Shown: positions 1 to 64,000 of the stretch, one piece after another
Layout: the number at the start of each line of letters is the position of its first letter
How positions within the stretch are numbered: the first letter of the stretch is position 1
From: Pseudomonadota bacterium
Lineage (GTDB): Bacteria > Pseudomonadota > Gammaproteobacteria > CALCKW01
Direction: 5' to 3'
DNA length: 64,000 nt
Assembly: GCA_039196715.1 (NCBI GenBank)
Contig: JBCCUP010000008.1
Coordinates: 5,488 to 69,487, forward strand
Made by a program: the position numbers and the translations under genes
The notes under the pieces: generated by a model
Seen by the model: the letters and a program-made list of their open reading frames with translations, nothing else
Database searches by the model: none
Told to the model about the DNA's origin: nothing

Positions 1-628
1 CAGCTACGACATGGAAGGCGCGGTCAATTCGGCCGAAGCGGTTGAAGCGCTTGAGTTCTACAAGGAGTTCTACAAGACTGCCACCCCGCCGGGTTACACC
101 AACTCGTACATGGGCGAGTCGCTCGACGCGTTCAAGTCTGGTCAGGTGGCCATGGCGATGAACTGGTTTGCCTTCTTCCCCGGCCTCTATGCCGACCCCA
201 ACACCGGCGGTGACAAGATCGATTTCTTCGTCAACCCGCCGCAGAACGTGGCGGGCTCGACACTGGGCGGGCAGGGCATTTCGGTGGTGAGCTACTCCGA
301 CAAGCAGGACGCGGCACTCGAGTACATCAAGTGGTTTGCCGACCCGGCTGTGCAGGCGAAGTGGTGGGAACTCGGCGGCTACTCGGCGCACAACTCGGTG
401 CTGAACGACCCCGGCTTCCCCGCTAGCGCACCGTTCGCCGGTGACTTCCTCGACGCCATGGGCGCGGTCAAGGACTTCTGGCAGGAGCCGGCCTACGCCG
501 AACTGCTGTTGGCCATGCAGAAGCGCATTCACGACTACGTGGTGGCTGATCAGGGCACGGCCCAGGAAGCCCTCGACAAGTTGATCGAAGACTGGACCGA
601 AGTCTTCGAGGACGAAGGCAAGCTCTGA
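1..628 (+). CDS. ABC transporter substrate-binding protein (family-1 extracellular solute-binding, sugar/polyol type), C-terminal part; the 5' end lies outside the window
   Basis: ORF 11..628 stays open to the window edge. The translation has a typical family-1 SBP C-terminal region (FKSGQVAMAMNWFAFFPGLY, KWFADPAVQAKWWELGGY). It is followed by two permeases and two ATPases. Confidence 0.8.
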   Translation, partial: SYDMEGAVNSAEAVEALEFYKEFYKTATPPGYTNSYMGESLDAFKSGQVAMAMNWFAFFPGLYADPNTGGDKIDFFVNPPQNVAGSTLGGQGISVVSYSDKQDAALEYIKWFADPAVQAKWWELGGYSAHNSVLNDPGFPASAPFAGDFLDAMGAVKDFWQEPAYAELLLAMQKRIHDYVVADQGTAQEALDKLIEDWTEVFEDEGKL

Positions 629-638
629 CCGAGCGCGT

Positions 639-672
639 GTTGCCCGCCCCGATTCCCGGCGGGGCGGGCAAC
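639..672 (+). terminator. GC-rich hairpin (13-bp perfect stem GTTGCCCGCCCCG / CGGGGCGGGCAAC, 8-nt loop) immediately after the SBP stop; no U-tract follows
   Basis: Inverted repeat read directly from the sequence, 11 bp downstream of the stop at 628. It is a candidate attenuating terminator between the SBP and the permease genes. Confidence 0.4.
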
Positions 673-800
673 ACAGGCCACCCTGGCCATGGCACGACCC
701 GCGTCGCGACTCGCGCGACGCCTCCCGGCGGCGCTTGCCGCACTCGACCCCCAACATTTGGTGAGCTGGACCGGCTCGGTTCAGCCCTGGTTGTCTGATC

Positions 801-1748
801 ATGATTAACAGTTCGGTAGACCGCGCCGCGAAGGCGACGCCTCCCCCGTTTGCGCGGCGCGTGCGCGGACTCTCGGACCGCGCGATTGCCTGGATCTTCG
901 TTGCACCGACGATCTTCCTGCTGTTGGCGATCAACATCTTCCCGCTGATCTGGACGATCCAGCTCAGCTTCACCAACTACAAAGCCAACCGCATCGGCCG
1001 CGAGATAAAGGACGTGGGCTTGCGCAACTACGAGCGCATCCTCACCGACACCGACATCTGGCTGAACATGCAGGCGACGGCCCACTTCCTGTTCTGGACC
1101 ATCTTTTTTCAAGTCCTGATCGGTTTTACGCTCGCGTGGTTGATCAATCGGAAGTTCAAGGGCAACGACCTCTGGACCACGATCATCGTGTTGCCGATGA
1201 TGCTGTCGCCCGCGGTGGTCGGCAATTTCTGGAAGTTCCTCTACCAGCCGCAGATCGGGCTGTTCAACTACATCGTGACCTTCTTCACCGGTGGCGATGC
1301 CTCGAGTTTCGAGATGCTCGGCTCGGTGAACCTGGCGCCCTGGTCGATCGTCATCGTCGACACCTGGATGTGGACGCCGTTCGTGATGCTGATCTGCCTC
1401 GCCGGGTTGCGTTCGATACCGGATTACATCTACGAGGCAGCCGAGATCGACCGCGCGTCCAAACTCCGGCAGTTCTTCACCATCACCATCCCGATGGTGT
1501 TGCCCTTCCTGATGCTCGCGGTGCTGTTCCGCGGCATCGAGAACTTCAAGATGTTCGACCTGGTCGTGCAACTCACCGGGGGAGGGCCGGGTTCGATCAC
1601 CGAGTTGACGTCGATCAACCTCAAGCGTGAGGCCTTCGAGAAGTGGCGAACCGGCTACGCCAGTGCGTACGCGATCATTCTGTTTGTCACGGTGTTCGGG
1701 CTCGCCTCGATCTACGTCAAGGCGTTGAACAAGGTGAAAGAGCGATGA
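801..1748 (+). CDS. ABC transporter permease (MalF/UgpA-like, binding-protein-dependent inner membrane component)
   Basis: 315 aa and polytopic. The conserved EAA-type loop region reads EAAEIDRASKLRQFFTITIPMVLP. It sits after an SBP and before a second permease. Confidence 0.85.
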   Translation: MINSSVDRAAKATPPPFARRVRGLSDRAIAWIFVAPTIFLLLAINIFPLIWTIQLSFTNYKANRIGREIKDVGLRNYERILTDTDIWLNMQATAHFLFWTIFFQVLIGFTLAWLINRKFKGNDLWTTIIVLPMMLSPAVVGNFWKFLYQPQIGLFNYIVTFFTGGDASSFEMLGSVNLAPWSIVIVDTWMWTPFVMLICLAGLRSIPDYIYEAAEIDRASKLRQFFTITIPMVLPFLMLAVLFRGIENFKMFDLVVQLTGGGPGSITELTSINLKREAFEKWRTGYASAYAIILFVTVFGLASIYVKALNKVKER

Positions 1749-2683
1749 GCGGCTTCTCCGTCACAGAACCCACGCCGCGGTCGAAACGCATCGCAGCCAC
1801 CCTCGTGGTGCTCTACGCGCTGATCACGATGATCCCGCTCCTGTGGATTTTCATGACCGGCTTCAAGTCACCGTCGGATGCGATTGCGTACCCGCCGAAG
1901 GTGGTGTTCGACCCCACCCTCGAGGGCTACGTCAACCTCTTCACCACGCGCACCCGGCAAACCCAGGAGTACCTCGACGCCAACCCGCCTGAAACCTGGT
2001 ACGAGGAGATCGTGCGCCAGTACGACATGACCGTCGTCGGTCCCTCGAAATTCGGCGAGCGTTTCTTCAACTCGATCATCATCGGGTTCGGCTCGACGTT
2101 CCTCAGTGTGTTCCTTGGCACCCTGGCGGCCTACGCGTTCAGCCGTTTCCGCATTACCTTCGCCGATGACCTGCTGTTCTTCATCCTCTCGACGCGGATG
2201 ATGCCGCCGGTGGCGGTCGCGATACCGATCTTCCTGATGTACCGGCAACTCGGGTTGAGCGACACCCACCTCGGCATGATCCTCCTCTACACCGGCGTGA
2301 ACATCTCGCTCGCGGTCTGGCTGCTCAAGGGCTTCATCGACGAGATCCCGCGCGAGTACGAGGAGGCCGCGCTGATCGACGGCTACACGCGCTTCCAGGC
2401 GTTTTACAAGGTGGTTCTACCGCAGGCAGCGACCGGCATTGCCTCCACCGCGATCTTCTGCCTGATCTTCGCGTGGAATGAATACGCCTTCGCGGTGCTG
2501 TTGACGTCCGCCACTGCGCAGACCGCGCCACCGTTCATTCCGACGATTATCGGCGTCGGCGGCCTCGACTGGCCGGCGGTCGCGGCAGGCGCGACGATCT
2601 TCCTGCTGCCGGTCATGATCTTCACGATTCTGCTGCGCAAGCACCTGCTGCGCGGCATCACCTTCGGGGCGGTGCGCAAATGA
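1745..2683 (+). CDS. ABC transporter permease (MalG/UgpE-like)
   Basis: The ATG at 1745 overlaps the upstream stop (ATGA). The signature EEAALIDGYTRFQAFYKVVLPQA matches binding-protein-dependent transport permeases. The ORF-track start at 1643 is probably an upstream over-extension. Confidence 0.8.
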   Translation: MSGFSVTEPTPRSKRIAATLVVLYALITMIPLLWIFMTGFKSPSDAIAYPPKVVFDPTLEGYVNLFTTRTRQTQEYLDANPPETWYEEIVRQYDMTVVGPSKFGERFFNSIIIGFGSTFLSVFLGTLAAYAFSRFRITFADDLLFFILSTRMMPPVAVAIPIFLMYRQLGLSDTHLGMILLYTGVNISLAVWLLKGFIDEIPREYEEAALIDGYTRFQAFYKVVLPQAATGIASTAIFCLIFAWNEYAFAVLLTSATAQTAPPFIPTIIGVGGLDWPAVAAGATIFLLPVMIFTILLRKHLLRGITFGAVRK

Positions 2684-2868
2684 AGCGGTTTTTCAGAGAT
2701 CTGTTGCGGTTTCGGCGCGGCCCCTGGGAACTGGTTGCGTCCGTGCTCATCGGCCTGGGTGTCGTCATGCTGATGCAGCCCTTTTTCATGTGGGCTTTCA
2801 CCTGGTCCTTCATTGTCACGCTGACGGGAACGGTGATGTTCATCGTCGTCAGCCACTTTCCGGCGTAA
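2680..2868 (+). CDS. small two-TM membrane protein, DUF2160-like (as found in glycerol-type ABC uptake operons)
   Basis: 62 aa and hydrophobic. Its start overlaps the permease stop (ATGA). Its position between the permeases and the ATPases mirrors Rhizobium-type glycerol ABC operons. Confidence 0.55.
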   Translation: MKRFFRDLLRFRRGPWELVASVLIGLGVVMLMQPFFMWAFTWSFIVTLTGTVMFIVVSHFPA

Positions 2869-3046
2869 CTGTCCAATGAAAAAACGTAGCGAGGACGGTC
2901 AAGTGCAAGGAACGAGTAGCCGATACGGCGCACCGTCAGAGGACGAGACTTATCGCGTAGACAGGCTCGTTCCGAGCAACCGGTACGCCGGAGCGGAAGT
3001 GACGCGGCAATTGGCCGCCGCAGTCGTTTTTTTCGGGCAGTGAGAG

Positions 3047-4144
3047 ATGGCTGAGATCATTGTCAAGAACGTTCGCAAGCAATTCGACGACTTCGTCGCC
3101 GTGAAGGAGAGTTCCTTCACTGTTGACGACGGCGACTTCTTCATGCTGCTCGGGCCGTCGGGCTGCGGCAAGACCACGACGCTTCGTATGATTGCAGGCC
3201 TGGAACTTCCGACCGCTGGCCAGATCTTCCTCGACGGCGAGGAGATCGCGCAGAAGCCGCCGTCGCAGCGCGACATCGCGTTCGTGTTCCAGATGTTCGC
3301 GCTGTACCCGCACATGAACGTGCGCAAGAACATCTCCTACCCACTGGTCTCGCAGGGTATGGCGCGGGCCGATGTGCGGCGCAAAGTCGCCGAGGTGGCG
3401 GCTATCCTCGGCATCGAGGACATCCTCGATTCCCCCGTCGGCGGGCTCTCGGGCGGCGACCGACAGCGTGTGGCTCTCGGTCGTGCGATCGTGCGCGAGC
3501 CCAAGGCCTTCATGATGGACGAGCCACTCGGCGCCCTGGACGCGGAGTTTCGCGAACACATGGCGCAGGAGCTGCGGGCGCTGCACGACAGCATGGGTGC
3601 AACCACGGTGTACGTGACCCACGATCAGCTCGAAGCCATGCAGATGGGCGACAAGATCGTCGTGATGAACAACGCGGTGGTCGAGCAGTTCGGCACGCCA
3701 CGCGAAGTCTACGACACGCCCGCCACGTTGTTCGTCGCAAACTTCATCGGCTCGCCGTCGATGAACCTCCTGCCATTCAACGGTAACGTCTCGACCGGTG
3801 ATACCGAAGTGGCGCTGGCCGGCAGCACCCTGTCGGTACCGGAGGTGCGCGAGGCCGCGGCGGGTGAGCTGGTGCTCGGGGTGCGCCCGGAGCAGGTGCA
3901 GCTCACCGATTCGGGCGCTCTGCGCGGTGAGGTGATCACCACCGAATACCTCGGCACCACGCAGATCGTCACGGTGTCCACCGCACACGGGGAGCTCAAG
4001 GCGCGGGTCGGTTCAGACCGCGCTGTGCAGGTGGGAGACACCACCGGGCTCGCGATCAACGCGGAGACCGTGACGCTCTTCGACCAGGCATCGGGTCGAG
4101 CGTTGCGCTCGGCACTCAACGAGGACGTGTTAAGCCGTGGCTGA
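3047..4144 (+). CDS. ABC transporter ATP-binding protein (MalK/UgpC family) 1
   Basis: Walker A GPSGCGKTT, signature LSGGDRQRVALGRA, and a C-terminal TOBE-like regulatory domain. Confidence 0.9.
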   Translation: MAEIIVKNVRKQFDDFVAVKESSFTVDDGDFFMLLGPSGCGKTTTLRMIAGLELPTAGQIFLDGEEIAQKPPSQRDIAFVFQMFALYPHMNVRKNISYPLVSQGMARADVRRKVAEVAAILGIEDILDSPVGGLSGGDRQRVALGRAIVREPKAFMMDEPLGALDAEFREHMAQELRALHDSMGATTVYVTHDQLEAMQMGDKIVVMNNAVVEQFGTPREVYDTPATLFVANFIGSPSMNLLPFNGNVSTGDTEVALAGSTLSVPEVREAAAGELVLGVRPEQVQLTDSGALRGEVITTEYLGTTQIVTVSTAHGELKARVGSDRAVQVGDTTGLAINAETVTLFDQASGRALRSALNEDVLSRG

Positions 4145-5141
4145 AGTCAATTTACAAGGCGTGACCAAACGCTTCGGTGCCCAGCGCGGGGTCGAGGATG
4201 TCGACTTGCTTGTCGAGGACGGGTCCTTTGTCGTGTTGCTCGGCCCAACCGGCGCGGGCAAGACCACCACGCTGCGGTTGGTCGCGGGCCTCGAGAAGGC
4301 CGACGCGGGCACCGTCTCGATTGGCGGGCGAGAGGTCAACAGCGAGACGCCGGCCCAGCGCGACGTGGCCATGGTGTTTCAGCAGTACTCCCTCTACCCG
4401 CACATGTCGGTGCGCGACAACCTCGCCTTTCCGCTGCGCTCGCCGATCATGAACCTCGCTGAGGACGCGATCGCGCGCAAGGTGCAGGACATCGCCGAGG
4501 TGCTGCACATCTCGCACAAGCTCGACAACCGCGCCACCGCGCTTTCGGGCGGTGAGATGCAGCGCGTCTCGATCGGGCGCGCGCTGGTGCGCGACCCGTC
4601 GATCTACCTCATGGACGAACCGCTCAGCTCACTCGACGCCAAGTTGCGCGCCGAGTTGCGGGTCGAGCTCAAGCGCATCCACGCCGAGATGGCCGCGACA
4701 CTGCTCTATGTCACCCACGATCAGATCGAGGCGATGACCATGGCGAGCCAGATCGGCGTGCTCGATGAAGGTCGGCTCGTGCAGTTTGGCACGCCGCGAG
4801 ACATCTACGAAAACCCGCACACCGCGTACGTGGCGGCGCGGCTCGGTCAGCCGCGCATCAACCTGCTGCCGGCGGACCTGTTTGGTGCTGGCGCACCGGC
4901 GACAGCCTCGCAGATCGGGCTGCGCCCGGAGCATATCGTGCTGGGCAGCGGGCAGGCTGCGACGGTCGTCCGGGTCGAACACCTGGGTGACCAGACCCGC
5001 CTGCACCTGAAACTGGCCGAGCACGACATCGTGACGCTGGTCGACGCCGGCACCGCAGCCTCACCCGGCGACACCCTGCAGGTGTCCGCGTCCAACCCCC
5101 TGTACTTTGACGCGCACGGCGCGCGCGTCGCGACAGCATAG
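4137..5141 (+). CDS. ABC transporter ATP-binding protein (MalK/UgpC family) 2
   Basis: The GTG start overlaps the upstream stop. Walker A GPTGAGKTT and signature LSGGEMQRVSIGRA. Two ATPase genes per transporter is characteristic of glycerol-type importers. Confidence 0.9.
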   Translation: MAEVNLQGVTKRFGAQRGVEDVDLLVEDGSFVVLLGPTGAGKTTTLRLVAGLEKADAGTVSIGGREVNSETPAQRDVAMVFQQYSLYPHMSVRDNLAFPLRSPIMNLAEDAIARKVQDIAEVLHISHKLDNRATALSGGEMQRVSIGRALVRDPSIYLMDEPLSSLDAKLRAELRVELKRIHAEMAATLLYVTHDQIEAMTMASQIGVLDEGRLVQFGTPRDIYENPHTAYVAARLGQPRINLLPADLFGAGAPATASQIGLRPEHIVLGSGQAATVVRVEHLGDQTRLHLKLAEHDIVTLVDAGTAASPGDTLQVSASNPLYFDAHGARVATA

Positions 5142-5154
5142 GAGACAAGCAACC

Positions 5155-6777
5155 ATGGCGCACTTTACCGACAACAAGGAAGATCTGGTCAAACAAGCCA
5201 TCGACGGTGTCGTGGCGTGTTCGGGTGGCAGCCTCGCGCGGCTGGACGGCTACCCGCACATCAAGGTGGTGTACCGCAACGACTGGGACGCAAGCCGGGT
5301 CGCGCTGATCTCCGGTGGTGGCTCCGGGCACGAGCCGGCACACGCGGGCTTCGTCGGCCCGGGCATGTTGACCGCGGCGGTCTGCGGTGAAGTGTTCGCG
5401 TCGCCCTCGGTCGAGGCGGTGCTCGCCGGCATCCTCGCCGTCACTGGCGAGTCGGGCTGCTTGCTGATTGTCAAGAACTACACGGGCGATCGTCTGAACT
5501 TCGGCCTTGCCGCGGAGCGCGCGCGGGCGCTCGGTCGTAAAGTCGAGATGGTGGTGGTCGACGACGACATCGCGCTGCCGGAGTTGCCGCAGCCACGGGG
5601 CGTCGCGGGCACCTTGTTTGTGCACAAGGTTGCCGGTGCACTCGCCGAAGCCGGCAAGGACCTCAGCGAAGTCGCACAAGCGGCTCGCTCGGTGATCGCG
5701 CGCGTCGCGTCGATCGGCATGAGCCTCGACACCTGCACGGTGCCGGGCTCGCCGAAGGAAGACCGCATTGCGCCTGGCAAGGCGGAGCTCGGGCTTGGCA
5801 TACACGGTGAGCCCGGTGTCGAGCAGGTGGATTTCTCGACCGCCTCGGCCGCCATGGGCATGGTCGTCGACAAGCTCAAGGCGGCGGCCGGCGGCGAGCC
5901 GAAGGTCTGCCTGCTGAACAACCTCGGCTCGACCACGCCGCTCGAGATGGCCGTGCTCGCGCAGGCGCTGACCGCCTCCGGTATGGCCTCGCACATCATC
6001 GGACCGGCGCCGATGATGACCTCGCTCGACATGCATGGGTTCTCGGTGTCGGTGCTCGACGCGTCCGAGGCGGAACGCGAGGCGCTGGTCGCTCCGGTGA
6101 CGCTCGCCGCCTGGCCCGGCATGCACACGGTGACTGACCCGGTCGTCGCGCCACTGCCTGACGGCTTGACCCCGATCGAACCGATCCCGTCCAGCAACGC
6201 ACGCACCCGCGCCATCCTCGAAAGCGTGTCGGACCTCCTGATCGGTGCCGAGGGCAAGCTCAACGAACTCGACGCCAAATCCGGCGACGGCGACACCGGC
6301 AGCACGCTGGCCACCGCCGCCCGTGCGCTGAAGGACAGCCTGGACCGGATGCCGCTGGCTGACCTCACGCAGCTCTTCCCGGCGCTTGGCAACGAACTCA
6401 GCCAGACCATGGGCGGCTCGTCCGGTGTGATCCTCGCGATCTACTTCAACGCTGCGGGCGACGCCTGCGCGGGCGGTGCGCCGGTTGAACAGGCGCTGGT
6501 CGAAGGCCTCGAGCGTGTCAGTCAGGTGGGCGGCGCAACCGTCGGCGACCGCACCATGATCGACGCCCTGTCGCCGGCACTCGCCGCGCTTTCCGACGGC
6601 ATTGTGGCGGCAGCAGCGGCGGCGCGCACCGGCGCCGACAGCACGGCAGGTATCCACCGGGCGAAGGCGGGCCGGGCAGCCTACGTGCCGGAGGAAAACC
6701 TCAAGGGCCACAACGACCCGGGCGCTGAAGCAGTGGCCATTCTGTTCGAAGGTCTGGCTGCCGAGATGGGCGCCTGA
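5155..6777 (+). CDS. dak: dihydroxyacetone kinase, ATP-dependent, fused DhaK-DhaL (Dak1+Dak2)
   Basis: A GGAGA RBS lies 9 nt upstream of the ATG at 5155. The Dak1 motif SGGGSGHEPAHAGFVG is present, and the C-terminal Dak2 domain has DGDTG. Confidence 0.85.
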   Translation: MAHFTDNKEDLVKQAIDGVVACSGGSLARLDGYPHIKVVYRNDWDASRVALISGGGSGHEPAHAGFVGPGMLTAAVCGEVFASPSVEAVLAGILAVTGESGCLLIVKNYTGDRLNFGLAAERARALGRKVEMVVVDDDIALPELPQPRGVAGTLFVHKVAGALAEAGKDLSEVAQAARSVIARVASIGMSLDTCTVPGSPKEDRIAPGKAELGLGIHGEPGVEQVDFSTASAAMGMVVDKLKAAAGGEPKVCLLNNLGSTTPLEMAVLAQALTASGMASHIIGPAPMMTSLDMHGFSVSVLDASEAEREALVAPVTLAAWPGMHTVTDPVVAPLPDGLTPIEPIPSSNARTRAILESVSDLLIGAEGKLNELDAKSGDGDTGSTLATAARALKDSLDRMPLADLTQLFPALGNELSQTMGGSSGVILAIYFNAAGDACAGGAPVEQALVEGLERVSQVGGATVGDRTMIDALSPALAALSDGIVAAAAAARTGADSTAGIHRAKAGRAAYVPEENLKGHNDPGAEAVAILFEGLAAEMGA

Positions 6778-6784
6778 CACACCC

Positions 6785-7846
6785 GTGGACAAGTCGCGCC
6801 CACAGGACCTGACCAAGCCCACCGTGAACGACATAGCGCGGGTGGCGGGGGTCAGTCTTGCGACGGTTGACCGGGTGCTCAACGGCCGCCGCGGCGTGCG
6901 CACGCTGACCATTGAAAAGGTCAACAAGGCCATCGATGAGCTCGGCTACGTGCGCGACACTGCCGCGGCAAACCTCGCGCGGCAGAAGACCTACCGCTTT
7001 GTCTTCGTGTTGCCGAACTGGAAGGGGCAGTTTCTCGCAAGCCTGGAGAAGGGTATCGCCGAGACCGTGGTCAGTGCGCGACACGACCGCACCGAGATCC
7101 GCACCATCCGCGTGCCGAACCACGACCACACGGTCCTGGCACGCACCCTGGCCGAGCTCGACGAGAGCGAGATCGACGGCCTCGCGATCATGGCAAAGGA
7201 AACGCCGCTGGTGCGCGACGCGATCGCGAATCTGCGCCGCCGTGGCGTGCCGGTGGTGTCACTGGTGTCCGATCAACCCAACTCGGACCGCGACCACTTT
7301 GTCGGCATCGACAACGTTGCTGCCGGGCGCACGGCCGGCACCTTGCTCGGGCGGTTCACCGGCGGCCAGCACGGCAAGGTGATAGTCGTGATCACCACCA
7401 AACAATCGCGCGACATGATCGAGCGGCGGCTCGGTTTCGACGAGGTGGTCAGTGCGCAGTACCCGCACCTCGCGCCGCTGCCGAGTCTCGAGGGTCAGGA
7501 CGAGCCGGCGCACACCGAGAGGGTCACACGCCGCGCGCTCGAGCAGAACCCGGACACCATCGGCATCTACTCGGTGGGCGCGAGCGTGCAGGGCATCGCG
7601 CGCGCGATCGCGGCGTCGGGTCTGCCGCGGCGGCCGGTGCTGATCGACCACGAGTTGACGGAAAACTCCGCCGCATTGTTGCGCGACGGCACGATCGACG
7701 CCGTCATCACCCAGAACCCCGGTCACCTGGCCCGCAGCGCCTTGCGCGTGTTGCGGGCCAAGTGCGACCACACCCCCGTCATCAAATCGCAGGAAACCAT
7801 CCGGATCGACATCGTCATCCGGGAGAACCTGCCCTCCATGGACTGA
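6785..7846 (+). CDS. LacI family transcriptional regulator
   Basis: N-terminal HTH TVNDIARVAGVSLATVDRVLNG, followed by a periplasmic-binding-fold effector domain. The start is taken as GTG 6785; the ORF-track M at 6602 overlaps dak and was rejected. Confidence 0.7.
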   Translation: MDKSRPQDLTKPTVNDIARVAGVSLATVDRVLNGRRGVRTLTIEKVNKAIDELGYVRDTAAANLARQKTYRFVFVLPNWKGQFLASLEKGIAETVVSARHDRTEIRTIRVPNHDHTVLARTLAELDESEIDGLAIMAKETPLVRDAIANLRRRGVPVVSLVSDQPNSDRDHFVGIDNVAAGRTAGTLLGRFTGGQHGKVIVVITTKQSRDMIERRLGFDEVVSAQYPHLAPLPSLEGQDEPAHTERVTRRALEQNPDTIGIYSVGASVQGIARAIAASGLPRRPVLIDHELTENSAALLRDGTIDAVITQNPGHLARSALRVLRAKCDHTPVIKSQETIRIDIVIRENLPSMD

Positions 7847-7862
7847 CTCAGGAGACGCTGTC

Positions 7863-8918
7863 GTGAAAACCATCAAAGGACCCGCGCTGTTTCTGGCGCA
7901 ATTCGCGGGCGATGACGCGCCCTTCAACTCGTGGGACGCGATCACCAAGTGGGCGGCCGATTGTGGCTACAAAGGTGTGCAGGTGCCCTCGTGGGACGGG
8001 CGCCTGTTCGATCTCGCAACCGCCGCCGAGAGCAAAGACTACTGCGACACCTTCAAGGGGCAGGCGGCTGAGAACGGCATCGAAGTGACCGAACTCTCGA
8101 CCCACCTGCAAGGGCAGCTCGTCGCCGTGCACCCGGCCTACGACACCGCCTTCGACGGCTTCGCCGACCCGTCGGTCCACGGCGACCCGAAAGCGCGACA
8201 GGCCTGGGCGGTCGATCAGGTCATGAAGGCGATTTCAGCCTCAGCCAACCTTGGCATAAAAGACCACGTGAGCTTCTCGGGCGCGCTGGCCTGGCCCTAC
8301 GTCTACCCGTGGCCGCAACGCCCGGCCGGCCTGGTGGAAACCGCGTTTGATGAACTTGCGAAACGCTGGCGCCCGATCCTCGACCACGCCGACGCCAACG
8401 ACGTGAACATCTGCTACGAGATCCACCCGGGCGAAGACCTGCACGACGGCGTCACCTTCGAGATGTTCCTCGAGCGTGTCGACAACCACGCGCGCTGCAA
8501 TATGCTCTACGACCCGAGCCACTACGTGCTGCAGTGCCTCGACTACCTCGACAACATCGACATCTACAAGGATCGCATCAAGATGTTTCACGTCAAGGAC
8601 GCCGAGTTCAACCCGACCGGCCGTCAAGGCGTGTACTCGGGCTACCAGCCCTGGGTGGACCGGGCCGGGCGCTTCCGCAGCCTCGGCGACGGCCAGGTGG
8701 ATTTCGCTGCGGTGTTCTCGAAGATGGCGGCCAACGACTTCGACGGCTGGGCGGTGGTCGAGTGGGAGTGCTGCCTCAAGCACCCCGAGGACGGCGCGCG
8801 TGTGGGGGCGGCGTTTGTCAGCGACCACATCATCCGCGTGACGGAACGGGCCTTCGATGATTTCGCCGACGGCGGCGCGGACGACGCGGCCAACCGCGCC
8901 ATGCTGGGGATCGACTGA
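7863..8918 (+). CDS. sugar phosphate isomerase/epimerase (xylose isomerase-like TIM barrel)
   Basis: 351 aa with a GTG start. This family is typically paired with a Gfo/Idh/MocA oxidoreductase, and the next gene overlaps it (TGATG). Confidence 0.7.
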   Translation: MKTIKGPALFLAQFAGDDAPFNSWDAITKWAADCGYKGVQVPSWDGRLFDLATAAESKDYCDTFKGQAAENGIEVTELSTHLQGQLVAVHPAYDTAFDGFADPSVHGDPKARQAWAVDQVMKAISASANLGIKDHVSFSGALAWPYVYPWPQRPAGLVETAFDELAKRWRPILDHADANDVNICYEIHPGEDLHDGVTFEMFLERVDNHARCNMLYDPSHYVLQCLDYLDNIDIYKDRIKMFHVKDAEFNPTGRQGVYSGYQPWVDRAGRFRSLGDGQVDFAAVFSKMAANDFDGWAVVEWECCLKHPEDGARVGAAFVSDHIIRVTERAFDDFADGGADDAANRAMLGID

Positions 8919-10048
8919 TGGCGCGCATCAAACTGGGTATGGTCGGCGGCGGCAACGACGCCTTTATCGGTGCGGTGCACCGCATCGCAGCGCGGATCGA
9001 CGACAAGTACGAGCTGGTGGCCGGTGCGCTGAGTTCCACGCCGGAAAAGTCGCGGGTGAGCGGCGAGGCGCTTGGCCTCGAGCGGGTCTACGACGACTTT
9101 CAGCAGATGGCCGAGGCCGAGGCAGCGCGCGACGACGGCGTCGAAGCCGTGTCGATTGTCACGCCGAACCACGTGCATTGCGCAGCGGCCGTTGCGTTTC
9201 TGGAGAAGGGCATTCACGTCATCTGCGACAAGCCGCTCACCTCGACCCTTGACGACGCGCACACGCTGGTTGCAGCGGCCGAAGCCTCCGACGCGCTCTT
9301 CGTGCTCACGCACAACTACACCGGCTACCCGATGGTGCGGCACGCGCGCGAGATGGTCGTGAACGGCGACATTGGCGCGATCCGCGTGGTGCAAGTCGAG
9401 TACCCGCAGGACTGGCTGACCGTCGAGCAGGACTTCAAGCAGGCGCTCTGGCGCACCGACCCGAACCAGTCGGGCGCCGGCGGTTCGACCGGCGATATCG
9501 GCACCCACGCGTTCAACCTCGCCTGTTTCATCACCGGGCTCGAGGTCGAATCGCTCGCGGCCGACATCCAGGCCTTCGTGCCCGGGCGCCGCGTGGACGA
9601 TAACGCCCACGTGCTGCTTCGCTTCAACGGCGGTGCCCGCGGCATGCTGTGGTCGAGCCAGGTGGCACCGGGCAACGAGAACGCCTTGCGCATCCGCGTG
9701 TACGGCGAAACTGGCGGGCTCGAGTGGGCGCAGGAAGACCCGAATTACCTGCACTACACGCCCTTTGGTGAACCCAAGCGGCTGATCACGCGCAACGGCG
9801 CGGGTGCCGGCGATGCCGCGGCGCGCGTGAGCCGCGTACCACCTGGCCACCCGGAGGGTTACCTCGAGGGCTTTGCCAACCTCTACACCGAGGCGGCATC
9901 GGCCATCGAGGCGGCGCGATCTGGTGGGGCGCTCGCGAGCGATGTGGTCTTCCCGACGGTGCAGGACGGCTTGCGCGGCGTGCAGTTCGTCGCCGCCTGC
10001 GTCGCGTCCTCATCGCAAAACGCGGCGTGGGTGTCACTGGATCGGTGA
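8918..10048 (+). CDS. Gfo/Idh/MocA family NAD(P)-dependent oxidoreductase
   Basis: N-terminal Rossmann motif KLGMVGGGNDAFIGAVH and typical length of 376 aa. Confidence 0.85.
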   Translation: MARIKLGMVGGGNDAFIGAVHRIAARIDDKYELVAGALSSTPEKSRVSGEALGLERVYDDFQQMAEAEAARDDGVEAVSIVTPNHVHCAAAVAFLEKGIHVICDKPLTSTLDDAHTLVAAAEASDALFVLTHNYTGYPMVRHAREMVVNGDIGAIRVVQVEYPQDWLTVEQDFKQALWRTDPNQSGAGGSTGDIGTHAFNLACFITGLEVESLAADIQAFVPGRRVDDNAHVLLRFNGGARGMLWSSQVAPGNENALRIRVYGETGGLEWAQEDPNYLHYTPFGEPKRLITRNGAGAGDAAARVSRVPPGHPEGYLEGFANLYTEAASAIEAARSGGALASDVVFPTVQDGLRGVQFVAACVASSSQNAAWVSLDR

Positions 10049-10152
10049 ACCGCGCCGGGCGGCGAGGGCCGGTGCTTCAGATCAACCGTTGCCGGCGTCG
10101 GGCCTGTATCAGCAGGCCCAACCCGGCAACACGCACAGGAGGTGTGGGTTGA

Positions 10153-11000
10153 TGAAATTTGGCATGAACCTGTTGCTGTGGACAGGCGAATTGAGCGATG
10201 CGCTGCTGCCCGTGTTGGCGTCCTTGAAACGCATGGGGTATGACGGCGTTGAAGTGCCGCTGTTCAACCACGAGATCGACTATGCCAGCTGGGCGCGGCG
10301 TTTCGACGATATTGGCTTGGCACGTACTGCGGTCACGGTGCGCAACGCAGAAGACAACCCCATCAGTGCCGACACGCGAATCCGCCAGGCCGGTATCGAC
10401 GCCAACAAGCGCGCGGTGGATTGCTGTGCGGCGGTTGGGGCGACGCATTTGGTTGGGCCGTTCCATTCGGCGCTGGGCGCCTTTTCCGGCGCGGGACCTT
10501 CCGATGCCGAGCTGGCTCGCGGCATCGAATCGATGCGAGCAGTGTCAGAGCATGCGGAGTCCGTGGGTGTCACGCTGTGCGTGGAAGCCCTGAATCGATT
10601 CGAGTGTTACCTGCTGAACTCACACGATGAGGCAAGACGGTTCGTCAACGCGGTCGATCACCCGAATTGCGCGATCATGTACGACACCTTCCACGCCAAT
10701 ATCGAAGAGAAAAGCACGGCAGATGCCATTCGCCGCAACGCGGACGTCATTCGCCACGTGCACATCTCGGAGAATGACTGGAGCACACCGGGACAGGGCA
10801 GTGTGCGCTGGACAGAGACCTTCGACGCCTTGCACGACGTCGGCTACGACGGCTGGTTGATGATCGAAGCCTTCGGGTTGGCGCTACCTGAATTGGCCGC
10901 TGCCACGAAGATCTGGCGGCGGATGTACGACAGCGAAGAACAGCTGGCGCGCGACGGCTTGGCATTCATGCAGTCCGAATACAACCGCCGTTGGACGTGA
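10153..11000 (+). CDS. sugar phosphate isomerase/epimerase (xylose isomerase-like TIM barrel, hydroxypyruvate-isomerase/L-ribulose-epimerase-like)
   Basis: An AGGAGG RBS lies 8 nt upstream of the ATG at 10153. The sequence MKFGMNLLLW...GYDGVEVPL...HVHISEND is typical of the AP-endonuclease-2/xylose-isomerase fold. The ORF-track start at 9873 is an over-extension into the upstream gene. Confidence 0.75.
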
Positions 11001-11052
11001 TCGCGGCGCGACGACCCGGCAACCACAGAATCCGTTTCGCGCAGTCGCAGTG

Positions 11053-11340
11053 CGACAACCACAGTGGCTCGTTCGGCATCCGAGGCGCCGCTTCGCGCCT
11101 GTGAACACGCCACGGTCTCGTGGGAGCCGTGTCCTGGCGCAGCCAGACGCGGCGAAAACGGCGAACACGAAGCTCGCAGTCACTGCCGTGTTTCAGTCGG
11201 TCTGTGACAACCCGAATGGCTCGTTCGGCATCCAAGGCGCCGCTTTGCACTCACGGGTGAGATGTCGAGGCCTGCGAACATGCCACGGTCTCGTGGGAGC
11301 CGCATCCTGGCGAAGCCAGACGCGGCGAAAAGATCCGCGC
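11053..11340. repeat. two tandem imperfect copies of a ~153-bp unit in the convergent intergenic region; each copy contains GGCTCGTTCGGCATCC...CCACGGTCTCGTGGGAGCCG...GCCAGACGCGGCGAAAA
   Basis: Direct alignment of 11053-11205 against 11206-11340 is about 85% identical. The unit shares the GTGGGAGC core with the REP-like repeats further downstream. Confidence 0.8.
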
Positions 11341-11345
11341 TGGAC

Positions 11346-12599
11346 TCAGTCGTCTTGGTTTTCGGAGTGCCCGTCACTTGCGTGGAAACCGTGCCGGCGA
11401 ATCCACAGCAGTAACATCATCAACACAAGTATCGACGTGATCATCAGCGCGGCCGTCCACCGCGTGAGGCTGAAGCCGACCAGCGGCAACACAGCGCTCG
11501 CCACGATCGATCCGATGATCTGGCCGCTCGAACCGAGGAACGACGCGGCAAATCCTGCGATGCGCCCGTGCGGCGTCATCGCGAGCGCGTTGCTGTTGAC
11601 CTGCACGGTGAGGAAGCCGACCGCGAACAGCACGATCAGACCTGAGATCACGTAGGCATCTGCGAGGCCTGCCGCGCTGACGCCCCACATGCTCGCGAGC
11701 ACCAGCGCCATCCAACAGGCTGCCCACAGTGCTGTGCCGACACTGCCGAATCGGCTGATCGAGCGGTGGTTGAGTACCTGGCCGATGATGATGCCGATCG
11801 CGTGCAACGCAAACAGGATGGCGAACAGTGCGCCAGTGACGCCGAAATTTTCGGCGTAAACCACCGGGCTACCCGCCAACACGAAGACGATGATCACGTA
11901 ACTCAGCACGCCCATCGCCATGAAATAGCGCGACTGCGGGTGGCCCACGATTGCCTTCGCGTCACGCAACAGCACGCGCGGCTTCAATGCGTTCAGTCGC
12001 TGGGTTGTGAGGGTCTCGGGCAGGCGCGTGACCAACACCACGAGCAAGCCGGCCGAGAGCAGCACCATGCAACCGAAGATCATGCGCCAACTGCCGCCGA
12101 GCGCCACCAATGACACGCCGAGCAACGGGCCGACGATCGGGCCGATCGAGAACACCGCGACGGAAATCGCGAACTGCCGCGCAAGCTCGTCGCCGGTGAA
12201 GCGGTCGCGCAACATCGCGCGGCCGACCGCCGGCCCGACGCCCGAGCCGAAGCCCTGTATCACGCGGCCGAGCAGCATCGTGTCGAGTGTGCTGGCGAAG
12301 TAGCACACCAGCGCTCCGATCAGGTTCAGGCTCAAGCCCACGGCCAACACCGGGCGCCGACCGTAGCGGTCCGACAGGGGACCGAAGATGAGTTGGCCGA
12401 TGCCGATGGCGAAGAGGAACACCGTGATGGTCTGGGGCAGGGCGTCGACACCGGTGCCGAGCTCCGCCGCCATCGCAACGAACATCGGCAGCGTGCTGTC
12501 CACCGCGAACGCGCCAAGCGCCGTGATCAGGCCGGCGTAAATCACCAGGCCCCGGTTGCCGAGTTCCTTGCGCGCCGTGGCCGGCGGGGTGTGTTGCAT
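11346..12599 (-). CDS. MFS transporter, Bcr/CflA-like drug resistance family
   Basis: 417 aa with 12 predicted TM segments. The MFS signature region is GPLSDRYGRRPVL. Confidence 0.8.
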   Translation of the reverse strand: MQHTPPATARKELGNRGLVIYAGLITALGAFAVDSTLPMFVAMAAELGTGVDALPQTITVFLFAIGIGQLIFGPLSDRYGRRPVLAVGLSLNLIGALVCYFASTLDTMLLGRVIQGFGSGVGPAVGRAMLRDRFTGDELARQFAISVAVFSIGPIVGPLLGVSLVALGGSWRMIFGCMVLLSAGLLVVLVTRLPETLTTQRLNALKPRVLLRDAKAIVGHPQSRYFMAMGVLSYVIIVFVLAGSPVVYAENFGVTGALFAILFALHAIGIIIGQVLNHRSISRFGSVGTALWAACWMALVLASMWGVSAAGLADAYVISGLIVLFAVGFLTVQVNSNALAMTPHGRIAGFAASFLGSSGQIIGSIVASAVLPLVGFSLTRWTAALMITSILVLMMLLLWIRRHGFHASDGHSENQDD

Positions 12600-12751
12600 A
12601 GTGCCCTGGTCGGGGCCAGCCGGCCCGGTGTGGCGCGTGCGTACCCGGCACGCGCGATCGGTTGACGAAACCGGTCTTCGCCCACAGAGTGACGGTGTGC
12701 CGGCGACACGGCACTGTCACACCGTCCAGAGACAACCAGACCGGAAACCGA

Positions 12752-13470
12752 TGAAGAACAGACTCGTGATGGTTCGCCACCACCACAACGCGTTGGAGCT
12801 CGACGACGTCGCGTGCCGCGTGCTGCGGGCCCGCGGATTCGAGCTCGAGCACGTCCACCCGCATGCCGGCGATCCGCTGGGTGTGCCTGCGGACGACGTT
12901 GCCGGCACCATTGTCTACGGCGGCGGCCAGAATGTCACGGAGTTGGAGCGCTTCCCCTACCTGCGCGACGAGATGCAGTGGATGCTCGATTGCCAGTCGT
13001 CCGGCATCCCGGTGCTGGGGATCTGCCTCGGCGCGCAACTGCTCGCGGCGGCGCACGGGGCCGATGTCATGCGGCCCGCAGACGGTCTCTGCGAGTTCGG
13101 CTATTACCCGGTCTTCCCCGTGGACGACAGCGGATTCGTGCCGGCGGAGGGCCTGCACGTGACCGAGGCGCATTTCGAGGCCTTCGAACTGCCGGCGGGC
13201 GCGGTGCACCTGGCGCGCAGCGAGGCCTTCCCGAATCAGGCGTTTCGGGTCGGCGACAATGTCTACGGCTTGCAATTTCACCCGGAAGTGAACACCGAAG
13301 TGTTCCGCGATTGGCAGGCGGACTATTGGACGCCGCATTTCTACGCGTCGCCCGGCAGCCAGAGCGAAACCGAATCACTCGACTTGCACTACCGCCACAC
13401 CGAGGCCCAGGGCGCCTGGTTCGAGGCGCTGTTGCTCAACCTGTTCGGCACGGCGCCGGCCGCCGCCTGA
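12752..13470 (+). CDS. class I glutamine amidotransferase-like protein (GMP-synthase-type GATase domain)
   Basis: The catalytic Cys region reads GIPVLGICLGAQLL. I used the internal ATG at 12752; the ORF-track start at 12556 overlaps the divergent MFS gene. Confidence 0.7.
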
Positions 13471-13508
13471 CTTCAAGGACGCAACACGCACAGCACGCCA
13501 CAGCTCAT

Positions 13509-13863
13509 GTGGGAGCCCGGTCGTCGCGCAGTGACACCGGGGGCCCGCCTAGGGCAAAACGCTGGCTTTAATGTCTTTCGTCGCGTCTCCCCGCGCCTGA
13601 CGGCCCAGGAAGGACGCAACTCCCACGGCTTGCCACAGGCTTCGTGGGAGCCCGGTCGTCGCGAAGCGACACCGGGCGAAGGGGTTAGGCAGCACGCTAA
13701 AGCACTTAGCAGTCAGCGTTTCGTCGCGTCTCGCACAGCGAGGACGCAACTCCCACAGAGGGCTCTGTGTCTTGCTCGCGCCTGATGGCACAGCGCGGAC
13801 ACGGCTCTCACAGGTTGCTACTGAATCTGTGGGAGCGCGGTCGTCGCGCAGGGACACCGGGCG
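13509..13863. repeat. cluster of REP-like palindromic repeats (GTGGGAGCSCGGTCGTCGCGMAGNGACACCGGGSG units at 13509, 13644 and 13829, interleaved with TTCGTCGCGTCTC...GAGGACGCAACTCCCAC modules)
   Basis: Three near-identical ~37-bp units plus inverted CTCCCAC/GTGGGAG arms, read directly from the sequence. They fill the 475-bp intergenic gap between the amidotransferase and the DUF423 gene. Confidence 0.8.
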
Positions 13864-13944
13864 AAAGCGGTGGCGGAGAGTTCAAAAGAAGCGCTTGCAC
13901 CATGCGCCGCGTCTCGCTGTTGCTCGCGCCAGTGTTCGCAGTGT

Positions 13945-14373
13945 TCAACCGTCTTTTTCGGTTTCCGGCGTTCCGGATTGGCGGGCTGATACCACTGAGA
14001 GCACGGCTGTGACCAGCAACAACGCCCAGGCCACCATCAAGGTGACGCCGCCCACCGGGGTGAGGATCAGCAAGCCTTCGAGCGCAAAGGTCACGGAAAT
14101 GTAAATGCTGCCACTGAAGAGCACGGTGCCGAGCACGAACAGACCGGCGCTCCAGTTGAACGCGGGAATGCGCGACAGCGGGCCGCCCGCGTGGGCGGCG
14201 AGCCCGAGGGCCAATGTCACCACCGCGTAGACCTGGTTGTAGCGCACTGCGGTCATGAGGAACCGAAAGTTCTCCTCGCCGACCGGTTCGCGCAGGGCGT
14301 GTTCCGCGTACGCGCCGAACGCCACCGACACAAAACCCAGCACACAGGCTGCGACCAGAATCATGGGTGCCAC
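13945..14373 (-). CDS. DUF423 (YgdD/TMEM256-like) small inner-membrane protein
   Basis: 142 aa with four hydrophobic helices. The glycine-rich motif reads SGSIYISVTFALEGLLILTPVGG. Confidence 0.65.
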   Translation of the reverse strand: MAPMILVAACVLGFVSVAFGAYAEHALREPVGEENFRFLMTAVRYNQVYAVVTLALGLAAHAGGPLSRIPAFNWSAGLFVLGTVLFSGSIYISVTFALEGLLILTPVGGVTLMVAWALLLVTAVLSVVSARQSGTPETEKDG

Positions 14374-14652
14374 CTAACGTCAGCTGTGATCACGGAGTTG
14401 GGCAGGTCTGTGAATCCTGAGGCGGCGAATTGGCTGCTTTGGTTTTCGGTGGTCATCGTGGGGAATTGAACGCTCGTCTGGCTGGCTCGTAGGGCGACAT
14501 TGGCTGGCAGCGCTTGGTCTCAGTGCGGGTTGCGAAGTTCCGCTGTGCAGACGGGTTTTGCTCGCGGTATCCGTGTGCACTCGCTTCGTCGTTGGATAGG
14601 CCTGACGTCACCTTGCGCGGGGACGCCGCTCAAACGGCGTGCCACTGCACCT

Positions 14653-14690
14653 GTGGGAGCGCGGTCGTCGCGCAGTGACACCCGGGGGCC
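14653..14690. repeat. REP-like repeat copy (TGTGGGAGCGCGGTCGTCGCGCAGTGACACCCGGGGGCC) just upstream of the IS110-family element
   Basis: Near-identical to the copy at 13509. Confidence 0.8.
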
Positions 14691-14789
14691 CGCCCAGGGC
14701 GAAGAACTGTGCCTGTGACTCTCGTCGCGTCTCGCTTCGCGAGGACGCAACTTGTATGGTCGATTCCGCAGGTGATACAGAGAAAAACC

Positions 14790-15990
14790 TGTCGGGGTGG
14801 AGGGGCTGACTGACGCGCTTCTGATCCGTTACCGGATACAGACTGTGGGAGTGTATCTCCCGCCCCGTCTCGCTAACGCCAATGTGGAATCTAACGGCCA
14901 GAGCAAACCTGGACCGCCGATTAAGTGCAAGCTTGCGTCAACGAGCCCCCCGACAGGCACCCTAAACCTATCGGAGGACGCCGCTGTGCACAAGTCAGCA
15001 ACAGATCTGTTTATCGGGGTTGATGTGGCCAAACACGAGGTCGTTGTGGCGCGTTCCGATCAGTCAACGGTGCAACGCGTTGGCAACGAACTCGCAGCAC
15101 TTCAGGCTTGGATAGCTGACTTACCTGGACCGTGTGCTGTGCTGATGGAGTCGACCGGGCGATACCACCAGCTGCTCGCTGAGGCACTGCACGCGGCCGG
15201 GCACCGGGTGTACCTCGTCAACGGTCTCAAGCTCAGCCAGTACCGCAAGAGCGTCGGCCAACGTGCGAAGACCGATCCGAGTGACGCGAGGTTGTTGCTG
15301 CGCTACCTCCAGCACGAACACGCCGCGCTGACGCCGTGGCGGCCCACACCCGAAAACATCAGTGCCATCAGGACCTTGCTGAAGCGTCGCAGCGAGGTGA
15401 TCAAGCACACAGTGGCCCTGAGACAGTCATTCAGCGACGTGCCGCAGATCGACACCGCAGAGGTCATCGCCTCGCTCAAGGCGACAGTGGCCAAGCTGGA
15501 CCGGTTGATCAACGGCCTGATCGAGCACCAGGACATCAAAGACGAAGCGCGGCGTTGCCGACAGATCACCGGCGTGGGGCCCCTCACCAGCGCTGCACTG
15601 ACAGCAACCTACTACGCTGGCAACTTCACGCGGGTCGATGCGTTTATCGCGTTCATTGGACTGGATCTGATCGCGAACGACTCGGGGCGCAAGACAGGGC
15701 GGCGGCGCTTGAGCAAGAAGGGGGACTCGGAGGTCAGGCGTCTGTTGCACAACGCAGCGATGTCGGCGTGTCGTGTCGGCAAGTGGAAACAGTACTACGA
15801 GCGTTACCTGGCCCGTGGCTTCGAGCGCACCCAGGCCTTGGTGATCCTGGCGAGGAAGATCGCCAGGGTCGCGTTCAGCCTGCTGAAAACGGGCAGAGAC
15901 TACGACGAGGCACTGTTGTTCGGCTCAGCGTAGAAAACACACAGAAAACGCTTGCTACGCACCATAGAATCTCCCACAGCGGTGACCCGC
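14790..15990 (+). mobile_element. IS110-family insertion sequence (approximate boundaries), inserted within a REP-like repeat cluster
   Basis: It carries a single DEDD-type transposase gene. Flanking sequences contain inverted CTGTGGGAG (about 14858) and CTCCCACAG (about 15970) motifs. No classical terminal IRs are expected for IS110. Confidence 0.6.
14986..15933 (+). CDS. IS110 family transposase (DEDD N-terminal domain plus C-terminal Transposase_20-like domain)
   Basis: A GGAGGA RBS lies 7 nt upstream of the GTG at 14986. The N-terminus LFIGVDVAKHEVVVA carries the DEDD D, and the C-terminal half reads GVGPLTSAALTATYYAGNFTRVDAFIAFIGLDLIANDSGRKTGRRRLSKKG. An upstream in-frame extension to 14797 is possible. 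Confidence 0.85.
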   Translation: MHKSATDLFIGVDVAKHEVVVARSDQSTVQRVGNELAALQAWIADLPGPCAVLMESTGRYHQLLAEALHAAGHRVYLVNGLKLSQYRKSVGQRAKTDPSDARLLLRYLQHEHAALTPWRPTPENISAIRTLLKRRSEVIKHTVALRQSFSDVPQIDTAEVIASLKATVAKLDRLINGLIEHQDIKDEARRCRQITGVGPLTSAALTATYYAGNFTRVDAFIAFIGLDLIANDSGRKTGRRRLSKKGDSEVRRLLHNAAMSACRVGKWKQYYERYLARGFERTQALVILARKIARVAFSLLKTGRDYDEALLFGSA

Positions 15991-16004
15991 CAGCCTCGGA
16001 CTTT

Positions 16005-16147
16005 GTGGGAGTTCGGCCGTCCCGTTGGGACGCCGGACGAATGTCGGTGCCACACAGCCGAATCTCGCGCCGCCGCTTCGCCGCGTGTCACGGTGTGACG
16101 ACGCGGCTCCCACGACTGTCCCTGCCTGCTTCGATCTGTGTGGGAGC
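16005..16147. repeat. two degenerate REP-like copies (TGTGGGAGTTCGGCCGTCCCG..., TGTGGGAGCTTGGCCGTTCCGCTGG...) downstream of the IS
   Basis: They share the GTGGGAGC core and the palindromic tail. Confidence 0.6.
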
Positions 16148-16266
16148 TTGGCCGTTCCGCTGGCCTGCCGCGATTGGATGTGCCTCGCGGTTGACCCTTG
16201 CACCGGCGTCCCCCATCGCGAGCGGCTGTGGCATGCTCACGGTCTGTTTGGCTCTACGTGACCTGC

Positions 16267-17382
16267 ATGCACATCGAACCGTTTGGCGTTGAAATCTGGA
16301 TGAACGCGTGGGAGACGCGGTGCGACTGGAACCTCGCAGAGACCTGCGTCGACAGCCTGACCGTCGCCTCGCTGCTCGAGATCTGCGGTCAGCGCGAGCG
16401 CGACCTCGACACACTGCTGCCCCTGCGCCTCTCCTACGGCGACATCACCGGCTCGCCACGCCTGCGCGCCGCGATCGCGGCCTTGTACAAGACCGCGACC
16501 GAGGACAACGTCATGGTCGCGCACGGCACGATCGGCGCGAACATGCTGGTGCACAGGACTGTCGTCAACCCGGGCGACCACGTGGTCTGCGTGGTGCCGA
16601 CCTACCAGCAACACTACTCGATTCCCGCCAGCCTCGGCGCTGAGGTCGAGACGCTGGCGCTGCGCGAAGCGGACGACTGGCTGCCCGACCTCGACGCCCT
16701 GCGCCGACTGGTGCGGCCGAGCACGCAGCTGATCGCACTGACGAACCCGAACAACCCCACGGGTGCGCTCATGTCCGAGGCGGGTCTGACCGAGATCGCC
16801 GCGATCGCGCGCTCGGTCGGTGCGTGGGTGCTGTGCGACGAGGTGTACCGTGGCACCGAGCAACCCGGCGTCGCCCGCTGTCCGTCGATCGTTGACGTCT
16901 ACGAGCGGGGCATCAGCACGGCGAGCGTCTCGAAGGCCTTTTCGCTTGCCGGCCTCCGGCTCGGGTGGGTCATCGCACCGCGCGACCTGCTCGAGGCCGT
17001 CTCCGTCCACCGCGACTACGACACGATTTCCGTCGGCATGCTGGACGACCACTTTGCCGCGCTCGCGCTCGAGCACAGCGACGCCATCCTGGCACGCAGC
17101 CAACGCATCGTGACCGAAAACCTCGCGGCCCTTTCGGACTGGATGCGCGAGCGGAACACGCTGAGCTGGGTCGTCCCACGGGCCGGCACCACGGCGCTGC
17201 TGAAATACCCGCAGGACACGCCGTCCGAAGCCCTGTGCGTCGACATACTTTCAAAGACCGGTGTGATGCTGACACCCGGCAGTGCCCTCAACATGGAGGG
17301 CTACCTGCGCATCGGGTACGCCAACCACGGCGACGTGCTGCGTGCCGGCCTGGCGCGACTCGACGCGGTGTTCGGTCGCTGA
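16267..17382 (+). CDS. pyridoxal-phosphate-dependent aminotransferase, class I/II
   Basis: 371 aa. The region TNPNNPTGALMS and the fold-type-I segment SVSKAFSLAGLRLGW (PLP lysine) are present. The start is taken as ATG 16267. Confidence 0.8.
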   Translation: MHIEPFGVEIWMNAWETRCDWNLAETCVDSLTVASLLEICGQRERDLDTLLPLRLSYGDITGSPRLRAAIAALYKTATEDNVMVAHGTIGANMLVHRTVVNPGDHVVCVVPTYQQHYSIPASLGAEVETLALREADDWLPDLDALRRLVRPSTQLIALTNPNNPTGALMSEAGLTEIAAIARSVGAWVLCDEVYRGTEQPGVARCPSIVDVYERGISTASVSKAFSLAGLRLGWVIAPRDLLEAVSVHRDYDTISVGMLDDHFAALALEHSDAILARSQRIVTENLAALSDWMRERNTLSWVVPRAGTTALLKYPQDTPSEALCVDILSKTGVMLTPGSALNMEGYLRIGYANHGDVLRAGLARLDAVFGR

Positions 17383-17456
17383 CCCTCTACTCGGCCGCAC
17401 CCGGGTGACGACGCAGCACCCCTGCCCTGTCCAGCGTTGCCCGTTCGCCGCTGCAA

Positions 17457-18017
17457 TCACGGCAGTCGCTGTCGTCGCGCAGCGTCGCTGTGCTGTTCGA
17501 ACCGCAGCGAGAGGCGCGCTGTGCGCACGTCGCCGGTGGCCCGCGCCAACGACACACCGAGCGCGACGCCCGGTGCGACGAACACGTGAAGGCCGGCACT
17601 CACCTCGACGCCGTCGTCGGCAGCGTGCGAGGCCTGGGCGCTCACGGCTCCGTTGAACTCCACCGCCCCCCCAAACACCTTGGCACGCAAGCCGCCGTCG
17701 AAGTTGGCTTGCAGGTCATCGCCGTCGAGCTGCACCCCGAGCAACGCGTAGCTGCTGCGCGAGAGCGTGTAGTCGTGCGTGAGCCCACCGGCCAGACTGT
17801 AGCGTTCTGTGGCGGGCCCCGAGCGCAGGCCCAGACGGTAGATCAAGTCGCCATCAAGCTGCCCGTGCAACACCAGTTCGTGCGCGTAGCGTGGCTGCGA
17901 CAGCCGGTCGTCGAGCTGCACACGGCGGTAATCGAGGTAGTCGTAGCGGATCGCGCTGGCCGCGCCGATCGACGGCAGCGCGGCGCACACGAGCACGAGC
18001 ATCGCGCGCGCGATCAT
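17457..18017 (-). CDS. secreted hypothetical protein, possible small outer-membrane beta-barrel
   Basis: N-terminal signal peptide MIARAMLVLVCAALPSIGAASA. The sequence then shows the alternating hydrophobic pattern typical of beta-strands (YDYLDY, LVLHGQL, YTLSRSSYALLGVQL). Confidence 0.4.
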   Translation of the reverse strand: MIARAMLVLVCAALPSIGAASAIRYDYLDYRRVQLDDRLSQPRYAHELVLHGQLDGDLIYRLGLRSGPATERYSLAGGLTHDYTLSRSSYALLGVQLDGDDLQANFDGGLRAKVFGGAVEFNGAVSAQASHAADDGVEVSAGLHVFVAPGVALGVSLARATGDVRTARLSLRFEQHSDAARRQRLP

Positions 18018-18158
18018 GCCTGTGTCCTTGGGGTGCGTGTCCGCATCGCGCCGCGTCCGGCTCCGTTGGAGGTGGCAGGGCCCTGCCGCGGCACAGGGTG
18101 TGCCGCAGCGGTTTTTTGCCCTAGCGGCCGGTAGCGGGCGAACTGCACCCCACCCGAC

Positions 18159-19199
18159 TTACCAGCTCAACACCACCTTGCCTGATCGCCCAGAGCGCAT
18201 CGCGTCGAAGGCCTCGGCGAAGTCGGTGGCGGCGTAGCGGTGGGTGATCACCCGGCTGACGTCCAGGCCGTTCTGCAGCATGGCAATCATCTTGTACCAG
18301 GTCTCGAACATCTCGCGGCCGTAGACACCTTTGATGGTGATGGCCTTGAACACGATGCGGCTCCAGTCAACCGGCGACTGGCCCGGCGGGATGCCGAGCA
18401 TCGCGATCTTGCCGCCCATGACGAGCGACTCGACCATCGCGTCAAGCGCCGCCTGGCTGCCGGACATCTCGAGGCCGACGTCGAAGCCCTCGGCGAGGCC
18501 AAGCCGAGCACAGACATCGGGCAACACCTCTCGACTGACATCGACCGTGTGCACCGAGGGCACCACGTGCTCAGCGAGCGCGAGACGGTCGGGGTTGAGG
18601 TCGGTGATGACCACATGGCGCGCGCCGGCGTACCGCGCCACCGCAGCTGCCATGATGCCGATCGGCCCCGCACCGGTGATCAGTACGTCCTCGCCGAGCA
18701 GGTCAAAACTCAACGCGGTGTGGACGGCGTTGCCGAGCGGGTCGAGGATCGCACCGATCTCGTCGGGGATGTCGTCGGGCAGCGGCACCACGTTGAATGC
18801 CGGCATGCAGAGGTACTGGGCAAAGGCACCTTGTACGTCGACACCGATCCCGCGCGTGCCCGGGTCGAGGTGGAACTTGCCGGCGCGCGCCTGGCGGCTG
18901 TCCCGGCCGATCAGGTGTCCTTCGCCCGAGCAGCGCTGGCCGACGCGCAGGCCCGTCACCGCGGCGCCACATTCGACGATTTCGCCGGCAAACTCGTGCC
19001 CGGTGATCAGCGGCACCGGCACGGTGTGCGCGGCCCAGTCGTCCCAGTTCCAGATGTGGATGTCGGTGCCGCAGATGCCGGTCGCGTTGACCTTGATCAG
19101 CACATCGTGCGGGCCGATGTCGGGCAGTGGTGCCTGGACTTGCCACAAGCCGGGTGCGGCGTGCGTCTTTTCGAGTGCGAGCATGCTGTTGCGGCTCAT
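18159..19199 (-). CDS. tdh: L-threonine 3-dehydrogenase
   Basis: Collinear identity to E. coli Tdh, including GICGTDIHIWNWDDWA, GHEFAGEIV and the C-terminal SGRSGKVVLSW. The start ATG at 19199 overlaps the kbl stop; an alternative start is the ATG at 19184. Confidence 0.92.
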   Translation of the reverse strand: MSRNSMLALEKTHAAPGLWQVQAPLPDIGPHDVLIKVNATGICGTDIHIWNWDDWAAHTVPVPLITGHEFAGEIVECGAAVTGLRVGQRCSGEGHLIGRDSRQARAGKFHLDPGTRGIGVDVQGAFAQYLCMPAFNVVPLPDDIPDEIGAILDPLGNAVHTALSFDLLGEDVLITGAGPIGIMAAAVARYAGARHVVITDLNPDRLALAEHVVPSVHTVDVSREVLPDVCARLGLAEGFDVGLEMSGSQAALDAMVESLVMGGKIAMLGIPPGQSPVDWSRIVFKAITIKGVYGREMFETWYKMIAMLQNGLDVSRVITHRYAATDFAEAFDAMRSGRSGKVVLSW

Positions 19200-20395
19200 G
19201 CGACCGCCCCCACTGCCCGGCCCGCCTCGACAAAGGCGTCGAGCGCCTGATCGAGGTCGGCCTCGCTCAGAGCGGCGGACATCTGCGTGCGGATGCGCGC
19301 CTGGCCGTGCGGCACAACCGGGTGGAAGAAGGCCGACACGAACACACCACGGGCGTCGAGCTCGGCCGCCATCTGCTGCGCCAGGGTGGCGTCACCGAGC
19401 ATCACGGGGACGATCGGGTGGTCGCCCGGCAACACGTCAAAGCCGTGCTCAACGAGGCCGCGGCGCCAGCGAGCCGCGTGCGCGTGCAGTTGCGCGCGGC
19501 GGTCGTCCGCCGAGGCGGCCAGCGCGACACCGGCGATGCCCGCCGCCGTGATGGCCGGCGGCAACGCGTTCGAGAACAGGTAGGGCCGCGCGCGTTGGCG
19601 CAAGGTGTCGATGACGGCGCCCGGCCCGGCGACATAGCCGCCGAGCGCGCCGCCAAGCGCCTTGCCGAGCGTGCCGGTCAGGATATCGGCTGCCACCCCA
19701 CAGTGGCTCGGCGTGCCCGCGCCGCGCGCACCGATGATGCCGGTCGCGTGGCAATCGTCCACCATCAACTGGGCGTCGTAGCGGTCGGCGAGCGCGCGCA
19801 CCGCAGCGAGCTCGGCGATCGTCCCGTCCATCGAAAACACCCCGTCGCTGGCGATGAGCACGTGCCGCGCGCCGTCCGCGCGCGCGCGCTTCAGAACATC
19901 CTCAAGCGCGTTCAGGTCGCCGTTCGCGTAGCGGTAGCGCGAAGCCTTGCACAGGCGGATGCCGTCGATGATCGAGGCGTGGTTGAGCGCATCCGAGACC
20001 ACGGCGTCTTCCGGCCCGAGCAGCGCTTCGAACAGTCCACCGTTGGCGTCGAAGCAGGCGGCGAAGAGAATCGCGTCGTCCTGATCCAGGTAGTCCGCCA
20101 GCGCGGCCTCGAGCGTGCGATGCAACGTCTGCGTGCCGCAGATGAAGCGCACTGAGGCCATCCCGTAGCCCGCGGTGTCGAGGGCTTCCCGCGCCGCGTC
20201 GATCAACGCGGGGTGGTCGGCGAGCCCGAGGTAGTTGTTCGAACAGAGGTTGATCCACTGCCTGTCCGGGGCGTGTCCGTCGAGCGTGACCCGCGCCGAC
20301 TGAGGCGACGAGAGTGCGCGTTCACGCTTGAGCAGGCCAGCCGATTCGAGCTCTGCCAAGGCGTCGTCGAGGTGCGCGAGGAACGCTGAAGCCAT
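19196..20395 (-). CDS. kbl: 2-amino-3-ketobutyrate coenzyme A ligase (glycine C-acetyltransferase)
   Basis: 399 aa in the alpha-oxoamine synthase family. The PLP-lysine region is TLGKALGG. It lies upstream of and overlaps tdh, the classic kbl-tdh operon arrangement. Confidence 0.92.
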   Translation of the reverse strand: MASAFLAHLDDALAELESAGLLKRERALSSPQSARVTLDGHAPDRQWINLCSNNYLGLADHPALIDAAREALDTAGYGMASVRFICGTQTLHRTLEAALADYLDQDDAILFAACFDANGGLFEALLGPEDAVVSDALNHASIIDGIRLCKASRYRYANGDLNALEDVLKRARADGARHVLIASDGVFSMDGTIAELAAVRALADRYDAQLMVDDCHATGIIGARGAGTPSHCGVAADILTGTLGKALGGALGGYVAGPGAVIDTLRQRARPYLFSNALPPAITAAGIAGVALAASADDRRAQLHAHAARWRRGLVEHGFDVLPGDHPIVPVMLGDATLAQQMAAELDARGVFVSAFFHPVVPHGQARIRTQMSAALSEADLDQALDAFVEAGRAVGAVA

Positions 20396-20434
20396 GGTGT
20401 GCCACCCGTGATAATCCAGTATGACGGATACTAT

Positions 20435-20448
20435 TCCTGTTTACAGGA
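20435..20448. promoter_or_regulatory. inverted repeat TCCTGT-tt-ACAGGA inside an unusually AT-rich stretch (about 20405-20495) immediately upstream of kbl; a second hairpin GAATCC-N8-GGATTC lies at 20469-20488
   Basis: Read directly from the sequence. It sits in the kbl promoter region and is a candidate operator. Confidence 0.35.
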
Positions 20449-20507
20449 TATAGCAAGATCACGGAAGTGAATCCCGAATAGCGGATTCTGATGGCGCTGA
20501 CCGAAGG

Positions 20508-21074
20508 TCAGGGGTTCTTGACAACCAGCAGCACGCGCGCGTGGTCCGCAGCGCGGATGGCGTGCGCGACATCGGCCCGGTAGCGCACCGTATCCCCGGT
20601 CCGCGCCTGCACCGTCTCGCCGTCCGACCACACCTCCACCTCGCCGTCGAGCACTGTCAGGTGCTCCACACACCCGACCCGATGCGCCTCGCTCTCGAGC
20701 CTCGCACCGGCATGCAATGCGATGTCGTACACCTCGGTTTGGCCAACATCCTCCGGCCCACTCAGGATGCGGAAGGCGCAGCCCACCGTTCGGTCGTCGA
20801 TGACCGGTACCTGGTCGGCCGTGAGGTGCTCTCGGATGGCCCTGGCCTGGTGGTCATCGGCGTCGAGCAAGGTGCCGAAGTCAACGTTGAGCGCCTTGGT
20901 CAGCTGCCAGAGGCTTGCGACGGTCGGGCTGGACTCACCGCGTTCGATCTGACTCAGCATCGAGCGGGATACGCCCGAGAGCTTCGACAGGGCGTCGAGG
21001 CTCAGACCCTTGCTGGCGCGCTCCTCCTTGAGCCGGCCAGCGAGCCGCTGGGTGATTTCGGGGCGCTCACTCAC
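20508..21074 (-). CDS. XRE-family HTH transcriptional regulator with C-terminal cupin sensor domain
   Basis: The HTH reads LSKLSGVSRSMLSQIERGESSPTVASLWQLTKAL, and a cupin domain with HAGAR...H follows. The start is taken as GTG 21072-21074; the ORF-track extension to 21242 was rejected. Confidence 0.75.
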   Translation of the reverse strand: MSERPEITQRLAGRLKEERASKGLSLDALSKLSGVSRSMLSQIERGESSPTVASLWQLTKALNVDFGTLLDADDHQARAIREHLTADQVPVIDDRTVGCAFRILSGPEDVGQTEVYDIALHAGARLESEAHRVGCVEHLTVLDGEVEVWSDGETVQARTGDTVRYRADVAHAIRAADHARVLLVVKNP

Positions 21075-21082
21075 ACGTGTGA
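21071..21082. promoter_or_regulatory. 12-bp perfect palindrome TCACACGTGTGA overlapping the regulator's start codon
   Basis: Exact palindrome read from the sequence. It is a candidate autoregulatory operator. Confidence 0.4.
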
Positions 21083-21129
21083 CACCTGCGTGACCGGGCG
21101 GACCGCCCGCCGTTGGGGTCGACGGCGTC

Positions 21130-22866
21130 TCACGGCACGCGGGACTCGACCGCATCGAGAAAACCGAACATGTCGACCACGTTTTCATTGTCCGGGTCCC
21201 GGGTCTTGCCCTTGAGGTCACCGGTGATGGTCCCGGCGTCAACGGTATCGATCAGTGCGCGTTTGAGCGATTCGGCGTAGGCGTGAAGCGCGTCGTTGCT
21301 CTCACGCTCGGCAACGTTCTCGAGGGCGTTGGCCAGGGCGTACAGCAGGGCCGAGGAATTGAACAGCGCTTCCTTGCCGTCGGACTCAAGGTACTTCAGA
21401 TACAAGTCGTGCGCGGTGCCGTGTGGCGCCTCGTACAGCATCGTGCCGTCGGTGCTCTCGATGATCGAGCTGGCCGTGGCGAGGCTGCCTCCCAGTGCGG
21501 CCGAGATGTCGGAGAAGATGTCGCCGTCGAGGTTCTGTGCCGGGTACAGGGCGTTGCGCGGCGGGTCGGTGATCATCTTCTTGAGCTGACTCGAGGGCCG
21601 CATGATCATGAACGACGGCGGCGGCGTGTCGCGTTGCGCGAGTTCTTTTCGCACCTGGGCGATGACGTTGCTGAACACGTCGTCGTATTCCATGTACTCG
21701 CGCTTGAGGCCGAAGTAGACCTCCTTGTCCTTGCGCGAGGCGTCGCGAAACACCTGCGACACCCAGTCCTTGATGGCTTCCCGGTCGTTGCTCATGAACA
21801 GCACCGGGTCGCCTGCCTTGACGCGGCGGGCGTGCACTTCGCGGCCGTCGAGTTGCACCTTGAGGATGCCGTCCTCGGCCATTGCCGCGTTGTAGCTGCC
21901 GTACTGGTCGCCACCGCCGGCGCTCATGCGCGAGATCGACACGTGGGCCTTGCGCAACGAAATGCCGTGCACTTTGAGCTCTTCGACGAGCTTGAGCAAC
22001 TTGCGGCCACTGGTGTTGTCCGGCACACCCCAGAGGGCGCGCTCCGGCGGGTTGGCGACAAGGCGTGCCGCCTGGGCGTCGATCAGCTCGTAGTGGTAGG
22101 CGATGCCAGCCTCGGCAAACCGCGTGCGGTACGCGGACTCGAAAACGCCCTCAATGGCCTCGCGCATCACGCCGTCGTAGCCCGGGATCACGGTGTCCTT
22201 GAGCCCGAGATAGGCGTCCCGCTTCTCCTCCAGCGCACGTTGGAAAAAGGCGTGCGCCCAGGCATCCACGTCGACCATGTCGTTGGTCGCGAGCAACCAG
22301 GGGTCGCCCTTGTTGATGAACCGCCGGTGCAGCTCCTCCGGGTCCCCGCTGCTGCCAACAAACATCAGCTTGACCACACCGGTTGCGTCGGACAGCGCGT
22401 TCGCGCTGTCCTTGATGCCGCCGTGCTCCATTGTGAACACATCGATGTCGCGCCCCACCCAGCCGGGTCGCTGCAGCTCGATGTTGCGAAACTGGATGTC
22501 CTCGCGCGTGATGTTGCCGCCGATGCCCTTGCGGATGGCGCCGTTCGGCGACTTGGTAGCGAGCCGGTCCAGCTCGGCTTCGACAATGTGCGGGTGCTTG
22601 GCCAGCAGGTCGTCGAGTTGGCTGCGGTTGACCGTCATGCCAGCGTTCTTGATGCCCACGCCGTGCGTCTTGAGCGCGTCGATGGCGTCGAGCACCGCCT
22701 GGCCGTTGGACAACAGCCGGTTCTCCGCAGTGAGATCGATCTCGACCAGGTCGATGTCGAGGCGCTTGCGCACGAACTGCTCGAGAATGCGTTCAAAGGC
22801 GATCTGCGCCATCTCATCCCCGTGCAGGACAACCAGGGGCTTGGCTACGGAAATCTTGTCGGGCAT
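21130..22866 (-). CDS. NADP-isocitrate-dehydrogenase-family (subfamily II, eukaryote-type) beta-decarboxylating dehydrogenase, atypically long (about 578 aa)
   Basis: Hallmark blocks are collinear with eukaryote-type IDH: LHGDEMAQIAFERI, KSPNGAIRKGIGGNITRE, DGDIFSDISAALGGSLATASS and a C-terminal DTVDAGTITGDLKG. About 170 extra residues are inserted relative to the ~410-aa enzymes. I prefer the start ATG 22864-22866. Confidence 0.65.
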   Translation of the reverse strand: MPDKISVAKPLVVLHGDEMAQIAFERILEQFVRKRLDIDLVEIDLTAENRLLSNGQAVLDAIDALKTHGVGIKNAGMTVNRSQLDDLLAKHPHIVEAELDRLATKSPNGAIRKGIGGNITREDIQFRNIELQRPGWVGRDIDVFTMEHGGIKDSANALSDATGVVKLMFVGSSGDPEELHRRFINKGDPWLLATNDMVDVDAWAHAFFQRALEEKRDAYLGLKDTVIPGYDGVMREAIEGVFESAYRTRFAEAGIAYHYELIDAQAARLVANPPERALWGVPDNTSGRKLLKLVEELKVHGISLRKAHVSISRMSAGGGDQYGSYNAAMAEDGILKVQLDGREVHARRVKAGDPVLFMSNDREAIKDWVSQVFRDASRKDKEVYFGLKREYMEYDDVFSNVIAQVRKELAQRDTPPPSFMIMRPSSQLKKMITDPPRNALYPAQNLDGDIFSDISAALGGSLATASSIIESTDGTMLYEAPHGTAHDLYLKYLESDGKEALFNSSALLYALANALENVAERESNDALHAYAESLKRALIDTVDAGTITGDLKGKTRDPDNENVVDMFGFLDAVESRVP

Positions 22867-22885
22867 GGCAAGCGACACCACTCAG

Positions 22886-22975
22886 TGTGAGACCCGGCTA
22901 GGATAGCTGACCAGTCCGGGTGGCGACCACCGGGTAGCGACTACCGGGTGGCGACCACCGAGGGACAGTCTCACA
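22886..22975. promoter_or_regulatory. 3 x 14-bp tandem repeat CCGGGTRGCGACYA (22916-22957) bracketed by an 8-bp inverted repeat TGTGAGAC / GTCTCACA, 50-100 bp upstream of the IDH-like gene
   Basis: Read directly from the sequence. Each unit is itself a GGTGG-N3-CCACC-type dyad. It is a candidate regulator-binding array or structured terminator. Confidence 0.45.
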
Positions 22976-22981
22976 GGCCCG

Positions 22982-23476
22982 TCAGATGCCTTGAACGCGC
23001 TTGGGCGCCCGCCGCGGTCGCGCTGCAAACAGCACCGGTGCCCAGAACAGCACCGAGCTGGCCACACCGAGAACCGCAATGCCGCTCAGCAGCGCAACGC
23101 CGATGCCGAGCGCGCCGAGCACCACCGTGCCACTGGTGATACCGCCGAGCCACACCGACCCACTCCAACTGCTGCCGGACAGACCGGGCAGCTCGAACCC
23201 CCCGAGCAGCAGCAACACCGGGCGCACCGAGAAAGCCACCTGCCCGGGACGCACCAGCCCCCACACCACGCCGGCCGCCAGCAGACCCACAGCGTACGTG
23301 ACGTTCAGCGGGGCGCGCTCGAGGTAGGCGAGCCAGACGCTGGCGGTGCCGACCGCGGCCACGCCGCAGGCCAGACCGCCGAGCAGCCCGACACCGATGC
23401 CGATCACACGCGTCACGAGACCCATGGTGTTCACTGCTTGGCTGAGGGAGGACCGCTGTCGCGCAGATTGCATGCC
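22982..23476 (-). CDS. hypothetical small membrane protein (Gly/Ala/Leu/Val-rich, about 165 aa)
   Basis: ORF immediately downstream of the MFS gene with a hydrophobic composition. It could be a GC-rich spurious ORF. Confidence 0.3.
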   Translation of the reverse strand, partial: GMQSARQRSSLSQAVNTMGLVTRVIGIGVGLLGGLACGVAAVGTASVWLAYLERAPLNVTYAVGLLAAGVVWGLVRPGQVAFSVRPVLLLLGGFELPGLSGSSWSGSVWLGGITSGTVVLGALGIGVALLSGIAVLGVASSVLFWAPVLFAARPRRAPKRVQGI

Positions 23477-23505
23477 AGCGCTCGGCCGATACCGCCCGAC
23501 GGCGT

Positions 23506-24873
23506 TCAGCGCGGCCAGTGCCGATGGTGCTCGTCGATGACAAAGGGGTGTGCGTGCCTGGTCGCGGCGTGGTGGTGCGGGTGCCGGTGCGGCTCCGGGC
23601 CCTCCCACCCCTCGTGCACATGCTGGTGGTGATCGTCATGGGTGTGCAGGTGATCGTGGTCCAGTGCGTCGTGACGGTGCAGCAGCGCGTCCGGGTCATC
23701 GCGCGGCCAAAGCCGCACAGCGAGCAACAAGGCCAGGCCCGAAATGGCCGCATGGAGCCAAAACCAGACATCGACGGGCAACACCGCGCCGAGAAATCCG
23801 GCACTGGCGTACGCCAGCAACCAGATGCCGTGAGAGAGTGAAAAATTGGTGGCAAACAGGGCGCTGCGGTCGCTGTCGTGACACGACGCAATGATGATTC
23901 GACCCGAGGGTGTCAGGATCAGAGAGCCACCGACACCCACGAGAAACCAGACGAACAGCACAGCGGTGTGGGAACGCGTTGCAACCCCGAGGCCCAGACC
24001 GAGCAGTGCGACCAGCGCGCCGGACAACATCACGGTGCGTGTGTCGGTGCGCCGCAACAGGCCCGGCACACTCCAGGCCGCCAGAACCGCACCAACGCCC
24101 GCAGCACCGGCCGTCAAGGGCACCCAGTGCTCGGGCAGTTCAAAGTACTCCCGCACCAACACGACCGTGTTGACAATGACCAGGGCGCCGCTGAAGGAGA
24201 CGACTGCGTGCAGCGCCAGCAAACCGCGCAACCGCGGCGTCCGGGTGTAGGCGCTGATGCCGAACAGCAGATTGTGCAGCACGCCGCCGGCACGCTCGCT
24301 GGCCGCTGCCGACGGTACCCGACTCCACCAGACGAGCGCGGCAGAGCCGATCAGCAACACCGCCGAGAGGGCATAGAGTCGCGTGTGGTCGGCGACAAAG
24401 AGCAGCCCCGCGGCGAGCAGCGGACCCGCCATGCCCTCCAACTCCTGAGCAAGCCGAGACCAGCTCAGCGCCTTCACGTACTGCTCGTCGTCGAGGAGAT
24501 CGGGAATCGCAGCCTGGTATACCGGCGTGAACGCAGCCGAAAACATGTAGAACACCGCAACCAGCAGCACAAACGCAACACTGGAACCGACCACAGCCAA
24601 CCACAGCAACAGGCCCGCGCGGGCCAGATCGAGGGTGACAAGCCAATTGCGCCGCGGCAGGCGGTCGATGTACGCACCGACCACCGGCGCAACCGTGACG
24701 TAGACGAGCATCTTGCCGATCAGCGCGGTCGCGAGTAACGCGCCCGCTGCGTCAGGTCGAAAGGCGTGCGCGCTCAGGGCGAGCGCGACAACAACAAGGC
24801 CGTTGGCCACGAGTGAGAGCAACTGCGCAGCAAAGAGTCGCGCGAAGGCCCGGTTTTCGAGTGGTGAGGTCAT
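23506..24873 (-). CDS. MFS transporter with a histidine-rich C-terminal cytoplasmic tail
   Basis: 12-TM MFS core with start MTSPLENRAFARLF. The C-terminus reads HDALDHDHLHTHDDHHQHVHEGWEGPEPHRHPHHHAATRHAHPFVIDEHHRHW. It lies downstream of the riboswitch-cobW unit. The ORF-track extension to 25239 was rejected. Confidence 0.75.
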   Translation of the reverse strand: MTSPLENRAFARLFAAQLLSLVANGLVVVALALSAHAFRPDAAGALLATALIGKMLVYVTVAPVVGAYIDRLPRRNWLVTLDLARAGLLLWLAVVGSSVAFVLLVAVFYMFSAAFTPVYQAAIPDLLDDEQYVKALSWSRLAQELEGMAGPLLAAGLLFVADHTRLYALSAVLLIGSAALVWWSRVPSAAASERAGGVLHNLLFGISAYTRTPRLRGLLALHAVVSFSGALVIVNTVVLVREYFELPEHWVPLTAGAAGVGAVLAAWSVPGLLRRTDTRTVMLSGALVALLGLGLGVATRSHTAVLFVWFLVGVGGSLILTPSGRIIIASCHDSDRSALFATNFSLSHGIWLLAYASAGFLGAVLPVDVWFWLHAAISGLALLLAVRLWPRDDPDALLHRHDALDHDHLHTHDDHHQHVHEGWEGPEPHRHPHHHAATRHAHPFVIDEHHRHWPR

Positions 24874-25024
24874 CGCTTGGCACGCCCACTGGCGATCTGG
24901 ACTACCGGCATTCTGCGGCCACCGGCTGTGCCGCAGCAAGCACACGTGGCATGACCGCCTGAACGCTGTTGCCACCGGAGCGCGCGGCCCGGATTCAGCA
25001 GCGCGCGCCGACCCGCGAACGGGG

Positions 25025-26085
25025 TCAGGCCACCGGCCGAGTCTCGAAGTGGGTCTCCAGGCGCGTCTGGTCAAGATGAAAGCCGATACACACCAGGCGC
25101 GTGCGACGCGCCTCATCATCGCGCCAACGCCGATCGAAATGGGTGTCGAAGCGCGCACCGACCCCCTGCACCAGCAAGCGCATCGGCTTGTCAGGTACGG
25201 CGGCGTGGCCCTTGATCCGGAAGACCGTCTCCGCCCCAACGAGAGCGTCCAGGCCGGCCTGCAGCGCCTCGGGTGTCATCGGCGGCAGGTCGAGTACCAC
25301 GTGGCTGAACACGTCGTGCGCGTGGTGGTGGTCTTCGTCGTGGTCGTGGTGGTGGTCGTGGTGGGTGTGGATGTGGTCGATCGCGTCCTCGGCCGCCGCG
25401 CCCACACCGAGCAGCACACTCGGCGAAACAGCGCATTGCGCAGTCGGCAACAGCTTGACCTCGCGCGGCAGACGCGCGGTGATTGCCTCCGAGACGCTCG
25501 CCAGGGTGTCGTCCGACATCAGGTCGGTCTTGTTGACCAGCACGAGATCGGCCGCGCTGAGCTGGTCGTCGAACAACTCGACCAGCTCCGGTGTGTGGTC
25601 GAGGCTGTCGTCGGCGAGCCGCTGCGCCTGCACCGCGTCCGGGTCGTCGGCAAACCGACCGGCGGCCACCGCCGGCCCATCGACCACCGTGATCACCGCA
25701 TCGACCGTGCAGGCTGTGCGGATTTCCGGCCAGGCGAAGGCCTGCACCAGCGGCTTTGGCAGGGCGAGCCCCGAGGTTTCGATCAGGATGTGGTCGATCT
25801 GGTCACGGCGTTCGATCAACTGCTCGAGCACCGGATGGAACTCCTCCTGTACGGTGCAGCAGATGCAGCCGTTGGCGAGTTCGTAGATGCCGGGGCCGGA
25901 CTCGGTTTCGTCCTCGCACCCGATCGAACACTGGCGGACCAACTCGGTGTCGACGTCCATCGCGCCGAATTCGTTGACGATCACAGCGACCCGCAACCCT
26001 TCGGTGTTTTTCAACACGTTCTGGACCAGGGTGGTCTTGCCGCTGCCGAGAAAGCCGGTGACAACGGTGGCGGGCAACTTTTTCA
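25025..26085 (-). CDS. cobW: COG0523 GTPase metallochaperone, CobW-like (cobalamin biosynthesis cobalt chaperone)
   Basis: P-loop GFLGSGKTTL, metal-binding GCICCT, His-rich stretch HIHTHHDHHHDHDEDHHHAHD and a C-terminal CobW_C domain. The start ATG is at 26083-26085. Confidence 0.85.
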
Positions 26086-26508
26086 TGCGGGTGACTCGTC
26101 GAAGGGGGGCATTCGGGCGATGAAGTGGCCCTTGATGGCGGCAGGCCACTGTTTGTACGGTACGCGCCCGCTTTCGGACTGCGTGTAGAGCGCAGCGTAC
26201 GCAGCGAGCGCATCGGCCGACTCGGCCGACGGCTCAAAGCGTCCAATGACATAGCTGTATTTTGAGGGATCACACAAGTGCACATTGCAGGCGTGATCGC
26301 AGGCCATCAGGCACTGGACCGGACGTAACGACACATCGGAGTCGGCGAAGGCCGCCTGAAGCCGTTGCAGAAAGTGCTCGCCGCCACTCAGCCCGTCGGG
26401 CGCATTGGCCGCGCGATCCCGGTTGCAGGTGGTGCAGACGTGGAGCACGGCGGCGGAGGTGGATGACGCGGTCTCGTCCGCGCGTGCGGCAGTCGGTGTT
26501 CGGTCCAA
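26083..26508 (-). CDS. DUF1636 metal-binding protein (thioredoxin-like [2Fe-2S]-ferredoxin fold), commonly linked to cobW
   Basis: Cys/His motifs HVCTTCNRD and CLMACDHACNVHLC. The TTG start at 26506-26508 is preceded by GGGGAG. Its stop overlaps the cobW start (ATGA). The ORF-track N-terminal extension overlaps the riboswitch and was rejected. Confidence 0.65.
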   Translation of the reverse strand: MDRTPTAARADETASSTSAAVLHVCTTCNRDRAANAPDGLSGGEHFLQRLQAAFADSDVSLRPVQCLMACDHACNVHLCDPSKYSYVIGRFEPSAESADALAAYAALYTQSESGRVPYKQWPAAIKGHFIARMPPFDESPA

Positions 26509-26534
26509 AGTGAGCTCCCCGCTCGTCGGAACGT

Positions 26535-26725
26535 CATGCGACGGCAGGTCTCCTGGCTCCGGGTCACCGTGTGACGCGCCTTCCCGGTCCGGCGGGGTGC
26601 CGAGACCAGTGGCGTGTGCGGCACACTCCACCGTTACAGTTGCGGGGGCAGCTCGGGCATGTCACCCGATTCCCTTTTTTACACCTGCGACCCAGGTGGG
26701 TGGCAGGTGACCGATCGCTGGCGCC
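26535..26725 (-). promoter_or_regulatory. cobalamin (AdoCbl) riboswitch, RF00174-like
   Basis: The minus-strand sequence contains the canonical blocks in order: GGTCGCAGGTGTAAAAAAGGGAATCGGGTGA ... CCCCGCAACTGTAACGG ... GCCACTGG ... CGGGAAGGC ... GAGCCAGGAGACCTGCC (the B12 box). It sits directly upstream of DUF1636-cobW. Confidence 0.85.
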
Positions 26726-26811
26726 GAGTGTACCAGCAATCCCCGCCACACTCGCGTCGATTGCGACACCGGCCGCGCCGCGCACGACCCTCGAAGGACC
26801 CGCAAACGCGC

Positions 26812-28035
26812 CTAGGGTAACTCGCGCGCGAGCCGCACCAGGTGGCTCATGAGCCGCAGGAACGGCAAAGTCACCATGCCGGCCTCGTTGTTCCAGGTGC
26901 CGACCACGCAGGCCGTGCGCCCCGCGGTGTCCTCGAGCAGGAAGCTCTGGTTGATCACACCGGGCTCGGACCCACCCTTGTAGGCCACGCGGGCCCAGCG
27001 CGACGGGTCGAGGTGTCCGGGGTTCTGCACCACGGCGGGCGCGAACCCGACGGCACGCAGCGCAGCGCAGAGCTCACGCGCGCTCAAGAACCATTCGACG
27101 TCGAGCGCGACCGGGCCGGCATCGAACACCGAGAGCGGTGGCAACGGTCTCGACGCGAGTGCGTCGAGCACGCCCCGACGGGCAGCCGTGTCACCCACCC
27201 GCCACTGGGCCAACAGGTCGGCGTTGCGCGGGTCCTTGAGCCGGAAGACCGCGCCGGTGTCGAGAAACGGCGTGTTCCTTGGTGAGAGCGCTTCGAGCGC
27301 GTCGCGTCCCAGCGCGTCGATCAGCACATCGGTCGCGGTGTTGTCGCTCAATCGGATCATGTCTTCTGCCAGTGTGGCGATGCGGTGCGCCGAGCCGACC
27401 GGCGCGTCCTGCAAGCGGCCGCTCGGCAACGAGACGTGTTGCTGCGCAAGCGAGAGGCTCGCGTCGGCGGGGAGCCGGCCCGTGGCCTGCTGTTGCTGCA
27501 AGGCGCGCAGCACCAGCAGTTTGAACGCCGAGCCGACCGCAAGCGGCGTGTCGGCGTCGCGGGCAAACAGCAGCTCGCCATCGCGCTCGACGAGCAGGCT
27601 CACGGTGCCGCCAAACTCGGGCAGGACCTGTTCGATGTCCGCACGCGTTGGCGGGGTGCGCGGCTCGGTCAGGTTGAACCAGAGCGTGGTGAAGCCGCCC
27701 TCGGCGTCGAGCCGCGCAAACACCGGCACGACCGCCTCGTCGAAGTCGAGCAACCAGAAGGCCTCGTCCTCGCGCACGCCGCGTAACGCGCCGTGCGCCT
27801 CGAGGGTGTCGTCGCGGATGCCGGCCACACTGTCGGCAAACCCGGTGCCGCGGATCGCCGGTGTGAAGAACCCCTCGCGCACCTCGGCCGCGTTGAACAA
27901 CCGGGTCAACGCGGCGGGCACCGCGTCCGGTGCGGACGCCGGCGGCGATGGCGGTGCCGCACAGACTGCGAGTGCCGTGGCCAGCGCCAGCAGCCACGTG
28001 AGCCAGGCACCTCGAGCGAACCCGGTCCGCGTCAA
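26812..28035 (-). CDS. beta-lactamase-fold serine hydrolase (class A-like motifs), predicted lipoprotein or secreted
   Basis: Signal/lipobox-like N-terminus LLALATALAVCAAP. Motifs SAFK (SxxK), SDN and KGG (KTG-like). About 190 extra N-terminal residues precede the hydrolase domain. Its TTG start overlaps the cobO stop (TTGA). Confidence 0.65.
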   Translation of the reverse strand: MTRTGFARGAWLTWLLALATALAVCAAPPSPPASAPDAVPAALTRLFNAAEVREGFFTPAIRGTGFADSVAGIRDDTLEAHGALRGVREDEAFWLLDFDEAVVPVFARLDAEGGFTTLWFNLTEPRTPPTRADIEQVLPEFGGTVSLLVERDGELLFARDADTPLAVGSAFKLLVLRALQQQQATGRLPADASLSLAQQHVSLPSGRLQDAPVGSAHRIATLAEDMIRLSDNTATDVLIDALGRDALEALSPRNTPFLDTGAVFRLKDPRNADLLAQWRVGDTAARRGVLDALASRPLPPLSVFDAGPVALDVEWFLSARELCAALRAVGFAPAVVQNPGHLDPSRWARVAYKGGSEPGVINQSFLLEDTAGRTACVVGTWNNEAGMVTLPFLRLMSHLVRLARELP

Positions 28036-28634
28036 AATTCAACCCCGGCCTGCGCCTTGACCCCTTGTTCCTTGTAAGGGTGCTTGACCGCCCGGATTTC
28101 GTTGACCATGTCGGCGGCCTCGACCAGCCGGTCGGGCGCGTTGCGTCCGGTGATGACCACGTGCTGCATGGCCGGGCGGGCGGCGAGCGCCGCGAGCACA
28201 GCGTCGAGGTCAACGTACTCGTACTTCAGCGCCCAGTTCAGTTCGTCGAGCACCACGAGGCCGATCGCGTCATCGCCGAGCAGGCGCTCGGCCACCGACC
28301 AGGCGTGGGCTGCCGACGCCATGTCCTTGTCGCGGTCCTGGGTCTTCCAGGTAAACCCGTCGCCGAGGGTGTGGAACTCGACCTGCTCGTAGGCGTCGAG
28401 CAGGTCGCGTTCGGCTGTCGCCATGGCGCCCTTGATGAACTGCACCACGCCCACACCCATGCCGTGGCCGATGGCACGCAGCGCCATACCGAAGGCCGCG
28501 GTCGACTTGCCCTTGCCCGTGCCGGTGTTGACTATCACCAGGCCCTTCTCGGTGGTGGCCTTGGCCTGCTTCTTTTCGTACCCCGCGTTGCGTTTCTCTG
28601 CAAAGCGCTGGTGTTTTGCCTGGTCGTCGTCCAC
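28035..28634 (-). CDS. cobO: cob(I)yrinic acid a,c-diamide adenosyltransferase (corrinoid adenosyltransferase, CobO/BtuR type)
   Basis: Collinear with Pseudomonas CobO: GLVIVNTGTGKGKSTAAFGMALRAIGHGMGVGVVQFIKG...VVLDELNWALKYEY...VVITGRNA...IRAVKHPYKEQGVKAQAGVEF. A GTG start follows a GAGGGGG RBS. Confidence 0.9.
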
Positions 28635-28740
28635 GGGTTCCCCCTCACTCGGTGTTGGCTGTGCGTGCGGCCTGACTATACCGCAGCGATTCTCTGCACA
28701 CGCGCATGGAGTGGCGCACGGCATTGCTGCAAAATACCGC

Positions 28741-30184
28741 AATGCCCTACCTGCCCCTCTTCCTCGACAGCACCGACCGCAACGCCCTGCTGGTGGGCGG
28801 TGGTGTGGTCGCAACCCGCAAGGCCGAGCTGCTGCTGCGCGCGGGCATGCGGCTGTCCGTGATCGCGCCAACCATCCAGGCGGCGCTGGAAGCGAATCCG
28901 AACGTCTGCTGCCAGCACCGCCGCTTCGCACCGGATGACCTCGACGGTGCCGACCTCGTGTTCGCCGCGACCGACGACCCGGCGCTCAACCGCGAGATCG
29001 TCGCGCTGTGCCAGGTGCGCGGCGTGTTGTGCAACGCCGCGACCGACAGCCAGGGCGGCGATTTCATCCTGCCCTCGGTCATCGACCGCGACCCGATCCA
29101 GGTCGCCATCTCCACGAGCGGGGCCTCGCCGCTGCTCGCCCGGCTGATCCGCAGCCGCCTCGAGACCCTGTTGCCGATGAGCTACGCGCGCCTCGCGGCG
29201 CTGCTCGAACGGTTCCGCGGCCAGGTCAAGCGGCGTGTGCCGGCGAAGCAACGCCGCCGCTTCTGGCAGGAGATCCTCGAGGGACCGGTCGCCGATCTGG
29301 TGCACAGCGGCCACGACGACGAAGCCGAGACCGTGTTGGGTCGACTGCTCGACAACCCCGAGGAGGTCGACTCCGACGGTGAGGTGTACATCGTCGGCGC
29401 CGGCCCGGGCGACCCCGACCTCCTGACTGTGCGCGCGCTGCGCCTGTTGCAGCAGGCGGATGTTGTCGTCTGGGACCGTCTGGTCTCGCCGCCGATTCGC
29501 GCGCTCATTCCGACCTCCGCTGAGGCCATCTACGCCGGCAAACGCCGCAGCGAGCACCAGATCCCGCAGGACGACCTCAACCTGCTGCTGGTCGAACTCG
29601 CACGCTCAGGCAAGCGGGTGTGCCGACTGAAGGGCGGCGACCCCTTCGTGTTCGGCCGCGGCGGCGAAGAAATCGAGACCCTGGTGGCGCACGGGGTGCG
29701 CTTTCAGGTGGTGCCCGGCATCACCGCCGCCAACGGCTGCGCCGCCTACGCCGGCATCCCGCTGACCCACCGCGACCATGCGCAGAGCGTGAGCTTTCAC
29801 ACCGGCAACCTGAAGGCCGGTGAACTCGTGCTCGACTGGTCACGCATGAGCGACCCGCAACAGACCCTGGTGTTCTACATGGGCACCGCGAGTCTGCCGA
29901 TCATCCAGCGCGAACTCGTGGCCCACGGCCGGTCGGCAGACACCCCCGCCGCGCTGATACAGCAGGGCACCACACCCCACCAGCGGGTCGCGGTCGGCAC
30001 GCTCGACAGCCTCCACCAGGTCGCAACCGACGCAGGCTTCGAACCGCCGTGTCTGATCGTGGTTGGCGACGTGGTCAAGCTCTACGCCACGCTGCGCTGG
30101 TACCGCACCGGCGCCGACGCCGTGGACGCGAGCACCGGTTGGTTCGACACCGCGGCAACCTCGGCGGCACGGCACGCCGACTAG
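28741..30184 (+). CDS. cysG: siroheme synthase (CysG): uroporphyrinogen-III C-methyltransferase / precorrin-2 dehydrogenase / sirohydrochlorin ferrochelatase
   Basis: N-terminus YLPLFLDSTDRNALLVGGGVVATRKAELL (NAD-binding dehydrogenase/chelatase domain). The C-terminal SUMT domain reads VGAGPGDPDLLTVRALRLLQQADVVVWDRLVS and GGDPFVFGRGGEE. The start is taken as ATG 28741; the ORF-track start at 28706 is an alternative. Confidence 0.88.
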
Positions 30185-30337
30185 AGTGCGAGCCCCGCTC
30201 ATCGGCAACCGACCAGCCGGGCCAAGCCGTGTCGCAGATGGGTGCGTTTTGGCGTTTTTTTGCGCTACCGATCGCAAAACGGCCCGGCTAGACTCGGTCA
30301 GACTGCCGCGAGCGGCGCCCGCCCTGTGAGAGACGCG

Positions 30338-31684
30338 ATGTTCGACGAACCTTACCGCGCACAGCGCAAGATCGACCCGAGCCAAGGCAGTCACCTCGCC
30401 GACGGCTCACCCAACAACGACGACCGCATCGAGATCGGCCCGACCCAACTCGCCTTCCGCGAGTGGGCGGCAGCGGGGCTGACGTTGCCCAACCTGCCGG
30501 CCATGCGCGAGTACCGCTGGCGGCGGCTCGTCGACCACATCGTCGCACGCGACTGCGGGGGCCTGTTGCTGTTCGATCCGCTCAACATCCGCTACGCGAC
30601 CGACAGCACCAACATGCAGCTCTGGAACACGCACAACCCGTTCCGAGCAGTGCTGGTGTGCGCCGATGGCTACATGGTGATCTGGGACTACAAGAACTCG
30701 CCTTTTCTCTCGACCTTCAACCCGCTGGTGCGCGAGCAGCGCGCCGGTGCCGACCTCTTCTACTTCGACCGCGGCGATGCGATCGGCACGGCGGCCGACA
30801 CCTTCTCGAACGAAGTCCGCGTGTTGATCGAGCAACACGGCGGCAACAACACCCGCCTCGCGGTCGACAAGGTCATGCTGCACGGCTTGCGCGCGCTCGA
30901 GGCTCAGGGCTTCGAGGTGCAGCCGGGTGAGGAGCTGACCGAGAAGGCGCGCTCGATCAAAGGACCGGACGAAATCCTCGCCATGCGCTGCGCGTCGCAC
31001 GCCTGTGAACGCGCCGTCGCCGAGATGGAGCGCTTCGCACGCGAGAAGATTCCGGTTCAGGACGTGTCCGAGGACGACGTCTGGGCCGTCTTGCACAGCG
31101 AAAACATCCGCCGTGGCGGCGAGTGGATCGAGACGCGGCTGCTCGCGTCCGGACCCCGCACCAACCCGTGGTTCCAGGAGTGCGGCCAGCGTACCGTGCA
31201 GAACAACGAAATCATCAGCTTCGACACCGACCTCGTCGGCAGCTACGGCATCTGTGTCGACATGAGTCGCAGCTGGTGGATCGGCGATCAGGCGCCGCCC
31301 GCCAAGATGGTCGACGCCATGCAGCACGCGCACGAACACATCATGCACAACATGGCGATGCTCAAACCCGGCGTGAACATTCAGGACCTCTCACGCAACA
31401 CCCACGTGCTCCGGCCCGAATTCCAGAAACTCAAGTACGGCTGCCTGATGCACGGCGTCGGCTTGTGCGACGAGTGGCCGCTGGTCGCCTACCCCGACCA
31501 GATGGTCGAGGGCGCGTTCGACTACGAGTTGCAGCCCGGCATGGTGCTGTGCGTCGAGGCGCTGGTCAGCCCCGAGGGCGGCAGCTTCTCGATCAAGCTC
31601 GAAGACCAGGTGCTCGTGACCGAGGACGGCCACGAGAACCTGACGGCCTACCCGTTCGACGAGTGGCTGATGGGGCAACGCTGA
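30338..31684 (+). CDS. M24-family metallopeptidase-fold protein (creatinase/prolidase N-domain plus pita-bread domain), DddP-like
   Basis: 448 aa. The sequence FDPLNIRYATDSTNMQLWNTHNPFR...ISFDTDLVGSYGICVDMSRSWWIG...HGVGLCDEWP...LCVEALVS conserves the M24 metal ligands (D, D, H, E, E). The DddP (DMSP lyase) assignment is tentative. Confidence 0.6.
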   Translation: MFDEPYRAQRKIDPSQGSHLADGSPNNDDRIEIGPTQLAFREWAAAGLTLPNLPAMREYRWRRLVDHIVARDCGGLLLFDPLNIRYATDSTNMQLWNTHNPFRAVLVCADGYMVIWDYKNSPFLSTFNPLVREQRAGADLFYFDRGDAIGTAADTFSNEVRVLIEQHGGNNTRLAVDKVMLHGLRALEAQGFEVQPGEELTEKARSIKGPDEILAMRCASHACERAVAEMERFAREKIPVQDVSEDDVWAVLHSENIRRGGEWIETRLLASGPRTNPWFQECGQRTVQNNEIISFDTDLVGSYGICVDMSRSWWIGDQAPPAKMVDAMQHAHEHIMHNMAMLKPGVNIQDLSRNTHVLRPEFQKLKYGCLMHGVGLCDEWPLVAYPDQMVEGAFDYELQPGMVLCVEALVSPEGGSFSIKLEDQVLVTEDGHENLTAYPFDEWLMGQR

Positions 31685-31776
31685 CCCGCACGCCGCCCGA
31701 TCTCGCACAGCTGCCCTGCCGCGGTAGTGCGCGGTTCAACGCACCTGCACAGCCACGCCGCGGAGGGTCACTGACG

Positions 31777-33365
31777 TCAGTCGAGCGAACGGGGCGCGGT
31801 GAAATCGAAGCGCGCGTTCGGCGGCAAGGTCGAGGCGAACGCGACGAGCTGATGCCTCACGCGCTCAACAGACCCCGACGAGGTCGCAAAGAACGACACC
31901 CTGTCACGATCCGGGGTCAACACCGGCCCGTCGAGCCGCAGTTCGCCGAGCTTGACCCAGTCCGCAGGAACCACCTGGAACCACCTGGAACCACGCCTCG
32001 TAGACCATGACAAGTGGGATGCCGCGCTCGCGCACCAGGTCACCCATCCACGCGCCACCCGAAATGCCGCCTGAGGCACGTTCGGCCGCACGGCGTGCCA
32101 GCCGTGCCTCGCGCGACGACAGCCCCCACAAATCGAGCACGTAGTGTTCGTTCTCGAAAGCGACATAGCCGAGGTCATTGACCGCCACACGATCACGCAC
32201 GTACGCCGTCGCGACGCGGTGCATCTGGTACTGCTGGCTGTAGATGTTGTTGGACGCGGTGGGAATCTGCCCAAGCACCACGAGGTAGGGAAACCCCAAG
32301 GCAAGGCCGGCAACCGAAACCAGACCCGCGACACCGACTGCGGACAGCCAACCTGCCTCGGGGCGCCGGCGAATCGGTCCGCCGTAGAGATAGAGCGCGA
32401 CCAGCATACCGAGCGCGACCGCGTACAGCTCATAGCGGTGGTACCCGATCGTCTTGCCGAGGGCGATGTGTGCGGCAAGTGCGCCCGCGCCACACACCGC
32501 GATCAGCCGTTTTTCCGTGCGCGCACCGAAAAGCGCGTAAGCCGTCAACACCAACGCGAGCGAGACCAACGCCAGGCCCTGACGGACCGAAAGGGCCTCC
32601 AGAATGTTGCGAAGCGTGGCGGTTCCCGTCGACTCGAGCACGCGCGCTTTCGCGAGAATGGAACTTGGCAGGTAGTCGAGTCCAATCCCGATCAGAAACG
32701 CCGAGTACGCCAGCAACAGGGCAGCCACCAGCACGCCCACCAGGACCGATTTGAGGTGGTGCCCCCGCACGAACAGCACCCCCAACGCCAGCCCCGTGAG
32801 CGCCAGCATCTCGTAACGCACCAGGGGCGCGGTCACCAGCCACCCGCTGATGCGGCGATCCCGTGCCTCGACCATGAGCCCGGCAGCAATACCCACCGCA
32901 CACAGCACACAGCACCTGCAGCGAATGCTCCATGCCGTTGTAAATCAACCCGACCGCGTTTGACGCGTGTGTGAGCACCGCCACCGTCACCGCGATGAAG
33001 CCGGCCTTGCGTACGCACGTCGCGCCTCCGATGCTGATCGCGACGGCCTGCACAGCCACGTATACCGTTGCCAAGGTGGCCAGCGTGCACAACACCAGGG
33101 GCGCGAGAACGTGTGCGCCAAGCAGCGCCAACAGCACCGGCCAGATGATGCTCGATGAGGGCGCGGAGACCTCCTCCCGGTTCAGACCGTGGTGCCCCCG
33201 CAGGAGGTTCTCGGCTTGTGCGAGGTGGATGTAGGGGTCGTCGATCAGGTAGACGAAGTGGCCGTCGTTCACTGCCATGATCCGAACCCACTCGAACGCC
33301 ACCAGCGCCAGCGTGAACCCGGAGACCACCACGACCGCTGCCCAAACGTTGAACCGGTGTGTCAC
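31777..33365 (-). pseudogene. polytopic membrane protein gene (ancestrally about 524 codons) disrupted by two short tandem duplications: 7-bp ACACAGC x2 at 32900-32913 and 10-bp GGAACCACCT x2 (+ partial third) at 31967-31996
   Basis: Three ORF-track pieces (32430..33488, 31904..32908, 31777..32493) are collinear. Deleting one copy of each repeat in silico restores a single frame (...HSLQVLCAV|GIAAGLMVE... and ...AWFQVVP|ADWVKLGEL...). Confidence 0.7.
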
Positions 33366-33536
33366 GACGGCGGTTTCCGCGCGCGGTTGTCTGGCGCTGC
33401 GGTCCGGCGCTCGTTTCCGCGCTTGAACTGGCCGGTGGCGCACGCCAGCGCGCGTTGCTGCGTGGCGCTGTCGCCGCGCAGCTGCCAACTGTCGGGCTGG
33501 TCACCGAGCCCGCCGCGAACCCCGGCGCGACCGGTC

Positions 33537-35423
33537 TCAAGCATAAAAGAGATTCATCACCGTCAGGGACACCACCAGGAACAGCACGGTCATGATCCCG
33601 CCGCACCGCACGAAGTCGATCACGCGGTAGCCACCCGGGCCCATCAAGAGGGCGTTGACCTGGTGGGTCGGGATGATGAAGGAGTTGGAGGTGGAGATCG
33701 CGACTGTCAGGGCAAAGAGGGCCGGGTCACCGCCCGCGGTGATCGCGATGGAGACGGCGAGCGGCACCAGCAACACCGTCGCGCCGACGTTCGACATGAC
33801 CAACGTGAACGCCGTTGCCAGCACCGCCACGCCGGCCTGCAGCGACCACATCGGCCAGCCGTCGAGCGCGCTCAGCACCTGCTGCGCAATCCAGGTCGCG
33901 GTGCCGGTCTCCTGCACCGCCTGCCCGAGCGGGATCAGACTCGCGAGCAGAAACACGGTATTCCAGCTGACCGCCGCGTAGGCTTCGTCGACGGTCAGCA
34001 CGCGCGACACGATCATGCCGGTGGCGCCGATCAGCAGCGCGAGCGACAGGCGCACGTCGCTGAACAGAATCAGGCCGAGCGCGATCAGGAAAAACAGCAA
34101 TGCCCAACCAACCTTTTTCGGGCGCAACTCCTCCTGCGGAAAATCACTGGTGACAATCACGTAGTTGTTGTCGGCCTTGAGCTGGGTGAGCCGCTCCCAC
34201 TGGGTGTGTACCACCAGTGTGTCGCCCGACTGCAGCGGCATCACGCTGATGTCAGTCGCCTCATGGTCTTCCGTCTCGACGTGGCTGTAGGTGTTTTCGC
34301 CGCGGTGCACCGCGAGCAGGCTGAGGCCCCGTGACCGGCGCAGCTTGAGATCGCGTGCGGTCTTGGCGATCGCCTGCGAGTCCGGCGGCACGACGATCTC
34401 GGCGACACCGGCACGCGTCGGCACGAATTCCTCGGCGAAGATCTCGAGGCGCGGCAGGATGGTCAGCTCGCAGCGCTCGGCCATGCGCTCGACCACCTGG
34501 CGCTGGCCGAGCACCGCAAGCCGGCACGGCGCGGTGATCTCGACGTCGACCGGCGGGCCGACCCACCGTCTGCCTTTGTGGTAGGTGCCGATGATGTACA
34601 GCCGGTTTTCGAGCATCACATCGCCGATCAGGCGGTTCTGCAGCGAGCAGCCGGCGGGCACGTCGAGCTCGAAGATGTCGGCTTGCAGACCGTACAGGCG
34701 TTTGAGGTACTGCTTCATCGACTGACCGGCGGCACCGTCGGTCTTGTCTGCCGTCTTCGGCAACACCCAGCGACCGAACACCACGAAATACAGGATGCCG
34801 CTGGTCAGCAGTGCCAAGCCGATCGGGGTCACCGAAAACAGGCTGAACTCGCTCATCTGGGCGTCCGCTGGCAACGCCGCGTTGGCACCCGCGATGAGGT
34901 CGTTCAGCAGGATCAGCGGTGAGGAGCCGACCATGGTCAGCGTACCGCCGAGGATCGCGCAAAAACCCATCGGCATCAGCAGCCGGCCGAGCGGGATGCG
35001 CGTACGCGCCGAGATCCGCGAGACGACCGGCAGGAACAAGGCGGCGGCCCCGACGTTCTGCATGAAGCTCGAGATGACGCCGACCGTGCCGGACACGATC
35101 GGCACGATGCGTTGCTCCGTACCGCCGCCATGCCGCAGGATGAGCGCGGCGACCCGCGACATGACACCGGTCTTGTCGAGTCCGGCGCCGATGATCATGA
35201 CTGCGATGATCGACATTACCGCGTTGGACGAGAACCCGGCAAAGAGCTCGCGCACATCGACCAGCCCCTCGAGCATCGGCATGTAGCTGAGCGCCCCGAG
35301 CACCACCATGATCAGCAGCGCCGCGAGGTCCACGCGCAACAGCTCGAACGCGAACAGCACCACCGTCAAGCCCAGCAGGCTCAGGACAGCGATCATCTGG
35401 ACGGTCAGCGTGACGGGTTCCAA
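33537..35423 (-). CDS. SLC13/DASS-family anion permease with two central TrkA-C regulatory domains
   Basis: 628 aa: N- and C-terminal transporter repeats flank two TrkA-C-like cytoplasmic domains. A TTG start follows a GAGGAG RBS, 30 bp downstream of the cobD stop. Confidence 0.8.
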   Translation of the reverse strand: MEPVTLTVQMIAVLSLLGLTVVLFAFELLRVDLAALLIMVVLGALSYMPMLEGLVDVRELFAGFSSNAVMSIIAVMIIGAGLDKTGVMSRVAALILRHGGGTEQRIVPIVSGTVGVISSFMQNVGAAALFLPVVSRISARTRIPLGRLLMPMGFCAILGGTLTMVGSSPLILLNDLIAGANAALPADAQMSEFSLFSVTPIGLALLTSGILYFVVFGRWVLPKTADKTDGAAGQSMKQYLKRLYGLQADIFELDVPAGCSLQNRLIGDVMLENRLYIIGTYHKGRRWVGPPVDVEITAPCRLAVLGQRQVVERMAERCELTILPRLEIFAEEFVPTRAGVAEIVVPPDSQAIAKTARDLKLRRSRGLSLLAVHRGENTYSHVETEDHEATDISVMPLQSGDTLVVHTQWERLTQLKADNNYVIVTSDFPQEELRPKKVGWALLFFLIALGLILFSDVRLSLALLIGATGMIVSRVLTVDEAYAAVSWNTVFLLASLIPLGQAVQETGTATWIAQQVLSALDGWPMWSLQAGVAVLATAFTLVMSNVGATVLLVPLAVSIAITAGGDPALFALTVAISTSNSFIIPTHQVNALLMGPGGYRVIDFVRCGGIMTVLFLVVSLTVMNLFYA

Positions 35424-35453
35424 GCTCGACAGCTCCTCGGGTCAACTGGTCAA

Positions 35454-36531
35454 TTATAGGTCAGCAGACGCATTTGCGCCGAGCGCATCCCAGGCTTGTA
35501 AAAACAGGGCATCGGCGCCGGCCCCCTTGCTGCAGACCCGGATGTGGCCTGGCAGGCCGAACGAGGCAGCACTGCGCACCTGGACGCGGCACTGCTGCAG
35601 CATGCGAAGCCGGTAGGCGCTCGCCCCAGGGCAACGCACCAGGGCGAAGTGGCAGTCGCTCGGCACCACCTCGGCACGGCGTGCCCGCAACGCCGTCCAG
35701 AGCTGTTCGGCGCTCTGCCGCACCGCACGGATGGCAGCGTCCGTCGCCACCACCACCTCGGGATCGAGCGCGGCGATGCCGGCAGCCATGGCCGGGGCCG
35801 ACACCGACCAGGGCGGCAGCACACGGTGCACCGCCTGGGCATCGTCAAGCTGCGCGACGGCGTAACCGAGTCGCAAGCCTGCGAGCGCGTAGTCCTTGGT
35901 GAGCGAGTAGAGGTTGATCGCGGCAGGGACCTCGTCAAAGCGCGATGTGGGGTCGGCGAAGGTTGCGTACGCGTGGTCGACGACCAGGCGACCGCCCGTT
36001 TCGGCGCAGACCGCCGCGAGCCGCGCCAGCTGCGCGCGCGGCCAGAGCCGGCCTGTGGGGTTGTTCGGCTGGCACACGAACACCAGCGCCGGGCGCTCCC
36101 GCTCGACGTTGGCAAAAACCTCGGTCAGATCCGGCTCCGCGCCGAGCGGGACCGACACTTCGAGTGGGCGGCGGCGCAGGGCCTGCGCGGCGTCGAGGTA
36201 CTCGCCAAAACTCGGCTGCACGGCAAGGACGGTATCGCCTTCGCGGGTGACGGCCTGCACGGCAGCAAAGATGAGCTGTGCCGCACCCGCGCCGGCGACC
36301 ACCTGCGCCGCTGGCACACCGTGGCAGGCGGCCAGCCGCGCACGCAAGGGCGCCGCGTCAGGCGAGGGGTAGGTCTCGATGGCCGCACGCTCGGCGGCGC
36401 GACGCACGCGCGCATGGGCGCGACCGGGGAGGCAGTTGCTGCTCATGTCCAGCACGCGTTCCGCATCGACACCGAGCGCCTCGAGCTCGGTCGTGTTCAG
36501 CGCGCCGTGCCGCTCACTCACGTCAGTGACC
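35454..36531 (-). CDS. cobD: L-threonine-O-3-phosphate decarboxylase (CobD of Salmonella / CobC of Pseudomonas); class II aminotransferase fold
   Basis: Histidinol-phosphate-aminotransferase-like PLP enzyme, with NPTG and the PLP-lysine region YSLTKDYALAGLRLGY. It overlaps the cbiB stop by 14 bp. A GTG start is inferred. Confidence 0.75.
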
Positions 36532-37435
36532 CGAGTGCGGCACAGGCGAGGCAGACGAGCCAGAAGCCGACACCGCGCGTGACCAGGTCGCAAGCCCGGC
36601 CGATGTCGCGCGCGGTCGGATCGCGCCCGTCACCGAGGCGCGGCCGGCTTTTGAGCTCACCGCCGTATTCGGCGTCTCCACCGAGGGCGAGACCAAGTGC
36701 ACCGGCCCCGCTCGCCATGACCGCACCGGCGTTGCCGCTGTACCAGCGGTGTGAACGCCACGCACGCCAGGCCGATCGGCTCGAGCCGAGGACCGTGTAG
36801 GTCATCGCCGTCAGCCGCGCGGGCACCCAGTTGAGCACATCGTCTAACCGGGCCGCCGCCCAGCCGAAGTGTGCGTAACGGGCATTGCGGTACCCCCACA
36901 TGGCGTCCAGGGTGTTGCTGGCCCGGTAGACCACGGCACCGATCGGGCCGAACACCGCCGCCCAGAACAGCGCGGCAAACACCGCGTCGGCCCCGTTCTC
37001 GAGCACTGATTCAACGGTGGCCCGGCTCACGGCCGTGGCATCGAGCTCGCGCGTGTCGCGCGACACGATGTGCGACAGCGCACCGCGGGCCGCGTTGAGG
37101 TCGCCCTCTTCAAGCGGCTGTGACACGGCTGTCGCGTGCTCAACCAGACTCCTGCCGCCGAGGGCGAGCGCCAGCACCAGCACCCCGAGCAGGAGGTCGG
37201 GCAGCACGAGATCGAGCAGCAACACCGGACAGATCGCCACCAGCAGCACGGCCAACACCGCCACGACCCCGGCCCGCCGCTGGGACGTCGCCGATTCGGC
37301 GCCGTCGCACAAGCGCTCCTCCACCCGCGTCGCCAGGTTGCCGAGCCAGACCAGCGGGTGCCAGCGCAGAGGTGGCTCTCCGAACAGGCGATCGGCCACC
37401 ACGGCGAAAAGAGCAACGGCGAAGACGGTGACCAC
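36518..37435 (-). CDS. cbiB: adenosylcobinamide-phosphate synthase (CbiB; CobD in the Pseudomonas nomenclature)
   Basis: Membrane protein with the N-terminus AVVADRLFGEPPLRWHPLVWLG typical of CbiB. Only the C-terminal ~306 aa of the 531-aa ORF-track frame are homologous, so the upstream extension was rejected. Confidence 0.8.
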   Translation of the reverse strand: MVTVFAVALFAVVADRLFGEPPLRWHPLVWLGNLATRVEERLCDGAESATSQRRAGVVAVLAVLLVAICPVLLLDLVLPDLLLGVLVLALALGGRSLVEHATAVSQPLEEGDLNAARGALSHIVSRDTRELDATAVSRATVESVLENGADAVFAALFWAAVFGPIGAVVYRASNTLDAMWGYRNARYAHFGWAAARLDDVLNWVPARLTAMTYTVLGSSRSAWRAWRSHRWYSGNAGAVMASGAGALGLALGGDAEYGGELKSRPRLGDGRDPTARDIGRACDLVTRGVGFWLVCLACAALGSLT

Positions 37436-37543
37436 GTCGCGTGAACCATCCCAAAACACGCAGTATACCGATCGACCTTTCACGGGCGGGTGTGCGTTGC
37501 GTCGGTTTCTGCCCCGCCTGCGTCCAGCCGATACAATACCGCA

Positions 37544-38854
37544 ATGCCACCCGGACTCATCGTCGCCGCGCCGCACTCGGACGCCGGCAAGACCACCGTG
37601 ACGCTCGCGCTGCTGCGCGCGCTGCGCCGTCGTGCCCGGGTGGGTGCCTTCAAATGCGGACCGGACTACATCGACCCCCGCTTTCATGCCCACGCGTCCG
37701 GCCAGTCCTGTTACAACCTCGACCCCTGGACCCAGTCCGATGCGAGTCTGGCCGAGATCATCGCCTACCACCAGGGTCAGGACCTGCTGCTCGCCGAGGG
37801 GGTAATGGGCCTGTTCGACGGCGCGCCTGACGGCCGCGGCAGCACCGCCGAGCTCGCGCGCCGCACCGGCTGGCCGGTCGTGCTGGTGGTCGATTGCAAG
37901 GGCATGGCAGATTCGATTGCCGCCCTGGTCAGCGGATTTGTCGACTTCGACCGCTCGCTGACCGTGGCCGGCGTGGTGCTCAACCGGGTCGGGTCCGACG
38001 CCCACACCGAGCGACTGCGCGAGGCCCTGGCGCCGTTGCGTGTGCCCGTGCTTGGCGCCCTGCCCCGTCTTCAGACACTCGCGCTGCCGAAACGCCACCT
38101 GGGCCTGCTGCAAGCAGACGAGTTACCCGGGCTCGACCGATTGCTCGATGCGGCCGCCGACACCCTGAGCGCGCACCTCAGCCTCGAGACGACCGTCGCT
38201 GCCGCCGCCCGCGGACACCTGACAGTGGACGCCGATCACTGCCCCTGGGTGCCGGCACTCGGCGACGCTGTGGCCGTCGCGCGCGACCACGCATTCGCGT
38301 TCTGCTACCCCCACTGGCTGCGCCGGTGGCAGGACCGCGGCGTGACCGTGATGCCGTTTTCACCGCTTGCTGACGAGGCTCCCGACCCCTCGGCAACTGG
38401 CGTTTTTCTGCCCGGCGGCTACCCTGAACTGCACGCCGGGACACTTGCCAAGGCCCGGCGTTTCCACCAGGCTCTGTACCAATTCGCCAAGCGTGGCACG
38501 CCGATCTACGGCGAGTGCGGGGGGTTCATGGCGCTCGGCCACACCCTCATCGACGCCGAGTCCCGACCGCACCGGATGGCCGGGTTGCTCGACATCGACA
38601 CAAGTTTCGCCGACCGCCGATTGCAGCTCGGCTACCGCCGTGTCCAACTCGCGGCACCGACGCCGCTCGGCTCAGCCCCCTTGGGTGCCCACGAATTCCA
38701 CTACAGCCAGCGCGTAGCGAGTCGGCAAGCCGCAGCCACGGCCGAGATCGTCGACGCCCGCGGTCAGCGACACGACAACACCTGGTTCGCGTCCGGCAGC
38801 GTGTCCGGCAGCTACCTGCACGCCATTGACGCGTTTGCGCAGCTCCAAACATGA
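37544..38854 (+). CDS. cobB: cobyrinic acid (hydrogenobyrinic acid) a,c-diamide synthase
   Basis: P-loop N-terminus GLIVAAPHSDAGKTTVTLALLRAL. The C-terminal GATase domain has YGECGGFMALG. 436 aa. Confidence 0.88.
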   Translation: MPPGLIVAAPHSDAGKTTVTLALLRALRRRARVGAFKCGPDYIDPRFHAHASGQSCYNLDPWTQSDASLAEIIAYHQGQDLLLAEGVMGLFDGAPDGRGSTAELARRTGWPVVLVVDCKGMADSIAALVSGFVDFDRSLTVAGVVLNRVGSDAHTERLREALAPLRVPVLGALPRLQTLALPKRHLGLLQADELPGLDRLLDAAADTLSAHLSLETTVAAAARGHLTVDADHCPWVPALGDAVAVARDHAFAFCYPHWLRRWQDRGVTVMPFSPLADEAPDPSATGVFLPGGYPELHAGTLAKARRFHQALYQFAKRGTPIYGECGGFMALGHTLIDAESRPHRMAGLLDIDTSFADRRLQLGYRRVQLAAPTPLGSAPLGAHEFHYSQRVASRQAAATAEIVDARGQRHDNTWFASGSVSGSYLHAIDAFAQLQT

Positions 38855-38938
38855 AAACCCTGACACCAGGCAAGGTCTGATCCGGCTGTCACGGGTGTGG
38901 TAGTCTGCGGCGCTGACGGCACGCTTCAGGAGTCCACC

Positions 38939-39487
38939 ATGGCCAAGCAGTTTCCGGCGATCGACGCCAAGCACCGGGAATTCATCGAAGCGCAGCAGAT
39001 GTTCTTCGTCGCCACCGCGGCAGAGGCCGGCCGCGTCAACCTGTCACCGAAGGGCAAGGACGCGTTTCGCGTGCTCGACGCCAACCGCATCCTGTGGCTC
39101 AACCTGACCGGCAGCGGCAACGAGACCGCCGCACACCTCAAACAGAATCCGCGAATGACGGTCATGTTCTGCGCCTTCGAGGGCGCGCCGATGATCCTGC
39201 GGTTGTACGGCACGGCGCGCACGGTGCACGAATGGGACGCGGACTGGGAGACCCTCTATGGCCACTTCGACCCGGCAACCGGCGCCCGCCAGGTCTACGA
39301 CATGGCGGTCGATCTGGTGCAGACCAGTTGCGGCTTCGCCGTGCCGGCGTACGCCTACGAAGGGCAGCGCGACATCCTCGACACCTGGGCCGACAAGCGC
39401 GGCAAGGACGGCGTGCGCACCTACTGGCGCGAGCGCAACGGCCTGTCGATCGACGGGTTCGAGACCGGCACCGCGCGCGACACGTAG
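38939..39487 (+). CDS. pyridoxamine 5'-phosphate oxidase family protein (FMN-binding split barrel)
   Basis: An AGGAG RBS precedes ATG 38939. The sequence EFIEAQQMFFVATAAEAGRVNLSPKG is typical of the PNPOx-like fold. Confidence 0.65.
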   Translation: MAKQFPAIDAKHREFIEAQQMFFVATAAEAGRVNLSPKGKDAFRVLDANRILWLNLTGSGNETAAHLKQNPRMTVMFCAFEGAPMILRLYGTARTVHEWDADWETLYGHFDPATGARQVYDMAVDLVQTSCGFAVPAYAYEGQRDILDTWADKRGKDGVRTYWRERNGLSIDGFETGTARDT

Positions 39488-40314
39488 TCGGCGAGCGCCG
39501 CTGCATACTGACCGGTGCCGGGCACCGTTTGCTCGCGCCAGGCGCAGTAGCACGCGAAGCGAAAATCGTAGGCGGCCTGGGTGTCGATCCAGGTGGCGTC
39601 CAACGTGACCCCGGCGGCAGCGAGAAAGCGCGCGGCCTCCCAAAGCGGCGCGGGCGGGAATCCGTAGGCCAGGCGCATGCCGCGCGCGAGGTAGCAGGCG
39701 AGGTCTTCGTGCGGGTTGCCAAGCGCGACACACTGCCAATCAACCAACACCGCCGCGTCGCCACCCACCCAATTGCCCGGATGCGGGTCGCGGTGGATCA
39801 CCGTGCATGCGTGAGGCCGGGCACCCACCTCGGGCGCGCTGGCCCGCAGCGCAGCGACCGCCTCGTTGTCGGTGGCGACCCGATCGAGCATATCCAGACC
39901 CTGCTCGACCCACGCCCGCGGCGTGCCGGCCACGACGGACAGCCCGGTCCACGGCGACAGGTCGTGCACCGCGCGAAGCTGCTGTGCCGCCCGCTCGGGC
40001 GCGTGGAAACGGCCACCCGCCACGCAAGGCCAAACCGACCAATCACCCCAGGCGCCAAGCAAGCGCGGCGCGAGTGACGTCGGCGTTGCCTCGGCGGCGG
40101 CACGCTCAACCGCGGCGTCGTTGCCGAACAGCGGGTTGCGCACCGCATCGGCCTGGTGGTGTTTGACGATACAATCTCGCGCGCCAGGCGCAGACGCGCG
40201 CCAGACGCGGTTGCTGTGCGCGCCCGCCACGCTCACCAGCTGCCAGGACGCGCCCGCGGGCGCGAGCTTCAGGTGCTCCAGCAGGGCGACGGCGGTGAAA
40301 TCAGGTTCGGCCAT
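39421..40314 (-). CDS. aminoglycoside-phosphotransferase (APH/choline-kinase) family kinase; candidate BluE-like L-threonine kinase of cobalamin nucleotide-loop assembly
   Basis: Catalytic loop VIHRDPHPGNWV and LVDWQCVALGNPHEDLA (Brenner HxDxxxxN plus DxxxD). It sits between cobB and cbiD. The 785-aa ORF-track frame is mostly a spurious upstream extension. Confidence 0.6.
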   Translation of the reverse strand: MAEPDFTAVALLEHLKLAPAGASWQLVSVAGAHSNRVWRASAPGARDCIVKHHQADAVRNPLFGNDAAVERAAAEATPTSLAPRLLGAWGDWSVWPCVAGGRFHAPERAAQQLRAVHDLSPWTGLSVVAGTPRAWVEQGLDMLDRVATDNEAVAALRASAPEVGARPHACTVIHRDPHPGNWVGGDAAVLVDWQCVALGNPHEDLACYLARGMRLAYGFPPAPLWEAARFLAAAGVTLDATWIDTQAAYDFRFACYCAWREQTVPGTGQYAAALADYVSRAVPVSNPSIDRPLRSRQ

Positions 40315-41418
40315 ATGACTCACAGTTCCGAGCAAACGGGCTCGCAGCCGGCGCAACCGCTCCGACGGGGGTGGACCACCGGCGCGTGCGCCACGGCGGC
40401 CTGCCACGCGGCGTGCCTGGGGCTGCTTCGCGGCGCGCTCCCGGAGACAGTCCGCATCACGTTGCCGCGCGGCGAACAACCCGAGTTCGCGGTCGTCCGT
40501 GGCGAGCTCAGTGCGTATTCTGCCACTGCTACGGTCGAAAAGGATGCCGGAGATGACCCCGATGTGACACACGGGGCCTTGATCAGCGTCCGCCTGAGCC
40601 GAAATACCCTCGGCAGCGTCCGTTTTTTTGCCGGCACAGGGGTCGGCACAGTGACCCTGCCCGGCCTGCCGATCGCTGTCGGCGAGCCCGCGATCAACCC
40701 GGTGCCGCGGCAGATGATGACCGACACGTTGACGGGCCTCAGCGCGGCGCACGGCGTGACCACCGGCTGGGACGTCACGGTCTCTGTCGCGGACGGCGAG
40801 CGGCTCGCGGCCCAGACCTGGAACGGTCGGCTCGGCATTGTCGGCGGCCTGTCGATCCTCGGCACCACCGGTATCGTGCGGCCCTACTCCTGCGCCGCCT
40901 GGATCCACTCGATCCACCGCGGCGTCGACGTCGCGCGGGCGCGCGGGCGCTTGCACGTCGGGGCCTGCACCGGCGCCACGTCCGAGCGTGTGGTGCGCGA
41001 GCGCTACGGTCTGGACGAGACCGACATGCTCGACATGGGCGATTTTGTCGGCCCGCTGCTGAAGTACCTGCGCCAACACCCTGTGGCCCGCCTCACGCTG
41101 GGCGGCGGTTTCGGCAAGTTCTGCAAGCTCGCCCACGGGCACACCGACCTGCACTCCAAACGGTCGCAGGTCGATTTCAGTTGGCTTAGTCGGCAAGTCG
41201 AGCAGCTGTCGAGTGACACAGCCCTGGTGACGCGTTGCCGCCAGGCCAACAGCGCGCTCGACGTGCTCAACCTCTGCGTCGAGGCCGGTGTGCCGATCGC
41301 GTCGCGGATTGCCGAGGGCGCACTGCGCACCGGTGTGGCGCAGCTGCCGGACGACACCCGTGTCGACGTGCTGGTGTGCTCGCGCGACGGCCGGTTGCTG
41401 GCGAGCGCCCACACGTGA
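40315..41418 (+). CDS. cbiD: cobalt-precorrin-5B (C1)-methyltransferase CbiD family
   Basis: Signature N-terminus LRRGWTTGACATAAC. 367 aa. Confidence 0.8.
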   Translation: MTHSSEQTGSQPAQPLRRGWTTGACATAACHAACLGLLRGALPETVRITLPRGEQPEFAVVRGELSAYSATATVEKDAGDDPDVTHGALISVRLSRNTLGSVRFFAGTGVGTVTLPGLPIAVGEPAINPVPRQMMTDTLTGLSAAHGVTTGWDVTVSVADGERLAAQTWNGRLGIVGGLSILGTTGIVRPYSCAAWIHSIHRGVDVARARGRLHVGACTGATSERVVRERYGLDETDMLDMGDFVGPLLKYLRQHPVARLTLGGGFGKFCKLAHGHTDLHSKRSQVDFSWLSRQVEQLSSDTALVTRCRQANSALDVLNLCVEAGVPIASRIAEGALRTGVAQLPDDTRVDVLVCSRDGRLLASAHT

Positions 41419-42101
41419 CCGTGCTGGTGATCGGGGGCACGGCCCGCGCGCGGACGCTCGCCTCGCGCCTGGCCCGCTCCCAGACGGTGATCTACGCCCT
41501 GGCGGGCGTGACCCGCAACCCGCGGTTGCCCGCGGGCTGCGAGATCCGCCAGGGCCCGTTTGGTGGCGTCGAGGGCTTGTGTCGCTTTCTAAAGTCCGCG
41601 GGCGTACGCCAGATCGTCGACGGCAGCCACCCCCACGCAACTGGAATCTCGGCCAACGCGCAGGCAGCAGCTGCCCGGCACGGCATCCCCTGTGCCCGCC
41701 TGCGCTGGCGGCCGTGGCGGCCCGATCACGGTGACCGCTGGCGACAGTTTGGTGACCCGCGTGCGCTGGTCGCGGCACTTGCCGCTCGCGCGCCCAGCCG
41801 CGTGCTGCTCACGCTCGGGGCCCGCGCCTCGACCCCGGTGATTGCGGTGGCAGGGCACCGGTTCTGGTTGCGCAGTATCGAGGCGCCCGACACCGCCGCC
41901 GCCGCGTCACCGGTCGACGTGATTCGCGCGCGGGGCCCCTTCGACGAGGCCGATGAACACGCGTTGCTCCAACGCCTCGGCATCGACCTGCTGGTGTGCA
42001 AGAACAGTGGGTTGCGCGAAGGACGTGCCAAACTCACAGCAGCACGCGCGCTCGGCATCGAGGTGTGGTTGTTGCAGGCCACTCCGTCAGTGGCCCGGTG
42101 A
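41415..42101 (+). CDS. cobK: precorrin-6A / cobalt-precorrin-6A reductase
   Basis: The GTG start overlaps the cbiD stop (GTGA). The N-terminus VLVIGGTARARTLASRL is typical of CobK/CbiJ. 228 aa. Confidence 0.75.
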   Translation: MTVLVIGGTARARTLASRLARSQTVIYALAGVTRNPRLPAGCEIRQGPFGGVEGLCRFLKSAGVRQIVDGSHPHATGISANAQAAAARHGIPCARLRWRPWRPDHGDRWRQFGDPRALVAALAARAPSRVLLTLGARASTPVIAVAGHRFWLRSIEAPDTAAAASPVDVIRARGPFDEADEHALLQRLGIDLLVCKNSGLREGRAKLTAARALGIEVWLLQATPSVAR

Positions 42102-42223
42102 CGCCGGGACCACCTTGGGAGACACCGCACGGTGAACCGAAGCCAGCGGGTGCCGCGCTGTGCTCCCGGGTGGCAATCCTGTCTCGGGGCCGTTCCCTTT
42201 CCGCGTGACCGACGAGGCCGTCG

Positions 42224-43108
42224 ATGGACATTCTGACTGACAACCCCGCCGCGCTGGTCGCTGCGGCTATCCGGGCGCTGAGCGTGGGGGTTGCGCTGCT
42301 CGCCGCCGGGACGGTTCTGGTCAACACCCTGTGGATGGACGCCGATGCGATGCGCGCGTCGGGCAGCCCCCGCACCGCGTTGTCGGCCAGTGTGGTCGCG
42401 GTCGTGGCGCTGCTGGTCGACTGGGTGAACACGGCCCGCCTGCTGTACGGCGACGCCGGCAGCGCAGTCGATCCGCTGATCATCCAGAGCGCCCTCGACA
42501 CCCCGCTGGGTCAGTTCTACGCGGTGGCGCTCGCCGGCCTGGCCTGGCTGTTCTTCGCGACAATCGGTGCCCGCACACTGCCCTACCTCGCGGTCCCGGG
42601 CGCGCTGGCGGTGATCGCGAGTGTCGGTCTGGTCGGGCACACCCTGGATGAACCGCGCGCGCTGCTCTATGCGCTGCTGACGCTTCACATCGGCTTCGCC
42701 GCCATGTGGATGGGCGTGCTGATGCCCTTGTCGCGGTTGACTCGCCAGCCGCGCAACCGCGGCTACGCGGCCGACCTCGCCGAGGACCTCGGTCGCGGGG
42801 GTTTCGTGCTGCTGCCCAGCATCGCGCTCGCGGCGGGCTACCTCGGCTGGCTGTTACTCGGCCAACCCACCAGCGTGCCCACCCACGCCTACGCGCAACT
42901 GATGCTGGTCAAGGTCCTGTTGTTTCTGGCGCTGGTCGCCGTCGGAGCATTCAACCGATTCGTGATCGTGCCGCGCTTGCATGACAGCCTCGGTGCCGGG
43001 GCCTGGCTGCGCGTTACCATCGCACTCGAGGCGCTGCTGTTCGCCGCCATCCTGCTGGCCGTCGCCGTGACAACCGACAACGTCCACCCACGCCCTTTGC
43101 CCGGCTGA
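42224..43108 (+). CDS. CopD-family membrane protein (copper-resistance-D-like 8-TM domain)
   Basis: 294 aa and polytopic, with the conserved His-containing helices GHTLDEP and HIGFAAMWMG. It lies 120 bp downstream of cobK. Confidence 0.6.
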   Translation: MDILTDNPAALVAAAIRALSVGVALLAAGTVLVNTLWMDADAMRASGSPRTALSASVVAVVALLVDWVNTARLLYGDAGSAVDPLIIQSALDTPLGQFYAVALAGLAWLFFATIGARTLPYLAVPGALAVIASVGLVGHTLDEPRALLYALLTLHIGFAAMWMGVLMPLSRLTRQPRNRGYAADLAEDLGRGGFVLLPSIALAAGYLGWLLLGQPTSVPTHAYAQLMLVKVLLFLALVAVGAFNRFVIVPRLHDSLGAGAWLRVTIALEALLFAAILLAVAVTTDNVHPRPLPG

Positions 43109-43158
43109 GCGCAGCCCGGCCTCGCCGGGCCGCGTGGGCACCAGACGGTCCGCGCCGG

Positions 43159-43881
43159 TCAGGACACCAGCGCGTCGACGCGGTAGATCACGAATTCACC
43201 GCCGGTGTGCCACGGGCTGATCGATTCGCGGTGCGCGCTCGACACGGTGCCACGCAGCTTGTCCCAACGGCCGGGCTTGCCCACGCGGTTGGACACCACC
43301 TCGGTCGCCTCGGTGAGCTGCAGCAGGCGATCGGCAAAATCGTAGTGCGTGTGGTCATCGATCAGGACATGCGTGCCAACGCCGATGTGGGGCAAGGCGT
43401 GCAGGAACGCGAGGCTGCGCCCGTTGCCGTGTGGCCCGTCGAGCACCACGAGATCGAACCGGCCGTCGAGGTCGCCGTCGCGCAGCGCGTAGAAGTTGTT
43501 CCGCTGCTGCGTGTCGAGCGGGCTGGTCTTGTCGCGCATCGCCGCGGGGTCGTAGCGACGCTGCGAAAACATGCGCTCGAAGGCGTTGTCGTCGCACTCG
43601 GCGAGCGGGCGTTCGTGCAGCGCGAGAAAGGCGTCGGTTCGCGCTGCATCGAACTGCGGCATGTAGCGCCGGTCGTTGTCGAAGGAGACGATCTGCACAC
43701 GCTCCTGCAATCCGCGTTGCAGCACGAGGTCGACGAAGAAGCGCGTCGAGGACCCGGACCCGAACTCGACGATGCGCACCGTGTGCTGTGCGGCCAGTGT
43801 GGTGTCGACGATGTCGAGCAGCGATGCCAACGCGCGGCGGGACAGACCCCAACCGTCGTTCTTGTAGGCGTCTAGGTCCAT
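43159..43881 (-). CDS. class I SAM-dependent methyltransferase-like protein
   Basis: An AGGAGGG RBS lies 9 nt before the ATG. The motif VRIVEFGSGSSTRFF is glycine-rich and SAM-binding-like, and LVVLDGPHGNG follows. 240 aa. Confidence 0.5.
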   Translation of the reverse strand: MDLDAYKNDGWGLSRRALASLLDIVDTTLAAQHTVRIVEFGSGSSTRFFVDLVLQRGLQERVQIVSFDNDRRYMPQFDAARTDAFLALHERPLAECDDNAFERMFSQRRYDPAAMRDKTSPLDTQQRNNFYALRDGDLDGRFDLVVLDGPHGNGRSLAFLHALPHIGVGTHVLIDDHTHYDFADRLLQLTEATEVVSNRVGKPGRWDKLRGTVSSAHRESISPWHTGGEFVIYRVDALVS

Positions 43882-43990
43882 GCGTCTCGGTCCCTCCTGG
43901 GTGATCCGGTGGTGCGGCGCGGGAACGGGGCCAAGGCCCATTGCGCCGGTGTCCGACACACCGCCGTCGGGTGACAGCGGTGTGACGGTT

Positions 43991-44785
43991 TCAGGCCCAC
44001 ACGCAGACCTTGCTCAGCGACTTGCCACGTTGCAGATACTTTCGCGTGGCACCGAGGCCCATGTCGACATCCAGCGTCGACCCGAGGTCGAGGTAGGTGT
44101 TCTCCGGGTGGGCCGCGTGCAACTCGGCGATCACGATATTCGACAGCACGCCCGCGCAGACCAGCAGCAGCCGGTCCTCGTCGCCCTGGGCGCTGAAGGC
44201 CGCATCGACTTCGGCCAGCACCCTGTCGCAGTCCTGGATCCAGGCGTTACCGCCGGTCTTGATGTGCGCAGCCACGGGAAACGGCAGCCCCGCCGGGTCG
44301 GCCGCCTGGTGGCCGATCAGCAACGGCGGCGTTGGCCAGTCGGCGATCGCGCTCAATGTGTCCGAGCGGAAGACCGCGTAATTGGCGTTGACGAACACGT
44401 TGGCCCAGGTCAATTGCGATTCCGCCTGGCCTGACTCGGCCTGCAAGGTGCGAAACTGCGCCAGCCCGACACAACAGGGGCAGGCGATGCCGACGAAGTA
44501 GTCGGGGTGTTGGTAACGCATCGAGGCGCGCAGCCGCTCGCGTTGCCGTTCGCCGTCGGTCTCGCCCGGCTGGTACCGGTGCTCGCCGTGCAACTTGGCA
44601 GACAGGTCGATCGCGGTGCCGTTGATGATGTGCATTTCACCGTCACCAAAGCGCGTCAGGGCGAAGTGACTGCGCGCACGCAGGCGCGCGTTGAAGGTGT
44701 GCAGTGCGGTGTCGAACCGCTTGTCACCGTCGTACGCCGGCAGCGCGCGGCGCGCGAGGTACCGACGCAGCGCGCGAAGGCTCAC
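43991..44785 (-). CDS. hypothetical protein (CxxC-containing), between a GT2 glycosyltransferase and a methyltransferase
   Basis: 264-aa ORF whose start overlaps the upstream gene. I recognised no family. Confidence 0.45.
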   Translation of the reverse strand: MSLRALRRYLARRALPAYDGDKRFDTALHTFNARLRARSHFALTRFGDGEMHIINGTAIDLSAKLHGEHRYQPGETDGERQRERLRASMRYQHPDYFVGIACPCCVGLAQFRTLQAESGQAESQLTWANVFVNANYAVFRSDTLSAIADWPTPPLLIGHQAADPAGLPFPVAAHIKTGGNAWIQDCDRVLAEVDAAFSAQGDEDRLLLVCAGVLSNIVIAELHAAHPENTYLDLGSTLDVDMGLGATRKYLQRGKSLSKVCVWA

Positions 44786-45690
44786 GTGTCGCGCTCGGCC
44801 AGCACCTGCCAGCCACCCTCGCGCAACGACCGAACCACCTCGTCACGCGTGCTGCCGTGGCCTTCCGTGTTGTGCGTCGCCGTGCGGGTGCGGCCCGCGA
44901 TCTTGCCGAACTCGGGCCGGCACGACCAGCGCGTCGGATCACTCTCAGGGTGCGGCGGCACGTAGGTGTGCACACCACCGTGCTTCAGCGCCATCGCGCT
45001 GAAATGGATGTCCTCGCCGTTCTCCCAGCTCACCGGTGCCTCGCGCCACAGGTACTGCAGGTGGTCGCGGTGGAAGAACCACGCGTGACCGACCAGGTCG
45101 ACTTCGGTGGGCTCGTCGTAGTGGTGTCCGTTCCAGCCGACCTTGTGTTTCGAGGAATAGCGCGCTTCGCGCGGCAGGATCACACCGGAACCGCCGAGGA
45201 TGCCAGGGAACCCACCACGCCAGGTGGCAAGGCAGTTTGCCAACCACTCGGGTTCGGGCAGGATGTCGTCGTCCAGCAGGCAGACCCAGCGCGTGCGCAC
45301 CATCGTGGCCAGGCTGAACCGACCCCAGAACTTCCAGTTGCTGTTGCTGAGCAGCACGCGGTCGGCGATGTGCGAGGCGTCTCTGGCCAGATCATCGTTG
45401 TCGTTGCACCAGACCCAGATCTCACGCGGCGGGCAGGACTGGGCGCGCAGCGCGTCCACCTGCGCCTGAAGGTAGTGTCCGCGCTTGTACACCGTGAGGA
45501 TGGCGGTGACCCCGTCGTCGTCAGAATCGCCGTCGGGCAGCGGCGCGCCACGTCGCTGAAACGCGATGCCCTCGCTGGCGTGCTGGGCCTCGTTCAGCCG
45601 AGCCGGCATCCAGACAGTCCACCAGGCGGCGATGCGCGTTCGCCACCACCATTTCACTCCGTTGACGATACCGCGCTTGGGTCGGCTCAT
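44782..45690 (-). CDS. glycosyltransferase family 2 (GT-A fold)
   Basis: N-terminal ILTVYKRGHYL (the GT2 motif after the first beta-strand), followed by a DDD/DxD motif in LLDDDILPEPEW. Confidence 0.65.
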   Translation of the reverse strand: MSRPKRGIVNGVKWWWRTRIAAWWTVWMPARLNEAQHASEGIAFQRRGAPLPDGDSDDDGVTAILTVYKRGHYLQAQVDALRAQSCPPREIWVWCNDNDDLARDASHIADRVLLSNSNWKFWGRFSLATMVRTRWVCLLDDDILPEPEWLANCLATWRGGFPGILGGSGVILPREARYSSKHKVGWNGHHYDEPTEVDLVGHAWFFHRDHLQYLWREAPVSWENGEDIHFSAMALKHGGVHTYVPPHPESDPTRWSCRPEFGKIAGRTRTATHNTEGHGSTRDEVVRSLREGGWQVLAERDT

Positions 45691-45844
45691 GCGATCAGGG
45701 ATGTCCGCTCATGACATTGGCAGGGGTTCGAGCAGGCCATGGCCGGCTGCACACGGTGAGTGTATCGCACCGCGTACACCAACCGGCCGCCGCACACCAC
45801 CGCCCCGTCGGTTGCCGCGGTATGCGCGTCCGACGCGCTGCGTG

Positions 45845-47113
45845 TCAGCCTTTGCCTTTCCAGGGCACCAGCAGGTTCTCGGCCCAGCGCATCAGCAGGT
45901 CGATGCCAAAGCCGATAACGCCGATCAGGATGATGCCCATGATGACAATGTCGGTGTTCTGGAACTTCGAGGCGGTCATGATCATCATGCCCGCGCCCTG
46001 CTCGGCCGCAACCAGCTCGGCCGCAACCACCGTGCCCCAGCACACACCCATCGCAACCCGGGCCCCGGTGAATATTTCCGGCAAGGAGTTCGGAATGATG
46101 ACGTAGCGCATGATCTGTTTCGGCCCCGCGCCAAGCGAGTAGGCGGCGTGCACTTTCGATATCTTGACGCCCGACACCCCGGCGCGTGCGGCAATCGCCA
46201 TGATCCAGAGCGCCGCCAGGAACAGCAGGATGATCTTGCCCGCCTCGCCGATGCCGGCCCAGATGATCACGAGCGGAATCAGCGCGAGCGGCGGCACCGG
46301 GCGCATGAATTCGACGATCGGATCGAACCACCCGCGGAACCAGTTGCTCAGGCCCATCGCGTAGCCGAGCGGAATCCCGACCAGAGCCCCGAGCAGGAAG
46401 CCGACGACAACGCGGAACAGCGAGTAACCGAGGTGCTCACCCAGGGTGAAGTTGCGAAAACCCTCCTGGAAGATCTTGATCGTCCGCGTCCAGACCGCCT
46501 CCGGCGCAGGCAGGTACAGCGGTTCCATCTGCCAACCGGAGTCCGGGTCGAAGTTGGGCGTGCCCTTGTCGGACAGCGTCACGGTGCCACCGCCCACGTC
46601 GACCGATTCGCCCGGCGAGATGGCCTCGCCGTTGATTGCGATGACCTTGGGCTTCTGGCCGTCGGCGGTGACATCGTTCTTGGCCACGTTGATGAGCTTG
46701 GTTCGCCACTGCGCCACACTCGCCAGGTCGTTCTTTGCAAAGCCGTCCCCGTCCTCAATCTCGGGCAGGGTCGGTTTGACTTCCCGCGGGTGGACCACAA
46801 CGGACACCGTCGCGGTGTCGCTTTGTCCGGCGCTGTCCTCGACCGTGTACTCGAAGTTGACGTCGCCCTCAAACGGGGCCGGCGCATGCAGGAAACCGGG
46901 GATCAGGCTCGACCCGGTGAACATGCCCCACAGCAGCAGGATCGTGGCAATCGACACCACGCTCGCCACCCGGTTGGGGCGGACCGCGCTCTCGTCACCG
47001 AAGGTGACCGTCTTCGCCGCCGAGAAGCCGACTTCACCGGCCGTCTGAATGAGCTTGGTGACGATCAGGTACGCCGCGATGAAAATCAGCACATAGATGA
47101 TCAGCGGAATCAT
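45845..47113 (-). CDS. ABC transporter permease (NitT/TauT family, TauC/SsuC-like) with an about 200-aa N-terminal extension (two extra TM helices plus a periplasmic Ig-like domain)
   Basis: The C-terminal 250 aa form a canonical TauC-type core (LPAPEAVW...FRVVVGFLLGALVGIPLG...EAA loop). The N-terminus has MIPLIIYVLIFIAAYLIV plus FEYTVEDSAGQSDTATVSVVVHP. Confidence 0.8.
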   Translation of the reverse strand: MIPLIIYVLIFIAAYLIVTKLIQTAGEVGFSAAKTVTFGDESAVRPNRVASVVSIATILLLWGMFTGSSLIPGFLHAPAPFEGDVNFEYTVEDSAGQSDTATVSVVVHPREVKPTLPEIEDGDGFAKNDLASVAQWRTKLINVAKNDVTADGQKPKVIAINGEAISPGESVDVGGGTVTLSDKGTPNFDPDSGWQMEPLYLPAPEAVWTRTIKIFQEGFRNFTLGEHLGYSLFRVVVGFLLGALVGIPLGYAMGLSNWFRGWFDPIVEFMRPVPPLALIPLVIIWAGIGEAGKIILLFLAALWIMAIAARAGVSGVKISKVHAAYSLGAGPKQIMRYVIIPNSLPEIFTGARVAMGVCWGTVVAAELVAAEQGAGMMIMTASKFQNTDIVIMGIILIGVIGFGIDLLMRWAENLLVPWKGKG

Positions 47114-47916
47114 GACGAGCCCTCGGATGAACCCATGATCTCCTCTTCCATGTCCCAGATCATGTTGAGGATCTCTTCACGCCGCACGGCGAAATCGGGG
47201 TGTTTCTTGACCTCGCGCAAGTCCGAGCTGACGCCGAGTTCGGCGAAGGGCAATTGGTATTCGGTGTGGATGCGCCCCGGTCGGGGCGCCATCACGATCA
47301 GCCGCTCGCCGAGCAACAGCGCTTCTTCGACCGAGTGCGTGATCAGGATGATGGTCTTGCCGGTCTCCTTCCAGAGCTTGAGAACCAGGCTTTGCATTTT
47401 CTCGCGCGTCAGCGCATCGAGCGCGCCGAGCGGCTCGTCCATCAGGATGACATCGGGGTCGTTTGCGAGGCACCGCGCCAGCGCGACACGCTGCTGCATC
47501 CCACCCGAGAGTTCATAGACCGCTTTGTCCTTGAAGTCGCCGAGGCCCACAACGTCGAGCAGGTGATTGACCACCTCGGCCTTCTCGGCTTCGGGTGTGC
47601 CTTTCATCAGCAGGCCGAACCCGACGTTCTCGCGCACCGACATCCATTCGAAGAGCGCGCCCTGCTGAAACACCATGCCACGCTCGGCGTCAGGCCCCGA
47701 GATCGGGTTGCCGTTGAGCTCCAGCCGACCGTCGGTTGCCTGCAGGAAGCCGGCAATGATGTTCAGGAGGGTTGTCTTGCCGCAGCCCGAGGGGCCGAGC
47801 ACGCTCAACAACTCGCCGGCCTTGAGCGTCAGGGACACGTTCTGCAGCGCCTGCACGGCATCGCCGTTGGGCAGCTCGAACCGCATGGAGAGATTTTCTA
47901 GGGAAAGCGTACCCAC
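47110..47916 (-). CDS. ABC transporter ATP-binding protein (NitT/TauT family, TauB/SsuB-like)
   Basis: Walker A GPSGCGKTT, signature LSGGMQQRVALARCL and Walker B ILMDEP. Its stop overlaps the permease start. Confidence 0.9.
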   Translation of the reverse strand: MGTLSLENLSMRFELPNGDAVQALQNVSLTLKAGELLSVLGPSGCGKTTLLNIIAGFLQATDGRLELNGNPISGPDAERGMVFQQGALFEWMSVRENVGFGLLMKGTPEAEKAEVVNHLLDVVGLGDFKDKAVYELSGGMQQRVALARCLANDPDVILMDEPLGALDALTREKMQSLVLKLWKETGKTIILITHSVEEALLLGERLIVMAPRPGRIHTEYQLPFAELGVSSDLREVKKHPDFAVRREEILNMIWDMEEEIMGSSEGSS

Positions 47917-48018
47917 GGGAACTCCTGGGTGGCGCCGGAGCAGGATACCCCAGCTGGAAGGTGCACCGACCGGTGCAAAATGTGCCAGCGCTGCGGCTGC
48001 AGCGCTGGCACAGCCGCA

Positions 48019-49032
48019 TCACATTTCGCTAGCAGCCTGCAACGGTCCGGTGTTGACCGCGTCTTCGTAGCTGTCGAGGGCCGAATCGATCGATCCCGCA
48101 CCGACAAACACATCCGCCACACCCTTCATGAAGGTTGCCGCGTTACCGCCGAGCCACTTGCCGGACAGCTGCTCTTCCACAGACGGGAACTTCATGGTGG
48201 AGATGGATGAACGGGCCGCCTCGAGGTCCATACCGGAACCCTGCGCGATGGCCTCGAGCAGGTCGTCGGACTGGTTGGCGTTCCACGCGTCGTTTGCGTC
48301 GGCTGTCACCTTGAGGAATTTCGCGACGATGTCGCCGTTCTCAGCGATGAAAGACGCCGGCGCCGAGGTCACGTCGAACACCAGGATGCCGAGCTCTTCT
48401 TTTTCGGAGCCGGTCAGCAGCACGTTGCCGTGCTCCTTCATGCGGGTCAGACCGCCGCCGTAGCCGCACGCGAAATCAACCGCGCCCTGGCCGAGGGCAG
48501 CTGCGCCTTCGGGCGGAGCCATGTCAACGACCTGGAGGCTGGCCAGGTCGACACCGAAGTGGTCCATCTGGCGCAGGAAGCCGTAGTGCGCGGCGGTGCC
48601 AAGTGGCACAGCCACTTTCTTACCGGAAAGCTCTGACGCGCTGTCCTTGTCGATCTCGAGGCCAGAAGACACGACGCAGTTGTCGTTGTCGGAGTAGCTC
48701 ACCGCAACGTCGACCACTTGAATGTCCTGCCCGCCTGAAGCCGCAACGACAAAGGGCGGCACGCCCTGTGACACGGCAATCTGCACGTCACCTGAGGCCA
48801 TCGCGGCGCTCATGGCGGTGCCGGTCTCGAACGACACCCAGTTCACCTTCATGCCCAGGGCTTCGTCGTACACGCCGCTCTCTTTGGCCGCGAGAAACGG
48901 CATTGGCCACTCGAGGAAGTACGCGACGGTAATTTCCTCGTGGCCCGCCGCCACAGCGCTCTGGGCGCCTGTCAGGGCCAGCGCGCCAGCGACCAGCATG
49001 TGCGTTAAACGTAGTTTCACACTCATCTCCAT
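48019..49032 (-). CDS. ABC transporter substrate-binding protein (NMT1/TauA/SsuA-like, periplasmic)
   Basis: Signal peptide MEMSVKLRLTHMLVAGALALTGAQSAVAA. This SBP type accompanies the TauB/TauC genes. The 555-aa ORF-track frame is an over-extension. Confidence 0.75.
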   Translation of the reverse strand: MEMSVKLRLTHMLVAGALALTGAQSAVAAGHEEITVAYFLEWPMPFLAAKESGVYDEALGMKVNWVSFETGTAMSAAMASGDVQIAVSQGVPPFVVAASGGQDIQVVDVAVSYSDNDNCVVSSGLEIDKDSASELSGKKVAVPLGTAAHYGFLRQMDHFGVDLASLQVVDMAPPEGAAALGQGAVDFACGYGGGLTRMKEHGNVLLTGSEKEELGILVFDVTSAPASFIAENGDIVAKFLKVTADANDAWNANQSDDLLEAIAQGSGMDLEAARSSISTMKFPSVEEQLSGKWLGGNAATFMKGVADVFVGAGSIDSALDSYEDAVNTGPLQAASEM

Positions 49033-49287
49033 TTTGGATTGGATATTGTGGCGTCGGGGTGCCCGCGTACCGCGGGTCGCCCCCCGACTGTTCCATTTTC
49101 GATGCACAGGGCAAGCGGACTGGAGGTCCAGCGCTGCCCGGACCAAGGGTCCAGCGTGATCGGGAAATCCCCCCGACACACACAACCGCAGTGCCGAGAC
49201 GCCGCTGAAAGTACCTGTTTTTGGCAGCGTGTTCCAGCTCTTACGTACAATTGCCGAACCGATCACCGAGCGACAGGCCGTCAGCGC

Positions 49288-50586
49288 ATGCCCGCCATCC
49301 CGAACACCGTGCACTGGTCCCGAACCGCGATTCCCGAGACCCGATTCCCGGCCCTGACTGGCGACGTCAACGCGGACGTCGTGGTCATCGGCGGCGGGTT
49401 GACCGGTTTGCGGAGCGCCATCGGCCTGGCGGAAGCCGGCGTCGACGTGGTGCTGCTCGAGGCGAACGCGATCGCCCACGGCGCCTCGGGCCGGAGCGGT
49501 GGGCAGTGCAACCCGATCTGGCGGCAGACGCCCGAGCAACTGCGCGCGAAATGGGGGGCCGCGCAAGCGGGCCGTCTGATCACGACCACGCTCGGGGCCG
49601 CCGACGCCCTGTTCGACGACATCGCGCGCTACGGGGTGGACTGCGACGCCGAGCAGCACGGCTGGGTGCAGGCCGCCCACACGCACGCGTCGCGTCGCAC
49701 CCTGGAGACGCTTGGCGATGGCTGGCGCGCGGTGGGCGCCGACATCACGGTGCTCGAGGGCGACGAGGTGACCGCGCGGTGCGGGTCTTCTGCTTACGGC
49801 TACGCCCTATTTCACCGGCGCGGCGGTCATGTCCACCCGCTGTCACTGAGCCGCGGCTACGCTGCTGCAGCCACTCGGCTCGGTGCCCGACTCCACTGCG
49901 ACTCACCGGTGCGCAACATCGCCCGGGACGGCAGCACGTGGCGCGTGACCACGGCGGCCGGTTCAGTCACCTCGGCGCAGGTGGTGTTGGCGACCAACGC
50001 GTACACCCCACAGGAACTCTGGCCGGCGTTGGCCAGCAGCATCGTGCCCATGGTCAGCATCTGTTTGGCCACCGAGCCGCTGTCCGAGGCACAGCGCGCC
50101 GAGGTGCTGCCGGGCCGGGTCACGCTCTCGGATTGCCGCCTGGCGATCTACTACACGCGCTACGACCGCGACAATCGCCTCGTCTTCGGCTGCATCGGCA
50201 GTTCGGAACAGGCCGACCGACTCGGTGGCACCCGACGGTTGCTGAACGGCTTGCACACGGTGTTTCCCCAGCTCAAGGGCATCGGCATCGAGTGCGTCTG
50301 GGGCGGGCACATCGCGATGACTCCGGACATGATGCCGAAAATCCACGAGCCGGCGCCGGGTGTCACGGCCGGGCTCGGGTTCAGTGGCCGCGGGATCGCG
50401 ATGACCTCGGTCATGGGGCGCGCGCTTGCGGCGCGCGTGCTCGGTGGCGCGGCCGACGCGTTGCCGTTCCCGGTCACTCCCCTCACCCCCATTCCCTTCC
50501 ACCGGCCGATCAGCGCGCTGGTGCCACTTGCACCGCCCTTTCTGGCGGCGCGCGACGCGCTCCACGCGACCACGAACGCACTCTGA
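49288..50586 (+). CDS. FAD-dependent oxidoreductase (DAO family; gamma-glutamylputrescine-oxidase/glycine-oxidase-like)
   Basis: N-terminal dinucleotide fold DVVVIGGGLTGLRSAIGLAEAGVDVVLLE. 432 aa. Confidence 0.75.
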   Translation: MPAIPNTVHWSRTAIPETRFPALTGDVNADVVVIGGGLTGLRSAIGLAEAGVDVVLLEANAIAHGASGRSGGQCNPIWRQTPEQLRAKWGAAQAGRLITTTLGAADALFDDIARYGVDCDAEQHGWVQAAHTHASRRTLETLGDGWRAVGADITVLEGDEVTARCGSSAYGYALFHRRGGHVHPLSLSRGYAAAATRLGARLHCDSPVRNIARDGSTWRVTTAAGSVTSAQVVLATNAYTPQELWPALASSIVPMVSICLATEPLSEAQRAEVLPGRVTLSDCRLAIYYTRYDRDNRLVFGCIGSSEQADRLGGTRRLLNGLHTVFPQLKGIGIECVWGGHIAMTPDMMPKIHEPAPGVTAGLGFSGRGIAMTSVMGRALAARVLGGAADALPFPVTPLTPIPFHRPISALVPLAPPFLAARDALHATTNAL

Positions 50587-50709
50587 AGCGGCGCTTGGCG
50601 CACCGCCGCCGGGGGCGGAGTCACCGGCGAGCCCTCCCGTGCTTGCAGCGCGGCAGCCATTCGGGCACGGTAGCGTTGAATACGTATGCAATTTGCCTTG
50701 GAGGCGCCC

Positions 50710-51681
50710 ATGACACCCGCCCAGATGGCCCAACGCACCGTGCGTTACGGCGAGCTTGTGCCGTGCAAGACCGCGTTTATCGACGCCCACACACCGGGTT
50801 CGGATCAGAAGGAAAACTTCACCATCATCGGCGCCGGGGTCTCCGAGAGCCCGGACCAGCATGTGCACATCCGCGACACCCCGGGCTTCAACATCGGCGC
50901 GGCCGGGCAGCCCCCGCACTGCCGCAACTCGCTGCACACCCACCGCACCGCCGAGGTGTTTTTCGTGCTGCGCGGCCGCTGGCGTTTCTTCTGGGGCCGC
51001 TGGGGGAACGCGGGCGAGGTCACCCTCGAGGAAGGTGACGTCTTCAATATCCCGACGGGTATGTTCCGTGGCTTCGAGAACATCGGCACCGACTACGGCA
51101 TGATCATGGCGATACTCGGCGGGGACGATGCCGGCGGCGGTGTCGTCTGGGCTCCGCAGGTGATCGAGGAGGCGCGCGACCACGGGCTGGTGCTCGCCGA
51201 CACCGGGCGGCTGTACGACACCACGCGCGGTGAATCGCTGCCCGAGGGTGTCGCACCGATGCCGGTGATGGAGGACGCCGCACTCGCCCAGATGGCCGAG
51301 CCGACCAGCCAGCAGGTGGTGCCCCGCTGCGTCGCTCGCTACTGGGACATGATGGCGCTCGCCGACCGCGCACCGGCGCGTGTCATCGGCGAGGATGCCC
51401 TGCTTTACGACCGGCCCGGATTCGAAGTGGATTTCGTCGGCCGCCACTCGCTCGGTGACCGGCGCATCGAGAGCCCGCGTCACGAGATCCTGATGCCGCA
51501 GCGCGGCCACTGGTCACTCACCTGGGACGGCGGGTCGACCACGCTCAACCCCGGCGACACCTGCGCCGTGCCCCCCGGCTTGGCCCACACCCTGACACCG
51601 TCGATGAGCGGTGAAGCCAGTTTGTTCCGCGTTCGCAACACGGACGACCGCGCCGGGCCGACCACCCCGCGTCCCGCGTGA
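50710..51681 (+). CDS. cupin (bicupin) domain protein
   Basis: A GGAGG RBS precedes ATG 50710. Two cupin-like halves carry His-containing motifs (HTHRTAEVFFVLRG, HEILMPQRGHWSL). Confidence 0.6.
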   Translation: MTPAQMAQRTVRYGELVPCKTAFIDAHTPGSDQKENFTIIGAGVSESPDQHVHIRDTPGFNIGAAGQPPHCRNSLHTHRTAEVFFVLRGRWRFFWGRWGNAGEVTLEEGDVFNIPTGMFRGFENIGTDYGMIMAILGGDDAGGGVVWAPQVIEEARDHGLVLADTGRLYDTTRGESLPEGVAPMPVMEDAALAQMAEPTSQQVVPRCVARYWDMMALADRAPARVIGEDALLYDRPGFEVDFVGRHSLGDRRIESPRHEILMPQRGHWSLTWDGGSTTLNPGDTCAVPPGLAHTLTPSMSGEASLFRVRNTDDRAGPTTPRPA

Positions 51682-52475
51682 ACACAGACAGCGGGCAACA
51701 CGGCAGCGTGCCGCTGCTGATGTTGCCCGGCATGATGTGCGATGACCGGCTGTTCGCGCCGCAGATCGGTGCGCTCGCCGGTGAGCGCACCGTGCACGTC
51801 GCGCCCATCACGGGCGCGGACACTGTCGCCGGGCTCGCCGCCGAGGTGCTCGCACAGGCGCCGCCCCGGTTTGCGCTCGCGGGGTTGTCGATGGGCGGCA
51901 TCGTGGCGATGGCAATCGTTCAGCAGGCGCCCGACCGGGTCGAACGACTCGCCCTGCTGGACACCAATCCGTTGCCGGACGTGCCCGAGCGCGTCGCCGT
52001 GCGGAACCGCCAGATCGCGGCCGCGACAGCCGGGGGGCTGCGCGACATCCTGCGCGACGAGATGAAGCCGCACTACCTCGGCGACAGCCCGAACCGCGAG
52101 CGCATCCTCGCACTCTGCATGGCCATGGGTGAGGCACTCGGTCCGACGGTGTTTGTGCGCCAGTCTCGCGCGTTGCGAGACCGCCCGGATCTGTGCAGCG
52201 CACTTGCGCACTACCACCGACCCGCCCTGGTCCTGTGCGGTCGAGACGACGTGCTGTGTCCACCCGAACGCCACCGCCTCATGGCCGATCTGCTCGTTGA
52301 CGCCGACCTCGTGGTGGTGGACGGCGCGGGCCACCTGCCGACGCTGGAGCAACCGAATGCGACGAACGACACGCTGCGCCGTTGGTTGACCCGCGCGCCG
52401 CGCATGGCCTCAGCCGGTCAGGAAGGCCCGGGAAAAAGCCCGCTCACCGCGCGCGCTGAAGTGCACCGCCCGTGA
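51678..52475 (+). CDS. alpha/beta hydrolase fold protein
   Basis: The GTG start overlaps the upstream stop (GTGA). The nucleophile elbow is GLSMGG. Confidence 0.7.
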   Translation: MNTDSGQHGSVPLLMLPGMMCDDRLFAPQIGALAGERTVHVAPITGADTVAGLAAEVLAQAPPRFALAGLSMGGIVAMAIVQQAPDRVERLALLDTNPLPDVPERVAVRNRQIAAATAGGLRDILRDEMKPHYLGDSPNRERILALCMAMGEALGPTVFVRQSRALRDRPDLCSALAHYHRPALVLCGRDDVLCPPERHRLMADLLVDADLVVVDGAGHLPTLEQPNATNDTLRRWLTRAPRMASAGQEGPGKSPLTARAEVHRP

Positions 52476-53102
52476 GCCGGTTGCCCGGTTTGCCCAGCCC
52501 GAGCGCAGCACGTGCTCGAGCACCAGATGCCCGACACTGCCCGCGAGGTGGTGTCGTCGCGCACTCCAGTCGAGGCACGCGCGGCAGAGCGGGCGCTGCC
52601 GTCGGGCCACCGACGCGAGCGGCAGACCGAGGCGCTCGAGGGCCGTGTGTCCAGCGTCGGTCAAGTGCACCGGTGGCGTCTCATCCGCGTCCTCGACCGC
52701 GATCCATCCGCGCGCTCGAAACGCCTCGAACAGCTCGACCGCCCGCTCACCCGCCAGGTGGTCGTAGCACACGCGGGCTGCGCGCAACGACGGCGAACGC
52801 GGCCCGGTCCAGACTGCAGCACCGGGTTCATTCGCAACCAGGCCCATCATCTGCTCGAGCAGGCCGGCGACCGCCCCCGAGCGCAACGCGAAGTAGGCGT
52901 GACGGCCCTGACGATCACGGCGCAGCAACCCGGCATCGTGCAGGCGACCGAGGTGGGCGCTCGCGGTTTGCCGGGTGATGCCCGCTGCGTTGGCGAGCTC
53001 GGTCGCTGTCAACGCCCGCCCGTCCATCAGCGCGACCAGCATGGCCGCCCGCGCGGGGTCGCCAATGGCCTGGGCAATGCGGGTGATCGGTGGGGCTTCC
53101 AT
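52410..53102 (-). CDS. ArsR/SmtB-family winged-helix transcriptional regulator with a C-terminal extension domain
   Basis: The HTH reads [53 protein letters not shown]. It is divergent from the NIPSNAP-ABM pair. Confidence 0.65.
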
Positions 53103-53217
53103 GCCGTCATGCTGCCGTTCCCCCGCGCAGCGGGCAAGCCCGACACTTCGCTGCGGAACGAAGCGTGGCGACGCCGCCCGGCCGACACTCGGCCCGTCAG
53201 ACACCGGAGCGCAGCCC

Positions 53218-53544
53218 ATGGCCATCACCTGTTTCATCGAGTACCGCATCGACCCACACCAACGCGACGCCTTTCGCCGATACGCCGCCACCTGGGGGCG
53301 CGTGATCCCGGCCTGCGGCGCCGACCTGATCGGCTATTTCGGTCCCCACGAGGGCTGCAGCGAAACCGCCTACGGCGTCTACACGCTGCCGAGCCTCGCC
53401 GCCTACGAGGCCTACCGTGCGCGGCTGGCAGCCCATCCCGAGGCGCAGGCCAACTTCGCCTTCGCCCAGCGCGACCGGTTCCTGCGCGCGGAGCGCAGGC
53501 GCTTTCTGCTAAAAGACTCGGACACCGCGACAACCGACACCTGA
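53218..53544 (+). CDS. NIPSNAP family protein
   Basis: 108 aa in the dimeric alpha/beta-barrel family, with the NIPSNAP-like region [27 protein letters not shown]. Confidence 0.6.
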
Positions 53545-53556
53545 ACACGCCCTCAC

Positions 53557-53892
53557 ATGATTGCAGTCATCTTCGAAGTCTGGCCCGACACCGCGCACCG
53601 CTCGGCCTACCTCGATATCGCCGCCGAGCTCAAACCCCTGCTCGAGGGCATCGACGGTTTCATTTCGGTCGAGCGGTTCGAGAGCTTGAGCGAGGACGGC
53701 AAACTGCTGTCGCTCAGTTTTTTCCGAGACGAGGCGGCGGTGGTCGCCTGGCGCAACACGCTCGAGCACCGCAAGGCGCAGGCGATCGGCCGCAACAGCT
53801 ACTTCAGCGACTACCGGCTGCGGGTGTGCTCGGTGCTGCGCGACTACGGCCTGTCCGAGCGTGCCGAGGTGCCGGCCGACTCACCGCACTGA
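53557..53892 (+). CDS. antibiotic-biosynthesis-monooxygenase (ABM)-like / dimeric alpha-beta barrel protein
   Basis: 111 aa. The sequence MIAVIFEVWPD...FISVERFESL...FFRDEAAVVAW is typical of the ABM fold. Confidence 0.6.
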   Translation: MIAVIFEVWPDTAHRSAYLDIAAELKPLLEGIDGFISVERFESLSEDGKLLSLSFFRDEAAVVAWRNTLEHRKAQAIGRNSYFSDYRLRVCSVLRDYGLSERAEVPADSPH

Positions 53893-53942
53893 CGCACCCA
53901 CGCGACCGGGCTGCCGACGTCACGAGCCCAGCGGCCCCGGGT

Positions 53943-54833
53943 TCACGGCGCCTGCAGAGCCACCAGGCGGCGTTGGAACTGGTCGGCGAAGTCGGCCACC
54001 GAGTGCTGGCTGACCGTGCCCTTGCCCTCGATGAAGTTGGTGCGGAATTCAACGATCCGCGGGTTGGCCGTGGACACGCGGTAGAAGAAGCGGCTCAACA
54101 GGCGCGCGTAGGCAAGCACCTCGCCGTGTTCGAACACCCGCGCCATCAACAGCCCTTCACTCGCGCGTTCACGGTCGCGCTTGGGAATCTGAAAGTACCC
54201 GGTGACCGGGCTGCTGTGGAAGGCACAGACGAACTCGGCCCGCCGCGGGCTGCTGTAGGCAAAGAGCTGGGCCAGGCCCCCGCCGAGCGAGTGGCCGGCG
54301 GTGTAGAGGCGGAAATCGGCCCCGAGGGTGTCGGTCAGGTAGGCCAGCGCCGGTTCGACAATGTGGGCCACTTGCTTGTAGTGGTTGTTGACGCCCGGCA
54401 CGAAGCGCGTCAACCAGTGCGCGTTGCTCCACCAGTCGGCGGCCTTGACCGTGCCACGAAACACCACGACTGCGCGCTTGTTGGCGCGGTCGAGCCAGAT
54501 CGCGTACTTCAGCGACTTGATGTTGAAGCCCTTGGTCAGTGTTGGTCCCTGCCAGTCGCTTTTCTCCCAGCCCGCGGCGTCGGCGCGACCGGTCCAGCGT
54601 TGCGGGTGGCGGTTCTTTTCGAGGTCGCGCTTTTCCGGATCCCGGTCGGCGTCTTCGTCAACGTAGATGTCCGCACAGAGCTGCGCGAAGGTGCACACGT
54701 CCTGCAGGTGGGGCCCGTAGCCGGACGACATGAGGTCACGTGCGTTGTAGGCAAAGACCTTCCCGTGATCGCGTACGATGATCTGGTTGTCGCTTTGCTT
54801 CTGGGGGTACTCTTCGATTTCAAACGCATCCAT
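53943..54833 (-). CDS. class 3 (fungal-type) lipase family alpha/beta hydrolase
   Basis: Nucleophile elbow YTAGHSLGGGLAQLFA, preceded by AVVVFRGT, which matches the lipase_3 pattern. Confidence 0.65.
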   Translation of the reverse strand: MDAFEIEEYPQKQSDNQIIVRDHGKVFAYNARDLMSSGYGPHLQDVCTFAQLCADIYVDEDADRDPEKRDLEKNRHPQRWTGRADAAGWEKSDWQGPTLTKGFNIKSLKYAIWLDRANKRAVVVFRGTVKAADWWSNAHWLTRFVPGVNNHYKQVAHIVEPALAYLTDTLGADFRLYTAGHSLGGGLAQLFAYSSPRRAEFVCAFHSSPVTGYFQIPKRDRERASEGLLMARVFEHGEVLAYARLLSRFFYRVSTANPRIVEFRTNFIEGKGTVSQHSVADFADQFQRRLVALQAP

Positions 54834-55017
54834 TCGACAGTCCTCTCCCGCGGTGACCGGCTGTCCTCTGCGACAGCGTTGCGTTGACCGTGTGCAATCC
54901 TATCGCAAAAACACAACCCCGGCACCCCGTCGCGCCCCCGTTTCATGACTCAAACAGGCTACCCTCTGCGCCCTCCCACCGCCTGACAGGCCTTGATCTC
55001 GCGCGGCGGGGTCTGTC

Positions 55018-55896
55018 GTGCTCGCCGGCACCGGCCTGTCGCTTTTCAGCGCCCACGCACGGATCGCCGGTGACGCCGCGGCGCTCCGTCAACACCGACA
55101 CACGCTCTGGCGACCCGCCGCGGCCCTGTTTGCCTTCGGTGCACTGAGCACACCCGTGTGGCCAGCCGATTTCCTGCGTTTCCACGGCGTTGACATCGCC
55201 CTTGCGGCGTTCTGCCTCGCGCGCCATCGAACGGTTCTGGTCGGGTTCACGCTCGCGCTGCCCGTCGCGTTTTGCACGGATCTGCGCATGCTGGATTACG
55301 AATACCGTTGGAATGTCAACACACTCGACTACTGTGGGCTCTGGACGCTGGACGGCATGCTGCACCACTTCCTGTTCAACGGCTTTAATCCCGTCGTGCC
55401 GTGGTTGGCTTTCGTGTTCCACGGCATGCTGCTGGGCCGGCTTCGGCTGCCGAACACGGGATTGCAACGTCGGATGGTGGTCTGGAGCGCCAGTGTCGCT
55501 GTGCTCACCGAGATCCTGAGCCTCACGCTAGTGGCATTGGCGTCAGGTGACCTCGACCTGGGGGCGCACTCCGACACCGAATCCATGCCACCTGTGCCGC
55601 TCTACCTGATCGCAGCCGTCGGCAACGCGACCGCGCTGATCGGGGCCTGCCTCGCGCTCGCCCGCCGCGTCGGCGACGCGCGCGTGCTGAGCGCGCTGGT
55701 GCACACCGGCCTACTCGCGCTGACGCGCTGCAGTGCACACGTGTTTGTCGGCTTCGGAACGCTCGAGACCCTCGGCCTGCTCGGCAAACAGTGTCGAGGC
55801 ACCGCGGTCCTCACAAGCGCCCTGTTCTGCCTGCTTGCGGTCGGCTTCGCCCACGGACCGGCCAATAGGCTGTTGCGCCGGTTGAGCCGACGTTGA
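55018..55896 (+). CDS. DUF418-like polytopic membrane protein (possibly N-terminally truncated)
   Basis: Hydrophobic ORF with a DUF418-like C-terminal region. The start is uncertain. Confidence 0.35.
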   Translation: MLAGTGLSLFSAHARIAGDAAALRQHRHTLWRPAAALFAFGALSTPVWPADFLRFHGVDIALAAFCLARHRTVLVGFTLALPVAFCTDLRMLDYEYRWNVNTLDYCGLWTLDGMLHHFLFNGFNPVVPWLAFVFHGMLLGRLRLPNTGLQRRMVVWSASVAVLTEILSLTLVALASGDLDLGAHSDTESMPPVPLYLIAAVGNATALIGACLALARRVGDARVLSALVHTGLLALTRCSAHVFVGFGTLETLGLLGKQCRGTAVLTSALFCLLAVGFAHGPANRLLRRLSRR

Positions 55897-55930
55897 CGCC
55901 AGCTGCGCCCTGTGTGTCCCGCGGTCCGCT

Positions 55931-57088
55931 CTAGCGCAGCACCGCCCCGGTGTCGGTCAGCGCACACCGGGCCTCGGCCGAGAAACCGAGTTCGATCAGG
56001 ATGGCATCGGCGTTGCTGCCCGCCGCGTTCGGCGCCGTTGGCACCGGCGCAGGTGTGCGGCTGAAGCGCGGCGCCGGGCTGGCCTGTGGCACGCCGTCGA
56101 GCTCGCACCAGACGCTGCGCTCGCGGTTGTGCGGGTGGCGTCTTGCTTCGGAAAACGTCAGCACCGGCGCGACACAGGCGTCACCGTCTGCAAACACGGC
56201 CTCCCAGTGCGCGCGTGACCGGGCGGCGAAGGTGTCGGCCAGGGTGGTCTCCAGCGCCGGCCAGTGCGCGCGGTCGTACTGTCGCGTCCGCCACACGGGG
56301 TCGAGTTCGAGACGACTGAGCATCTCGGCAAAGAACGGCGGTTCGAGTGGGCCCACGCTGACGTAGGCGCCGTCCGCGGTGCGGTAGCAGCGGTAGAACG
56401 GCGCGCCGCCGTCGAGCAGGTTGTCACCGCGCTGCTCGGTCCACTCACCGCGCGCGAGCAGCTGATGGATGAGCCCCATCATCGCTGGCACGCCGTCCAC
56501 CATGGCGGCATCGACCACCTGCCCGCGACCCGATCGGTTGCACTCCCAGAGCGCCGAGAGCACCCCGAACAGCAGAAACAGCGTCCCCCCACCGTAGTCC
56601 GCCGCCAGGTTCAGCGGCGGGACCGGTGGCGTGTCGGGGTCGCCCATCGCGTGCAGGGCGCCCGAGAGCCCGAGGTAATTGATGTCGTGGCCAGCCCGCG
56701 AGGACCACGGGCCACTCTGACCCCACCCGGTCATGCGGGCGTAGACGAGCCCCGCATTGGCCTCAAAGCAGGTGTCGGGGCCAAGGCCAAGCCGTTCCAT
56801 GACGCCGGGTCGGAAACCTTCGATCAGCACGTCGGTGCGCGCGATCAGCTTGTGCGCCACGTCGAGCCCGTCGGCGTGCTTGAGGTTGAGCGCGATCGAG
56901 CGTTTGCCGCGCCGGTTGACGTCGGTGGGGTCCGATTGCCCCGCTGCCCGGTCGACGACAATCACGTCAGCACCGAGGTCCGCAAGCAGTTGGCCGGCGA
57001 GCGGCGCCGGCCCGAGCCCGGTCATCTCCACCACCCGTAACCCGTCCAGCGGGCCACCGCGATGGTGTGTGTCGGGTGTCTGGCTCAC
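55931..57088 (-). CDS. CoA-transferase family III (CaiB/BaiF/alpha-methylacyl-CoA racemase-like)
   Basis: N-terminus GPLDGLRVVEMTGLGPAPLAGQLLADLGADVIVV, with the catalytic Asp region downstream. 386 aa. Confidence 0.85.
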   Translation of the reverse strand: MSQTPDTHHRGGPLDGLRVVEMTGLGPAPLAGQLLADLGADVIVVDRAAGQSDPTDVNRRGKRSIALNLKHADGLDVAHKLIARTDVLIEGFRPGVMERLGLGPDTCFEANAGLVYARMTGWGQSGPWSSRAGHDINYLGLSGALHAMGDPDTPPVPPLNLAADYGGGTLFLLFGVLSALWECNRSGRGQVVDAAMVDGVPAMMGLIHQLLARGEWTEQRGDNLLDGGAPFYRCYRTADGAYVSVGPLEPPFFAEMLSRLELDPVWRTRQYDRAHWPALETTLADTFAARSRAHWEAVFADGDACVAPVLTFSEARRHPHNRERSVWCELDGVPQASPAPRFSRTPAPVPTAPNAAGSNADAILIELGFSAEARCALTDTGAVLR

Positions 57089-57101
57089 GCGCGTTGCCGC
57101 G

Positions 57102-57890
57102 TCACGGCCCTTGCCAGGCCGGTGGGCGTTTCTCGAGGAAGGCACTCAGCCCCTCGCGGCCCTCGACCGAATCGCGCACGCGGGCGATCGACTCGACCGT
57201 CTGGGCAACCATGCGGTCGTCAACCGCGCCATCCGCCACGTCGAACACGAGTTGTTTGGCGAGCCGCACCGCGCTGGGGGCATTGGCGAGAAGCACCTCG
57301 ACTACCGCGTCCACAGCACCGTCGAGCGCATCCTCTTCGACGACCTCGCTGAGCCACCCGAGCGCGAGCGCACGCTCGGCGTGCACCATCTCGCCGGTCT
57401 GGAACAACCGCCGACAGGCGCGCGCGCCGATCGCGCGGACGACGTAGGGGCTGATGGTCGCCGGGATCATGCCGATCTTCACTTCGCTGAGCGCGAGCTT
57501 GGCGCGGGGCGAGCCGATCACGATATCGCAACAACTGACAAGCCCGACACCACCCCCCATCGCCGCACCGTGCAAGCGGCACACCGTGGGTTTGGGCAGC
57601 GTGTCGAGGCAACGCAACATGGCGGCCAGACGGTTGGCGTCGGCGAGGTTGTCCTCGAACGAGTGTGTGCCCATGCGGCGCATGTAGTGCATGTCGGCGC
57701 CGGCACTGAAGCTCTTGCCGGCACCGGCCAGCACCAGCACGCGCACGGTGTCGTCGGCCGCGGCGCGTTCGAACGCCGCGTGCAGCGCACTGATGAGGGT
57801 GTCGTCGAAGGCGTTGTGGACGTCCGGGCGGTTGAGTGTCAGGCGCAACACACCGCGCTCGCAACACCTCTCCAGCAACGTTGCGCTCAC
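57102..57890 (-). CDS. enoyl-CoA hydratase/isomerase (crotonase) family protein
   Basis: The oxyanion-hole region reads LVLAGAGKSFSAGADM and GAAMGGGVGLVSCCDI. Confidence 0.85.
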   Translation of the reverse strand: MSATLLERCCERGVLRLTLNRPDVHNAFDDTLISALHAAFERAAADDTVRVLVLAGAGKSFSAGADMHYMRRMGTHSFEDNLADANRLAAMLRCLDTLPKPTVCRLHGAAMGGGVGLVSCCDIVIGSPRAKLALSEVKIGMIPATISPYVVRAIGARACRRLFQTGEMVHAERALALGWLSEVVEEDALDGAVDAVVEVLLANAPSAVRLAKQLVFDVADGAVDDRMVAQTVESIARVRDSVEGREGLSAFLEKRPPAWQGP

Positions 57891-57980
57891 GGCATTCCTC
57901 CACTTGGCTCCAGCAAGGGCACTATGGTGACAAGCCGCGCCAGGGACAGCAACTGCACGCGCGATGGGTGCCGGGATTGC

Positions 57981-58859
57981 TCAACTGGCGGCGCGCTGCT
58001 CGGCCCGCACGTTCAGCCAGTTGGCGTAGAAGATGATCGCCGAGCCTGCGAAGACGGACAGCAGCAGCGGTTCACCGTAGAGCAGGAAGCCGACCGTCGC
58101 GATCAGCGGCAGCCGCATGAAGTCGAGCGGCATCACCATGGTTGCCGGCGCGAGCTTCAGGGCCTTGGTGATGGAGAAGTGCGCAAGCAACCCGCAGAGG
58201 CCCACGGCCACGACCCACGGCGCCGTGGCCGCGGAGGGCCAGGTGATCGTGCCGTCCCAGAACACGAACACGACGCCGAACACCGCCTGGATCACCGTCA
58301 GCCAGAACAGGATGCAGGTGATCGACTCGGTGCGGCTCAGGCGCTTGGTCAACAGAAACGCACCGGCGAAACCGAGTGCGCAGGTGGCTGCCGCGAGGGT
58401 CGGCCAGGAGAGCGAGACGCTGTCGGGGCGCGCAACGATCAGGATACCGACGAAACCGAGCCCGCAGGCCAGCAGGCGCGTGCGCGTCCAGCGCTCGCCG
58501 ATCACCAGCGGTGCAAACAGCGCGCCCCACAGCGGCGTCGAGAACTCGAACGCGAAGAGCTGCGACAGCGGTATGAAGCCGACGGCGAAGAACCAGAGGT
58601 TCTGCCCGGCAAAATGAAAGGCGTTGCGTGCCACGTGCAAGCCGAAGCGTTGGGTGCGCACCTGATCGAGGGTACCGCTCGCCCGCGCGATCACCACCAC
58701 CACCACAAGGCCGATCAGCGAGCGGTACAGCATGATCTCGAAGGTGTCGTGCTGGCCGGCGAGCTCGCGGCCCGCCACGGCCATCAGGCTGAACGACAGC
58801 ATCGCGCCAACCATCCAGAACGCGGCGCGCATCGGGTCGCTCGGGGTCAGGTCACTCAT
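57981..58859 (-). CDS. DMT superfamily (EamA-like) transporter
   Basis: 293 aa with two EamA repeats of 10 TM helices in total. Confidence 0.7.
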   Translation of the reverse strand: MSDLTPSDPMRAAFWMVGAMLSFSLMAVAGRELAGQHDTFEIMLYRSLIGLVVVVVIARASGTLDQVRTQRFGLHVARNAFHFAGQNLWFFAVGFIPLSQLFAFEFSTPLWGALFAPLVIGERWTRTRLLACGLGFVGILIVARPDSVSLSWPTLAAATCALGFAGAFLLTKRLSRTESITCILFWLTVIQAVFGVVFVFWDGTITWPSAATAPWVVAVGLCGLLAHFSITKALKLAPATMVMPLDFMRLPLIATVGFLLYGEPLLLSVFAGSAIIFYANWLNVRAEQRAAS

Positions 58860-58890
58860 GGGTTTCGCACTGGTTCGTCGTAGAGGCGAT

Positions 58891-60117
58891 TCACCGACCC
58901 GATCGGGCAATCTGCTCGGCGAGGTAGGCCGCGTCTTCCCAGACGCCCCAGATGAAGGACGACCCGCGCATCGACAACCAGGGCAGGCCGAGGAAAAACA
59001 CGCCCGCGGCGGTGGAGACGCCGCGCGAGTGCGCCGGTTTGCCCTTGGCATCAAAGGCGGCATCGACCGCCAGCCAATCGAAGCGCTGCACGTAGCCGGT
59101 GGCCCACAACACCGTGCGAATGCCAGCCGCAGCGAGGTCGAGCGAGCGCACGCGCGCCATGGCGGCGGCTGGCAGCGGGCCGATGCGGTGTGCATCCGGT
59201 TCGGGCGGCAGGTCAGTGCCATGCGCGTCGACGTAGGCATCGGCCTCGCGCAACAAGGACACCAGGTTCGCGTCGCCGGCGGCCAGGGTGTCCGCAAGGT
59301 CGTCGGCAAACGACACGCACCCGCCGGCGTAGCCGGACGTCATGCCGTAGAGGTGCATGCCACGCTCGGCAAACTCGCGAAAGTCGATCGTGCGGCCGCC
59401 GTAGGCGCCGCTCACGGCGATGGTGACGTGCTCACGCCCGGCCTCGGGTGTTTTCATCTGCCACTTGCCGAGTACACCCAACCACCAGACGAAATCCTTG
59501 CCGCGGTACTGCCGCGGCGGCCGGTCGTGGGGGCCGATCGAGAGGTGCACGTCACGTCCGGCACGCAAGAGTTCGTCCGCGATTTGCGCGCCAGAGGAGC
59601 CCGAGCCCACCACCAGCACAGCCCCGTCGTCGAGCTGTTCCGGGTTGCGGTAGGCGTGCGAATGCAGCTGCGTCACCGGCGCCTCGGGCGGGATCACCGG
59701 CGGAATCACCGGCTGCTGAAACGGCCCCGTGGCCACCACGACATGCCGGGCGCGCCAGTCCCCCGCGGACGTGGTCACCGCGTAGCGGCCGTCGCCGTCG
59801 CGCTCGACCCGCGCAACCTCGACCCCGGTGCGGACAGGCGCGTCGATCTCCTCGGCAAACTGCTCGAAGTAGCGCACCACCTCGTCCTTGGTGGCGAAGG
59901 CGTCGCCGTCGATGTCGAAGGTCTTGGCCGGGAAGCGGTCGTGCCAGGCCGGCCCGTTCGCCACCAAGCCATCCCAGCGCGCCGTGCGCCAGCGCTCGGC
60001 GATGCGCTCGCGCTCGAACACGACGTGGTCCACGCCGGCAGCACGCAGGTGGGCGCTCATGGCGAGGCCGGCCTGGCCCCCGCCCACGATCACGGTGTCG
60101 ACTGTCTCGGTGCTCAT
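58891..60117 (-). CDS. NAD(P)/FAD-dependent oxidoreductase, flavin-containing-monooxygenase-like
   Basis: Two dinucleotide motifs, VIVGGGQAGLA (FAD) and VVGSGSSGAQIA (NADPH), in the spacing seen in FMO/YUCCA-type enzymes. Confidence 0.75.
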   Translation of the reverse strand: MSTETVDTVIVGGGQAGLAMSAHLRAAGVDHVVFERERIAERWRTARWDGLVANGPAWHDRFPAKTFDIDGDAFATKDEVVRYFEQFAEEIDAPVRTGVEVARVERDGDGRYAVTTSAGDWRARHVVVATGPFQQPVIPPVIPPEAPVTQLHSHAYRNPEQLDDGAVLVVGSGSSGAQIADELLRAGRDVHLSIGPHDRPPRQYRGKDFVWWLGVLGKWQMKTPEAGREHVTIAVSGAYGGRTIDFREFAERGMHLYGMTSGYAGGCVSFADDLADTLAAGDANLVSLLREADAYVDAHGTDLPPEPDAHRIGPLPAAAMARVRSLDLAAAGIRTVLWATGYVQRFDWLAVDAAFDAKGKPAHSRGVSTAAGVFFLGLPWLSMRGSSFIWGVWEDAAYLAEQIARSGR

Positions 60118-60217
60118 CTCTGCGCTCGCTCGGCCAAGGTCGTTGGCGGGGAGTTGGTCTCGAGGTCCCACGCCAGTGGCGCCATTCTACGGTCAAACCC
60201 GACCCACCGGTCGAAAC

Positions 60218-61198
60218 TCAAACGTGCGCGGCAACCCAGTTGCACACGTGGTCGTCCATCCAGCTGGTCAGCCACGCGCTGTCGAGGAACGCACAGTGGC
60301 CGCCGTGCGGCACGAGGGTGGTGCTCAGTCCCGGCGGGCGCGCCAACACCGGTAAGCTGGACACCGGGCAGATCGGGTCGTCGGCCGCCAACAGCAGGTC
60401 GGTCGGGCAACTCACGCTCGGCACGTGCTCCGCCGTCAGCGCGTAGGACTCGAAATACGCGTCGGTGTTGGCAAAGTCGGTGAAGACCGGCACGAAGGCG
60501 TCGTGCATGGCAATGATGTCGTCGATGTCGAGCAGCCAGCGGTGCGCCCGCCAGCTCGGGAAGGCGGCGATTTTCTTGCGGATGGAGCGCTTCCACCGCA
60601 TCGAAAAATACCGGTTGTAGACCACACTTTGCGAGATGGCGCGGGCCGCGTCTCGCGGTCGCACCGGCGGGCAGATCGCGAGCACTGCGCGCAGGTCAAG
60701 CGCCGCCGCCGGGGCGTGCACCGCCAGTCGCACAGCGAAATTGCCGCCGAGCGAGTAGCCAACAACGCAGGTGCACTGTGCGGGCAGCTGGCGCTGCAGG
60801 TCGGCGAGCGCGCGGAGCACTTCACCGTGCTCGCTGCCGAGGAAGGGCCCCTCGTTGAGCGCGTGGTTCTCGCCGTGGTCGCGCAACTGCAAGCGCACCA
60901 CCTCGTGGCCAGCGCGGTGCAGGGCGTCGGCGGTCGAAAGCAGGTAGCGTGAGTGCGCGTCGCCCTCCCAGCCGTGGATCAGGACGACCCGCGCACCGCC
61001 CTCACCCGCCGACCGAAAGGCGTTGAGCCGAACCCCCGCACCGGCGTCGAGGGTGAGCGGCACAGAGGCGGCGAGCAACGCCGCGGCGCGCCGCCGCACC
61101 CACGTTGTCCGCAGCGGCAGACCGCCGACCACGGTGTGCACTTTGCCGTTGGTGAGCCACCGGGGCACAGAGGGGCGTGGAAGGCTCGGCGTGCGCAT
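60218..61198 (-). CDS. alpha/beta hydrolase, YheT-like
   Basis: HGWEG, nucleophile elbow GYSLGG, and a C-terminal catalytic His in HGGHCAF. Confidence 0.75.
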   Translation of the reverse strand: MRTPSLPRPSVPRWLTNGKVHTVVGGLPLRTTWVRRRAAALLAASVPLTLDAGAGVRLNAFRSAGEGGARVVLIHGWEGDAHSRYLLSTADALHRAGHEVVRLQLRDHGENHALNEGPFLGSEHGEVLRALADLQRQLPAQCTCVVGYSLGGNFAVRLAVHAPAAALDLRAVLAICPPVRPRDAARAISQSVVYNRYFSMRWKRSIRKKIAAFPSWRAHRWLLDIDDIIAMHDAFVPVFTDFANTDAYFESYALTAEHVPSVSCPTDLLLAADDPICPVSSLPVLARPPGLSTTLVPHGGHCAFLDSAWLTSWMDDHVCNWVAAHV

Positions 61199-61319
61199 CT
61201 ACAGCATGACGAAGAGTGAGGGGCCGGTTACCACTCTACCCTGCGACAGGCACCTGGGCCACACGGACCCACGTGCAGCGACAGCGGACGGGGTGCCGCG
61301 GACAACGCGCTCCGCCGTG

Positions 61320-62381
61320 TCAACCTGCGAGCGCCACACGCCGGCCTTCCGCCGCCGAGGTGTACGCCGCCTCGGTGGCACGCATCACCGGCAGGTACTC
61401 CGCCAACGCGTTTTCAGGCGGTTGTCCGAGGCGGTGCGCGGCGACCGCGTGGTTGATCAGCGCCGCGACGCAACCGCCGCCGAACTGGGTGTCGTCGACC
61501 GGCCGTGTGACCGGCACCGCAACCCAGTCCTGGGCACCGTACGCTCGCCGGAAGAGCAGTCCATCGCCATCGAGGCGCAACTCTCCCTGCGAGCCCTCGA
61601 TGACGAGCTCGCCCATGGTGTGGCGGCGGTTTGCGGCCGCGTGGTCGGCCAGGCGGTTGCCGTCGAACACGCTCTGCACGCCGTCAGCGTGGTGCATGAT
61701 CAAGAGACCCGCATCCTCGCCCGCGATCACCGGGTTGAGCCGGCGCAGGTCCGCGTAGACCGAGTCAATCTCGCCAAACCACCACCGAAACAGGTCGACG
61801 AAGTGAACCCCGGTCTCGTGGATCAGCAGCTTCGGCATCCGCTGGAACGCCGGTTGGCGCGCGAGGTAGGCGTCAGGACCCTGACCGTCACCCGGCCGCA
61901 AGGCAAACCGCGCCTGGTACACCTGGCCCAACACGCCGGTCTTCAGGACATCGTGCACCTCGCGGTGCCAGGGTTGAAAACGGAAGTTTTCGTGGATCAC
62001 GATGCGGGCCCCGACCGCGTCGGCCTCTGCGAGCAGGGTTTCGGCTTCGGCAATGGACTCACAGAACGGCTTCTGACAGATCACCAGCCGACCGGGTGCG
62101 AGCGACTGGCGAACCAGCGCGAGGTGAGCCACCGGTGGCGCGATGATGTCGACGATGTCGAGCCCACTCGCCGCGGGCAATCCCTCGAGGCCGAGGGCGT
62201 GTGGGACGCCGTGTGCCTCGCCGACCCGCTCGGCAACCTCGGCCTGTTGATCGCACACGCCGACGAGTTCGACGTCACCGTTGGCTGCCCAGGCCTGCAG
62301 GTGAAACTGGCTGAAATAGCCGAGCCCCACCACAGCCACACGCAACGCGCGTGCTCGCGCGCCCACTTCCCTGTCGTTCAT
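61320..62381 (-). CDS. Gfo/Idh/MocA family oxidoreductase
   Basis: N-terminal Rossmann region RVAVVGLGYFSQFHLQAW. 354 aa. Confidence 0.8.
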   Translation of the reverse strand: MNDREVGARARALRVAVVGLGYFSQFHLQAWAANGDVELVGVCDQQAEVAERVGEAHGVPHALGLEGLPAASGLDIVDIIAPPVAHLALVRQSLAPGRLVICQKPFCESIAEAETLLAEADAVGARIVIHENFRFQPWHREVHDVLKTGVLGQVYQARFALRPGDGQGPDAYLARQPAFQRMPKLLIHETGVHFVDLFRWWFGEIDSVYADLRRLNPVIAGEDAGLLIMHHADGVQSVFDGNRLADHAAANRRHTMGELVIEGSQGELRLDGDGLLFRRAYGAQDWVAVPVTRPVDDTQFGGGCVAALINHAVAAHRLGQPPENALAEYLPVMRATEAAYTSAAEGRRVALAG

Positions 62382-62481
62382 TGCACCACCACAAGCCAAG
62401 TCTGTTACACCCACCAACACCCAGCCCATTCGCCACTACACTGTCAGGCGAGCGCGCAGTCGGCGCGCGCCGGACGCCCTC

Positions 62482-63363
62482 ATGCCGCTGCACACCCACA
62501 CCGTCGCAATCGCCCAGGTCCTGTTGGCGTCCGCCATTCTCGCCGTTGGCGACGGAATTTCCAAACACCTGGGCCAGCACTACCCCGTCACCGAGTTCGT
62601 CTCGGTGCGGATGTGGACGTTCCTGGTGTTCACGTTGTGGTTCGCCCACCGGCAGATCGGCCTTCGGACCGCCTTGCGTTCACGCGATCTGCCGCGGCAA
62701 CTCTGCCGGTCGGCGCTGTGGTGTCTCGAGATCGTGGTGTTCGCTTCGGCGCTGACCACGATCACTCTGGCGGAGGCGCACGCCCTGTTCGCACTCTACC
62801 CGCTGGTTGTCACGTTGCTCGCGGTGCCGGTGTTGGGCGAGCGCGTCGGCTGGCGCCGCATCGCCAGCGTCATTGTCGGCTTCGGCGGCGCCCTCCTGAT
62901 CATACGACCGGGTGCGATCACGCTGGCGCCCGGCACGGTGTTGATCCTGTCGGCGATGTTGATGTGGTGCGGTTACCAGCTGCTGACCCGCTTGTTGAGC
63001 GACCGAGAACACTTCGAGACCAACCTGCTGTACATGGCACTGGTCGGCAGTGTGCTTGTCCCGCTTGCGCCGGTCGGCGGCCCCTGGATCTGGCCGACAC
63101 CGGTTGATGCACTCTGGATGTTCGCGCTCAGCGGCACCAGCCTGGTCGGCCACATGTTGTTGGTGGCCGCCCTGACACGCGCGCCAGCCAGCACCCTGCA
63201 ACCGTTCAATTTCAGCATCATGGTGTTTGCGATCGGGGTCGGCTTCGTGGCGTTCGGCGACGTGCCGGACGCCTACACGGTCTGTGGGGCGCTGACCATC
63301 GTCGGTGCAAGCCTCTACGTGTTGGCCCGGGAACGGCGAGCGCGCAGCGCAGACCGGGCCTGA
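62482..63363 (+). CDS. DMT superfamily (EamA-like) transporter
   Basis: 293 aa and polytopic, with duplicated EamA domains. Confidence 0.7.
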   Translation: MPLHTHTVAIAQVLLASAILAVGDGISKHLGQHYPVTEFVSVRMWTFLVFTLWFAHRQIGLRTALRSRDLPRQLCRSALWCLEIVVFASALTTITLAEAHALFALYPLVVTLLAVPVLGERVGWRRIASVIVGFGGALLIIRPGAITLAPGTVLILSAMLMWCGYQLLTRLLSDREHFETNLLYMALVGSVLVPLAPVGGPWIWPTPVDALWMFALSGTSLVGHMLLVAALTRAPASTLQPFNFSIMVFAIGVGFVAFGDVPDAYTVCGALTIVGASLYVLARERRARSADRA

Positions 63364-63366
63364 CGG

Positions 63367-64000
63367 TCACCCGGCGTTCGGCGGCACCAGTCCGGATTCC
63401 GCCAACCACTCCTCGGTCAGGCCACCCGGCGTGTGCCGTCCGGTGGTCAGCAGGCGCTCGATGTAACGCGCGACGACATCGACTTCGAGGTTGACAAGGG
63501 ATCCGGTCTTGTACTGTCCCATGACGGTGTTCGCCAGGGTGTGCGGCACGATGTTCACATCGAAGCCGTCTCCAGTCACGCCATTGACCGTGAGGCTGGT
63601 GCCATCGATCGTGATCGAGCCCTTGGGCGCGATGTAGGGCATGAGCTCGGGCGGCGCGTCGAAGTGAAAGCGCTCCGAACGGCCGTCAGGGTAGCGGCGC
63701 GCCACTGCACCGAGCCCGTCGACGTGGCCACTGACGATGTGGCCACCCAGGCGACTGCTCGGGGTCAGGGCGAGTTCGAGGTTCACCGGGTCGCCGACGC
63801 CGAGCTGTCCGAGGCTGGTCAGTTTGAGGGTCTCGTTCGACACATCGGCGAGCATCACGCCGCCGTCGAGGGCGATCGCCGTCAGGCAGACACCGTTGAC
63901 CGCCACGCTGTCGCCGAGGGCGATGGTCTCCTCGGCGAGCGCACCGAGCGCCACACCGAGCCGCAGGTCGCCACCTGCAGGCGTCTGGCTTGCGATCTGG
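63367..64000 (-). CDS. ribE: riboflavin synthase alpha subunit, C-terminal portion (the gene continues beyond the window end)
   Basis: Lumazine-binding repeat motifs SVAVNGVCLT and GSITIDGTSLTV, plus HIVSGHVDG and NIVPHTL. The ORF is open to position 64000. Confidence 0.8.
   Translation of the reverse strand, partial: QIASQTPAGGDLRLGVALGALAEETIALGDSVAVNGVCLTAIALDGGVMLADVSNETLKLTSLGQLGVGDPVNLELALTPSSRLGGHIVSGHVDGLGAVARRYPDGRSERFHFDAPPELMPYIAPKGSITIDGTSLTVNGVTGDGFDVNIVPHTLANTVMGQYKTGSLVNLEVDVVARYIERLLTTGRHTPGGLTEEWLAESGLVPPNAG

What the first reader, a model, noticed from the sequence alone, without database searches (positions are those of the whole stretch)
14653..16147. IS110-family element inserted inside a REP-like repeat cluster; upstream non-coding leader is a candidate bridge/guide RNA
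Seen in sequence. A single DEDD-transposase gene (14986-15933) sits between copies of the genome's REP-like palindrome (GTGGGAGCSCGGTCGTCGCG...), and its flanks carry inverted CTGTGGGAG (about 14857) and CTCCCACAG (about 15970). The ~190-nt region 14797-14985 upstream of the recombinase is non-coding but conserved-looking, with no in-frame stops. Established knowledge: IS110/IS1111 elements lack terminal IRs and insert site-specifically, and several subgroups target REP sequences. IS110-type recombinases are programmed by a structured non-coding bridge RNA encoded in the element's non-coding end, which base-pairs with both target and donor. Inference: this copy illustrates REP targeting in this genome, and 14797-14985 may encode its bridge RNA.
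Basis: partly seen in the sequence, partly recalled or inferred. Interest (0 to 1): 0.5.

Follow-up and report, generated by a model that had tools for sequence, protein, structure and literature searches.

The report
REP-targeting IS110 element with bridge RNA
This is an intact 1.2-kb insertion sequence of the IS110 family sitting inside one of the host's short intergenic palindromic repeats, and its upstream non-coding end encodes the kind of guide ("bridge") RNA already known to steer such elements to their target, so it is a well-behaved new member of a known system rather than something new.

Summary
The finding holds, with corrected coordinates. The element is 14753-15970 (1218 bp), flanked by the core dinucleotide CT on both sides. 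It has a 233-nt left end, a 315-aa DEDD recombinase gene (14986-15933) and a 37-nt right end. It interrupts the right arm of one REP-like unit; deleting it restores a sequence identical across the junction to two intact units nearby.

The two inverted 9-mers are not terminal repeats. CTGTGGGAG (14843-14851) lies inside the left end, and CTCCCACAG (15971-15979) is host target DNA. Together they are a guide-target pair.

Across 57 distinct left ends from relatives:
- the left end folds into a closing helix plus two internal-loop modules, with 98% of cells paired and 12 pairs showing compensatory changes;
- the loop segments covary with each element's own flanks (0 of 10,000 permutations reach the observed match).

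This is the architecture published for IS621 and ISPpu10. The recombinase is 46% identical to ISPpu10 and 30% to IS621.

One oddity: the left target guide pairs with its target only in a +1 register or with one bulged nucleotide. A second, near-identical copy elsewhere shows the same pattern.

Verdict: a new member of a known kind, of modest interest. RNA expression and transposition activity were not tested.

The parts
14651..14752 (+). Left part of the interrupted REP-like unit: left arm CTGTGGGAGCGCGGTCGTCGCG, spacer, and the right arm up to ..GAGGACGCAACT. Contains a DNA hairpin at 14727-14748 just upstream of the insertion point.
   Evidence: Repeat families D1-D5. Alignment of the reconstructed empty site to intact units. 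Hairpin MFE -14.9 kcal/mol for 14716-14752.
14751..14752 (+). Left copy of the core dinucleotide CT (last two bases of the left target GACGCAACT).
   Evidence: Homology with relatives begins immediately after this CT. Relatives also show CT immediately before TGTATG.
14753..15970 (+). The insertion sequence itself, 1218 bp. It starts TGTATGGTC and ends CACCATAGAAT. It has no terminal inverted repeats, only the short ATA..TAT sub-terminal pair.
   Evidence: Alignments A2, A3 and A7 with L001-L007 and L092. TGTAT start and ..ATAGAAT end are conserved in about 80 relatives. Removing it restores the REP.
14753..14985 (+). Left non-coding end (LE), 233 nt, which carries the bridge RNA.
   Evidence: Non-coding: in-frame stops in 55 of 57 relatives and variable length mod 3. 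LE is much longer than RE, as in the IS110 group (PMC11208160).
14755..14760 (+). TATGGT, the putative -10 hexamer of a junction promoter. It would be completed only in the excised circle by TTGCTA at 15952-15957, with a 17-nt spacer running across RE-CT-LE.
   Evidence: Read from the sequence. The same TTGCNN-17-TATGKT geometry is seen in L001, Pseudomonas relatives and IS621. P_junc was shown experimentally for ISPpu10. It matches only 8 of 12 consensus positions, so this is an inference.
14766..14795 (+). Optional 5' stem-loop: CCGCAGGT at 14766-14773 pairs with ACCTGTCGG at 14787-14795. It competes with the closing helix for the same strand.
   Evidence: 84% of cells paired against at most 50% in slid controls. 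Compensatory changes at two pairs among the 31 relatives that have the 5' arm. Present in the window's MFE fold.
14788..14797 (+). 5' strand of closing helix P1 (CCTGTCGGGG). It pairs with 14948-14957.
   Evidence: RNAalifold consensus. Pairs 43/238, 44/237 and 51/232 show compensatory changes.
14812..14819 (+). Left target guide (LTG) GACGCGCT, on the 5' side of the target-binding loop. It has the same sense as the left target, so it would pair with the bottom strand.
   Evidence: The equivalent segment covaries with the left flank across relatives: 5.05 of 7 matches against 3.08 +/- 0.18 in permutations, 0 of 10,000 reaching the observed value. In this element it matches GACGCAACT only with a 1-nt shift or bulge. 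The second copy L092 sits at GACGCAGCT.
14820..14842 (+). Hairpin inside the target-binding loop (TCTGATCCG TTAC CGGATACAGA).
   Evidence: Seven pairs, four of them with compensatory changes, 98% paired.
14843..14851 (+). Right target guide (RTG) CTGTGGGAG. It is the exact reverse complement (9 of 9) of core plus right target CTCCCACAG at 15971-15979.
   Evidence: The equivalent segment covaries with the right flank in relatives: GTAGGAG with CTCCTAC, AGTAAAG with CTTTACT. Mean match 5.54 of 7 against 4.82 +/- 0.13, 0 of 10,000 permutations.
14876..14938 (+). Donor-binding loop module. Stem ACGC 14876-79 with GCGT 14935-38. Left donor guide TGTGGAATCT at 14883-14892, against RE end CATAGAATCT. 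Inner hairpin 14895-14916. Right donor guide GTGCAAG at 14925-14931, which pairs with CTTGTAT at the junction using G-T wobbles.
   Evidence: Stem pairs 145/215 and 147/213 are compensatory. Guide and donor matches were read from the sequence. The imperfect RD pairing matches the deviation reported for ISPpu10.
14948..14957 (+). 3' strand of closing helix P1 (CCCCGACAGG).
14986..15933 (+). Recombinase gene, 315 aa, GTG start, RBS GGAGGA at 14973-14978. It has the DEDD RuvC-like domain plus the Tnp domain, with D13, E55, D97, D100 and S233 all present.
   Evidence: Pfam. Invariant columns of an 18-sequence alignment. The relative's ATG aligns with this GTG. 100% match to an NCBI MAG protein; 46% to ISPpu10; 30% to IS621.
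15934..15970 (+). Right non-coding end (RE), 37 nt, ending CATAGAAT. Contains TTGCTA (15952-15957), the putative -35 of the junction promoter.
   Evidence: Alignment A3.
15971..15979 (+). Right copy of the core CT (15971-72) plus the right target CCCACAG. This is the rest of the interrupted REP right arm.
   Evidence: Homology with relatives stops at 15970. CTCCCACAGCGG continues the REP as in 13750-13761.

Best explanation
An intact IS110-group insertion sequence (14753-15970) of the ISPpu10-like clade has inserted into the right arm of a REP-like palindrome at GACGCAACT^CCCACAG.

**What the left end encodes.** It encodes a bridge RNA of roughly 190 nt, about 14766-14957. The RNA has:
- a closing helix;
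- a target-binding loop, with LTG GACGCGCT and RTG CTGTGGGAG on either side of a hairpin;
- a donor-binding loop, with LDG ..GGAATCT and RDG GTGCAAG on either side of a hairpin.

**Inferred mechanism, following IS621 and ISPpu10.**
1. The element excises as a circle.
2. The RE-CT-LE junction creates a promoter (TTGCTA, 17 nt, TATGGT) that drives the RNA and the recombinase.
3. The DEDD/Ser recombinase binds the RNA.
4. The donor loop pairs with the circle junction, and the target loop pairs with both strands of a REP arm.
5. Recombination at the shared CT core inserts the element without a duplication other than the core.

**Shown here:** the boundaries, the core, the REP target, the conserved covarying RNA structure, and guide-to-flank covariation across the clade.

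**Inferred, not shown:** transcription, circle formation and activity of this particular copy.
For: - **Protein.** Pfam DEDD_Tnp_IS110 plus Transposase_20, with catalytic residues conserved.
- **Exact ends.** Set from seven copies of an 81% relative in at least four different flanks, a 97%-identical left end in L092 at another site, and about 80 distant relatives that all start TGTATG and end ..ATAGAAT between ..CT and CTCC(C/T)AC.
- **Empty site.** The reconstruction is identical through the junction to intact REP units.
- **RNA structure.** 25 consensus pairs, 98.4% of cells paired against at most 46% when partners are slid. 12 pairs have compensatory changes. 0 of 500 shuffles reach the observed score.
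- **Guide-target covariation.** LTG-LT 5.05 of 7 against 3.08 +/- 0.18. RTG-RT 5.54 of 7 against 4.82 +/- 0.13. 0 of 10,000 permutations reach either value.
- **This copy's guides.** RTG matches its target 9 of 9. Among 5,922 CT sites in the reconstructed window, REP arms score best under every pairing model. The real site is joint best under the shifted or bulged model.
- **Polarity and layout.** They match IS621 as published and ISPpu10. The IS621 locus shares the TGTAT start, the CT core and the junction-promoter geometry.
Against: - There are no expression data and no circle-junction reads.
- Only one copy lies in the 64-kb window, and only one contig is on record for the identical protein. 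Activity of this copy is therefore unproven.
- In the register used by sister elements, the LTG matches its left target at 0 of 7 non-core positions. This is the worst of 42 guide-flank pairs, and a shift or bulge is needed.
- Rfam has no matching family.
- A covariance model of this clade does not detect the IS621 bridge RNA. RNA homology to IS621 therefore rests on architecture and on protein relatedness of 30% identity.
- The junction promoter matches only 8 of 12 consensus positions.
Confidence: 0.88

Rival explanations
1. The left end is only a 5' UTR and promoter region for the recombinase gene. CTGTGGGAG inside it would then be a chance match or a captured REP fragment with no guide role.
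For: There is no direct evidence of a separate small RNA. No sigma-70-like promoter is predicted in the integrated copy. REP-like 7-mers are common in this region.
Against: - The CTGTGGGAG position is conserved at the same place in left ends from many genera. It changes in step with each host's target: GTAGGAG with CTCCTAC, AGTAAAG with CTTTACT.
- The LTG position covaries with left flanks.
- The helices show compensatory changes.
- The homologous ISPpu10 RNA is reported to be expressed and required for recombination.
Confidence: 0.05
2. CTGTGGGAG and CTCCCACAG are the terminal inverted repeats of a shorter element, about 14843-15979, as the reader's wording 'its flanks carry' implies.
For: The two 9-mers are perfect reverse complements and bracket the gene.
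Against: - Homology with independent copies extends 90 nt further left, to TGTATGGTC at 14753. It stops at 15970, one base before CTCCCACAG.
- CTCCCACAG is the continuation of the host REP.
- IS110-group elements lack terminal inverted repeats.
Confidence: 0.01
3. The element is a decayed or stranded copy. On this view its LTG no longer matches, or never matched, the site it occupies. It would have arrived by off-target insertion relying on the RT match, or the left flank was later exchanged by recombination between REP copies.
For: - In the canonical register the LTG matches 0 of 7 non-core positions.
- Under that register the best sites in the window are REP left arms on the opposite strand, CGACCGCGCT^CCCACAG.
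- ISPpu10 activity drops sharply when LTG-LT pairing is disrupted.
Against: - A second, independent copy with the same LTG sits at GACGCAGCT, the same GACGC-N-RCT pattern. The mismatch is therefore systematic rather than accidental.
- Under a +1 register or a 1-nt bulge, the real site and its paralog rank first of 5,922 CT sites.
- The recombinase ORF and all conserved RNA positions are intact.
Confidence: 0.06

Closest known systems
ISPpu10 of Pseudomonas putida KT2440 (IS110 group). Bridge RNA and REP targeting are described in bioRxiv 10.64898/2026.03.19.712850.
   Same: - Same clade: 46% aa identity, full-length.
- LE starts TGTATG, RE ends ..ATAGAAT, core is CT.
- Inserts at ..CT^CCCAC of a REP arm directly after a target DNA hairpin.
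- LTG pairs with the reverse strand and RTG with the forward strand, with imperfect RD pairing.
- The promoter is split across the circle junction.
   Different: - The window element has a 5' arm of about 30 nt able to form a 5' stem-loop. ISPpu10-type left ends lack it (one search says ISPpu10 lacks the stem-loop).
- Its REP family is different, GACGCAACT^CCCACAG rather than GCAAGCTCGCT^CCCACA.
- The target hairpin ends 4 nt before the cut rather than 1 nt.
- LTG pairing needs a +1 shift or a bulge.
IS621 of Escherichia coli (IS110 group). This is the founding bridge RNA system (PMC11208160; structure in PMC11208158).
   Same: - DEDD plus Tnp recombinase; long LE and short RE.
- LE starts TGTAT; CT core; REP targets.
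- RNA order is 5' stem-loop, then target loop (LTG, hairpin, RTG), then donor loop (LDG, hairpin, RDG).
- Same strand polarity of the guides, the same TGCAAG right donor guide, and the same TTGCNN-17-TATNNT junction geometry.
   Different: - Only 30% aa identity.
- The clade covariance model does not find the IS621 RNA.
- The long-range closing helix P1, which competes with the 5' stem-loop, is a feature seen in this clade. I did not verify whether IS621 has it.
Unnamed metagenomic relatives: L001-L007 and L087 (81% aa; L007 is a Granulosicoccaceae MAG) and L092 (left end about 97% identical).
   Same: - Same ends and same donor guides.
- Nearly identical RNA scaffold.
- They insert at ..GCT^CC(C/G)ACAG of REP-like repeats.
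   Different: The 81% relatives carry a different LTG, CGGGCGCT. It matches their left flanks in the canonical register at up to 8 of 8 positions. L092 carries the window's LTG at a different site.

Membership tests
IS110 family, IS110 group (bridge recombinase elements) | Recombinase with an N-terminal DEDD RuvC-like domain (PF01548) and a C-terminal Tnp domain with a conserved Ser (PF02371) | tested here: met
   PF01548 E 2.9e-23 and PF02371 E 1.8e-18. D13, E55, D97, D100 and S233 sit in invariant columns.
IS110 family, IS110 group (bridge recombinase elements) | Long left non-coding end, short right end, and no terminal inverted repeats beyond a 2-3 bp sub-terminal ATA/TAT pair | tested here: met
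   LE is 233 nt and RE is 37 nt. The ends read ..CCATAGAAT-CT-TGTATGG.., which contains ATA..TAT. The criterion is taken from PMC11208160.
IS110 family, IS110 group (bridge recombinase elements) | Site-specific insertion at a short core shared by donor and target, leaving the core on both sides | tested here: met
   CT is at 14751-52 and 15971-72. The same CT flanks about 80 relatives. The empty site was reconstructed.
IS110 family, IS110 group (bridge recombinase elements) | Structured non-coding RNA in the LE with two internal loops, supported by covariation | tested here: met
   Six helices, 98.4% paired, 12 compensatory pairs, controls clearly lower.
IS110 family, IS110 group (bridge recombinase elements) | Loop segments complementary to the target: the 5' side matches the bottom strand of LT, and the 3' side matches the top strand of RT, each including the core | tested here: inconclusive
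   - For this copy the RTG matches 9 of 9.
- The LTG matches at 0 of 7 non-core positions in the canonical register, although the CT core does match.
- The LTG fits with a +1 shift or a 1-nt bulge, a pattern shared by a second copy.
- Across the clade the feature is met.
IS110 family, IS110 group (bridge recombinase elements) | Loop segments complementary to the donor (the RE-core-LE junction) | tested here: met
   LDG TGTGGAATCT against CATAGAATCT gives 7 identical positions plus 3 wobble-compatible ones. RDG GUGCAAG pairs with CTTGTAT using G-T wobbles. The imperfection is like that reported for ISPpu10.
IS110 family, IS110 group (bridge recombinase elements) | The RNA is expressed and bound by the recombinase, and a circular intermediate forms | not testable with these tools
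   No transcriptome or read data for this MAG are available here.
ISPpu10-like REP-targeting clade | Insertion into REP sequences at ..CT^CC(C/T)AC next to a target DNA hairpin | tested here: met
   The REP unit is interrupted. A hairpin lies at 14727-14748 upstream of the cut. Relatives are inserted in the same way.
ISPpu10-like REP-targeting clade | Bridge RNA lacking the 5' stem-loop (stated for ISPpu10 itself) | tested here: not met
   The window element and 30 other left ends have a 5' arm that forms a covarying stem-loop. Pseudomonas ISPpu10-type left ends lack it. This feature belongs to ISPpu10 itself, not to the whole clade.
IS1111 group | Long RE carrying the RNA, and 7-17 bp sub-terminal inverted repeats | tested here: not met
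   The RE is only 37 nt and there are no long sub-terminal repeats.
Any Rfam RNA family | Match to a curated covariance model | tested here: not met
   No hit with E <= 1 in 13000-18000.

The most novel reading that the evidence does not exclude
Two details go beyond what I found described. Both are small variations within a known mechanism.

1. **Shifted or interrupted left target pairing.** This element's left target guide appears to read its target in a shifted register or across one unpaired target nucleotide: GACGC-GCT against GACGCARCT, seen at two independent sites. That would mean bridge RNA-target pairing tolerates, or even uses, a bulge next to the core.

2. **Two competing helices.** In about half of the clade, the strand CCTGTCGG can pair either with a 5' arm or with a distal 3' arm. 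The first gives the stem-loop reported to act as a brake in IS621. The second gives a helix that closes the whole two-loop RNA. Both pairings show compensatory changes. This suggests a conformational switch between an off state and a guide-competent state.
Probability: 0.3. Interest if true: 0.4.

Novelty: new member of a known kind. Interest (0 to 1): 0.3.

Why it matters
The element adds one well-delimited, apparently intact bridge-recombinase element, with its target, donor and guide segments mapped to the base. It comes from an uncultured gammaproteobacterium-like MAG with its own REP family. It illustrates that the target loop is reprogrammed between close relatives while the scaffold and donor loop stay fixed. 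For genome annotation, it shows that an apparent inverted repeat around an IS110 gene can be a guide-target pair. It also shows that the long open frame upstream of the recombinase is not coding. The shifted LTG register and the competing helices could inform guide design rules for bridge recombinases, if they are confirmed experimentally.

Tried and rejected
- **Rfam.** A scan of 13000-18000 at E <= 1 found nothing.
- **Other copies in the window.** BLAST of the region against the 64-kb window found only REP fragments. The clade covariance model R1 found only the element itself.
- **Metagenome scans.** One used the window-specific LTG region and the other a degenerate sub-clade pattern. Known JGI relatives were not returned either, so the collection probably lacks those short contigs.
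- **R1 against the IS621 locus.** With filters on and with filters off, only noise-level hits appeared. RNA-level homology to IS621 could not be shown this way.
- **Regex extraction of guides.** A first attempt mis-anchored several families. An off-by-two column error affected the RTG. Both were replaced by alignment-column extraction.
- **Left-arm target idea.** Under the canonical register the best sites are REP left arms on the opposite strand. I set this aside once the second copy L092 showed the same GACGC-N-RCT left target.
- **Longer 378-aa protein from 14797.** Rejected. The relatives' start codon aligns with 14986 and the Pfam domain starts right after it. Related left ends carry in-frame stops and indels that are not multiples of three.
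- **Promoter scan of the integrated copy.** It found no sigma-70-like site. The proposed junction promoter matches 8 of 12 positions and would fall below that tool's threshold anyway.
Full report
**1. What is in the sequence**

- The ORF at 14986-15933 (GTG start, RBS GGAGGA at 14973-14978, 315 aa) carries PF01548 DEDD_Tnp_IS110 (E 2.9e-23) and PF02371 Transposase_20 (E 1.8e-18).
- The DEDD residues and the conserved serine lie in invariant columns of an 18-sequence alignment.
- The REP-like motif GTGGGAGCSCGGTCGTCGCG occurs four times exactly in the window, against 0.12 expected.
- The repeat is really a composite unit of about 110-135 nt. It has a left arm CTGTGGGAGCSCGGTCGTCGCG and a right arm ..CGCGAGGACGCAACTCCCACAG.
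- The units lie in intergenic clusters between a GATase gene, a DUF423 gene and an aminotransferase gene.
- The window is 66.7% GC.

**2. Exact boundaries**

- The identical protein is on record on a single NCBI MAG contig labelled Pseudomonadota.
- An 81%-identical relative occurs on several metagenome contigs and in a Granulosicoccaceae MAG.
- Aligning these copies to the window shows that homology starts at TGTATGGTC (14753) and ends at ..CACCATAGAAT (15970). Outside those points the flanks are unrelated, except for ..CT on the left and CTCC(C/G)ACAG on the right.
- A further contig, L092, has a left end about 97% identical to the window's, placed after a different flank. It confirms the left boundary.
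- About 80 more distant relatives (43-50% aa identity) come from Pseudomonas, Stutzerimonas, Halomonas, Methyloversatilis, Thioalkalivibrio, Luteimonas and others. Nearly all start TGTATG 193-234 nt upstream of the gene. Where the right end could be located, it ends ..ATAGAAT. They are inserted at ..CT^CC(C/T)AC of their hosts' REPs.
- Deleting 14753-15972 from the window gives ..GAGGACGCAACTCCCACAG... This is identical through the junction to the intact units at 13636-13768 and 13501-13632.
- The element is therefore 1218 bp, flanked by the core CT, and it splits one REP right arm.

**3. The inverted 9-mers**

- CTGTGGGAG is at 14843-14851, which is 90 nt inside the left end.
- CTCCCACAG is at 15971-15979, which is the core plus host DNA.
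- They are not terminal repeats.

**4. The left end is a structured RNA, not coding sequence**

- 55 of 57 distinct related left ends have stops in the gene's frame, and their lengths vary modulo 3.
- RNAalifold on the 57 left ends predicts these helices (window coordinates):
  - a long-range closing helix, 14788-97 with 14948-57;
  - a short stem, 14802-04 with 14863-65, around a first internal loop that contains a hairpin at 14820-42;
  - a stem, 14876-79 with 14935-38, around a second loop that contains a hairpin at 14895-916.
- On this structure 98.4% of cells form standard pairs, against 34-46% when partners are slid by 1-3 columns.
- 12 of 25 pairs show changes on both sides, and no shuffle of 500 reaches the observed covariation score.
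- The window sequence alone folds modestly better than shuffles (z = -2.5).

**5. The loops read the flanks**

- Durrant et al. (PMC11208160, read) describe the IS621 layout. [quoted passage not shown] Both pairings include the core.
- I extracted the equivalent segments by alignment column.
- The 7 non-core LTG positions match the element's own left flank at 5.05 of 7 on average, against 3.08 +/- 0.18 when flanks are permuted.
- The RTG positions match at 5.54 of 7, against 4.82 +/- 0.13. None of 10,000 permutations reaches either value.
- Individual cases are clear:
  - GTAGGAG guides sit next to CTCCTAC targets in ten families.
  - L017 has AGTAAAG next to CTTTACT.
  - LTGs such as AAGCTCGCT, AAGTCCGCT, CGGGCGCT and AGTTGCGC match their flanks exactly or nearly so.
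- In the window, RTG CTGTGGGAG matches its target 9 of 9.
- The donor loop carries TGTGGAATCT, against RE end CATAGAATCT. It also carries GTGCAAG, which pairs with CTTGTAT at the junction through G-T wobbles. This is the kind of imperfect RD pairing reported for ISPpu10.

**6. The one anomaly**

- In the register used by sister elements, the window's LTG (TGACGCG|CT) matches its left target (GACGCAA|CT) at 0 of 7 non-core positions. This is the worst of 42 pairs.
- The near-identical copy L092 has the same LTG and sits after GACGCAGCT.
- Both sites therefore read GACGC-A-RCT against guide GACGC-GCT. That fits either a +1 register with two wobbles or one bulged target nucleotide.
- I scored all 5,922 CT sites of the reconstructed window:
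  - Under those two models, the true site and its paralog at 13751 rank first.
  - Under the canonical register, the two REP left arms on the opposite strand rank first.
  - Under every model the best sites are REP arms.
- I take the shift or bulge to be real for this element, but only an assay can settle it.

**7. Regulation (inferred)**

- Joining RE to LE through the core gives TTGCTA, a 17-nt spacer, then TATGGT (15952-57 and 14755-60).
- The same geometry is seen in the 81% relative, in Pseudomonas relatives and in IS621.
- The ISPpu10 preprint reports that such a junction promoter drives the bridge RNA, and that the target hairpin plus the element end acts as a terminator in the integrated state.
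- The window has a hairpin at 14727-14748 just upstream of the cut and no sigma-70-like site in the integrated copy.
- The hexamers match only 8 of 12 consensus positions, so this step is an inference.

**8. Comparison with known systems**

- The closest named element is ISPpu10, at 46% aa identity. It is reported to be a bridge RNA recombinase with 97.6% REP preference and a requirement for a target hairpin.
- IS621 is 30% identical. I retrieved its locus from E. coli using the published 177-nt RNA. It shares the TGTAT start, the CT core, the order of RNA modules and the TGCAAG donor guide.
- Differences from ISPpu10:
  - the window element keeps a 5' arm able to form a stem-loop;
  - it uses another REP family;
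  - its hairpin-to-cut distance is 4 nt rather than 1 nt;
  - its LTG register is shifted.
- A covariance model of the clade (R1) recovers the window RNA, by construction, at 140.8 bits. It finds nothing else in the window and does not detect the IS621 RNA. Rfam has no match.

**9. A side observation**

- In the 31 left ends that have the 5' arm, the strand at alignment columns 42-52 can pair with that arm. 84% of cells are paired and two pairs are compensatory.
- The same strand can instead pair with the distal 3' arm to form the closing helix. Column 44 covaries with both partners.
- The two helices cannot form together, which suggests alternative conformations. I did not test this further.

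**10. Verdict**

- The element is a new, unnamed member of the ISPpu10-like clade of IS110-group bridge-recombinase elements.
- Nothing in it lies outside the known mechanism, apart from the small LTG register question and the possible competing helices.
- Expression and activity remain untested. Interest is modest (0.3).

Noticed in passing
window 14766-14797 and 14948-14957; alignment A4 columns 20-27, 42-52 and 229-238: The strand CCTGTCGG can pair either with a 5' arm, giving a 5' stem-loop, or with a distal 3' arm, giving a helix that closes the whole bridge RNA. Both pairings show compensatory changes, and column 44 covaries with both partners. ISPpu10-type Pseudomonas left ends lack the 5' arm. 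This may be a conformational switch.
   Followed up: partly
window 13457-13865, 14601-14752, 15971-16170 and 11007-11300: The REP-like repeats are composite units of about 110-135 nt (left arm, variable spacer, right arm). They are clustered in intergenic regions between a GATase-like gene, a DUF423 gene (13945-14373, minus strand) and an aminotransferase gene (16270-17382). At least two more unoccupied sites carry the same GGACGCAACT^CCCAC sequence, at 13751 and 13621.
   Followed up: partly
L092:1-420 (ENA ERZ27264111, contig k141_305653): This is a second copy of essentially the same element, with a left end about 97% identical, in another assembly. It sits after a different REP right arm (..AATGACGCAGCT). 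Its called gene is only 249 aa including a spurious N-terminal extension, so this copy may be truncated or frameshifted.
   Followed up: partly
L069, right flank directly after the element (Methyloversatilis sp. XJ19-49): The right target CTCCCACAGGGACAG is repeated five times in tandem immediately downstream of the insertion sequence.
   Followed up: no
L042, about 45 nt downstream of the element (Halomonas salifodinae): A second, solo copy of the right end plus target (GGGGCAACATAGAATCTCCCAC) follows the complete element.
   Followed up: no
L046, L049, L050, L051, L063, L065 (Pseudomonas sp. KNUC1026): In this multi-copy relative the right end is enlarged to about 250 nt and contains a REP-like palindrome. 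It looks like a passenger picked up inside the element.
   Followed up: no
L057 (1.5-kb contig labelled Cellulosimicrobium sp.): A Pseudomonas-type element sits in a Pseudomonas-type REP flank, on a short contig assigned to an actinomycete. Assembly contamination is the likely explanation.
   Followed up: no
L091:1489-1560 (E. coli O114:H49 strain 90-9280, IS621 locus): A 68-nt partial copy of the IS621 left end sits directly upstream of a complete IS621. The partial copy ends exactly at the DNA encoding the left target guide (ATCGGGCCT). It looks as if the guide-encoding DNA itself had served as a target.
   Followed up: no

Follow-up and report, generated by a model that had tools for sequence, protein, structure and literature searches.

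Genes and Features at the Locus

The window, the whole 64-kb stretch of DNA that was analyzed, carries on its minus strand a cobalamin (AdoCbl-type) riboswitch, followed by genes for a DUF1636 protein, CobW, and an MFS permease. A covariance-model search with Rfam places the aptamer in the operon 5' leader (26526..26731), where RF00174 matches at 113.8 bits (gathering score 31.5; E 9e-28) over the whole model, positions 1-189 of 189, with the B12 box included; no other Rfam family matches in the 64-kb window. The canonical minus-strand riboswitch that an earlier note had read from the DNA, and for which it had proposed this search, is borne out by the significant, full-length match at 26731..26526, and the other elements it described were likewise all found, essentially where it had placed them. 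Cobalamin riboswitches normally repress at high B12.

The aptamer ends 18 nt ahead of the TTG start of the DUF1636 gene (26083..26508, minus strand), and cobW is next on the same strand. The DUF1636 product, a Cys-rich, thioredoxin-like protein of 141 aa, scores 111.7 bits against PF07845 (gathering threshold 31.6), and its translation shows the Cys motifs CTTC and CLMACDHAC. A GGGGAG lies 7 nt 5' of the TTG at 26508, which we infer to be the start codon. The TGA stop overlaps the cobW ATG as ATGA, just as had been claimed for a TTG-start DUF1636 gene running into a COG0523 gene. A thioredoxin-like [2Fe-2S] ferredoxin fold, related to DUF1636, has been proposed (PMC4520260).

CobW (25025..26086, minus strand; 353 aa), a COG0523 GTPase and cobalt chaperone with a His-rich stretch, scores 465.6 bits against the TIGR02475 equivalog (cutoff 332.1). 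It matches PF02492 and the CobW_C domain (PF07683), and its translation contains the Walker A sequence GFLGSGKTT, the metal motif GCICCT (GCxCC), and the stretch HIHTHHDHHHDHDEDHHHAHD, the latter two as previously noted. In general, Zn(II) binds COG0523 proteins tightly. CobW itself has been described as a Co(II) chaperone (PMC7689651). The riboswitch-DUF1636-cobW portion of the operon is ordinary.

Between cobW and the MFS gene lies a 151-nt spacer (24874..25024, minus strand) with no recognizable terminator, promoter, or conserved structure; promoter-like and terminator-like sites were sought there and none was found. The 7-bp-stem hairpin at 24913-24936 that had been pointed out in a spacer of about 150 bp is present (CTGCGGC/GCCGCAG) but unremarkable: it lacks a U-tract, most shuffled versions of the spacer give a more stable fold than the spacer itself (z = +1.31), and the stem is broken by two uncompensated changes in a 93%-identical relative (L082). 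The spacer is unalignable with that of a 77%-identical relative (L085). Judging from the arrangement of these elements, the riboswitch-led DUF1636-cobW operon very probably reads through the spacer into the MFS gene. It perhaps also includes, as its last gene, the one after the MFS gene (22982..23425, minus strand), which is predicted to encode a small Gly-rich membrane protein of 147 aa with about four hydrophobic segments by inspection and no Pfam match. This gene is kept directly downstream of the MFS gene in the closest clade, with positional homologues (27-78% identity) 3' of the MFS gene in L082, L083, L085, and L086.

Upstream on the operon strand, the wider context holds a gene for CobO, the corrinoid adenosyltransferase (28032..28640, minus strand; PF02572, 213.9 bits), and beyond it a divergent gene for CysG/siroheme synthase, a uroporphyrinogen-III methylase (28706..30184, plus strand; PF00590, PF13241, PF10414, PF14824). 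As the earlier note had remarked of CbiMNQO and NiCoT importers, none is visible: tblastn found no CbiM, CbiQ, or DUF4198 homologue in the 64-kb window, and the NiCoT signature HxxDADH was not found in it.

The Permease Belongs to a Family of Nickel and Cobalt Exporters by Similarity

The MFS permease (23506..24873, minus strand; 455 aa) consists of a 12-TM core and a cytoplasmic His-rich tail. It matches PF07690 at 78.9 bits, and its Pfam matches are limited to the MFS_1 and MFS_3 models, which places it outside the established cobalt-importer families CbiMNQO, NiCoT, HupE/UreJ, and CbtAB. Against TIGR00900 (DHA3, 2.A.1.21) it scores 199.1 bits, below the curated cutoff of 319.6, and is thus related to DHA3 without being a member. 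The AF2 model (pLDDT 88) has 14 helical segments, which we read as 12 TM helices, and its best structural matches in Foldseek are the DHA antiporters NorA and MdfA.

Over residues 54-389, the permease is 41-43% identical to the products of plasmid genes annotated nirA/ncrA (in the wording 'nirA: nickel resistance membrane nickel efflux protein / ncrA: Metal Resistance'). It is 46% identical to an S. meliloti pSymA locus, unannotated in the collection, which we take to be the reported NreB homologue of that species. Such a homologue has been reported in Rm1021 (PMC6044271). By these similarities, drawn to the annotated nirA/ncrA genes and the pSymA locus, the permease is no orphan and can be placed among the Ni(Co) efflux permeases of the NreB/NrsD/NcrA/NirA family. 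NreB, NrsD, and NcrA/NirA are filed under TCDB 2.A.1.31. NreB is a Ni2+/H+ antiporter with NirA, NcrA, and NrsD as homologues, and the characterized family members are active on Ni and weakly so on Co (PMC9195940); NrsD is an MFS protein with a His-rich C terminus, and expression of nrsD is induced by Cu and Zn as well (PMC4284471). All characterized relatives of the window permease are exporters (PMC9195940, PMC4284471).

The search returned 1622 homologues, with relatives encoded in at least 432 species genomes; their genes are annotated merely as 'MFS transporter'. In every context group, conservation reaches 94% or more at the polar residues K54, R74, R85, D125, R140, E146, N235, D335, R336, and H348, which argues for a single transport chemistry.

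The His-Rich Tail Is a Conserved Module

The tail had been called extremely His-rich, and with 20 His in the last 75 residues of the protein it is. Sequence alignment identifies it as a conserved module (residues 390-455; 23509..23706, minus strand) rather than low-complexity sequence: it lines up in register across 120 homologues, 18 of its His are invariant among 25 diverse relatives, and it is C-terminal in all the matches recovered. Its motif reads HxH-x4-HxHxHxHDxHHxHxHEGWEGPEPHxHPHxH-x4-HxHx[FY]VIDxHHxxWP. In the AF2 model it forms four short beta strands (pLDDT 57-79). Because the tail is conserved in relatives, its absence from them, which the earlier note had named as evidence against its proposal, is not seen.

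The tail differs with genomic context, the median being 68 residues with 20 His in copies linked to B12 genes versus 52 residues with 9 His in copies linked to RcnR or RND genes; B12-linked tails bear an additional HEGWEGPEPHxHPH segment. The same His-rich motif also occurs on EamA/DMT permeases (L093, L094, and L098), and a tail-bearing EamA/DMT permease adjoins a riboswitch-cbi operon in L094 and probably in L103. Plasmid matches to the tail-bearing EamA proteins are annotated just 'DMT family transporter', and the 18-His motif could be used as an annotation signature.

Linkage to B12 Riboswitches Recurs in Two Operon Designs

A B12 riboswitch lies upstream of the MFS gene, on the same strand, at 12 loci (the window, L082, L002, L013, L015, L018, L019, L023, L032, L078, L087, and L088) and in two operon designs, so that the linkage of His tail and riboswitch, which the earlier note had suggested looking for in orthologous loci, does recur. 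At L082 (93% identical), the 3' part of the riboswitch is found at the contig end (42.1 bits). In the second design, found in Neptuniibacter, Motiliproteus, and Aliamphritea, the order is riboswitch-DUF4198-cbiM-(L)-cbiQ-cbiO-MFS-cobalamin biosynthesis genes. Most B12-linked copies directly follow a complete ECF cobalt importer, with the cbiO stop overlapping the MFS start at several loci, and with such an importer in front a second one would be less needed. L072 represents a third lineage with the order cbiQ-cbiO-MFS.

The CobW part of the linkage does not hold up as a general module: it is confined to the window's closest relatives (77-93% identity) and is absent from all of the 80 species-level loci. 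In the next closest relatives (72-75% identity) the MFS gene is fused to cbiO in cobalt-uptake operons, and the window clade therefore keeps a cobalt/B12 gene immediately upstream despite the differing partner. Elsewhere, a gene for a PF02583 RcnR/CsoR-type repressor immediately adjoins the MFS gene in about 25 other loci, and none does so in the window or the B12-linked loci; in L012 and L031, the MFS gene is the fourth after OEP-HlyD-ACR_tran in an RND efflux operon, and the L012 tail is long.

In a midpoint-rooted neighbor-joining tree without support values, the B12-linked copies fall into two basal clades, which have in common seven signature substitutions (S20, P40, Y119, E144, P252, L320, and N343) that are lacking in L072. 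Because several of these fall in TM1, TM4, TM10, and TM11, specificity or coupling may differ in the B12-linked clades.

Interpretation

We give roughly even chances to the reading that the MFS permease is a Ni/Co:H+ efflux valve co-expressed with the machinery for cobalt supply, the outward direction of transport being inferred from homology at 41-48% identity. At low B12 the riboswitch would permit expression of the operon, and CobW would load Co(II) for the chelatase. The permease, like its homologues, would act as a divalent-metal:H+ antiporter that moves metal out of the cytoplasm, its cytoplasmic tail of about 20 His capturing or sensing the surplus. Such a valve would provide relief and selectivity coupled to cobalt supply, removing Ni(II) and excess Co(II) that enter while cobalt uptake and trafficking are switched on, and the buffered metal pool would thereby favor insertion of the right metal into CobW and the corrin. 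Translation of the MFS gene is coupled, in most relatives, to that of the final gene in a B12-riboswitch-controlled ECF cobalt importer (DUF4198-CbiM-L-CbiQ-CbiO); in the window lineage, cobW stands in front of it instead. The recurrence of this switch-transporter pairing in marine bacteria suggests a link between the provision of cobalt for B12 synthesis and a metal pump, inward or outward. The earlier note had mentioned a metal exporter balancing the CobW supply as its second choice; that reading is favored here, and its importer idea is kept as a rival.

Some observations run counter to a valve. Metal exporters are usually induced by their own metal, and no metal-sensor gene adjoins the MFS gene in the window. 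An exporter turned on when cobalt is needed is counter-intuitive, the known transporters of the B12 regulon being importers. The signature substitutions of the B12-linked clades, too, may point to a specificity or coupling unlike that of the exporters. Nor is there an importer (CbiM, CbiQ, DUF4198, or NiCoT) in the window operon or the 64 kb around it, which would equally fit an importing role for the permease.

A B12-repressed Co(II) importer was the earlier note's leading reading and the core of its candidate 'novel cobalt acquisition/trafficking module'. In terms of the family found here, an NreB branch would have changed its direction or coupling, and its tail would receive imported Co(II) and pass it to CobW or the chelatase. 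We consider this unlikely, though well worth weighing. It draws on the presence of the MFS gene in the B12 riboswitch regulon at 12 loci, the known transporters of that regulon being importers (PMC7689651, section 5.1.2), on the company of CobW in a window where no CbiM, CbiQ, DUF4198, or NiCoT was found, and on the separation of the B12-linked copies into clades of their own, marked by signature changes in helices that would be expected to face the cavity; since CobW, too, bears a stretch rich in His, a hand-over is conceivable. Placement in the NreB/NrsD/NcrA/NirA efflux family speaks against it, since every characterized relative exports (PMC9195940, PMC4284471) and its polar core residues are the same as in relatives linked to RcnR or RND genes. 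So do the genomic contexts: many relatives lie behind RcnR/CsoR-type repressor genes or in RND operons, a complete ECF importer precedes the MFS gene in most B12-linked loci, often with overlapping stop and start codons, L072 shows the cbiQ-cbiO linkage without the clade signature, and L012 carries the same long tail within an RND efflux operon.

It is improbable that the adjacency in the window is functionless and the MFS gene a general Ni/Co resistance gene, outside riboswitch control, with its own promoter in the spacer. In favor of this are the length of the spacer and its lack of conservation with L085, the absence on inspection of an evident Shine-Dalgarno sequence ahead of the MFS ATG, a lower GC3 in the MFS gene (0.79) than in cobW and the other neighboring genes (0.85-0.88), and the missing CobW linkage in the species-level loci; yet the spacer is free of promoter-like and terminator-like sites, the cobW-MFS order is kept on the same strand at 93% and 77% protein identity, and the 72-75%-identity relatives are fused to cbiO. 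That the permease handles another metal such as Zn(II), or that the tail is mainly a cytoplasmic cobalt buffer or store rather than part of a pump, we regard as very improbable. With some 20 His, each tail could hold several ions, and Cu and Zn also induce nrsD (PMC4284471), but no Zn-related neighbors are seen, the activity of the characterized family members is on Ni and, weakly, on Co (PMC9195940), and the intact, conserved 12-TM core argues for transport.

Slightly short of even odds, in our estimate, is the broader possibility of an NreB branch dedicated to the B12 regulon, either as the first MFS Co(II) importer, its 20-His tail feeding CobW or the chelatase, or as a nickel-'proofreading' exporter, the two taken jointly against a simple overflow valve or an accidental adjacency. 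Nickel far exceeds cobalt in seawater, and an exporter hard-wired to a promiscuous cobalt importer would expel the co-imported nickel and thereby yield net cobalt selectivity. Either version, if true, would be a new principle of cobalt supply for B12 synthesis: with an exporter, import and export would be co-expressed to shape metal selectivity, and with an importer the known cobalt-uptake families would gain a new one, and a metal-efflux family would have reversed polarity in one of its branches. How B12 acquires the correct metal is under active study, mostly by way of CobW metalation and buffered metal pools. The riboswitch-controlled permease, between the cobalt importer and chelatase genes or beside CobW, suggests an extra membrane step in cobalt supply that current schemes omit (PMC7689651, Table 1, Fig. 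4). Cultured hosts with complete genomes exist (Neptuniibacter spp. and Aliamphritea ceti).

Comparison with Known Systems

A cobalamin biosynthesis operon whose first gene encodes a DUF1636 protein and has a cobalamin riboswitch in its 5'-UTR has been described (bioRxiv 10.64898/2025.12.19.695462). The aerobic cobalamin operon of Phaeobacter inhibens has the same riboswitch-DUF1636(-cobW) head as the window, whereas the window operon is short and closes with an NreB-like permease, with cobN and the other biosynthesis genes not adjacent. ECF importers (CbiMNQO and the K-M-L-Q-O variant with DUF4198) have the B12-riboswitch regulon in common with the window and share an operon with the MFS gene in L002, L013, L015, L018, L019, L023, L032, L078, L081, L087, and L088; they differ from the MFS permease in fold and family, and the window itself has no Cbi genes.

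CnrT, which has a His-rich C terminus, is the DMT-family (TC 2.A.7) product of the nickel/cobalt resistance determinant cnrCBAT, and the tail-bearing EamA/DMT permeases are likened to it by family description; its DMT scaffold differs from that of the MFS. It is a DMT-family member among the metal-resistance transporters of C. metallidurans (PMC7019866). A conceptual precedent for cobalt efflux tied to the state of the B12 pathway is CoaR-CoaT of Synechocystis, in which CoaR carries a precorrin-isomerase-like domain and regulates cobalt efflux by CoaT (PMC4284471). That system differs in using a protein regulator and a P-type ATPase and in being cobalt-induced, with no riboswitch and no sequence relationship to the window.

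The closest counterparts are NreB (Achromobacter xylosoxidans 31A/Cupriavidus metallidurans), NrsD (Synechocystis), and NcrA/NirA (Hafnia, Klebsiella), which have in common with the window permease the 12-TM MFS core and the His-rich cytoplasmic C terminus. The RcnR/InrS-type and RND-operon contexts of its relatives mirror nrsBACD and the control of nrsD by InrS (PMC4284471), and compared with RcnR/RND-linked relatives, the B12-linked copies have the longer tail and the seven clade-specific substitutions. Where the NreB/NrsD family is under metal-sensor control, a cobalamin riboswitch lies upstream of the window permease instead, and its neighbors are CobW or, in related loci, an ECF cobalt importer and B12 biosynthesis genes.

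A cobalamin riboswitch heads an operon probably ending in an MFS permease

A B12 riboswitch heads an operon in the window that very probably ends in an MFS permease, and the elements that the earlier note described there are all present. The riboswitch, a full-length RF00174 match (113.8 bits, E 9e-28) at 26731..26526 on the minus strand, is the sole Rfam match across the 64-kb window; 3' of it on the same strand follow a DUF1636 gene (PF07845, 111.7 bits; likeliest start TTG 26508, with GGGGAG upstream), the COG0523 gene cobW (26086..25025; 465.6 bits to the TIGR02475 equivalog versus a cutoff of 332.1), a 151-nt spacer, and the permease gene (24873..23506; 455 aa, PF07690). The DUF1636 stop and the cobW start share an ATGA, the CobW translation contains GCICCT and a His-rich stretch, and the permease carries 20 His in its last 75 residues; the original description of the locus thus holds. 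Riboswitch, CobW, and DUF1636 are ordinary parts; in Phaeobacter inhibens, too, a Cbl riboswitch precedes a DUF1636 gene that heads a cobalamin operon (bioRxiv 10.64898/2025.12.19.695462). On the other side of the riboswitch, a 407-aa Beta-lactamase2-family gene (28035..26812, minus strand) ends ∼80 nt before it and overlaps cobO (28640..28032, minus strand) by 4 nt, a serine-hydrolase-like gene being an odd partner for cobO.

The 7-bp hairpin noted earlier in the cobW-permease spacer exists but is unremarkable: it lacks a U-tract, its stem is broken by two uncompensated changes in the 93%-identical relative, and the predicted fold of the spacer is no more stable than that of its shuffles (z = +1.31), so that hairpin and spacer were rejected as a regulatory element. 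No terminator-like or promoter-like site was found in the 151 nt. At 0.79, the GC3 of the permease gene falls below the 0.85–0.88 of cobW, cobO, cysG, and icd, perhaps a slight hint that the gene was acquired later, and a simple GC3-based gene picker favoured opposite-strand ORFs at this place (23506-24873, minus strand).

The permease and the NreB/NrsD family

We detected 1622 homologues of the permease in the protein collection, every one named merely "MFS transporter", and relatives are encoded by at least 432 species-level genomes. In an annotated-plasmid search, residues 54–389 proved 41–43% identical to genes annotated [quoted passage not shown]. The permease is also 46% identical to a locus on pSymA of S. 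meliloti 1021, in a region that carries no annotation in the collection; presumably, it is the NreB homologue that Rm1021 is reported to have (PMC6044271). NirA, NcrA, and NrsD are homologues of NreB, which has been described as a Ni2+/H+ antiporter (PMC9195940), and NrsD is an MFS protein whose His-rich C-terminal region binds metal (PMC4284471). Because of these identities and descriptions, the permease is, judged by sequence and architecture, a member of the NreB/NrsD nickel(cobalt) efflux family and no orphan. Its AlphaFold model has a confident 12-TM core (mean pLDDT 88), and among solved structures its fold comes closest to NorA and MdfA, which are drug:H+ antiporters; searching the PDB by sequence and by fold returned only generic DHA/MFS matches and no solved structure of the family. 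A metagenome scan with the single permease protein gave no new close relatives; most of its matches were partial and fell in the C-terminal part and the tail.

Genomic contexts of the relatives

Contexts were assigned by clustering neighbouring ORFs in 80 species-level loci, together with Pfam checks. Using the window proteins in tblastn, we found CobW or DUF1636 within 8 kb in none of the 80; the cobW pairing is therefore no family trait, and a conserved cobW-permease module was dropped as a general rule. In ∼25 loci, mostly from alphaproteobacteria but including Achromobacter and Pseudoxanthomonas, a gene for a 92-aa PF02583 RcnR/CsoR-type repressor immediately adjoins the permease gene, often with HupE_UreJ_2, NicO-like, and DedA-like genes nearby. 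In two loci (L012 and L031) the permease is the fourth gene after OEP-HlyD-ACR_tran, the same layout as nrsBACD; nrsD is also controlled by an RcnR-like repressor, InrS (PMC4284471). The neighbours of the remaining relatives (redoxin, amidohydrolase, peptidase M19, MCP, and others) showed no pattern. In one locus from a Rhodospirillaceae MAG (L041), a chrB-b RNA motif (RF03086, 64.5 bits; 3161-3208, plus strand) lies ∼140 nt 3' of the NreB-like gene, just upstream of the next ORF.

Eight loci, from Neptuniibacter, Motiliproteus, and Oceanospirillaceae MAGs, contain an RF00174 riboswitch (57–86 bits) followed by DUF4198, CbiM, an L-type component, CbiQ, CbiO, and the permease, often with overlapping CbiO stop and permease start; 3' of the permease come a ChlI/ChlD-type chelatase subunit, CobO, CbiA, CbiD, and CbiJ. 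Individual homologue look-ups added two further riboswitch-cbi-permease operons (L087 and Aliamphritea ceti L088), and a Chromatiaceae locus (L072) has cbiQ-cbiO-permease in a further lineage. The subunit after the permease is a fused AAA + VWA protein of the ChlI/ChlD type in L002, L013, L015, L018, L019, L023, L032, L078, L087, and L088 (about 9400-11300), and the permease thus lies precisely where cobalt importer and chelatase motor meet in these Oceanospirillales-type operons, which have no CobW within 8 kb. A riboswitch was detected upstream of the permease, on the same strand, in 12 loci altogether, and in five more, cbi or cobW lies directly upstream and the contig ends before any riboswitch position. 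The cmscan search covered 45 of the 80 genome loci, found no riboswitch in the 37 scanned loci other than the eight, and agreed with nhmmer and a B12-box regex, which over all loci found none beyond the eight; the other 35 loci, mostly RcnR-linked, were checked by these less sensitive methods only.

Besides the window's assembly, the MAGs GCA_039029295.1 and GCA_039028355.1 carry the cobW-permease arrangement. In the clade of the window's permease, which the same look-ups define, riboswitch-DUF1636-cobW-permease recurs at 93% identity (P0002) and cobW-permease at 77% (P0003); at 75% and 72% (P0004 and P0005), a cbiO-type ABC ATPase gene overlaps the permease start, and at 55% (P0006) the order is DUF4198-CbiM-L-CbiQ-CbiO-permease. 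A gene for a small Gly-rich membrane protein (141–147 aa, about four hydrophobic segments by inspection) directly follows the permease gene in the window (22982-23425, minus strand) and is found downstream in L082 (3194-3637), L085 (1825-2268), L083 (2376-2801), and L086 (2154-2507), kept in this clade with either cobW or cbiO upstream. The small protein matched no Pfam family and has no conserved His, Cys, or acidic residues.

A midpoint-rooted neighbour-joining tree, drawn with no support values, places the B12-linked copies in two basal clades apart from the RcnR-linked one. They have seven signature residues in common (S20, P40, Y119, E144, P252, L320, and N343), which occur in 22 of the 120 best homologues. 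As a strict predictor of B12 context the signature was rejected, the cbi-linked L072 copy lacking it and P0011 and L027 carrying it outside any B12 context. The core polar residues K54, R74, R85, D125, R140, E146, N235, D335, R336, and H348 are conserved in all groups. One clade-II gene with the B12 signature stands alone between DDE transposase genes, with no cbi or B12 genes (L089 944-7174), suggesting that the gene is mobile as a unit. For a long-tailed homologue lacking the signature (P0018; L090 2265-8374), cobS lies ∼1 kb upstream and cobT (DBI_PRT) 4 kb away, with no riboswitch, a weak further hint of a B12 neighbourhood outside the two B12 clades.

A conserved His-rich tail

The His-rich tail is no compositional noise: the tails align in register across 120 homologues, and 18 His are invariant across 25 diverse sequences of 45–77% overall identity. 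Its motif reads HxH-x4-HxHxHxHDxHHxHxHEGWEGPEPHxHPHxH-x4-HxHx[FY]VIDxHHxxWP. AlphaFold models the tail, with moderate confidence, as four short beta strands, a prediction that would fit alternating His on one face. The long form (∼68 residues, 20 His) is common to the B12-linked copies, many copies of unknown context, and the RND-linked L012 copy; RcnR-linked copies have a shorter tail (median 52 residues, 9 His).

A phmmer search of 1.84 billion representatives with the 66-residue tail gave 45 matches, all C-terminal and too few for mapping every tail-bearing scaffold. The motif also ends EamA/DMT-type permeases, all on the plus strand, in L093 (2095-3306; PF00892, 93 bits), L094 (6242-7321), L098 (6077-7147), and L103 (109-273), and the tail thus appears to be a portable module shared by two transporter scaffolds, both found beside B12-controlled cobalt importers. 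In these permeases, which may be CnrT-like, the C-terminal end reads …HxHTHDDHHQH…EPHxHxHxH…HxHPHYPDxHHRHxH. In L094, and probably L103, the gene is convergent with a riboswitch-cbiM-cbiQ-cbiO operon (riboswitches of 114.5 and 115.1 bits).

Discussion

The earlier note proposed a cobalt acquisition and trafficking module, with the permease as a Co(II) importer or as an exporter balancing the CobW supply, a view that our results support in part, the exporter being closer to the reading we favour. The simplest reading, to which we give about an even chance, is that the permease has remained a metal:H+ antiporter, co-expressed with the cobalt-supply machinery as a relief or selectivity valve, because its core is the same as in copies from unmistakable efflux contexts and most B12-linked copies appear to share translational coupling with a complete ECF cobalt importer. 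Such a valve would expel nickel, or excess cobalt, entering once uptake is de-repressed, and so would guard CobW and the chelatase against mis-metalation; the His-rich tail could capture or sense surplus cytoplasmic metal. The tail-bearing EamA/DMT permeases beside riboswitch-cbiM-Q-O operons (L094 and L103) fit such a role. That the permease is instead a B12-repressed cobalt importer agrees with the logic of the riboswitch, with the clade-specific substitutions, and with the lack of any other importer in the window, as searched with CbiM, CbiQ, DUF4198, and the NiCoT signature, but it must assume both that polarity was reversed and that the permease duplicates the work of the neighbouring ECF system, and we regard it as possible though doubtful. 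Chance adjacency of a gene with its own promoter is improbable given that the pairing is kept in relatives of 93% and 77% identity, that cbiO takes the place of cobW directly upstream in the next closest relatives, and that the terminator search of the spacer came up empty. Very unlikely, finally, is another substrate such as Zn, or a tail that mainly buffers.

MFS nickel exporters with His-rich tails have long been described. Rodionov et al. reportedly predicted transporters CbtC–CbtG in 2003, and the permease's family may already have been predicted under a Cbt name; CbtX, which is COG3366, is not an MFS and forms a different family. As far as the literature we searched shows (Rodionov et al. 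2003 lying outside that search), recurrent cobalamin-riboswitch control of such exporters is undescribed, as is their setting inside cobalt-uptake and B12-biosynthesis operons or beside CobW, the long His module being strongly conserved. Cobalt efflux is coupled to the B12 pathway in Synechocystis via CoaR (PMC4284471), and the coupling there agrees with a metal-relieving antiporter here.

Follow-up and report, generated by a model that had tools for sequence, protein, structure and literature searches.

The gene that overlaps the 3′-end of cobO in the stretch of DNA analysed here (64,000 nucleotides, hereafter the window) encodes what we take, with a probability of about three in four, to be an exported acyl-serine hydrolase of the Cpe/LpqF type, probably lipid-anchored, which was inserted after cobO by history and not by pathway logic. 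On this reading, the striking operon formed by a cytoplasmic B12 enzyme and an exported protein with a beta-lactamase fold would go back to an insertion specific to one lineage rather than point to a missing pathway step, and the hydrolase should be annotated neither as a cob gene nor as a resistance gene. The features on which the analysis draws are collected in Table 1.

Table 1. Features of the cobO-hydrolase locus and of the adjoining riboswitch unit, in window coordinates
Feature	Coordinates	Strand	Basis or remark
MFS transporter, His-rich C-terminal tail	23506..24870	minus	Pfam MFS_1, 4.3e-22; last gene of the riboswitch unit
cobW	25025..26086	minus	ATGA overlap with DUF1636 stop; Pfam cobW and CobW_C
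DUF1636 gene	26083..26508	minus	Pfam PF07845, 3.5e-32; start inferred at TTG 26508, GGGGAG just 5′
Cobalamin riboswitch aptamer	26731..26526	minus	Rfam RF00174, 113.8 bits
Two-domain serine hydrolase, predicted exported, 407 aa	28035..26812	minus	Pfam Beta-lactamase2, 3.9e-15
Class-A-beta-lactamase-like catalytic domain, residues ~130-405	26821..27648	minus	
K353-G-G355	26979..26971	minus	read in sequence
S230-D-N232	27348..27340	minus	read in sequence
S169-A-F-K172	27531..27520	minus	read in sequence
NTF2-like (SnoaL/ketosteroid-isomerase-like) N-terminal domain, residues ~38-127	27655..27924	minus	
Signal peptide, residues 1-24, and Cys25 of lipobox-like L-A-V-C	27961..28035	minus	R3, R8, then hydrophobic WLTWLLALATALAV
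TTGA overlap	28032..28035	minus	hydrolase TTG 28035..28033 and cobO TGA 28034..28032
cobO (ATP:corrinoid adenosyltransferase, 200 aa)	28634..28032	minus	GTG start, GAGGGGG just 5′
cysG (siroheme synthase)	28743..30184	plus	divergent from cobO; Pfam families of orthologues

The hydrolase ORF is a real gene, because its product matches a Pfam family and has more than 800 homologues, its GC3 (0.88) is like that of the neighbouring genes and its dN/dS is below 1. The product of the preceding gene is reliably identified as CobO, with matches to Pfam CobA_CobO_BtuR (PF02572; 2.3e-63) and to the NCBIfam models PRK05986 (266 bits, with a cut-off of 185) and TIGR00708 (218 bits, also above cut-off). 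The positions of the cobO TGA and of the hydrolase TTG place both codons within a single TTGA, as had been claimed and as is read directly in the sequence; TTG 28035 is the sole in-frame start candidate of the hydrolase ORF after the upstream stop. A stop/start overlap with cobO is found in all four genomes of the clade, as TTGA in the window, L084 and L083 and as TGATG in L001, and suggests that cobO and the hydrolase gene are translationally coupled. Upstream of cobO, Rfam models detected no riboswitch in the 108-nt spacer that separates it from cysG.

The assertion that the hydrolase gene adjoins a B12-riboswitch unit was likewise borne out: the aptamer, the only cobalamin riboswitch that Rfam finds in the 64-kb window, begins 80 nt past the hydrolase stop, and this position is kept in L001 and L083. 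The riboswitch controls the DUF1636-cobW-MFS unit, not the hydrolase. As listed, from 26631, the DUF1636 ORF extends into the riboswitch; the start given in Table 1 was deduced from the riboswitch coordinates together with orthologue lengths of 123-143 aa. The cobW product scores 465 bits against NCBIfam TIGR02475 (cut-off 332), and the MFS gene occupies the same position in L083 and in L091, the nearest outgroup (see below).

The N-terminus of the hydrolase reads MTRTGFARGAWLTWLLALATALAVC25AAP, and an N-terminal hydrophobic segment is present in 99 of 120 family members; export is well supported by these sequence features. The original prediction spoke of a lipoprotein-type signal, a description that holds for the signal peptide but less well for the lipobox: in L-A-V-C25 of the window protein the residue at -1 is a Val, which lies outside the consensus [LVI][ASTVI][GAS]C, whereas canonical boxes are found in the three closest relatives, as LVGC (L084), LGGC (L001) and LLGC (L083), and a further one in P0004 (LTAC). 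Lipidation of the window protein is, therefore, only probable. What had been described as an N-terminal domain of about 190 residues turned out to be a composite of the signal peptide (residues 1-24/25), a Pro-rich linker and a domain of about 90 residues that fold comparison identifies as NTF2-like; the class-A-like domain begins near residue 130. The predicted SAFK, SDN and KGG motifs were all located in this second domain, and in an alignment of 28 family sequences (A1) S169xxK172, S230DN, E314-W315 and K353GG are all invariant. The AF2 model of the hydrolase has a pLDDT of 91.3.

By sequence and predicted structure, the hydrolase belongs to a Cpe/LpqF-like superfamily in the broad sense and is homologous to its members over the full length. 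Its best match in the PDB is ORF12, or Cpe, of the Streptomyces clavuligerus clavulanic-acid cluster (entries 2XEP, 2XF3, 2XFS, 2XGN and 2XH9), both with the single sequence (2e-23) and with a profile (1e-46). A BLASTP comparison with ORF12 gives 32% identity over 274 aa (E 2e-28), and hhalign against a Cpe/LpqF alignment gives a probability of 100% (E 1e-52) across window residues 51-402. In Foldseek, the AF2 model aligns with ORF12 over about 435 columns that include both domains (E ~1e-24, TM 0.62). At the level of the N-domain, an NTF2/steroid-isomerase-like fold in both proteins, sequence says much less: the profile-versus-profile comparison yields a probability of 16% (E 0.0016), so that homology of the N-domains is not demonstrable by sequence alone; the N-domain profile matches nothing below E 0.1 among PDB sequences; and Pfam ORF_12_N (PF18042) has no match in the window protein, with one match (E 0.009) among 28 subfamily members, four of which match DUF3887 instead. 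The NCBIfam release searched holds no Cpe/LpqF model, and ORF12 itself matches only bla models there.

The catalytic tetrad of Cpe (Ser173, Lys176, Ser234 and Lys375) corresponds to S169, K172, S230 and K353 in the window protein. The two proteins also share the SLP(S/T)G loop and a K-x-G motif devoid of a Thr or Ser hydroxyl (KGG in the window protein, KAG in Cpe). They differ, however, at the positions that bind clavulanate in Cpe and are essential in vivo (PMC6478378), as Lys89, Tyr359 and Arg418 are replaced by Phe93, Asn338 and Leu393, with Asn338 invariant in the window family. Moreover, Cpe is cytoplasmic and essential for clavulanic-acid synthesis (PMC6478378), whereas the window protein carries a signal peptide and is encoded outside any biosynthetic cluster, in the company of cobO, cysG, DUF1636 and cobW.

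An exported lipoprotein form of this architecture is represented by the LpqF-type proteins of the Mycobacteriales, which are linked to Cpe through the name given to them by NCBI ('Cpe/LpqF family protein') and through a statement in PMC6478378. The Rhodococcus lipoprotein P0320 (lipobox LSAC) is 34% identical to the window protein over 296 aa (BLASTP, E 6e-37) and has in common with the window family the motifs V-E-W-F and F-K-G-G-(S/N)-x-P-G. The LpqF-type proteins form, nevertheless, a separate subfamily, which is actinobacterial, about 450 aa in length and matched by Pfam ORF_12_N. The only activity reported for LpqF is the binding of a carbapenem probe (bioRxiv 10.64898/2025.12.15.694292). 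A literature search on serine hydrolases that combine an NTF2-like with a class-A-like domain returned nothing relevant. The window subfamily itself is widespread, with members in cyanobacteria, Deinococcota, Pseudomonadota (including Acinetobacter baumannii) and Bacillota, most of them predicted to be exported; as a large subfamily with the full Cpe/ORF12 architecture, it may aid comparative work on Cpe and on mycobacterial LpqF.

The hydrolase shares the fold of the C-domain and export with class A enzymes (TEM, SHV, CTX-M). The gene could in principle be a true beta-lactamase or a resistance gene placed after cobO by chance. The SxxK, SDN and K-x-G motifs, the spacing of 61 residues between SxxK and SDN, which is canonical for class A, the Pfam Beta-lactamase2 match, a Foldseek match to class A enzymes (E ~1e-9 to 1e-11) and the electronically inferred RefSeq tag 'beta-lactam antibiotic catabolic process' on homologues are all in line with such an assignment. 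However, the protein scores only 30.2 bits against NCBIfam bla_class_A (NF033103), with a cut-off of 200, and the HMM alignments end near residue 249, ahead of the omega-loop region, where the window protein diverges from class A and carries some 20 additional residues. The invariant K353GG stands in place of KTG or KSG, without a hydroxyl at the second position, and resistance enzymes lack the additional NTF2-like domain. Cpe, the closest relative with a solved structure, is described in PMC6478378 as having neither an omega loop nor beta-lactamase activity, and LpqF of M. abscessus binds meropenem-biotin, with only low nitrocefin hydrolysis for the purified targets tested (bioRxiv 10.64898/2025.12.15.694292). 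We therefore regard a genuine class A beta-lactamase as most improbable. Of the suggestion that this is a hitch-hiking, resistance-like gene, the first half is supported by an adjacency restricted to four close relatives and by an L091 locus free of the hydrolase; the second half is not supported, given the bit score and the absent to negligible beta-lactamase activity of Cpe and LpqF (PMC6478378; bioRxiv 10.64898/2025.12.15.694292).

A cell-wall enzyme is a better candidate, if still an unlikely one. In this case, the protein would be a low-molecular-weight penicillin-binding DD-peptidase or carboxypeptidase that acts on periplasmic peptidoglycan stem peptides, like cyanobacterial PBP-A (Tll2115; 2J7V and related entries), with which it shares the C-domain fold and export. 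PBP-A comes next best after Cpe in the searches (E ~1e-11 by structure, 1.9e-11 by profile), the exported family is frequent among cyanobacteria, and the carbapenem probe labels LpqF alongside known PBPs (bioRxiv 10.64898/2025.12.15.694292). But PBP-A is a far more distant match than Cpe, the similarity found in sequence searches extends over no more than the first half of the domain, and peptidoglycan genes do not recur beside family members. A cell-wall enzyme would be one specific version of a hitch-hiker.

The history of the locus was reconstructed from four genomes that belong to the lineage and from a single outgroup that is informative. The hydrolase is adjacent to cobO in the window, L084, L001 and L083, whose cobO genes are 87-95% identical. 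The refuting condition named in the original prediction, absence from the cobO neighbourhoods of relatives, has a mixed outcome: the four closest genomes have the gene there, more distant ones do not. In L091, the nearest outgroup (cobO 71% identical), cobO is followed by a 118-nt spacer, the riboswitch and DUF1636-cobW, with no hydrolase; the order of the riboswitch unit, DUF1636-cobW-DUF4198-CbiM-HI_1622_C-CbiQ-ABC-MFS, is that of L083 minus the hydrolase. An adjacency found in four close relatives, together with a hydrolase-free spacer in L091, thus indicates that the gene was inserted into the spacer between cobO and the riboswitch. The closest hydrolase outside the clade, from Granulosicoccaceae, is 49% identical and unlinked to cobO. 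On the outgroup contigs P0128 and P0126, cobO lies after a chelatase ATPase, in a different cob context, and these contigs do not, therefore, inform the junction; a scan of metagenomes with cobO retrieved five loci only, which at 41-53% identity are too distant for a test of insertion. Only short chance matches were found in a search for flanking repeats and IS remnants around the inserted gene.

Since the insertion is confined to one narrow lineage, the hydrolase is unlikely to serve B12 metabolism, and the wider family points the same way. Within 10 kb, cobO, DUF1636 and cysG are all absent from each of 80 family genome loci, a riboswitch is present at one of 79, and the family as a whole shows no conserved cluster of neighbours. 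A screen with the whole cob cluster placed B12 genes near the homologue only in the window clade, in the group formed by Deinococcus radiodurans, D. wulumuqiensis and VB343, and in a Tissierellales MAG (L069). In the Deinococcus group, and independently of the window clade, the homologue lies 31-36 nt upstream of cobT-cobS, an adjacency absent from other Deinococcus species; in L069 it lies 2.2 kb from a riboswitch-cbiK-btuF unit. B12 genes lie close by in about 2 of 77 lineages, which is near chance level, itself a rough estimate of about 3% of loci that is not calibrated on control genes. The family relocates often: its copies occur in varied contexts, among them a Thermus plasmid of 14 kb and secondary replicons of Deinococcus. 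The sole CobW-family match within 10 kb of any of the 80 loci, in L043, is 29-34% identical and was rejected as a B12 link, since it is in all likelihood a COG0523 GTPase of the generic kind.

The corrinoid hydrolases and salvage enzymes known so far are cytoplasmic. Had the hydrolase been recruited to cobalamin metabolism, it would act at the outer membrane or in the periplasm, as an enzyme or a binder, on exogenous corrinoids before their uptake, which would account for its co-expression with cobO and would extend corrinoid salvage by a periplasmic step. We consider such a recruitment quite improbable. It draws on the location of the gene between cobO and a B12 riboswitch, with an overlap in four of four genomes, on the independent juxtapositions to cobT-cobS and, in L069, to the riboswitch-cbiK-btuF unit, on intact catalytic residues and a dN/dS below 1, and on the ligand pocket at the interface of the NTF2-like and beta-lactamase-like domains of Cpe (PMC6478378). 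Against it, the adjacency is confined to close relatives in both lineages and is missing from L091 and from other Deinococcus species; B12 genes are not enriched at family loci, with some 2 of about 77 independent cases, near the rough chance estimate; the partners vary from case to case (cobO; cobT/cobS; cbiK/btuF); and the A. baumannii homologue lies beside VgrG and a GNAT gene. In addition, the hydrolase is upstream of the riboswitch and escapes its control, and cobO itself has no riboswitch. With the amidohydrolase CbiZ and other corrinoid salvage enzymes, the window protein has in common only its genomic address beside B12 genes; no similarity in sequence or fold was detected. A search of one literature library that combined corrinoids, beta-lactamase-like proteins and the periplasm yielded no paper that links them. 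The chemistry envisaged under recruitment would be the hydrolysis, remodelling or capture of corrinoid amide or ester side chains, or of analogues that bear a lower ligand.

A broader form of the same idea, in which a Cpe/LpqF-like hydrolase was co-opted both here and, independently, in the D. radiodurans group for the acquisition of corrinoids outside the cytoplasm, appears decidedly improbable. If true, B12 salvage would gain its first periplasmic enzyme and the family its first physiological substrate; in the periplasm, or at the outer membrane, the protein would bind corrinoid precursors or analogues, or remodel them by hydrolysis, ahead of the late cytoplasmic steps of CobO, CobT and CobS. 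The original prediction had offered, as one of two readings, an extracytoplasmic hydrolase that processes corrinoids or amides; this reading gains no positive support, with no conserved B12 neighbours (cobO at 0 of 80 loci), B12 genes near the homologue in only two further independent lineages, no riboswitch control and no similarity to corrinoid enzymes.

For the preferred reading, an inserted Cpe/LpqF-like hydrolase, the following course of events can be proposed. The gene would have landed in the short spacer that, in the ancestor, separated cobO from the riboswitch-controlled DUF1636-cobW, and would be expressed from the cobO transcript, through the stop/start overlap, as no promoter of its own is visible. 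A promoter scan returned no sites, as expected for a genome of 67% GC, and a terminator scan of the coding strand between the genes, the hydrolase-riboswitch gap included, found none; the fold of the spacer between the hydrolase and the riboswitch has no advantage over that of shuffled sequence (z -0.25). By homology with Cpe and LpqF, the substrate that acylates Ser169 would be an ester or an amide, which may resemble a beta-lactam or come from the cell envelope, and its turnover would be slow or specialised rather than an efficient hydrolysis of beta-lactams. Since the insertion, the gene would have passed down vertically, with weak purifying selection acting on it. The hydrolase is under purifying selection much weaker than that on its neighbours, with a dN/dS of 0.25-0.42 against 0.04-0.08 for cobO and cobW and a dS similar to that of the flanking genes. 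As a counterpoint, each of the lineage's four genomes has kept the gene intact and in overlap with cobO, which a B12-related role would predict as well.

A base-by-base reading of the sequence bore out the overlap of the cobO stop codon with the TTG start of the hydrolase gene, the signal sequence and the SAFK, SDN and KGG motifs of the original prediction (see the table below). The cobO product matched Pfam CobA_CobO_BtuR (2.3e-63) and NCBIfam PRK05986 (266 bits; cut-off, 185). After the upstream stop codon, the TTG at 28035 is the sole in-frame ATG, GTG or TTG of the hydrolase ORF, so that the overlap does not depend on the choice of start. It is kept in all four genomes with this arrangement, as TTGA in the window and in the related loci L084 and L083, and as TGATG in the third relative, L001. 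Public gene calls place the start too late in two of them: the L083 protein (P0005) is called from 6302, leaving out the signal peptide and lipobox (L083 6170-6302), and the L084 protein (P0003) is called from a GTG at 4659 rather than from the TTG at 4647, where the overlap with the cobO stop lies; the signal peptide is thus lost because later starts were picked. Of the lipoprotein-type signal, the signal peptide stands, and the lipobox reads L-A-V-C, its Val at -1 departing from the consensus. The N-terminal domain, first put at about 190 aa, is instead made up of the signal peptide, a linker and a domain of about 90 aa.

Coordinates of features at the cobO-hydrolase-riboswitch locus (window positions)
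Feature	Position	Strand	Remarks
cobO	28634..28032	-	GTG start after Shine-Dalgarno-like GAGGGGG; ATP:corrinoid adenosyltransferase
TTGA overlap	cobO TGA stop 28034..28032; hydrolase TTG start 28035..28033	-	read from sequence
Hydrolase ORF	28035..26812	-	407 aa; starts MTRTGFARGAWLTWLLALATALAVC25AAPPSPP
S169-A-F-K172	27531..27520	-	checked base by base
S230-D-N	27348..27340	-	checked base by base
K353-G-G	26979..26971	-	checked base by base
Cobalamin riboswitch	26731..26526	-	Rfam 113.8 bits; 80 nt past hydrolase stop
cobW	25025-26086	-	TIGR02475, 465 bits; downstream of riboswitch and DUF1636
MFS transporter	23506-24870	-	His-rich; last of the DUF1636-cobW-MFS order after the riboswitch

The protein is not a standard class A beta-lactamase: it scores 30 bits with the NCBIfam class A model, for which the cut-off is 200, its Pfam Beta-lactamase2 match is confined to residues 152-249, and it has KGG rather than KTG or KSG. 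By far the best solved relative is ORF12 (Cpe), a protein of the clavulanic acid cluster of Streptomyces clavuligerus (phmmer, 2e-23; family profile, 1e-46). A profile-profile comparison with the Cpe/LpqF-family alignment gave a probability of 100% (E 1e-52; window residues 51-402 against ORF12 49-429), and BLASTP gave 32% identity to ORF12 over 274 aa; a Rhodococcus member with the canonical lipoprotein signal LSAC reached 34% across 296 aa (E 6e-37). A confident AlphaFold model (pLDDT 91.3, pTM 0.85), based on a 28-sequence family alignment, points the same way: Foldseek matched the predicted structure best to the ten chains of ORF12 (both domains, about 435 columns, E about 1e-24, TM 0.62/0.60, 27-28% identity) and next to PBP-A (Tll2115) and to ordinary class A enzymes, for which the match covered the C-domain only (E 1e-11 or weaker). 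The window protein is another Cpe/LpqF-like, class-A-related serine hydrolase, of a group already known and poorly understood; it deserves correct annotation and should not be named as a cob gene or as a beta-lactamase.

Cpe is cytoplasmic, lacks an omega loop, and shows no detectable beta-lactamase activity and weak cephalosporin esterase activity; Ser173, Lys176, Ser234 and Lys375, together with Lys89, Tyr359 and Arg418, are required in vivo (PMC6478378). The window protein keeps the catalytic tetrad (S169, K172, S230 and K353), whereas the Cpe ligand residues Lys89, Tyr359 and Arg418 align with F93, N338 (invariant in its own family) and L393. The mycobacterial lipoprotein LpqF resembles Cpe (PMC6478378), a tie to the window protein that comes through the literature and not from the LpqF sequence itself. 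In Mycobacterium abscessus, LpqF was labelled by meropenem-biotin, and low nitrocefin hydrolysis was reported for nine purified targets including LpqF (2025 preprint, 10.64898/2025.12.15.694292). We infer that the hydrolase is exported and probably lipidated, and that it would form an acyl-enzyme at Ser169 with an ester or amide substrate, beneath an NTF2-like cap; classical beta-lactams would be turned over poorly.

The order cysG (divergent), cobO, hydrolase, riboswitch, DUF1636, cobW is found in the window and in L084, L001 and L083, which from their sequences are close relatives (cobO 87-95% and cobW 84-88% identical to those of the window). L091 (cobO 71% identical), the closest outgroup whose locus can be compared, has cobO, 118 nt, the riboswitch and then DUF1636-cobW-DUF4198-CbiM-HI_1622_C-CbiQ-ABC-MFS, which is the order of L083 without the hydrolase; no cobO of 71-87% identity to that of the window was found in a collection of 5.8 billion proteins. 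The synteny of cobO and hydrolase holds in four close genomes and fails in L091 and at the 80 family loci sampled elsewhere. A riboswitch directly behind cobO also occurs at a distant cobO locus, L086 (L086 1816-2645; L091 7001-7943). Since distant genomes share this layout, cobO already adjoined a cobW or cobalt unit under riboswitch control before the insertion took place. The simplest history is that the hydrolase gene entered the cobO-riboswitch spacer once; its position is unusual and lineage-specific. No repeats or IS remnants were found flanking the gene, and its GC3 of 0.88 is host-like, arguing that the insertion is not recent. Within the block, the hydrolase gene has evolved fastest (52-79% amino-acid identity to the window; dN/dS 0.25-0.42), as compared with cobO (87-95%; 0.04-0.08) and cobW (84-91%; 0.06-0.08). 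Since dS is alike in all three and dN/dS higher in the hydrolase, the data fit a functional gene, vertically co-inherited under weak constraint.

A scan found neither a promoter-like site for the hydrolase nor an intervening terminator. The cobO promoter would drive transcription of the gene, its translation would depend on coupling, and read-through into the riboswitch unit may occur. The original prediction had offered a corrinoid hydrolase or a hitch-hiking resistance-like gene; we favor an exported acyl-serine hydrolase, inserted in one lineage, co-expressed with cobO and with no role in B12 metabolism, a reading to which, as a whole, we give odds of about three in four, its architecture and insertion parts being much firmer than its chemistry.

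The surroundings of family members elsewhere bear on a B12 role. The closest hydrolase outside the clade (49% identical; Granulosicoccaceae) is flanked by hrpA and by a small hypothetical gene, and none of 80 genome loci with family members had cobO, DUF1636 or cysG within 10 kb. A CobW-family GTPase at L043 was considered as a link and set aside as distant (29-34% identical) and most likely a generic COG0523 protein. When all neighbouring ORFs were clustered, no partner proved conserved; generic ABC ATPases formed the largest real cluster (13 loci). A covariance model built from four riboswitches, which also detected divergent ones (with about 60 bits each at a distant cobO locus and in a Bacillota MAG of 39% GC), placed a riboswitch near a single family locus, L069. 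In this Tissierellales MAG (L069 9983-17087) a cobalamin riboswitch (13389-13579), followed by CbiK-like, BtuF-like and BtuC-like genes, lies 2.2 kb downstream of the family member, with an opposite-strand flippase-like gene between the two.

A plasmid search revealed a Deinococcus radiodurans homologue 36 nt upstream of cobT-cobS. In the D. radiodurans, D. wulumuqiensis and VB343 group, the gene for this 499-aa protein shares the strand of cobT and cobS and precedes them by 31-36 nt (L095 4542-8065, D. radiodurans NZ_OV024759.1; L098, D. wulumuqiensis; L046 10001-13322). This is an independent second instance of a homologue beside late B12 genes; the adjacency is absent in D. ficus, D. radiophilus, D. 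arenicola and D. aquatilis, and neighbours are unrelated in other Deinococcus species and in Thermus. Because of this finding the screen was widened to a tblastn search of 85 family loci with all ORFs of a complete cob cluster (Methylibium pT29B) and cobT, cobS, cbiK, btuF/C and cbiM/Q; B12 genes were found only in the window clade, the D. radiodurans group and L069, different ones in each case. Proximity in 2 independent lineages of about 77 is close to the expectation for a random gene, about 3% within 10 kb of a B12 cluster, a rough estimate made without control genes; a single operon-like adjacency, where about 0.2 were expected, does not reach significance either. That family members recur near late B12 genes, so far without statistical significance, merits a footnote.

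The family has more than 800 homologues of about 400 aa, alignable over their full length, from cyanobacteria, Deinococcota, Alpha-, Beta- and Gammaproteobacteria, Bacillota, Spirochaetota and others. G-S169-x-x-K, S202-L-P-x-G, S230-D-N-T-A, E314-W, N338, K353-G-G-S-E-x-G-V, C376 and W381 are invariant in the 28-sequence alignment, four members of which match Pfam DUF3887. An N-terminal hydrophobic segment in 99 of the 120 best matches suggests a mainly exported subfamily. Some members (489-499 aa; P0007 and P0052 in the alignment; L095 4542-6041) carry the NTF2-like N-domain in two tandem copies. Family copies occur on Deinococcus secondary replicons, and one on Thermus aquaticus pTA14 (14.4 kb; L101 4067-5089), beside radical SAM and methyltransferase genes, indicates that mobile replicons carry the family about. 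Acinetobacter baumannii (NZ_CP104448.1; L094 4821-6095) has a homologue of 424 aa (35% identity), encoded between VgrG and GNAT acetyltransferase genes; the 3.6-4.1-Mb A. baumannii records with the homologue, plasmids according to PLSDB, are clearly chromosomes.

The cobalamin riboswitch is the single Rfam match in the whole 64-kb window; none lies in the 108-nt spacer between cysG and cobO. The mechanically called DUF1636 start, 26631, extends into the aptamer (26508-26631); the true start is probably the TTG at 26508, after GGGGAG and 18 nt beyond the aptamer end, a spacing that would be compatible with translational control. The DUF1636 and cobW genes share an ATGA overlap. CobW carries a long His-rich stretch, HTHHDHHHDHDEDHHHAH, and the MFS protein a His/Asp-rich C-terminal tail of about 55 aa; these His-rich stretches suggest metal (cobalt) handling. 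The window unit (23506-26508) consists of DUF1636-cobW-MFS alone. In L083 (7666-13938) and L091 (8035-14271) a DUF4198-CbiM-HI_1622_C-CbiQ-ABC cobalt-uptake block stands between cobW and MFS, and it seems to have been lost in the window lineage.
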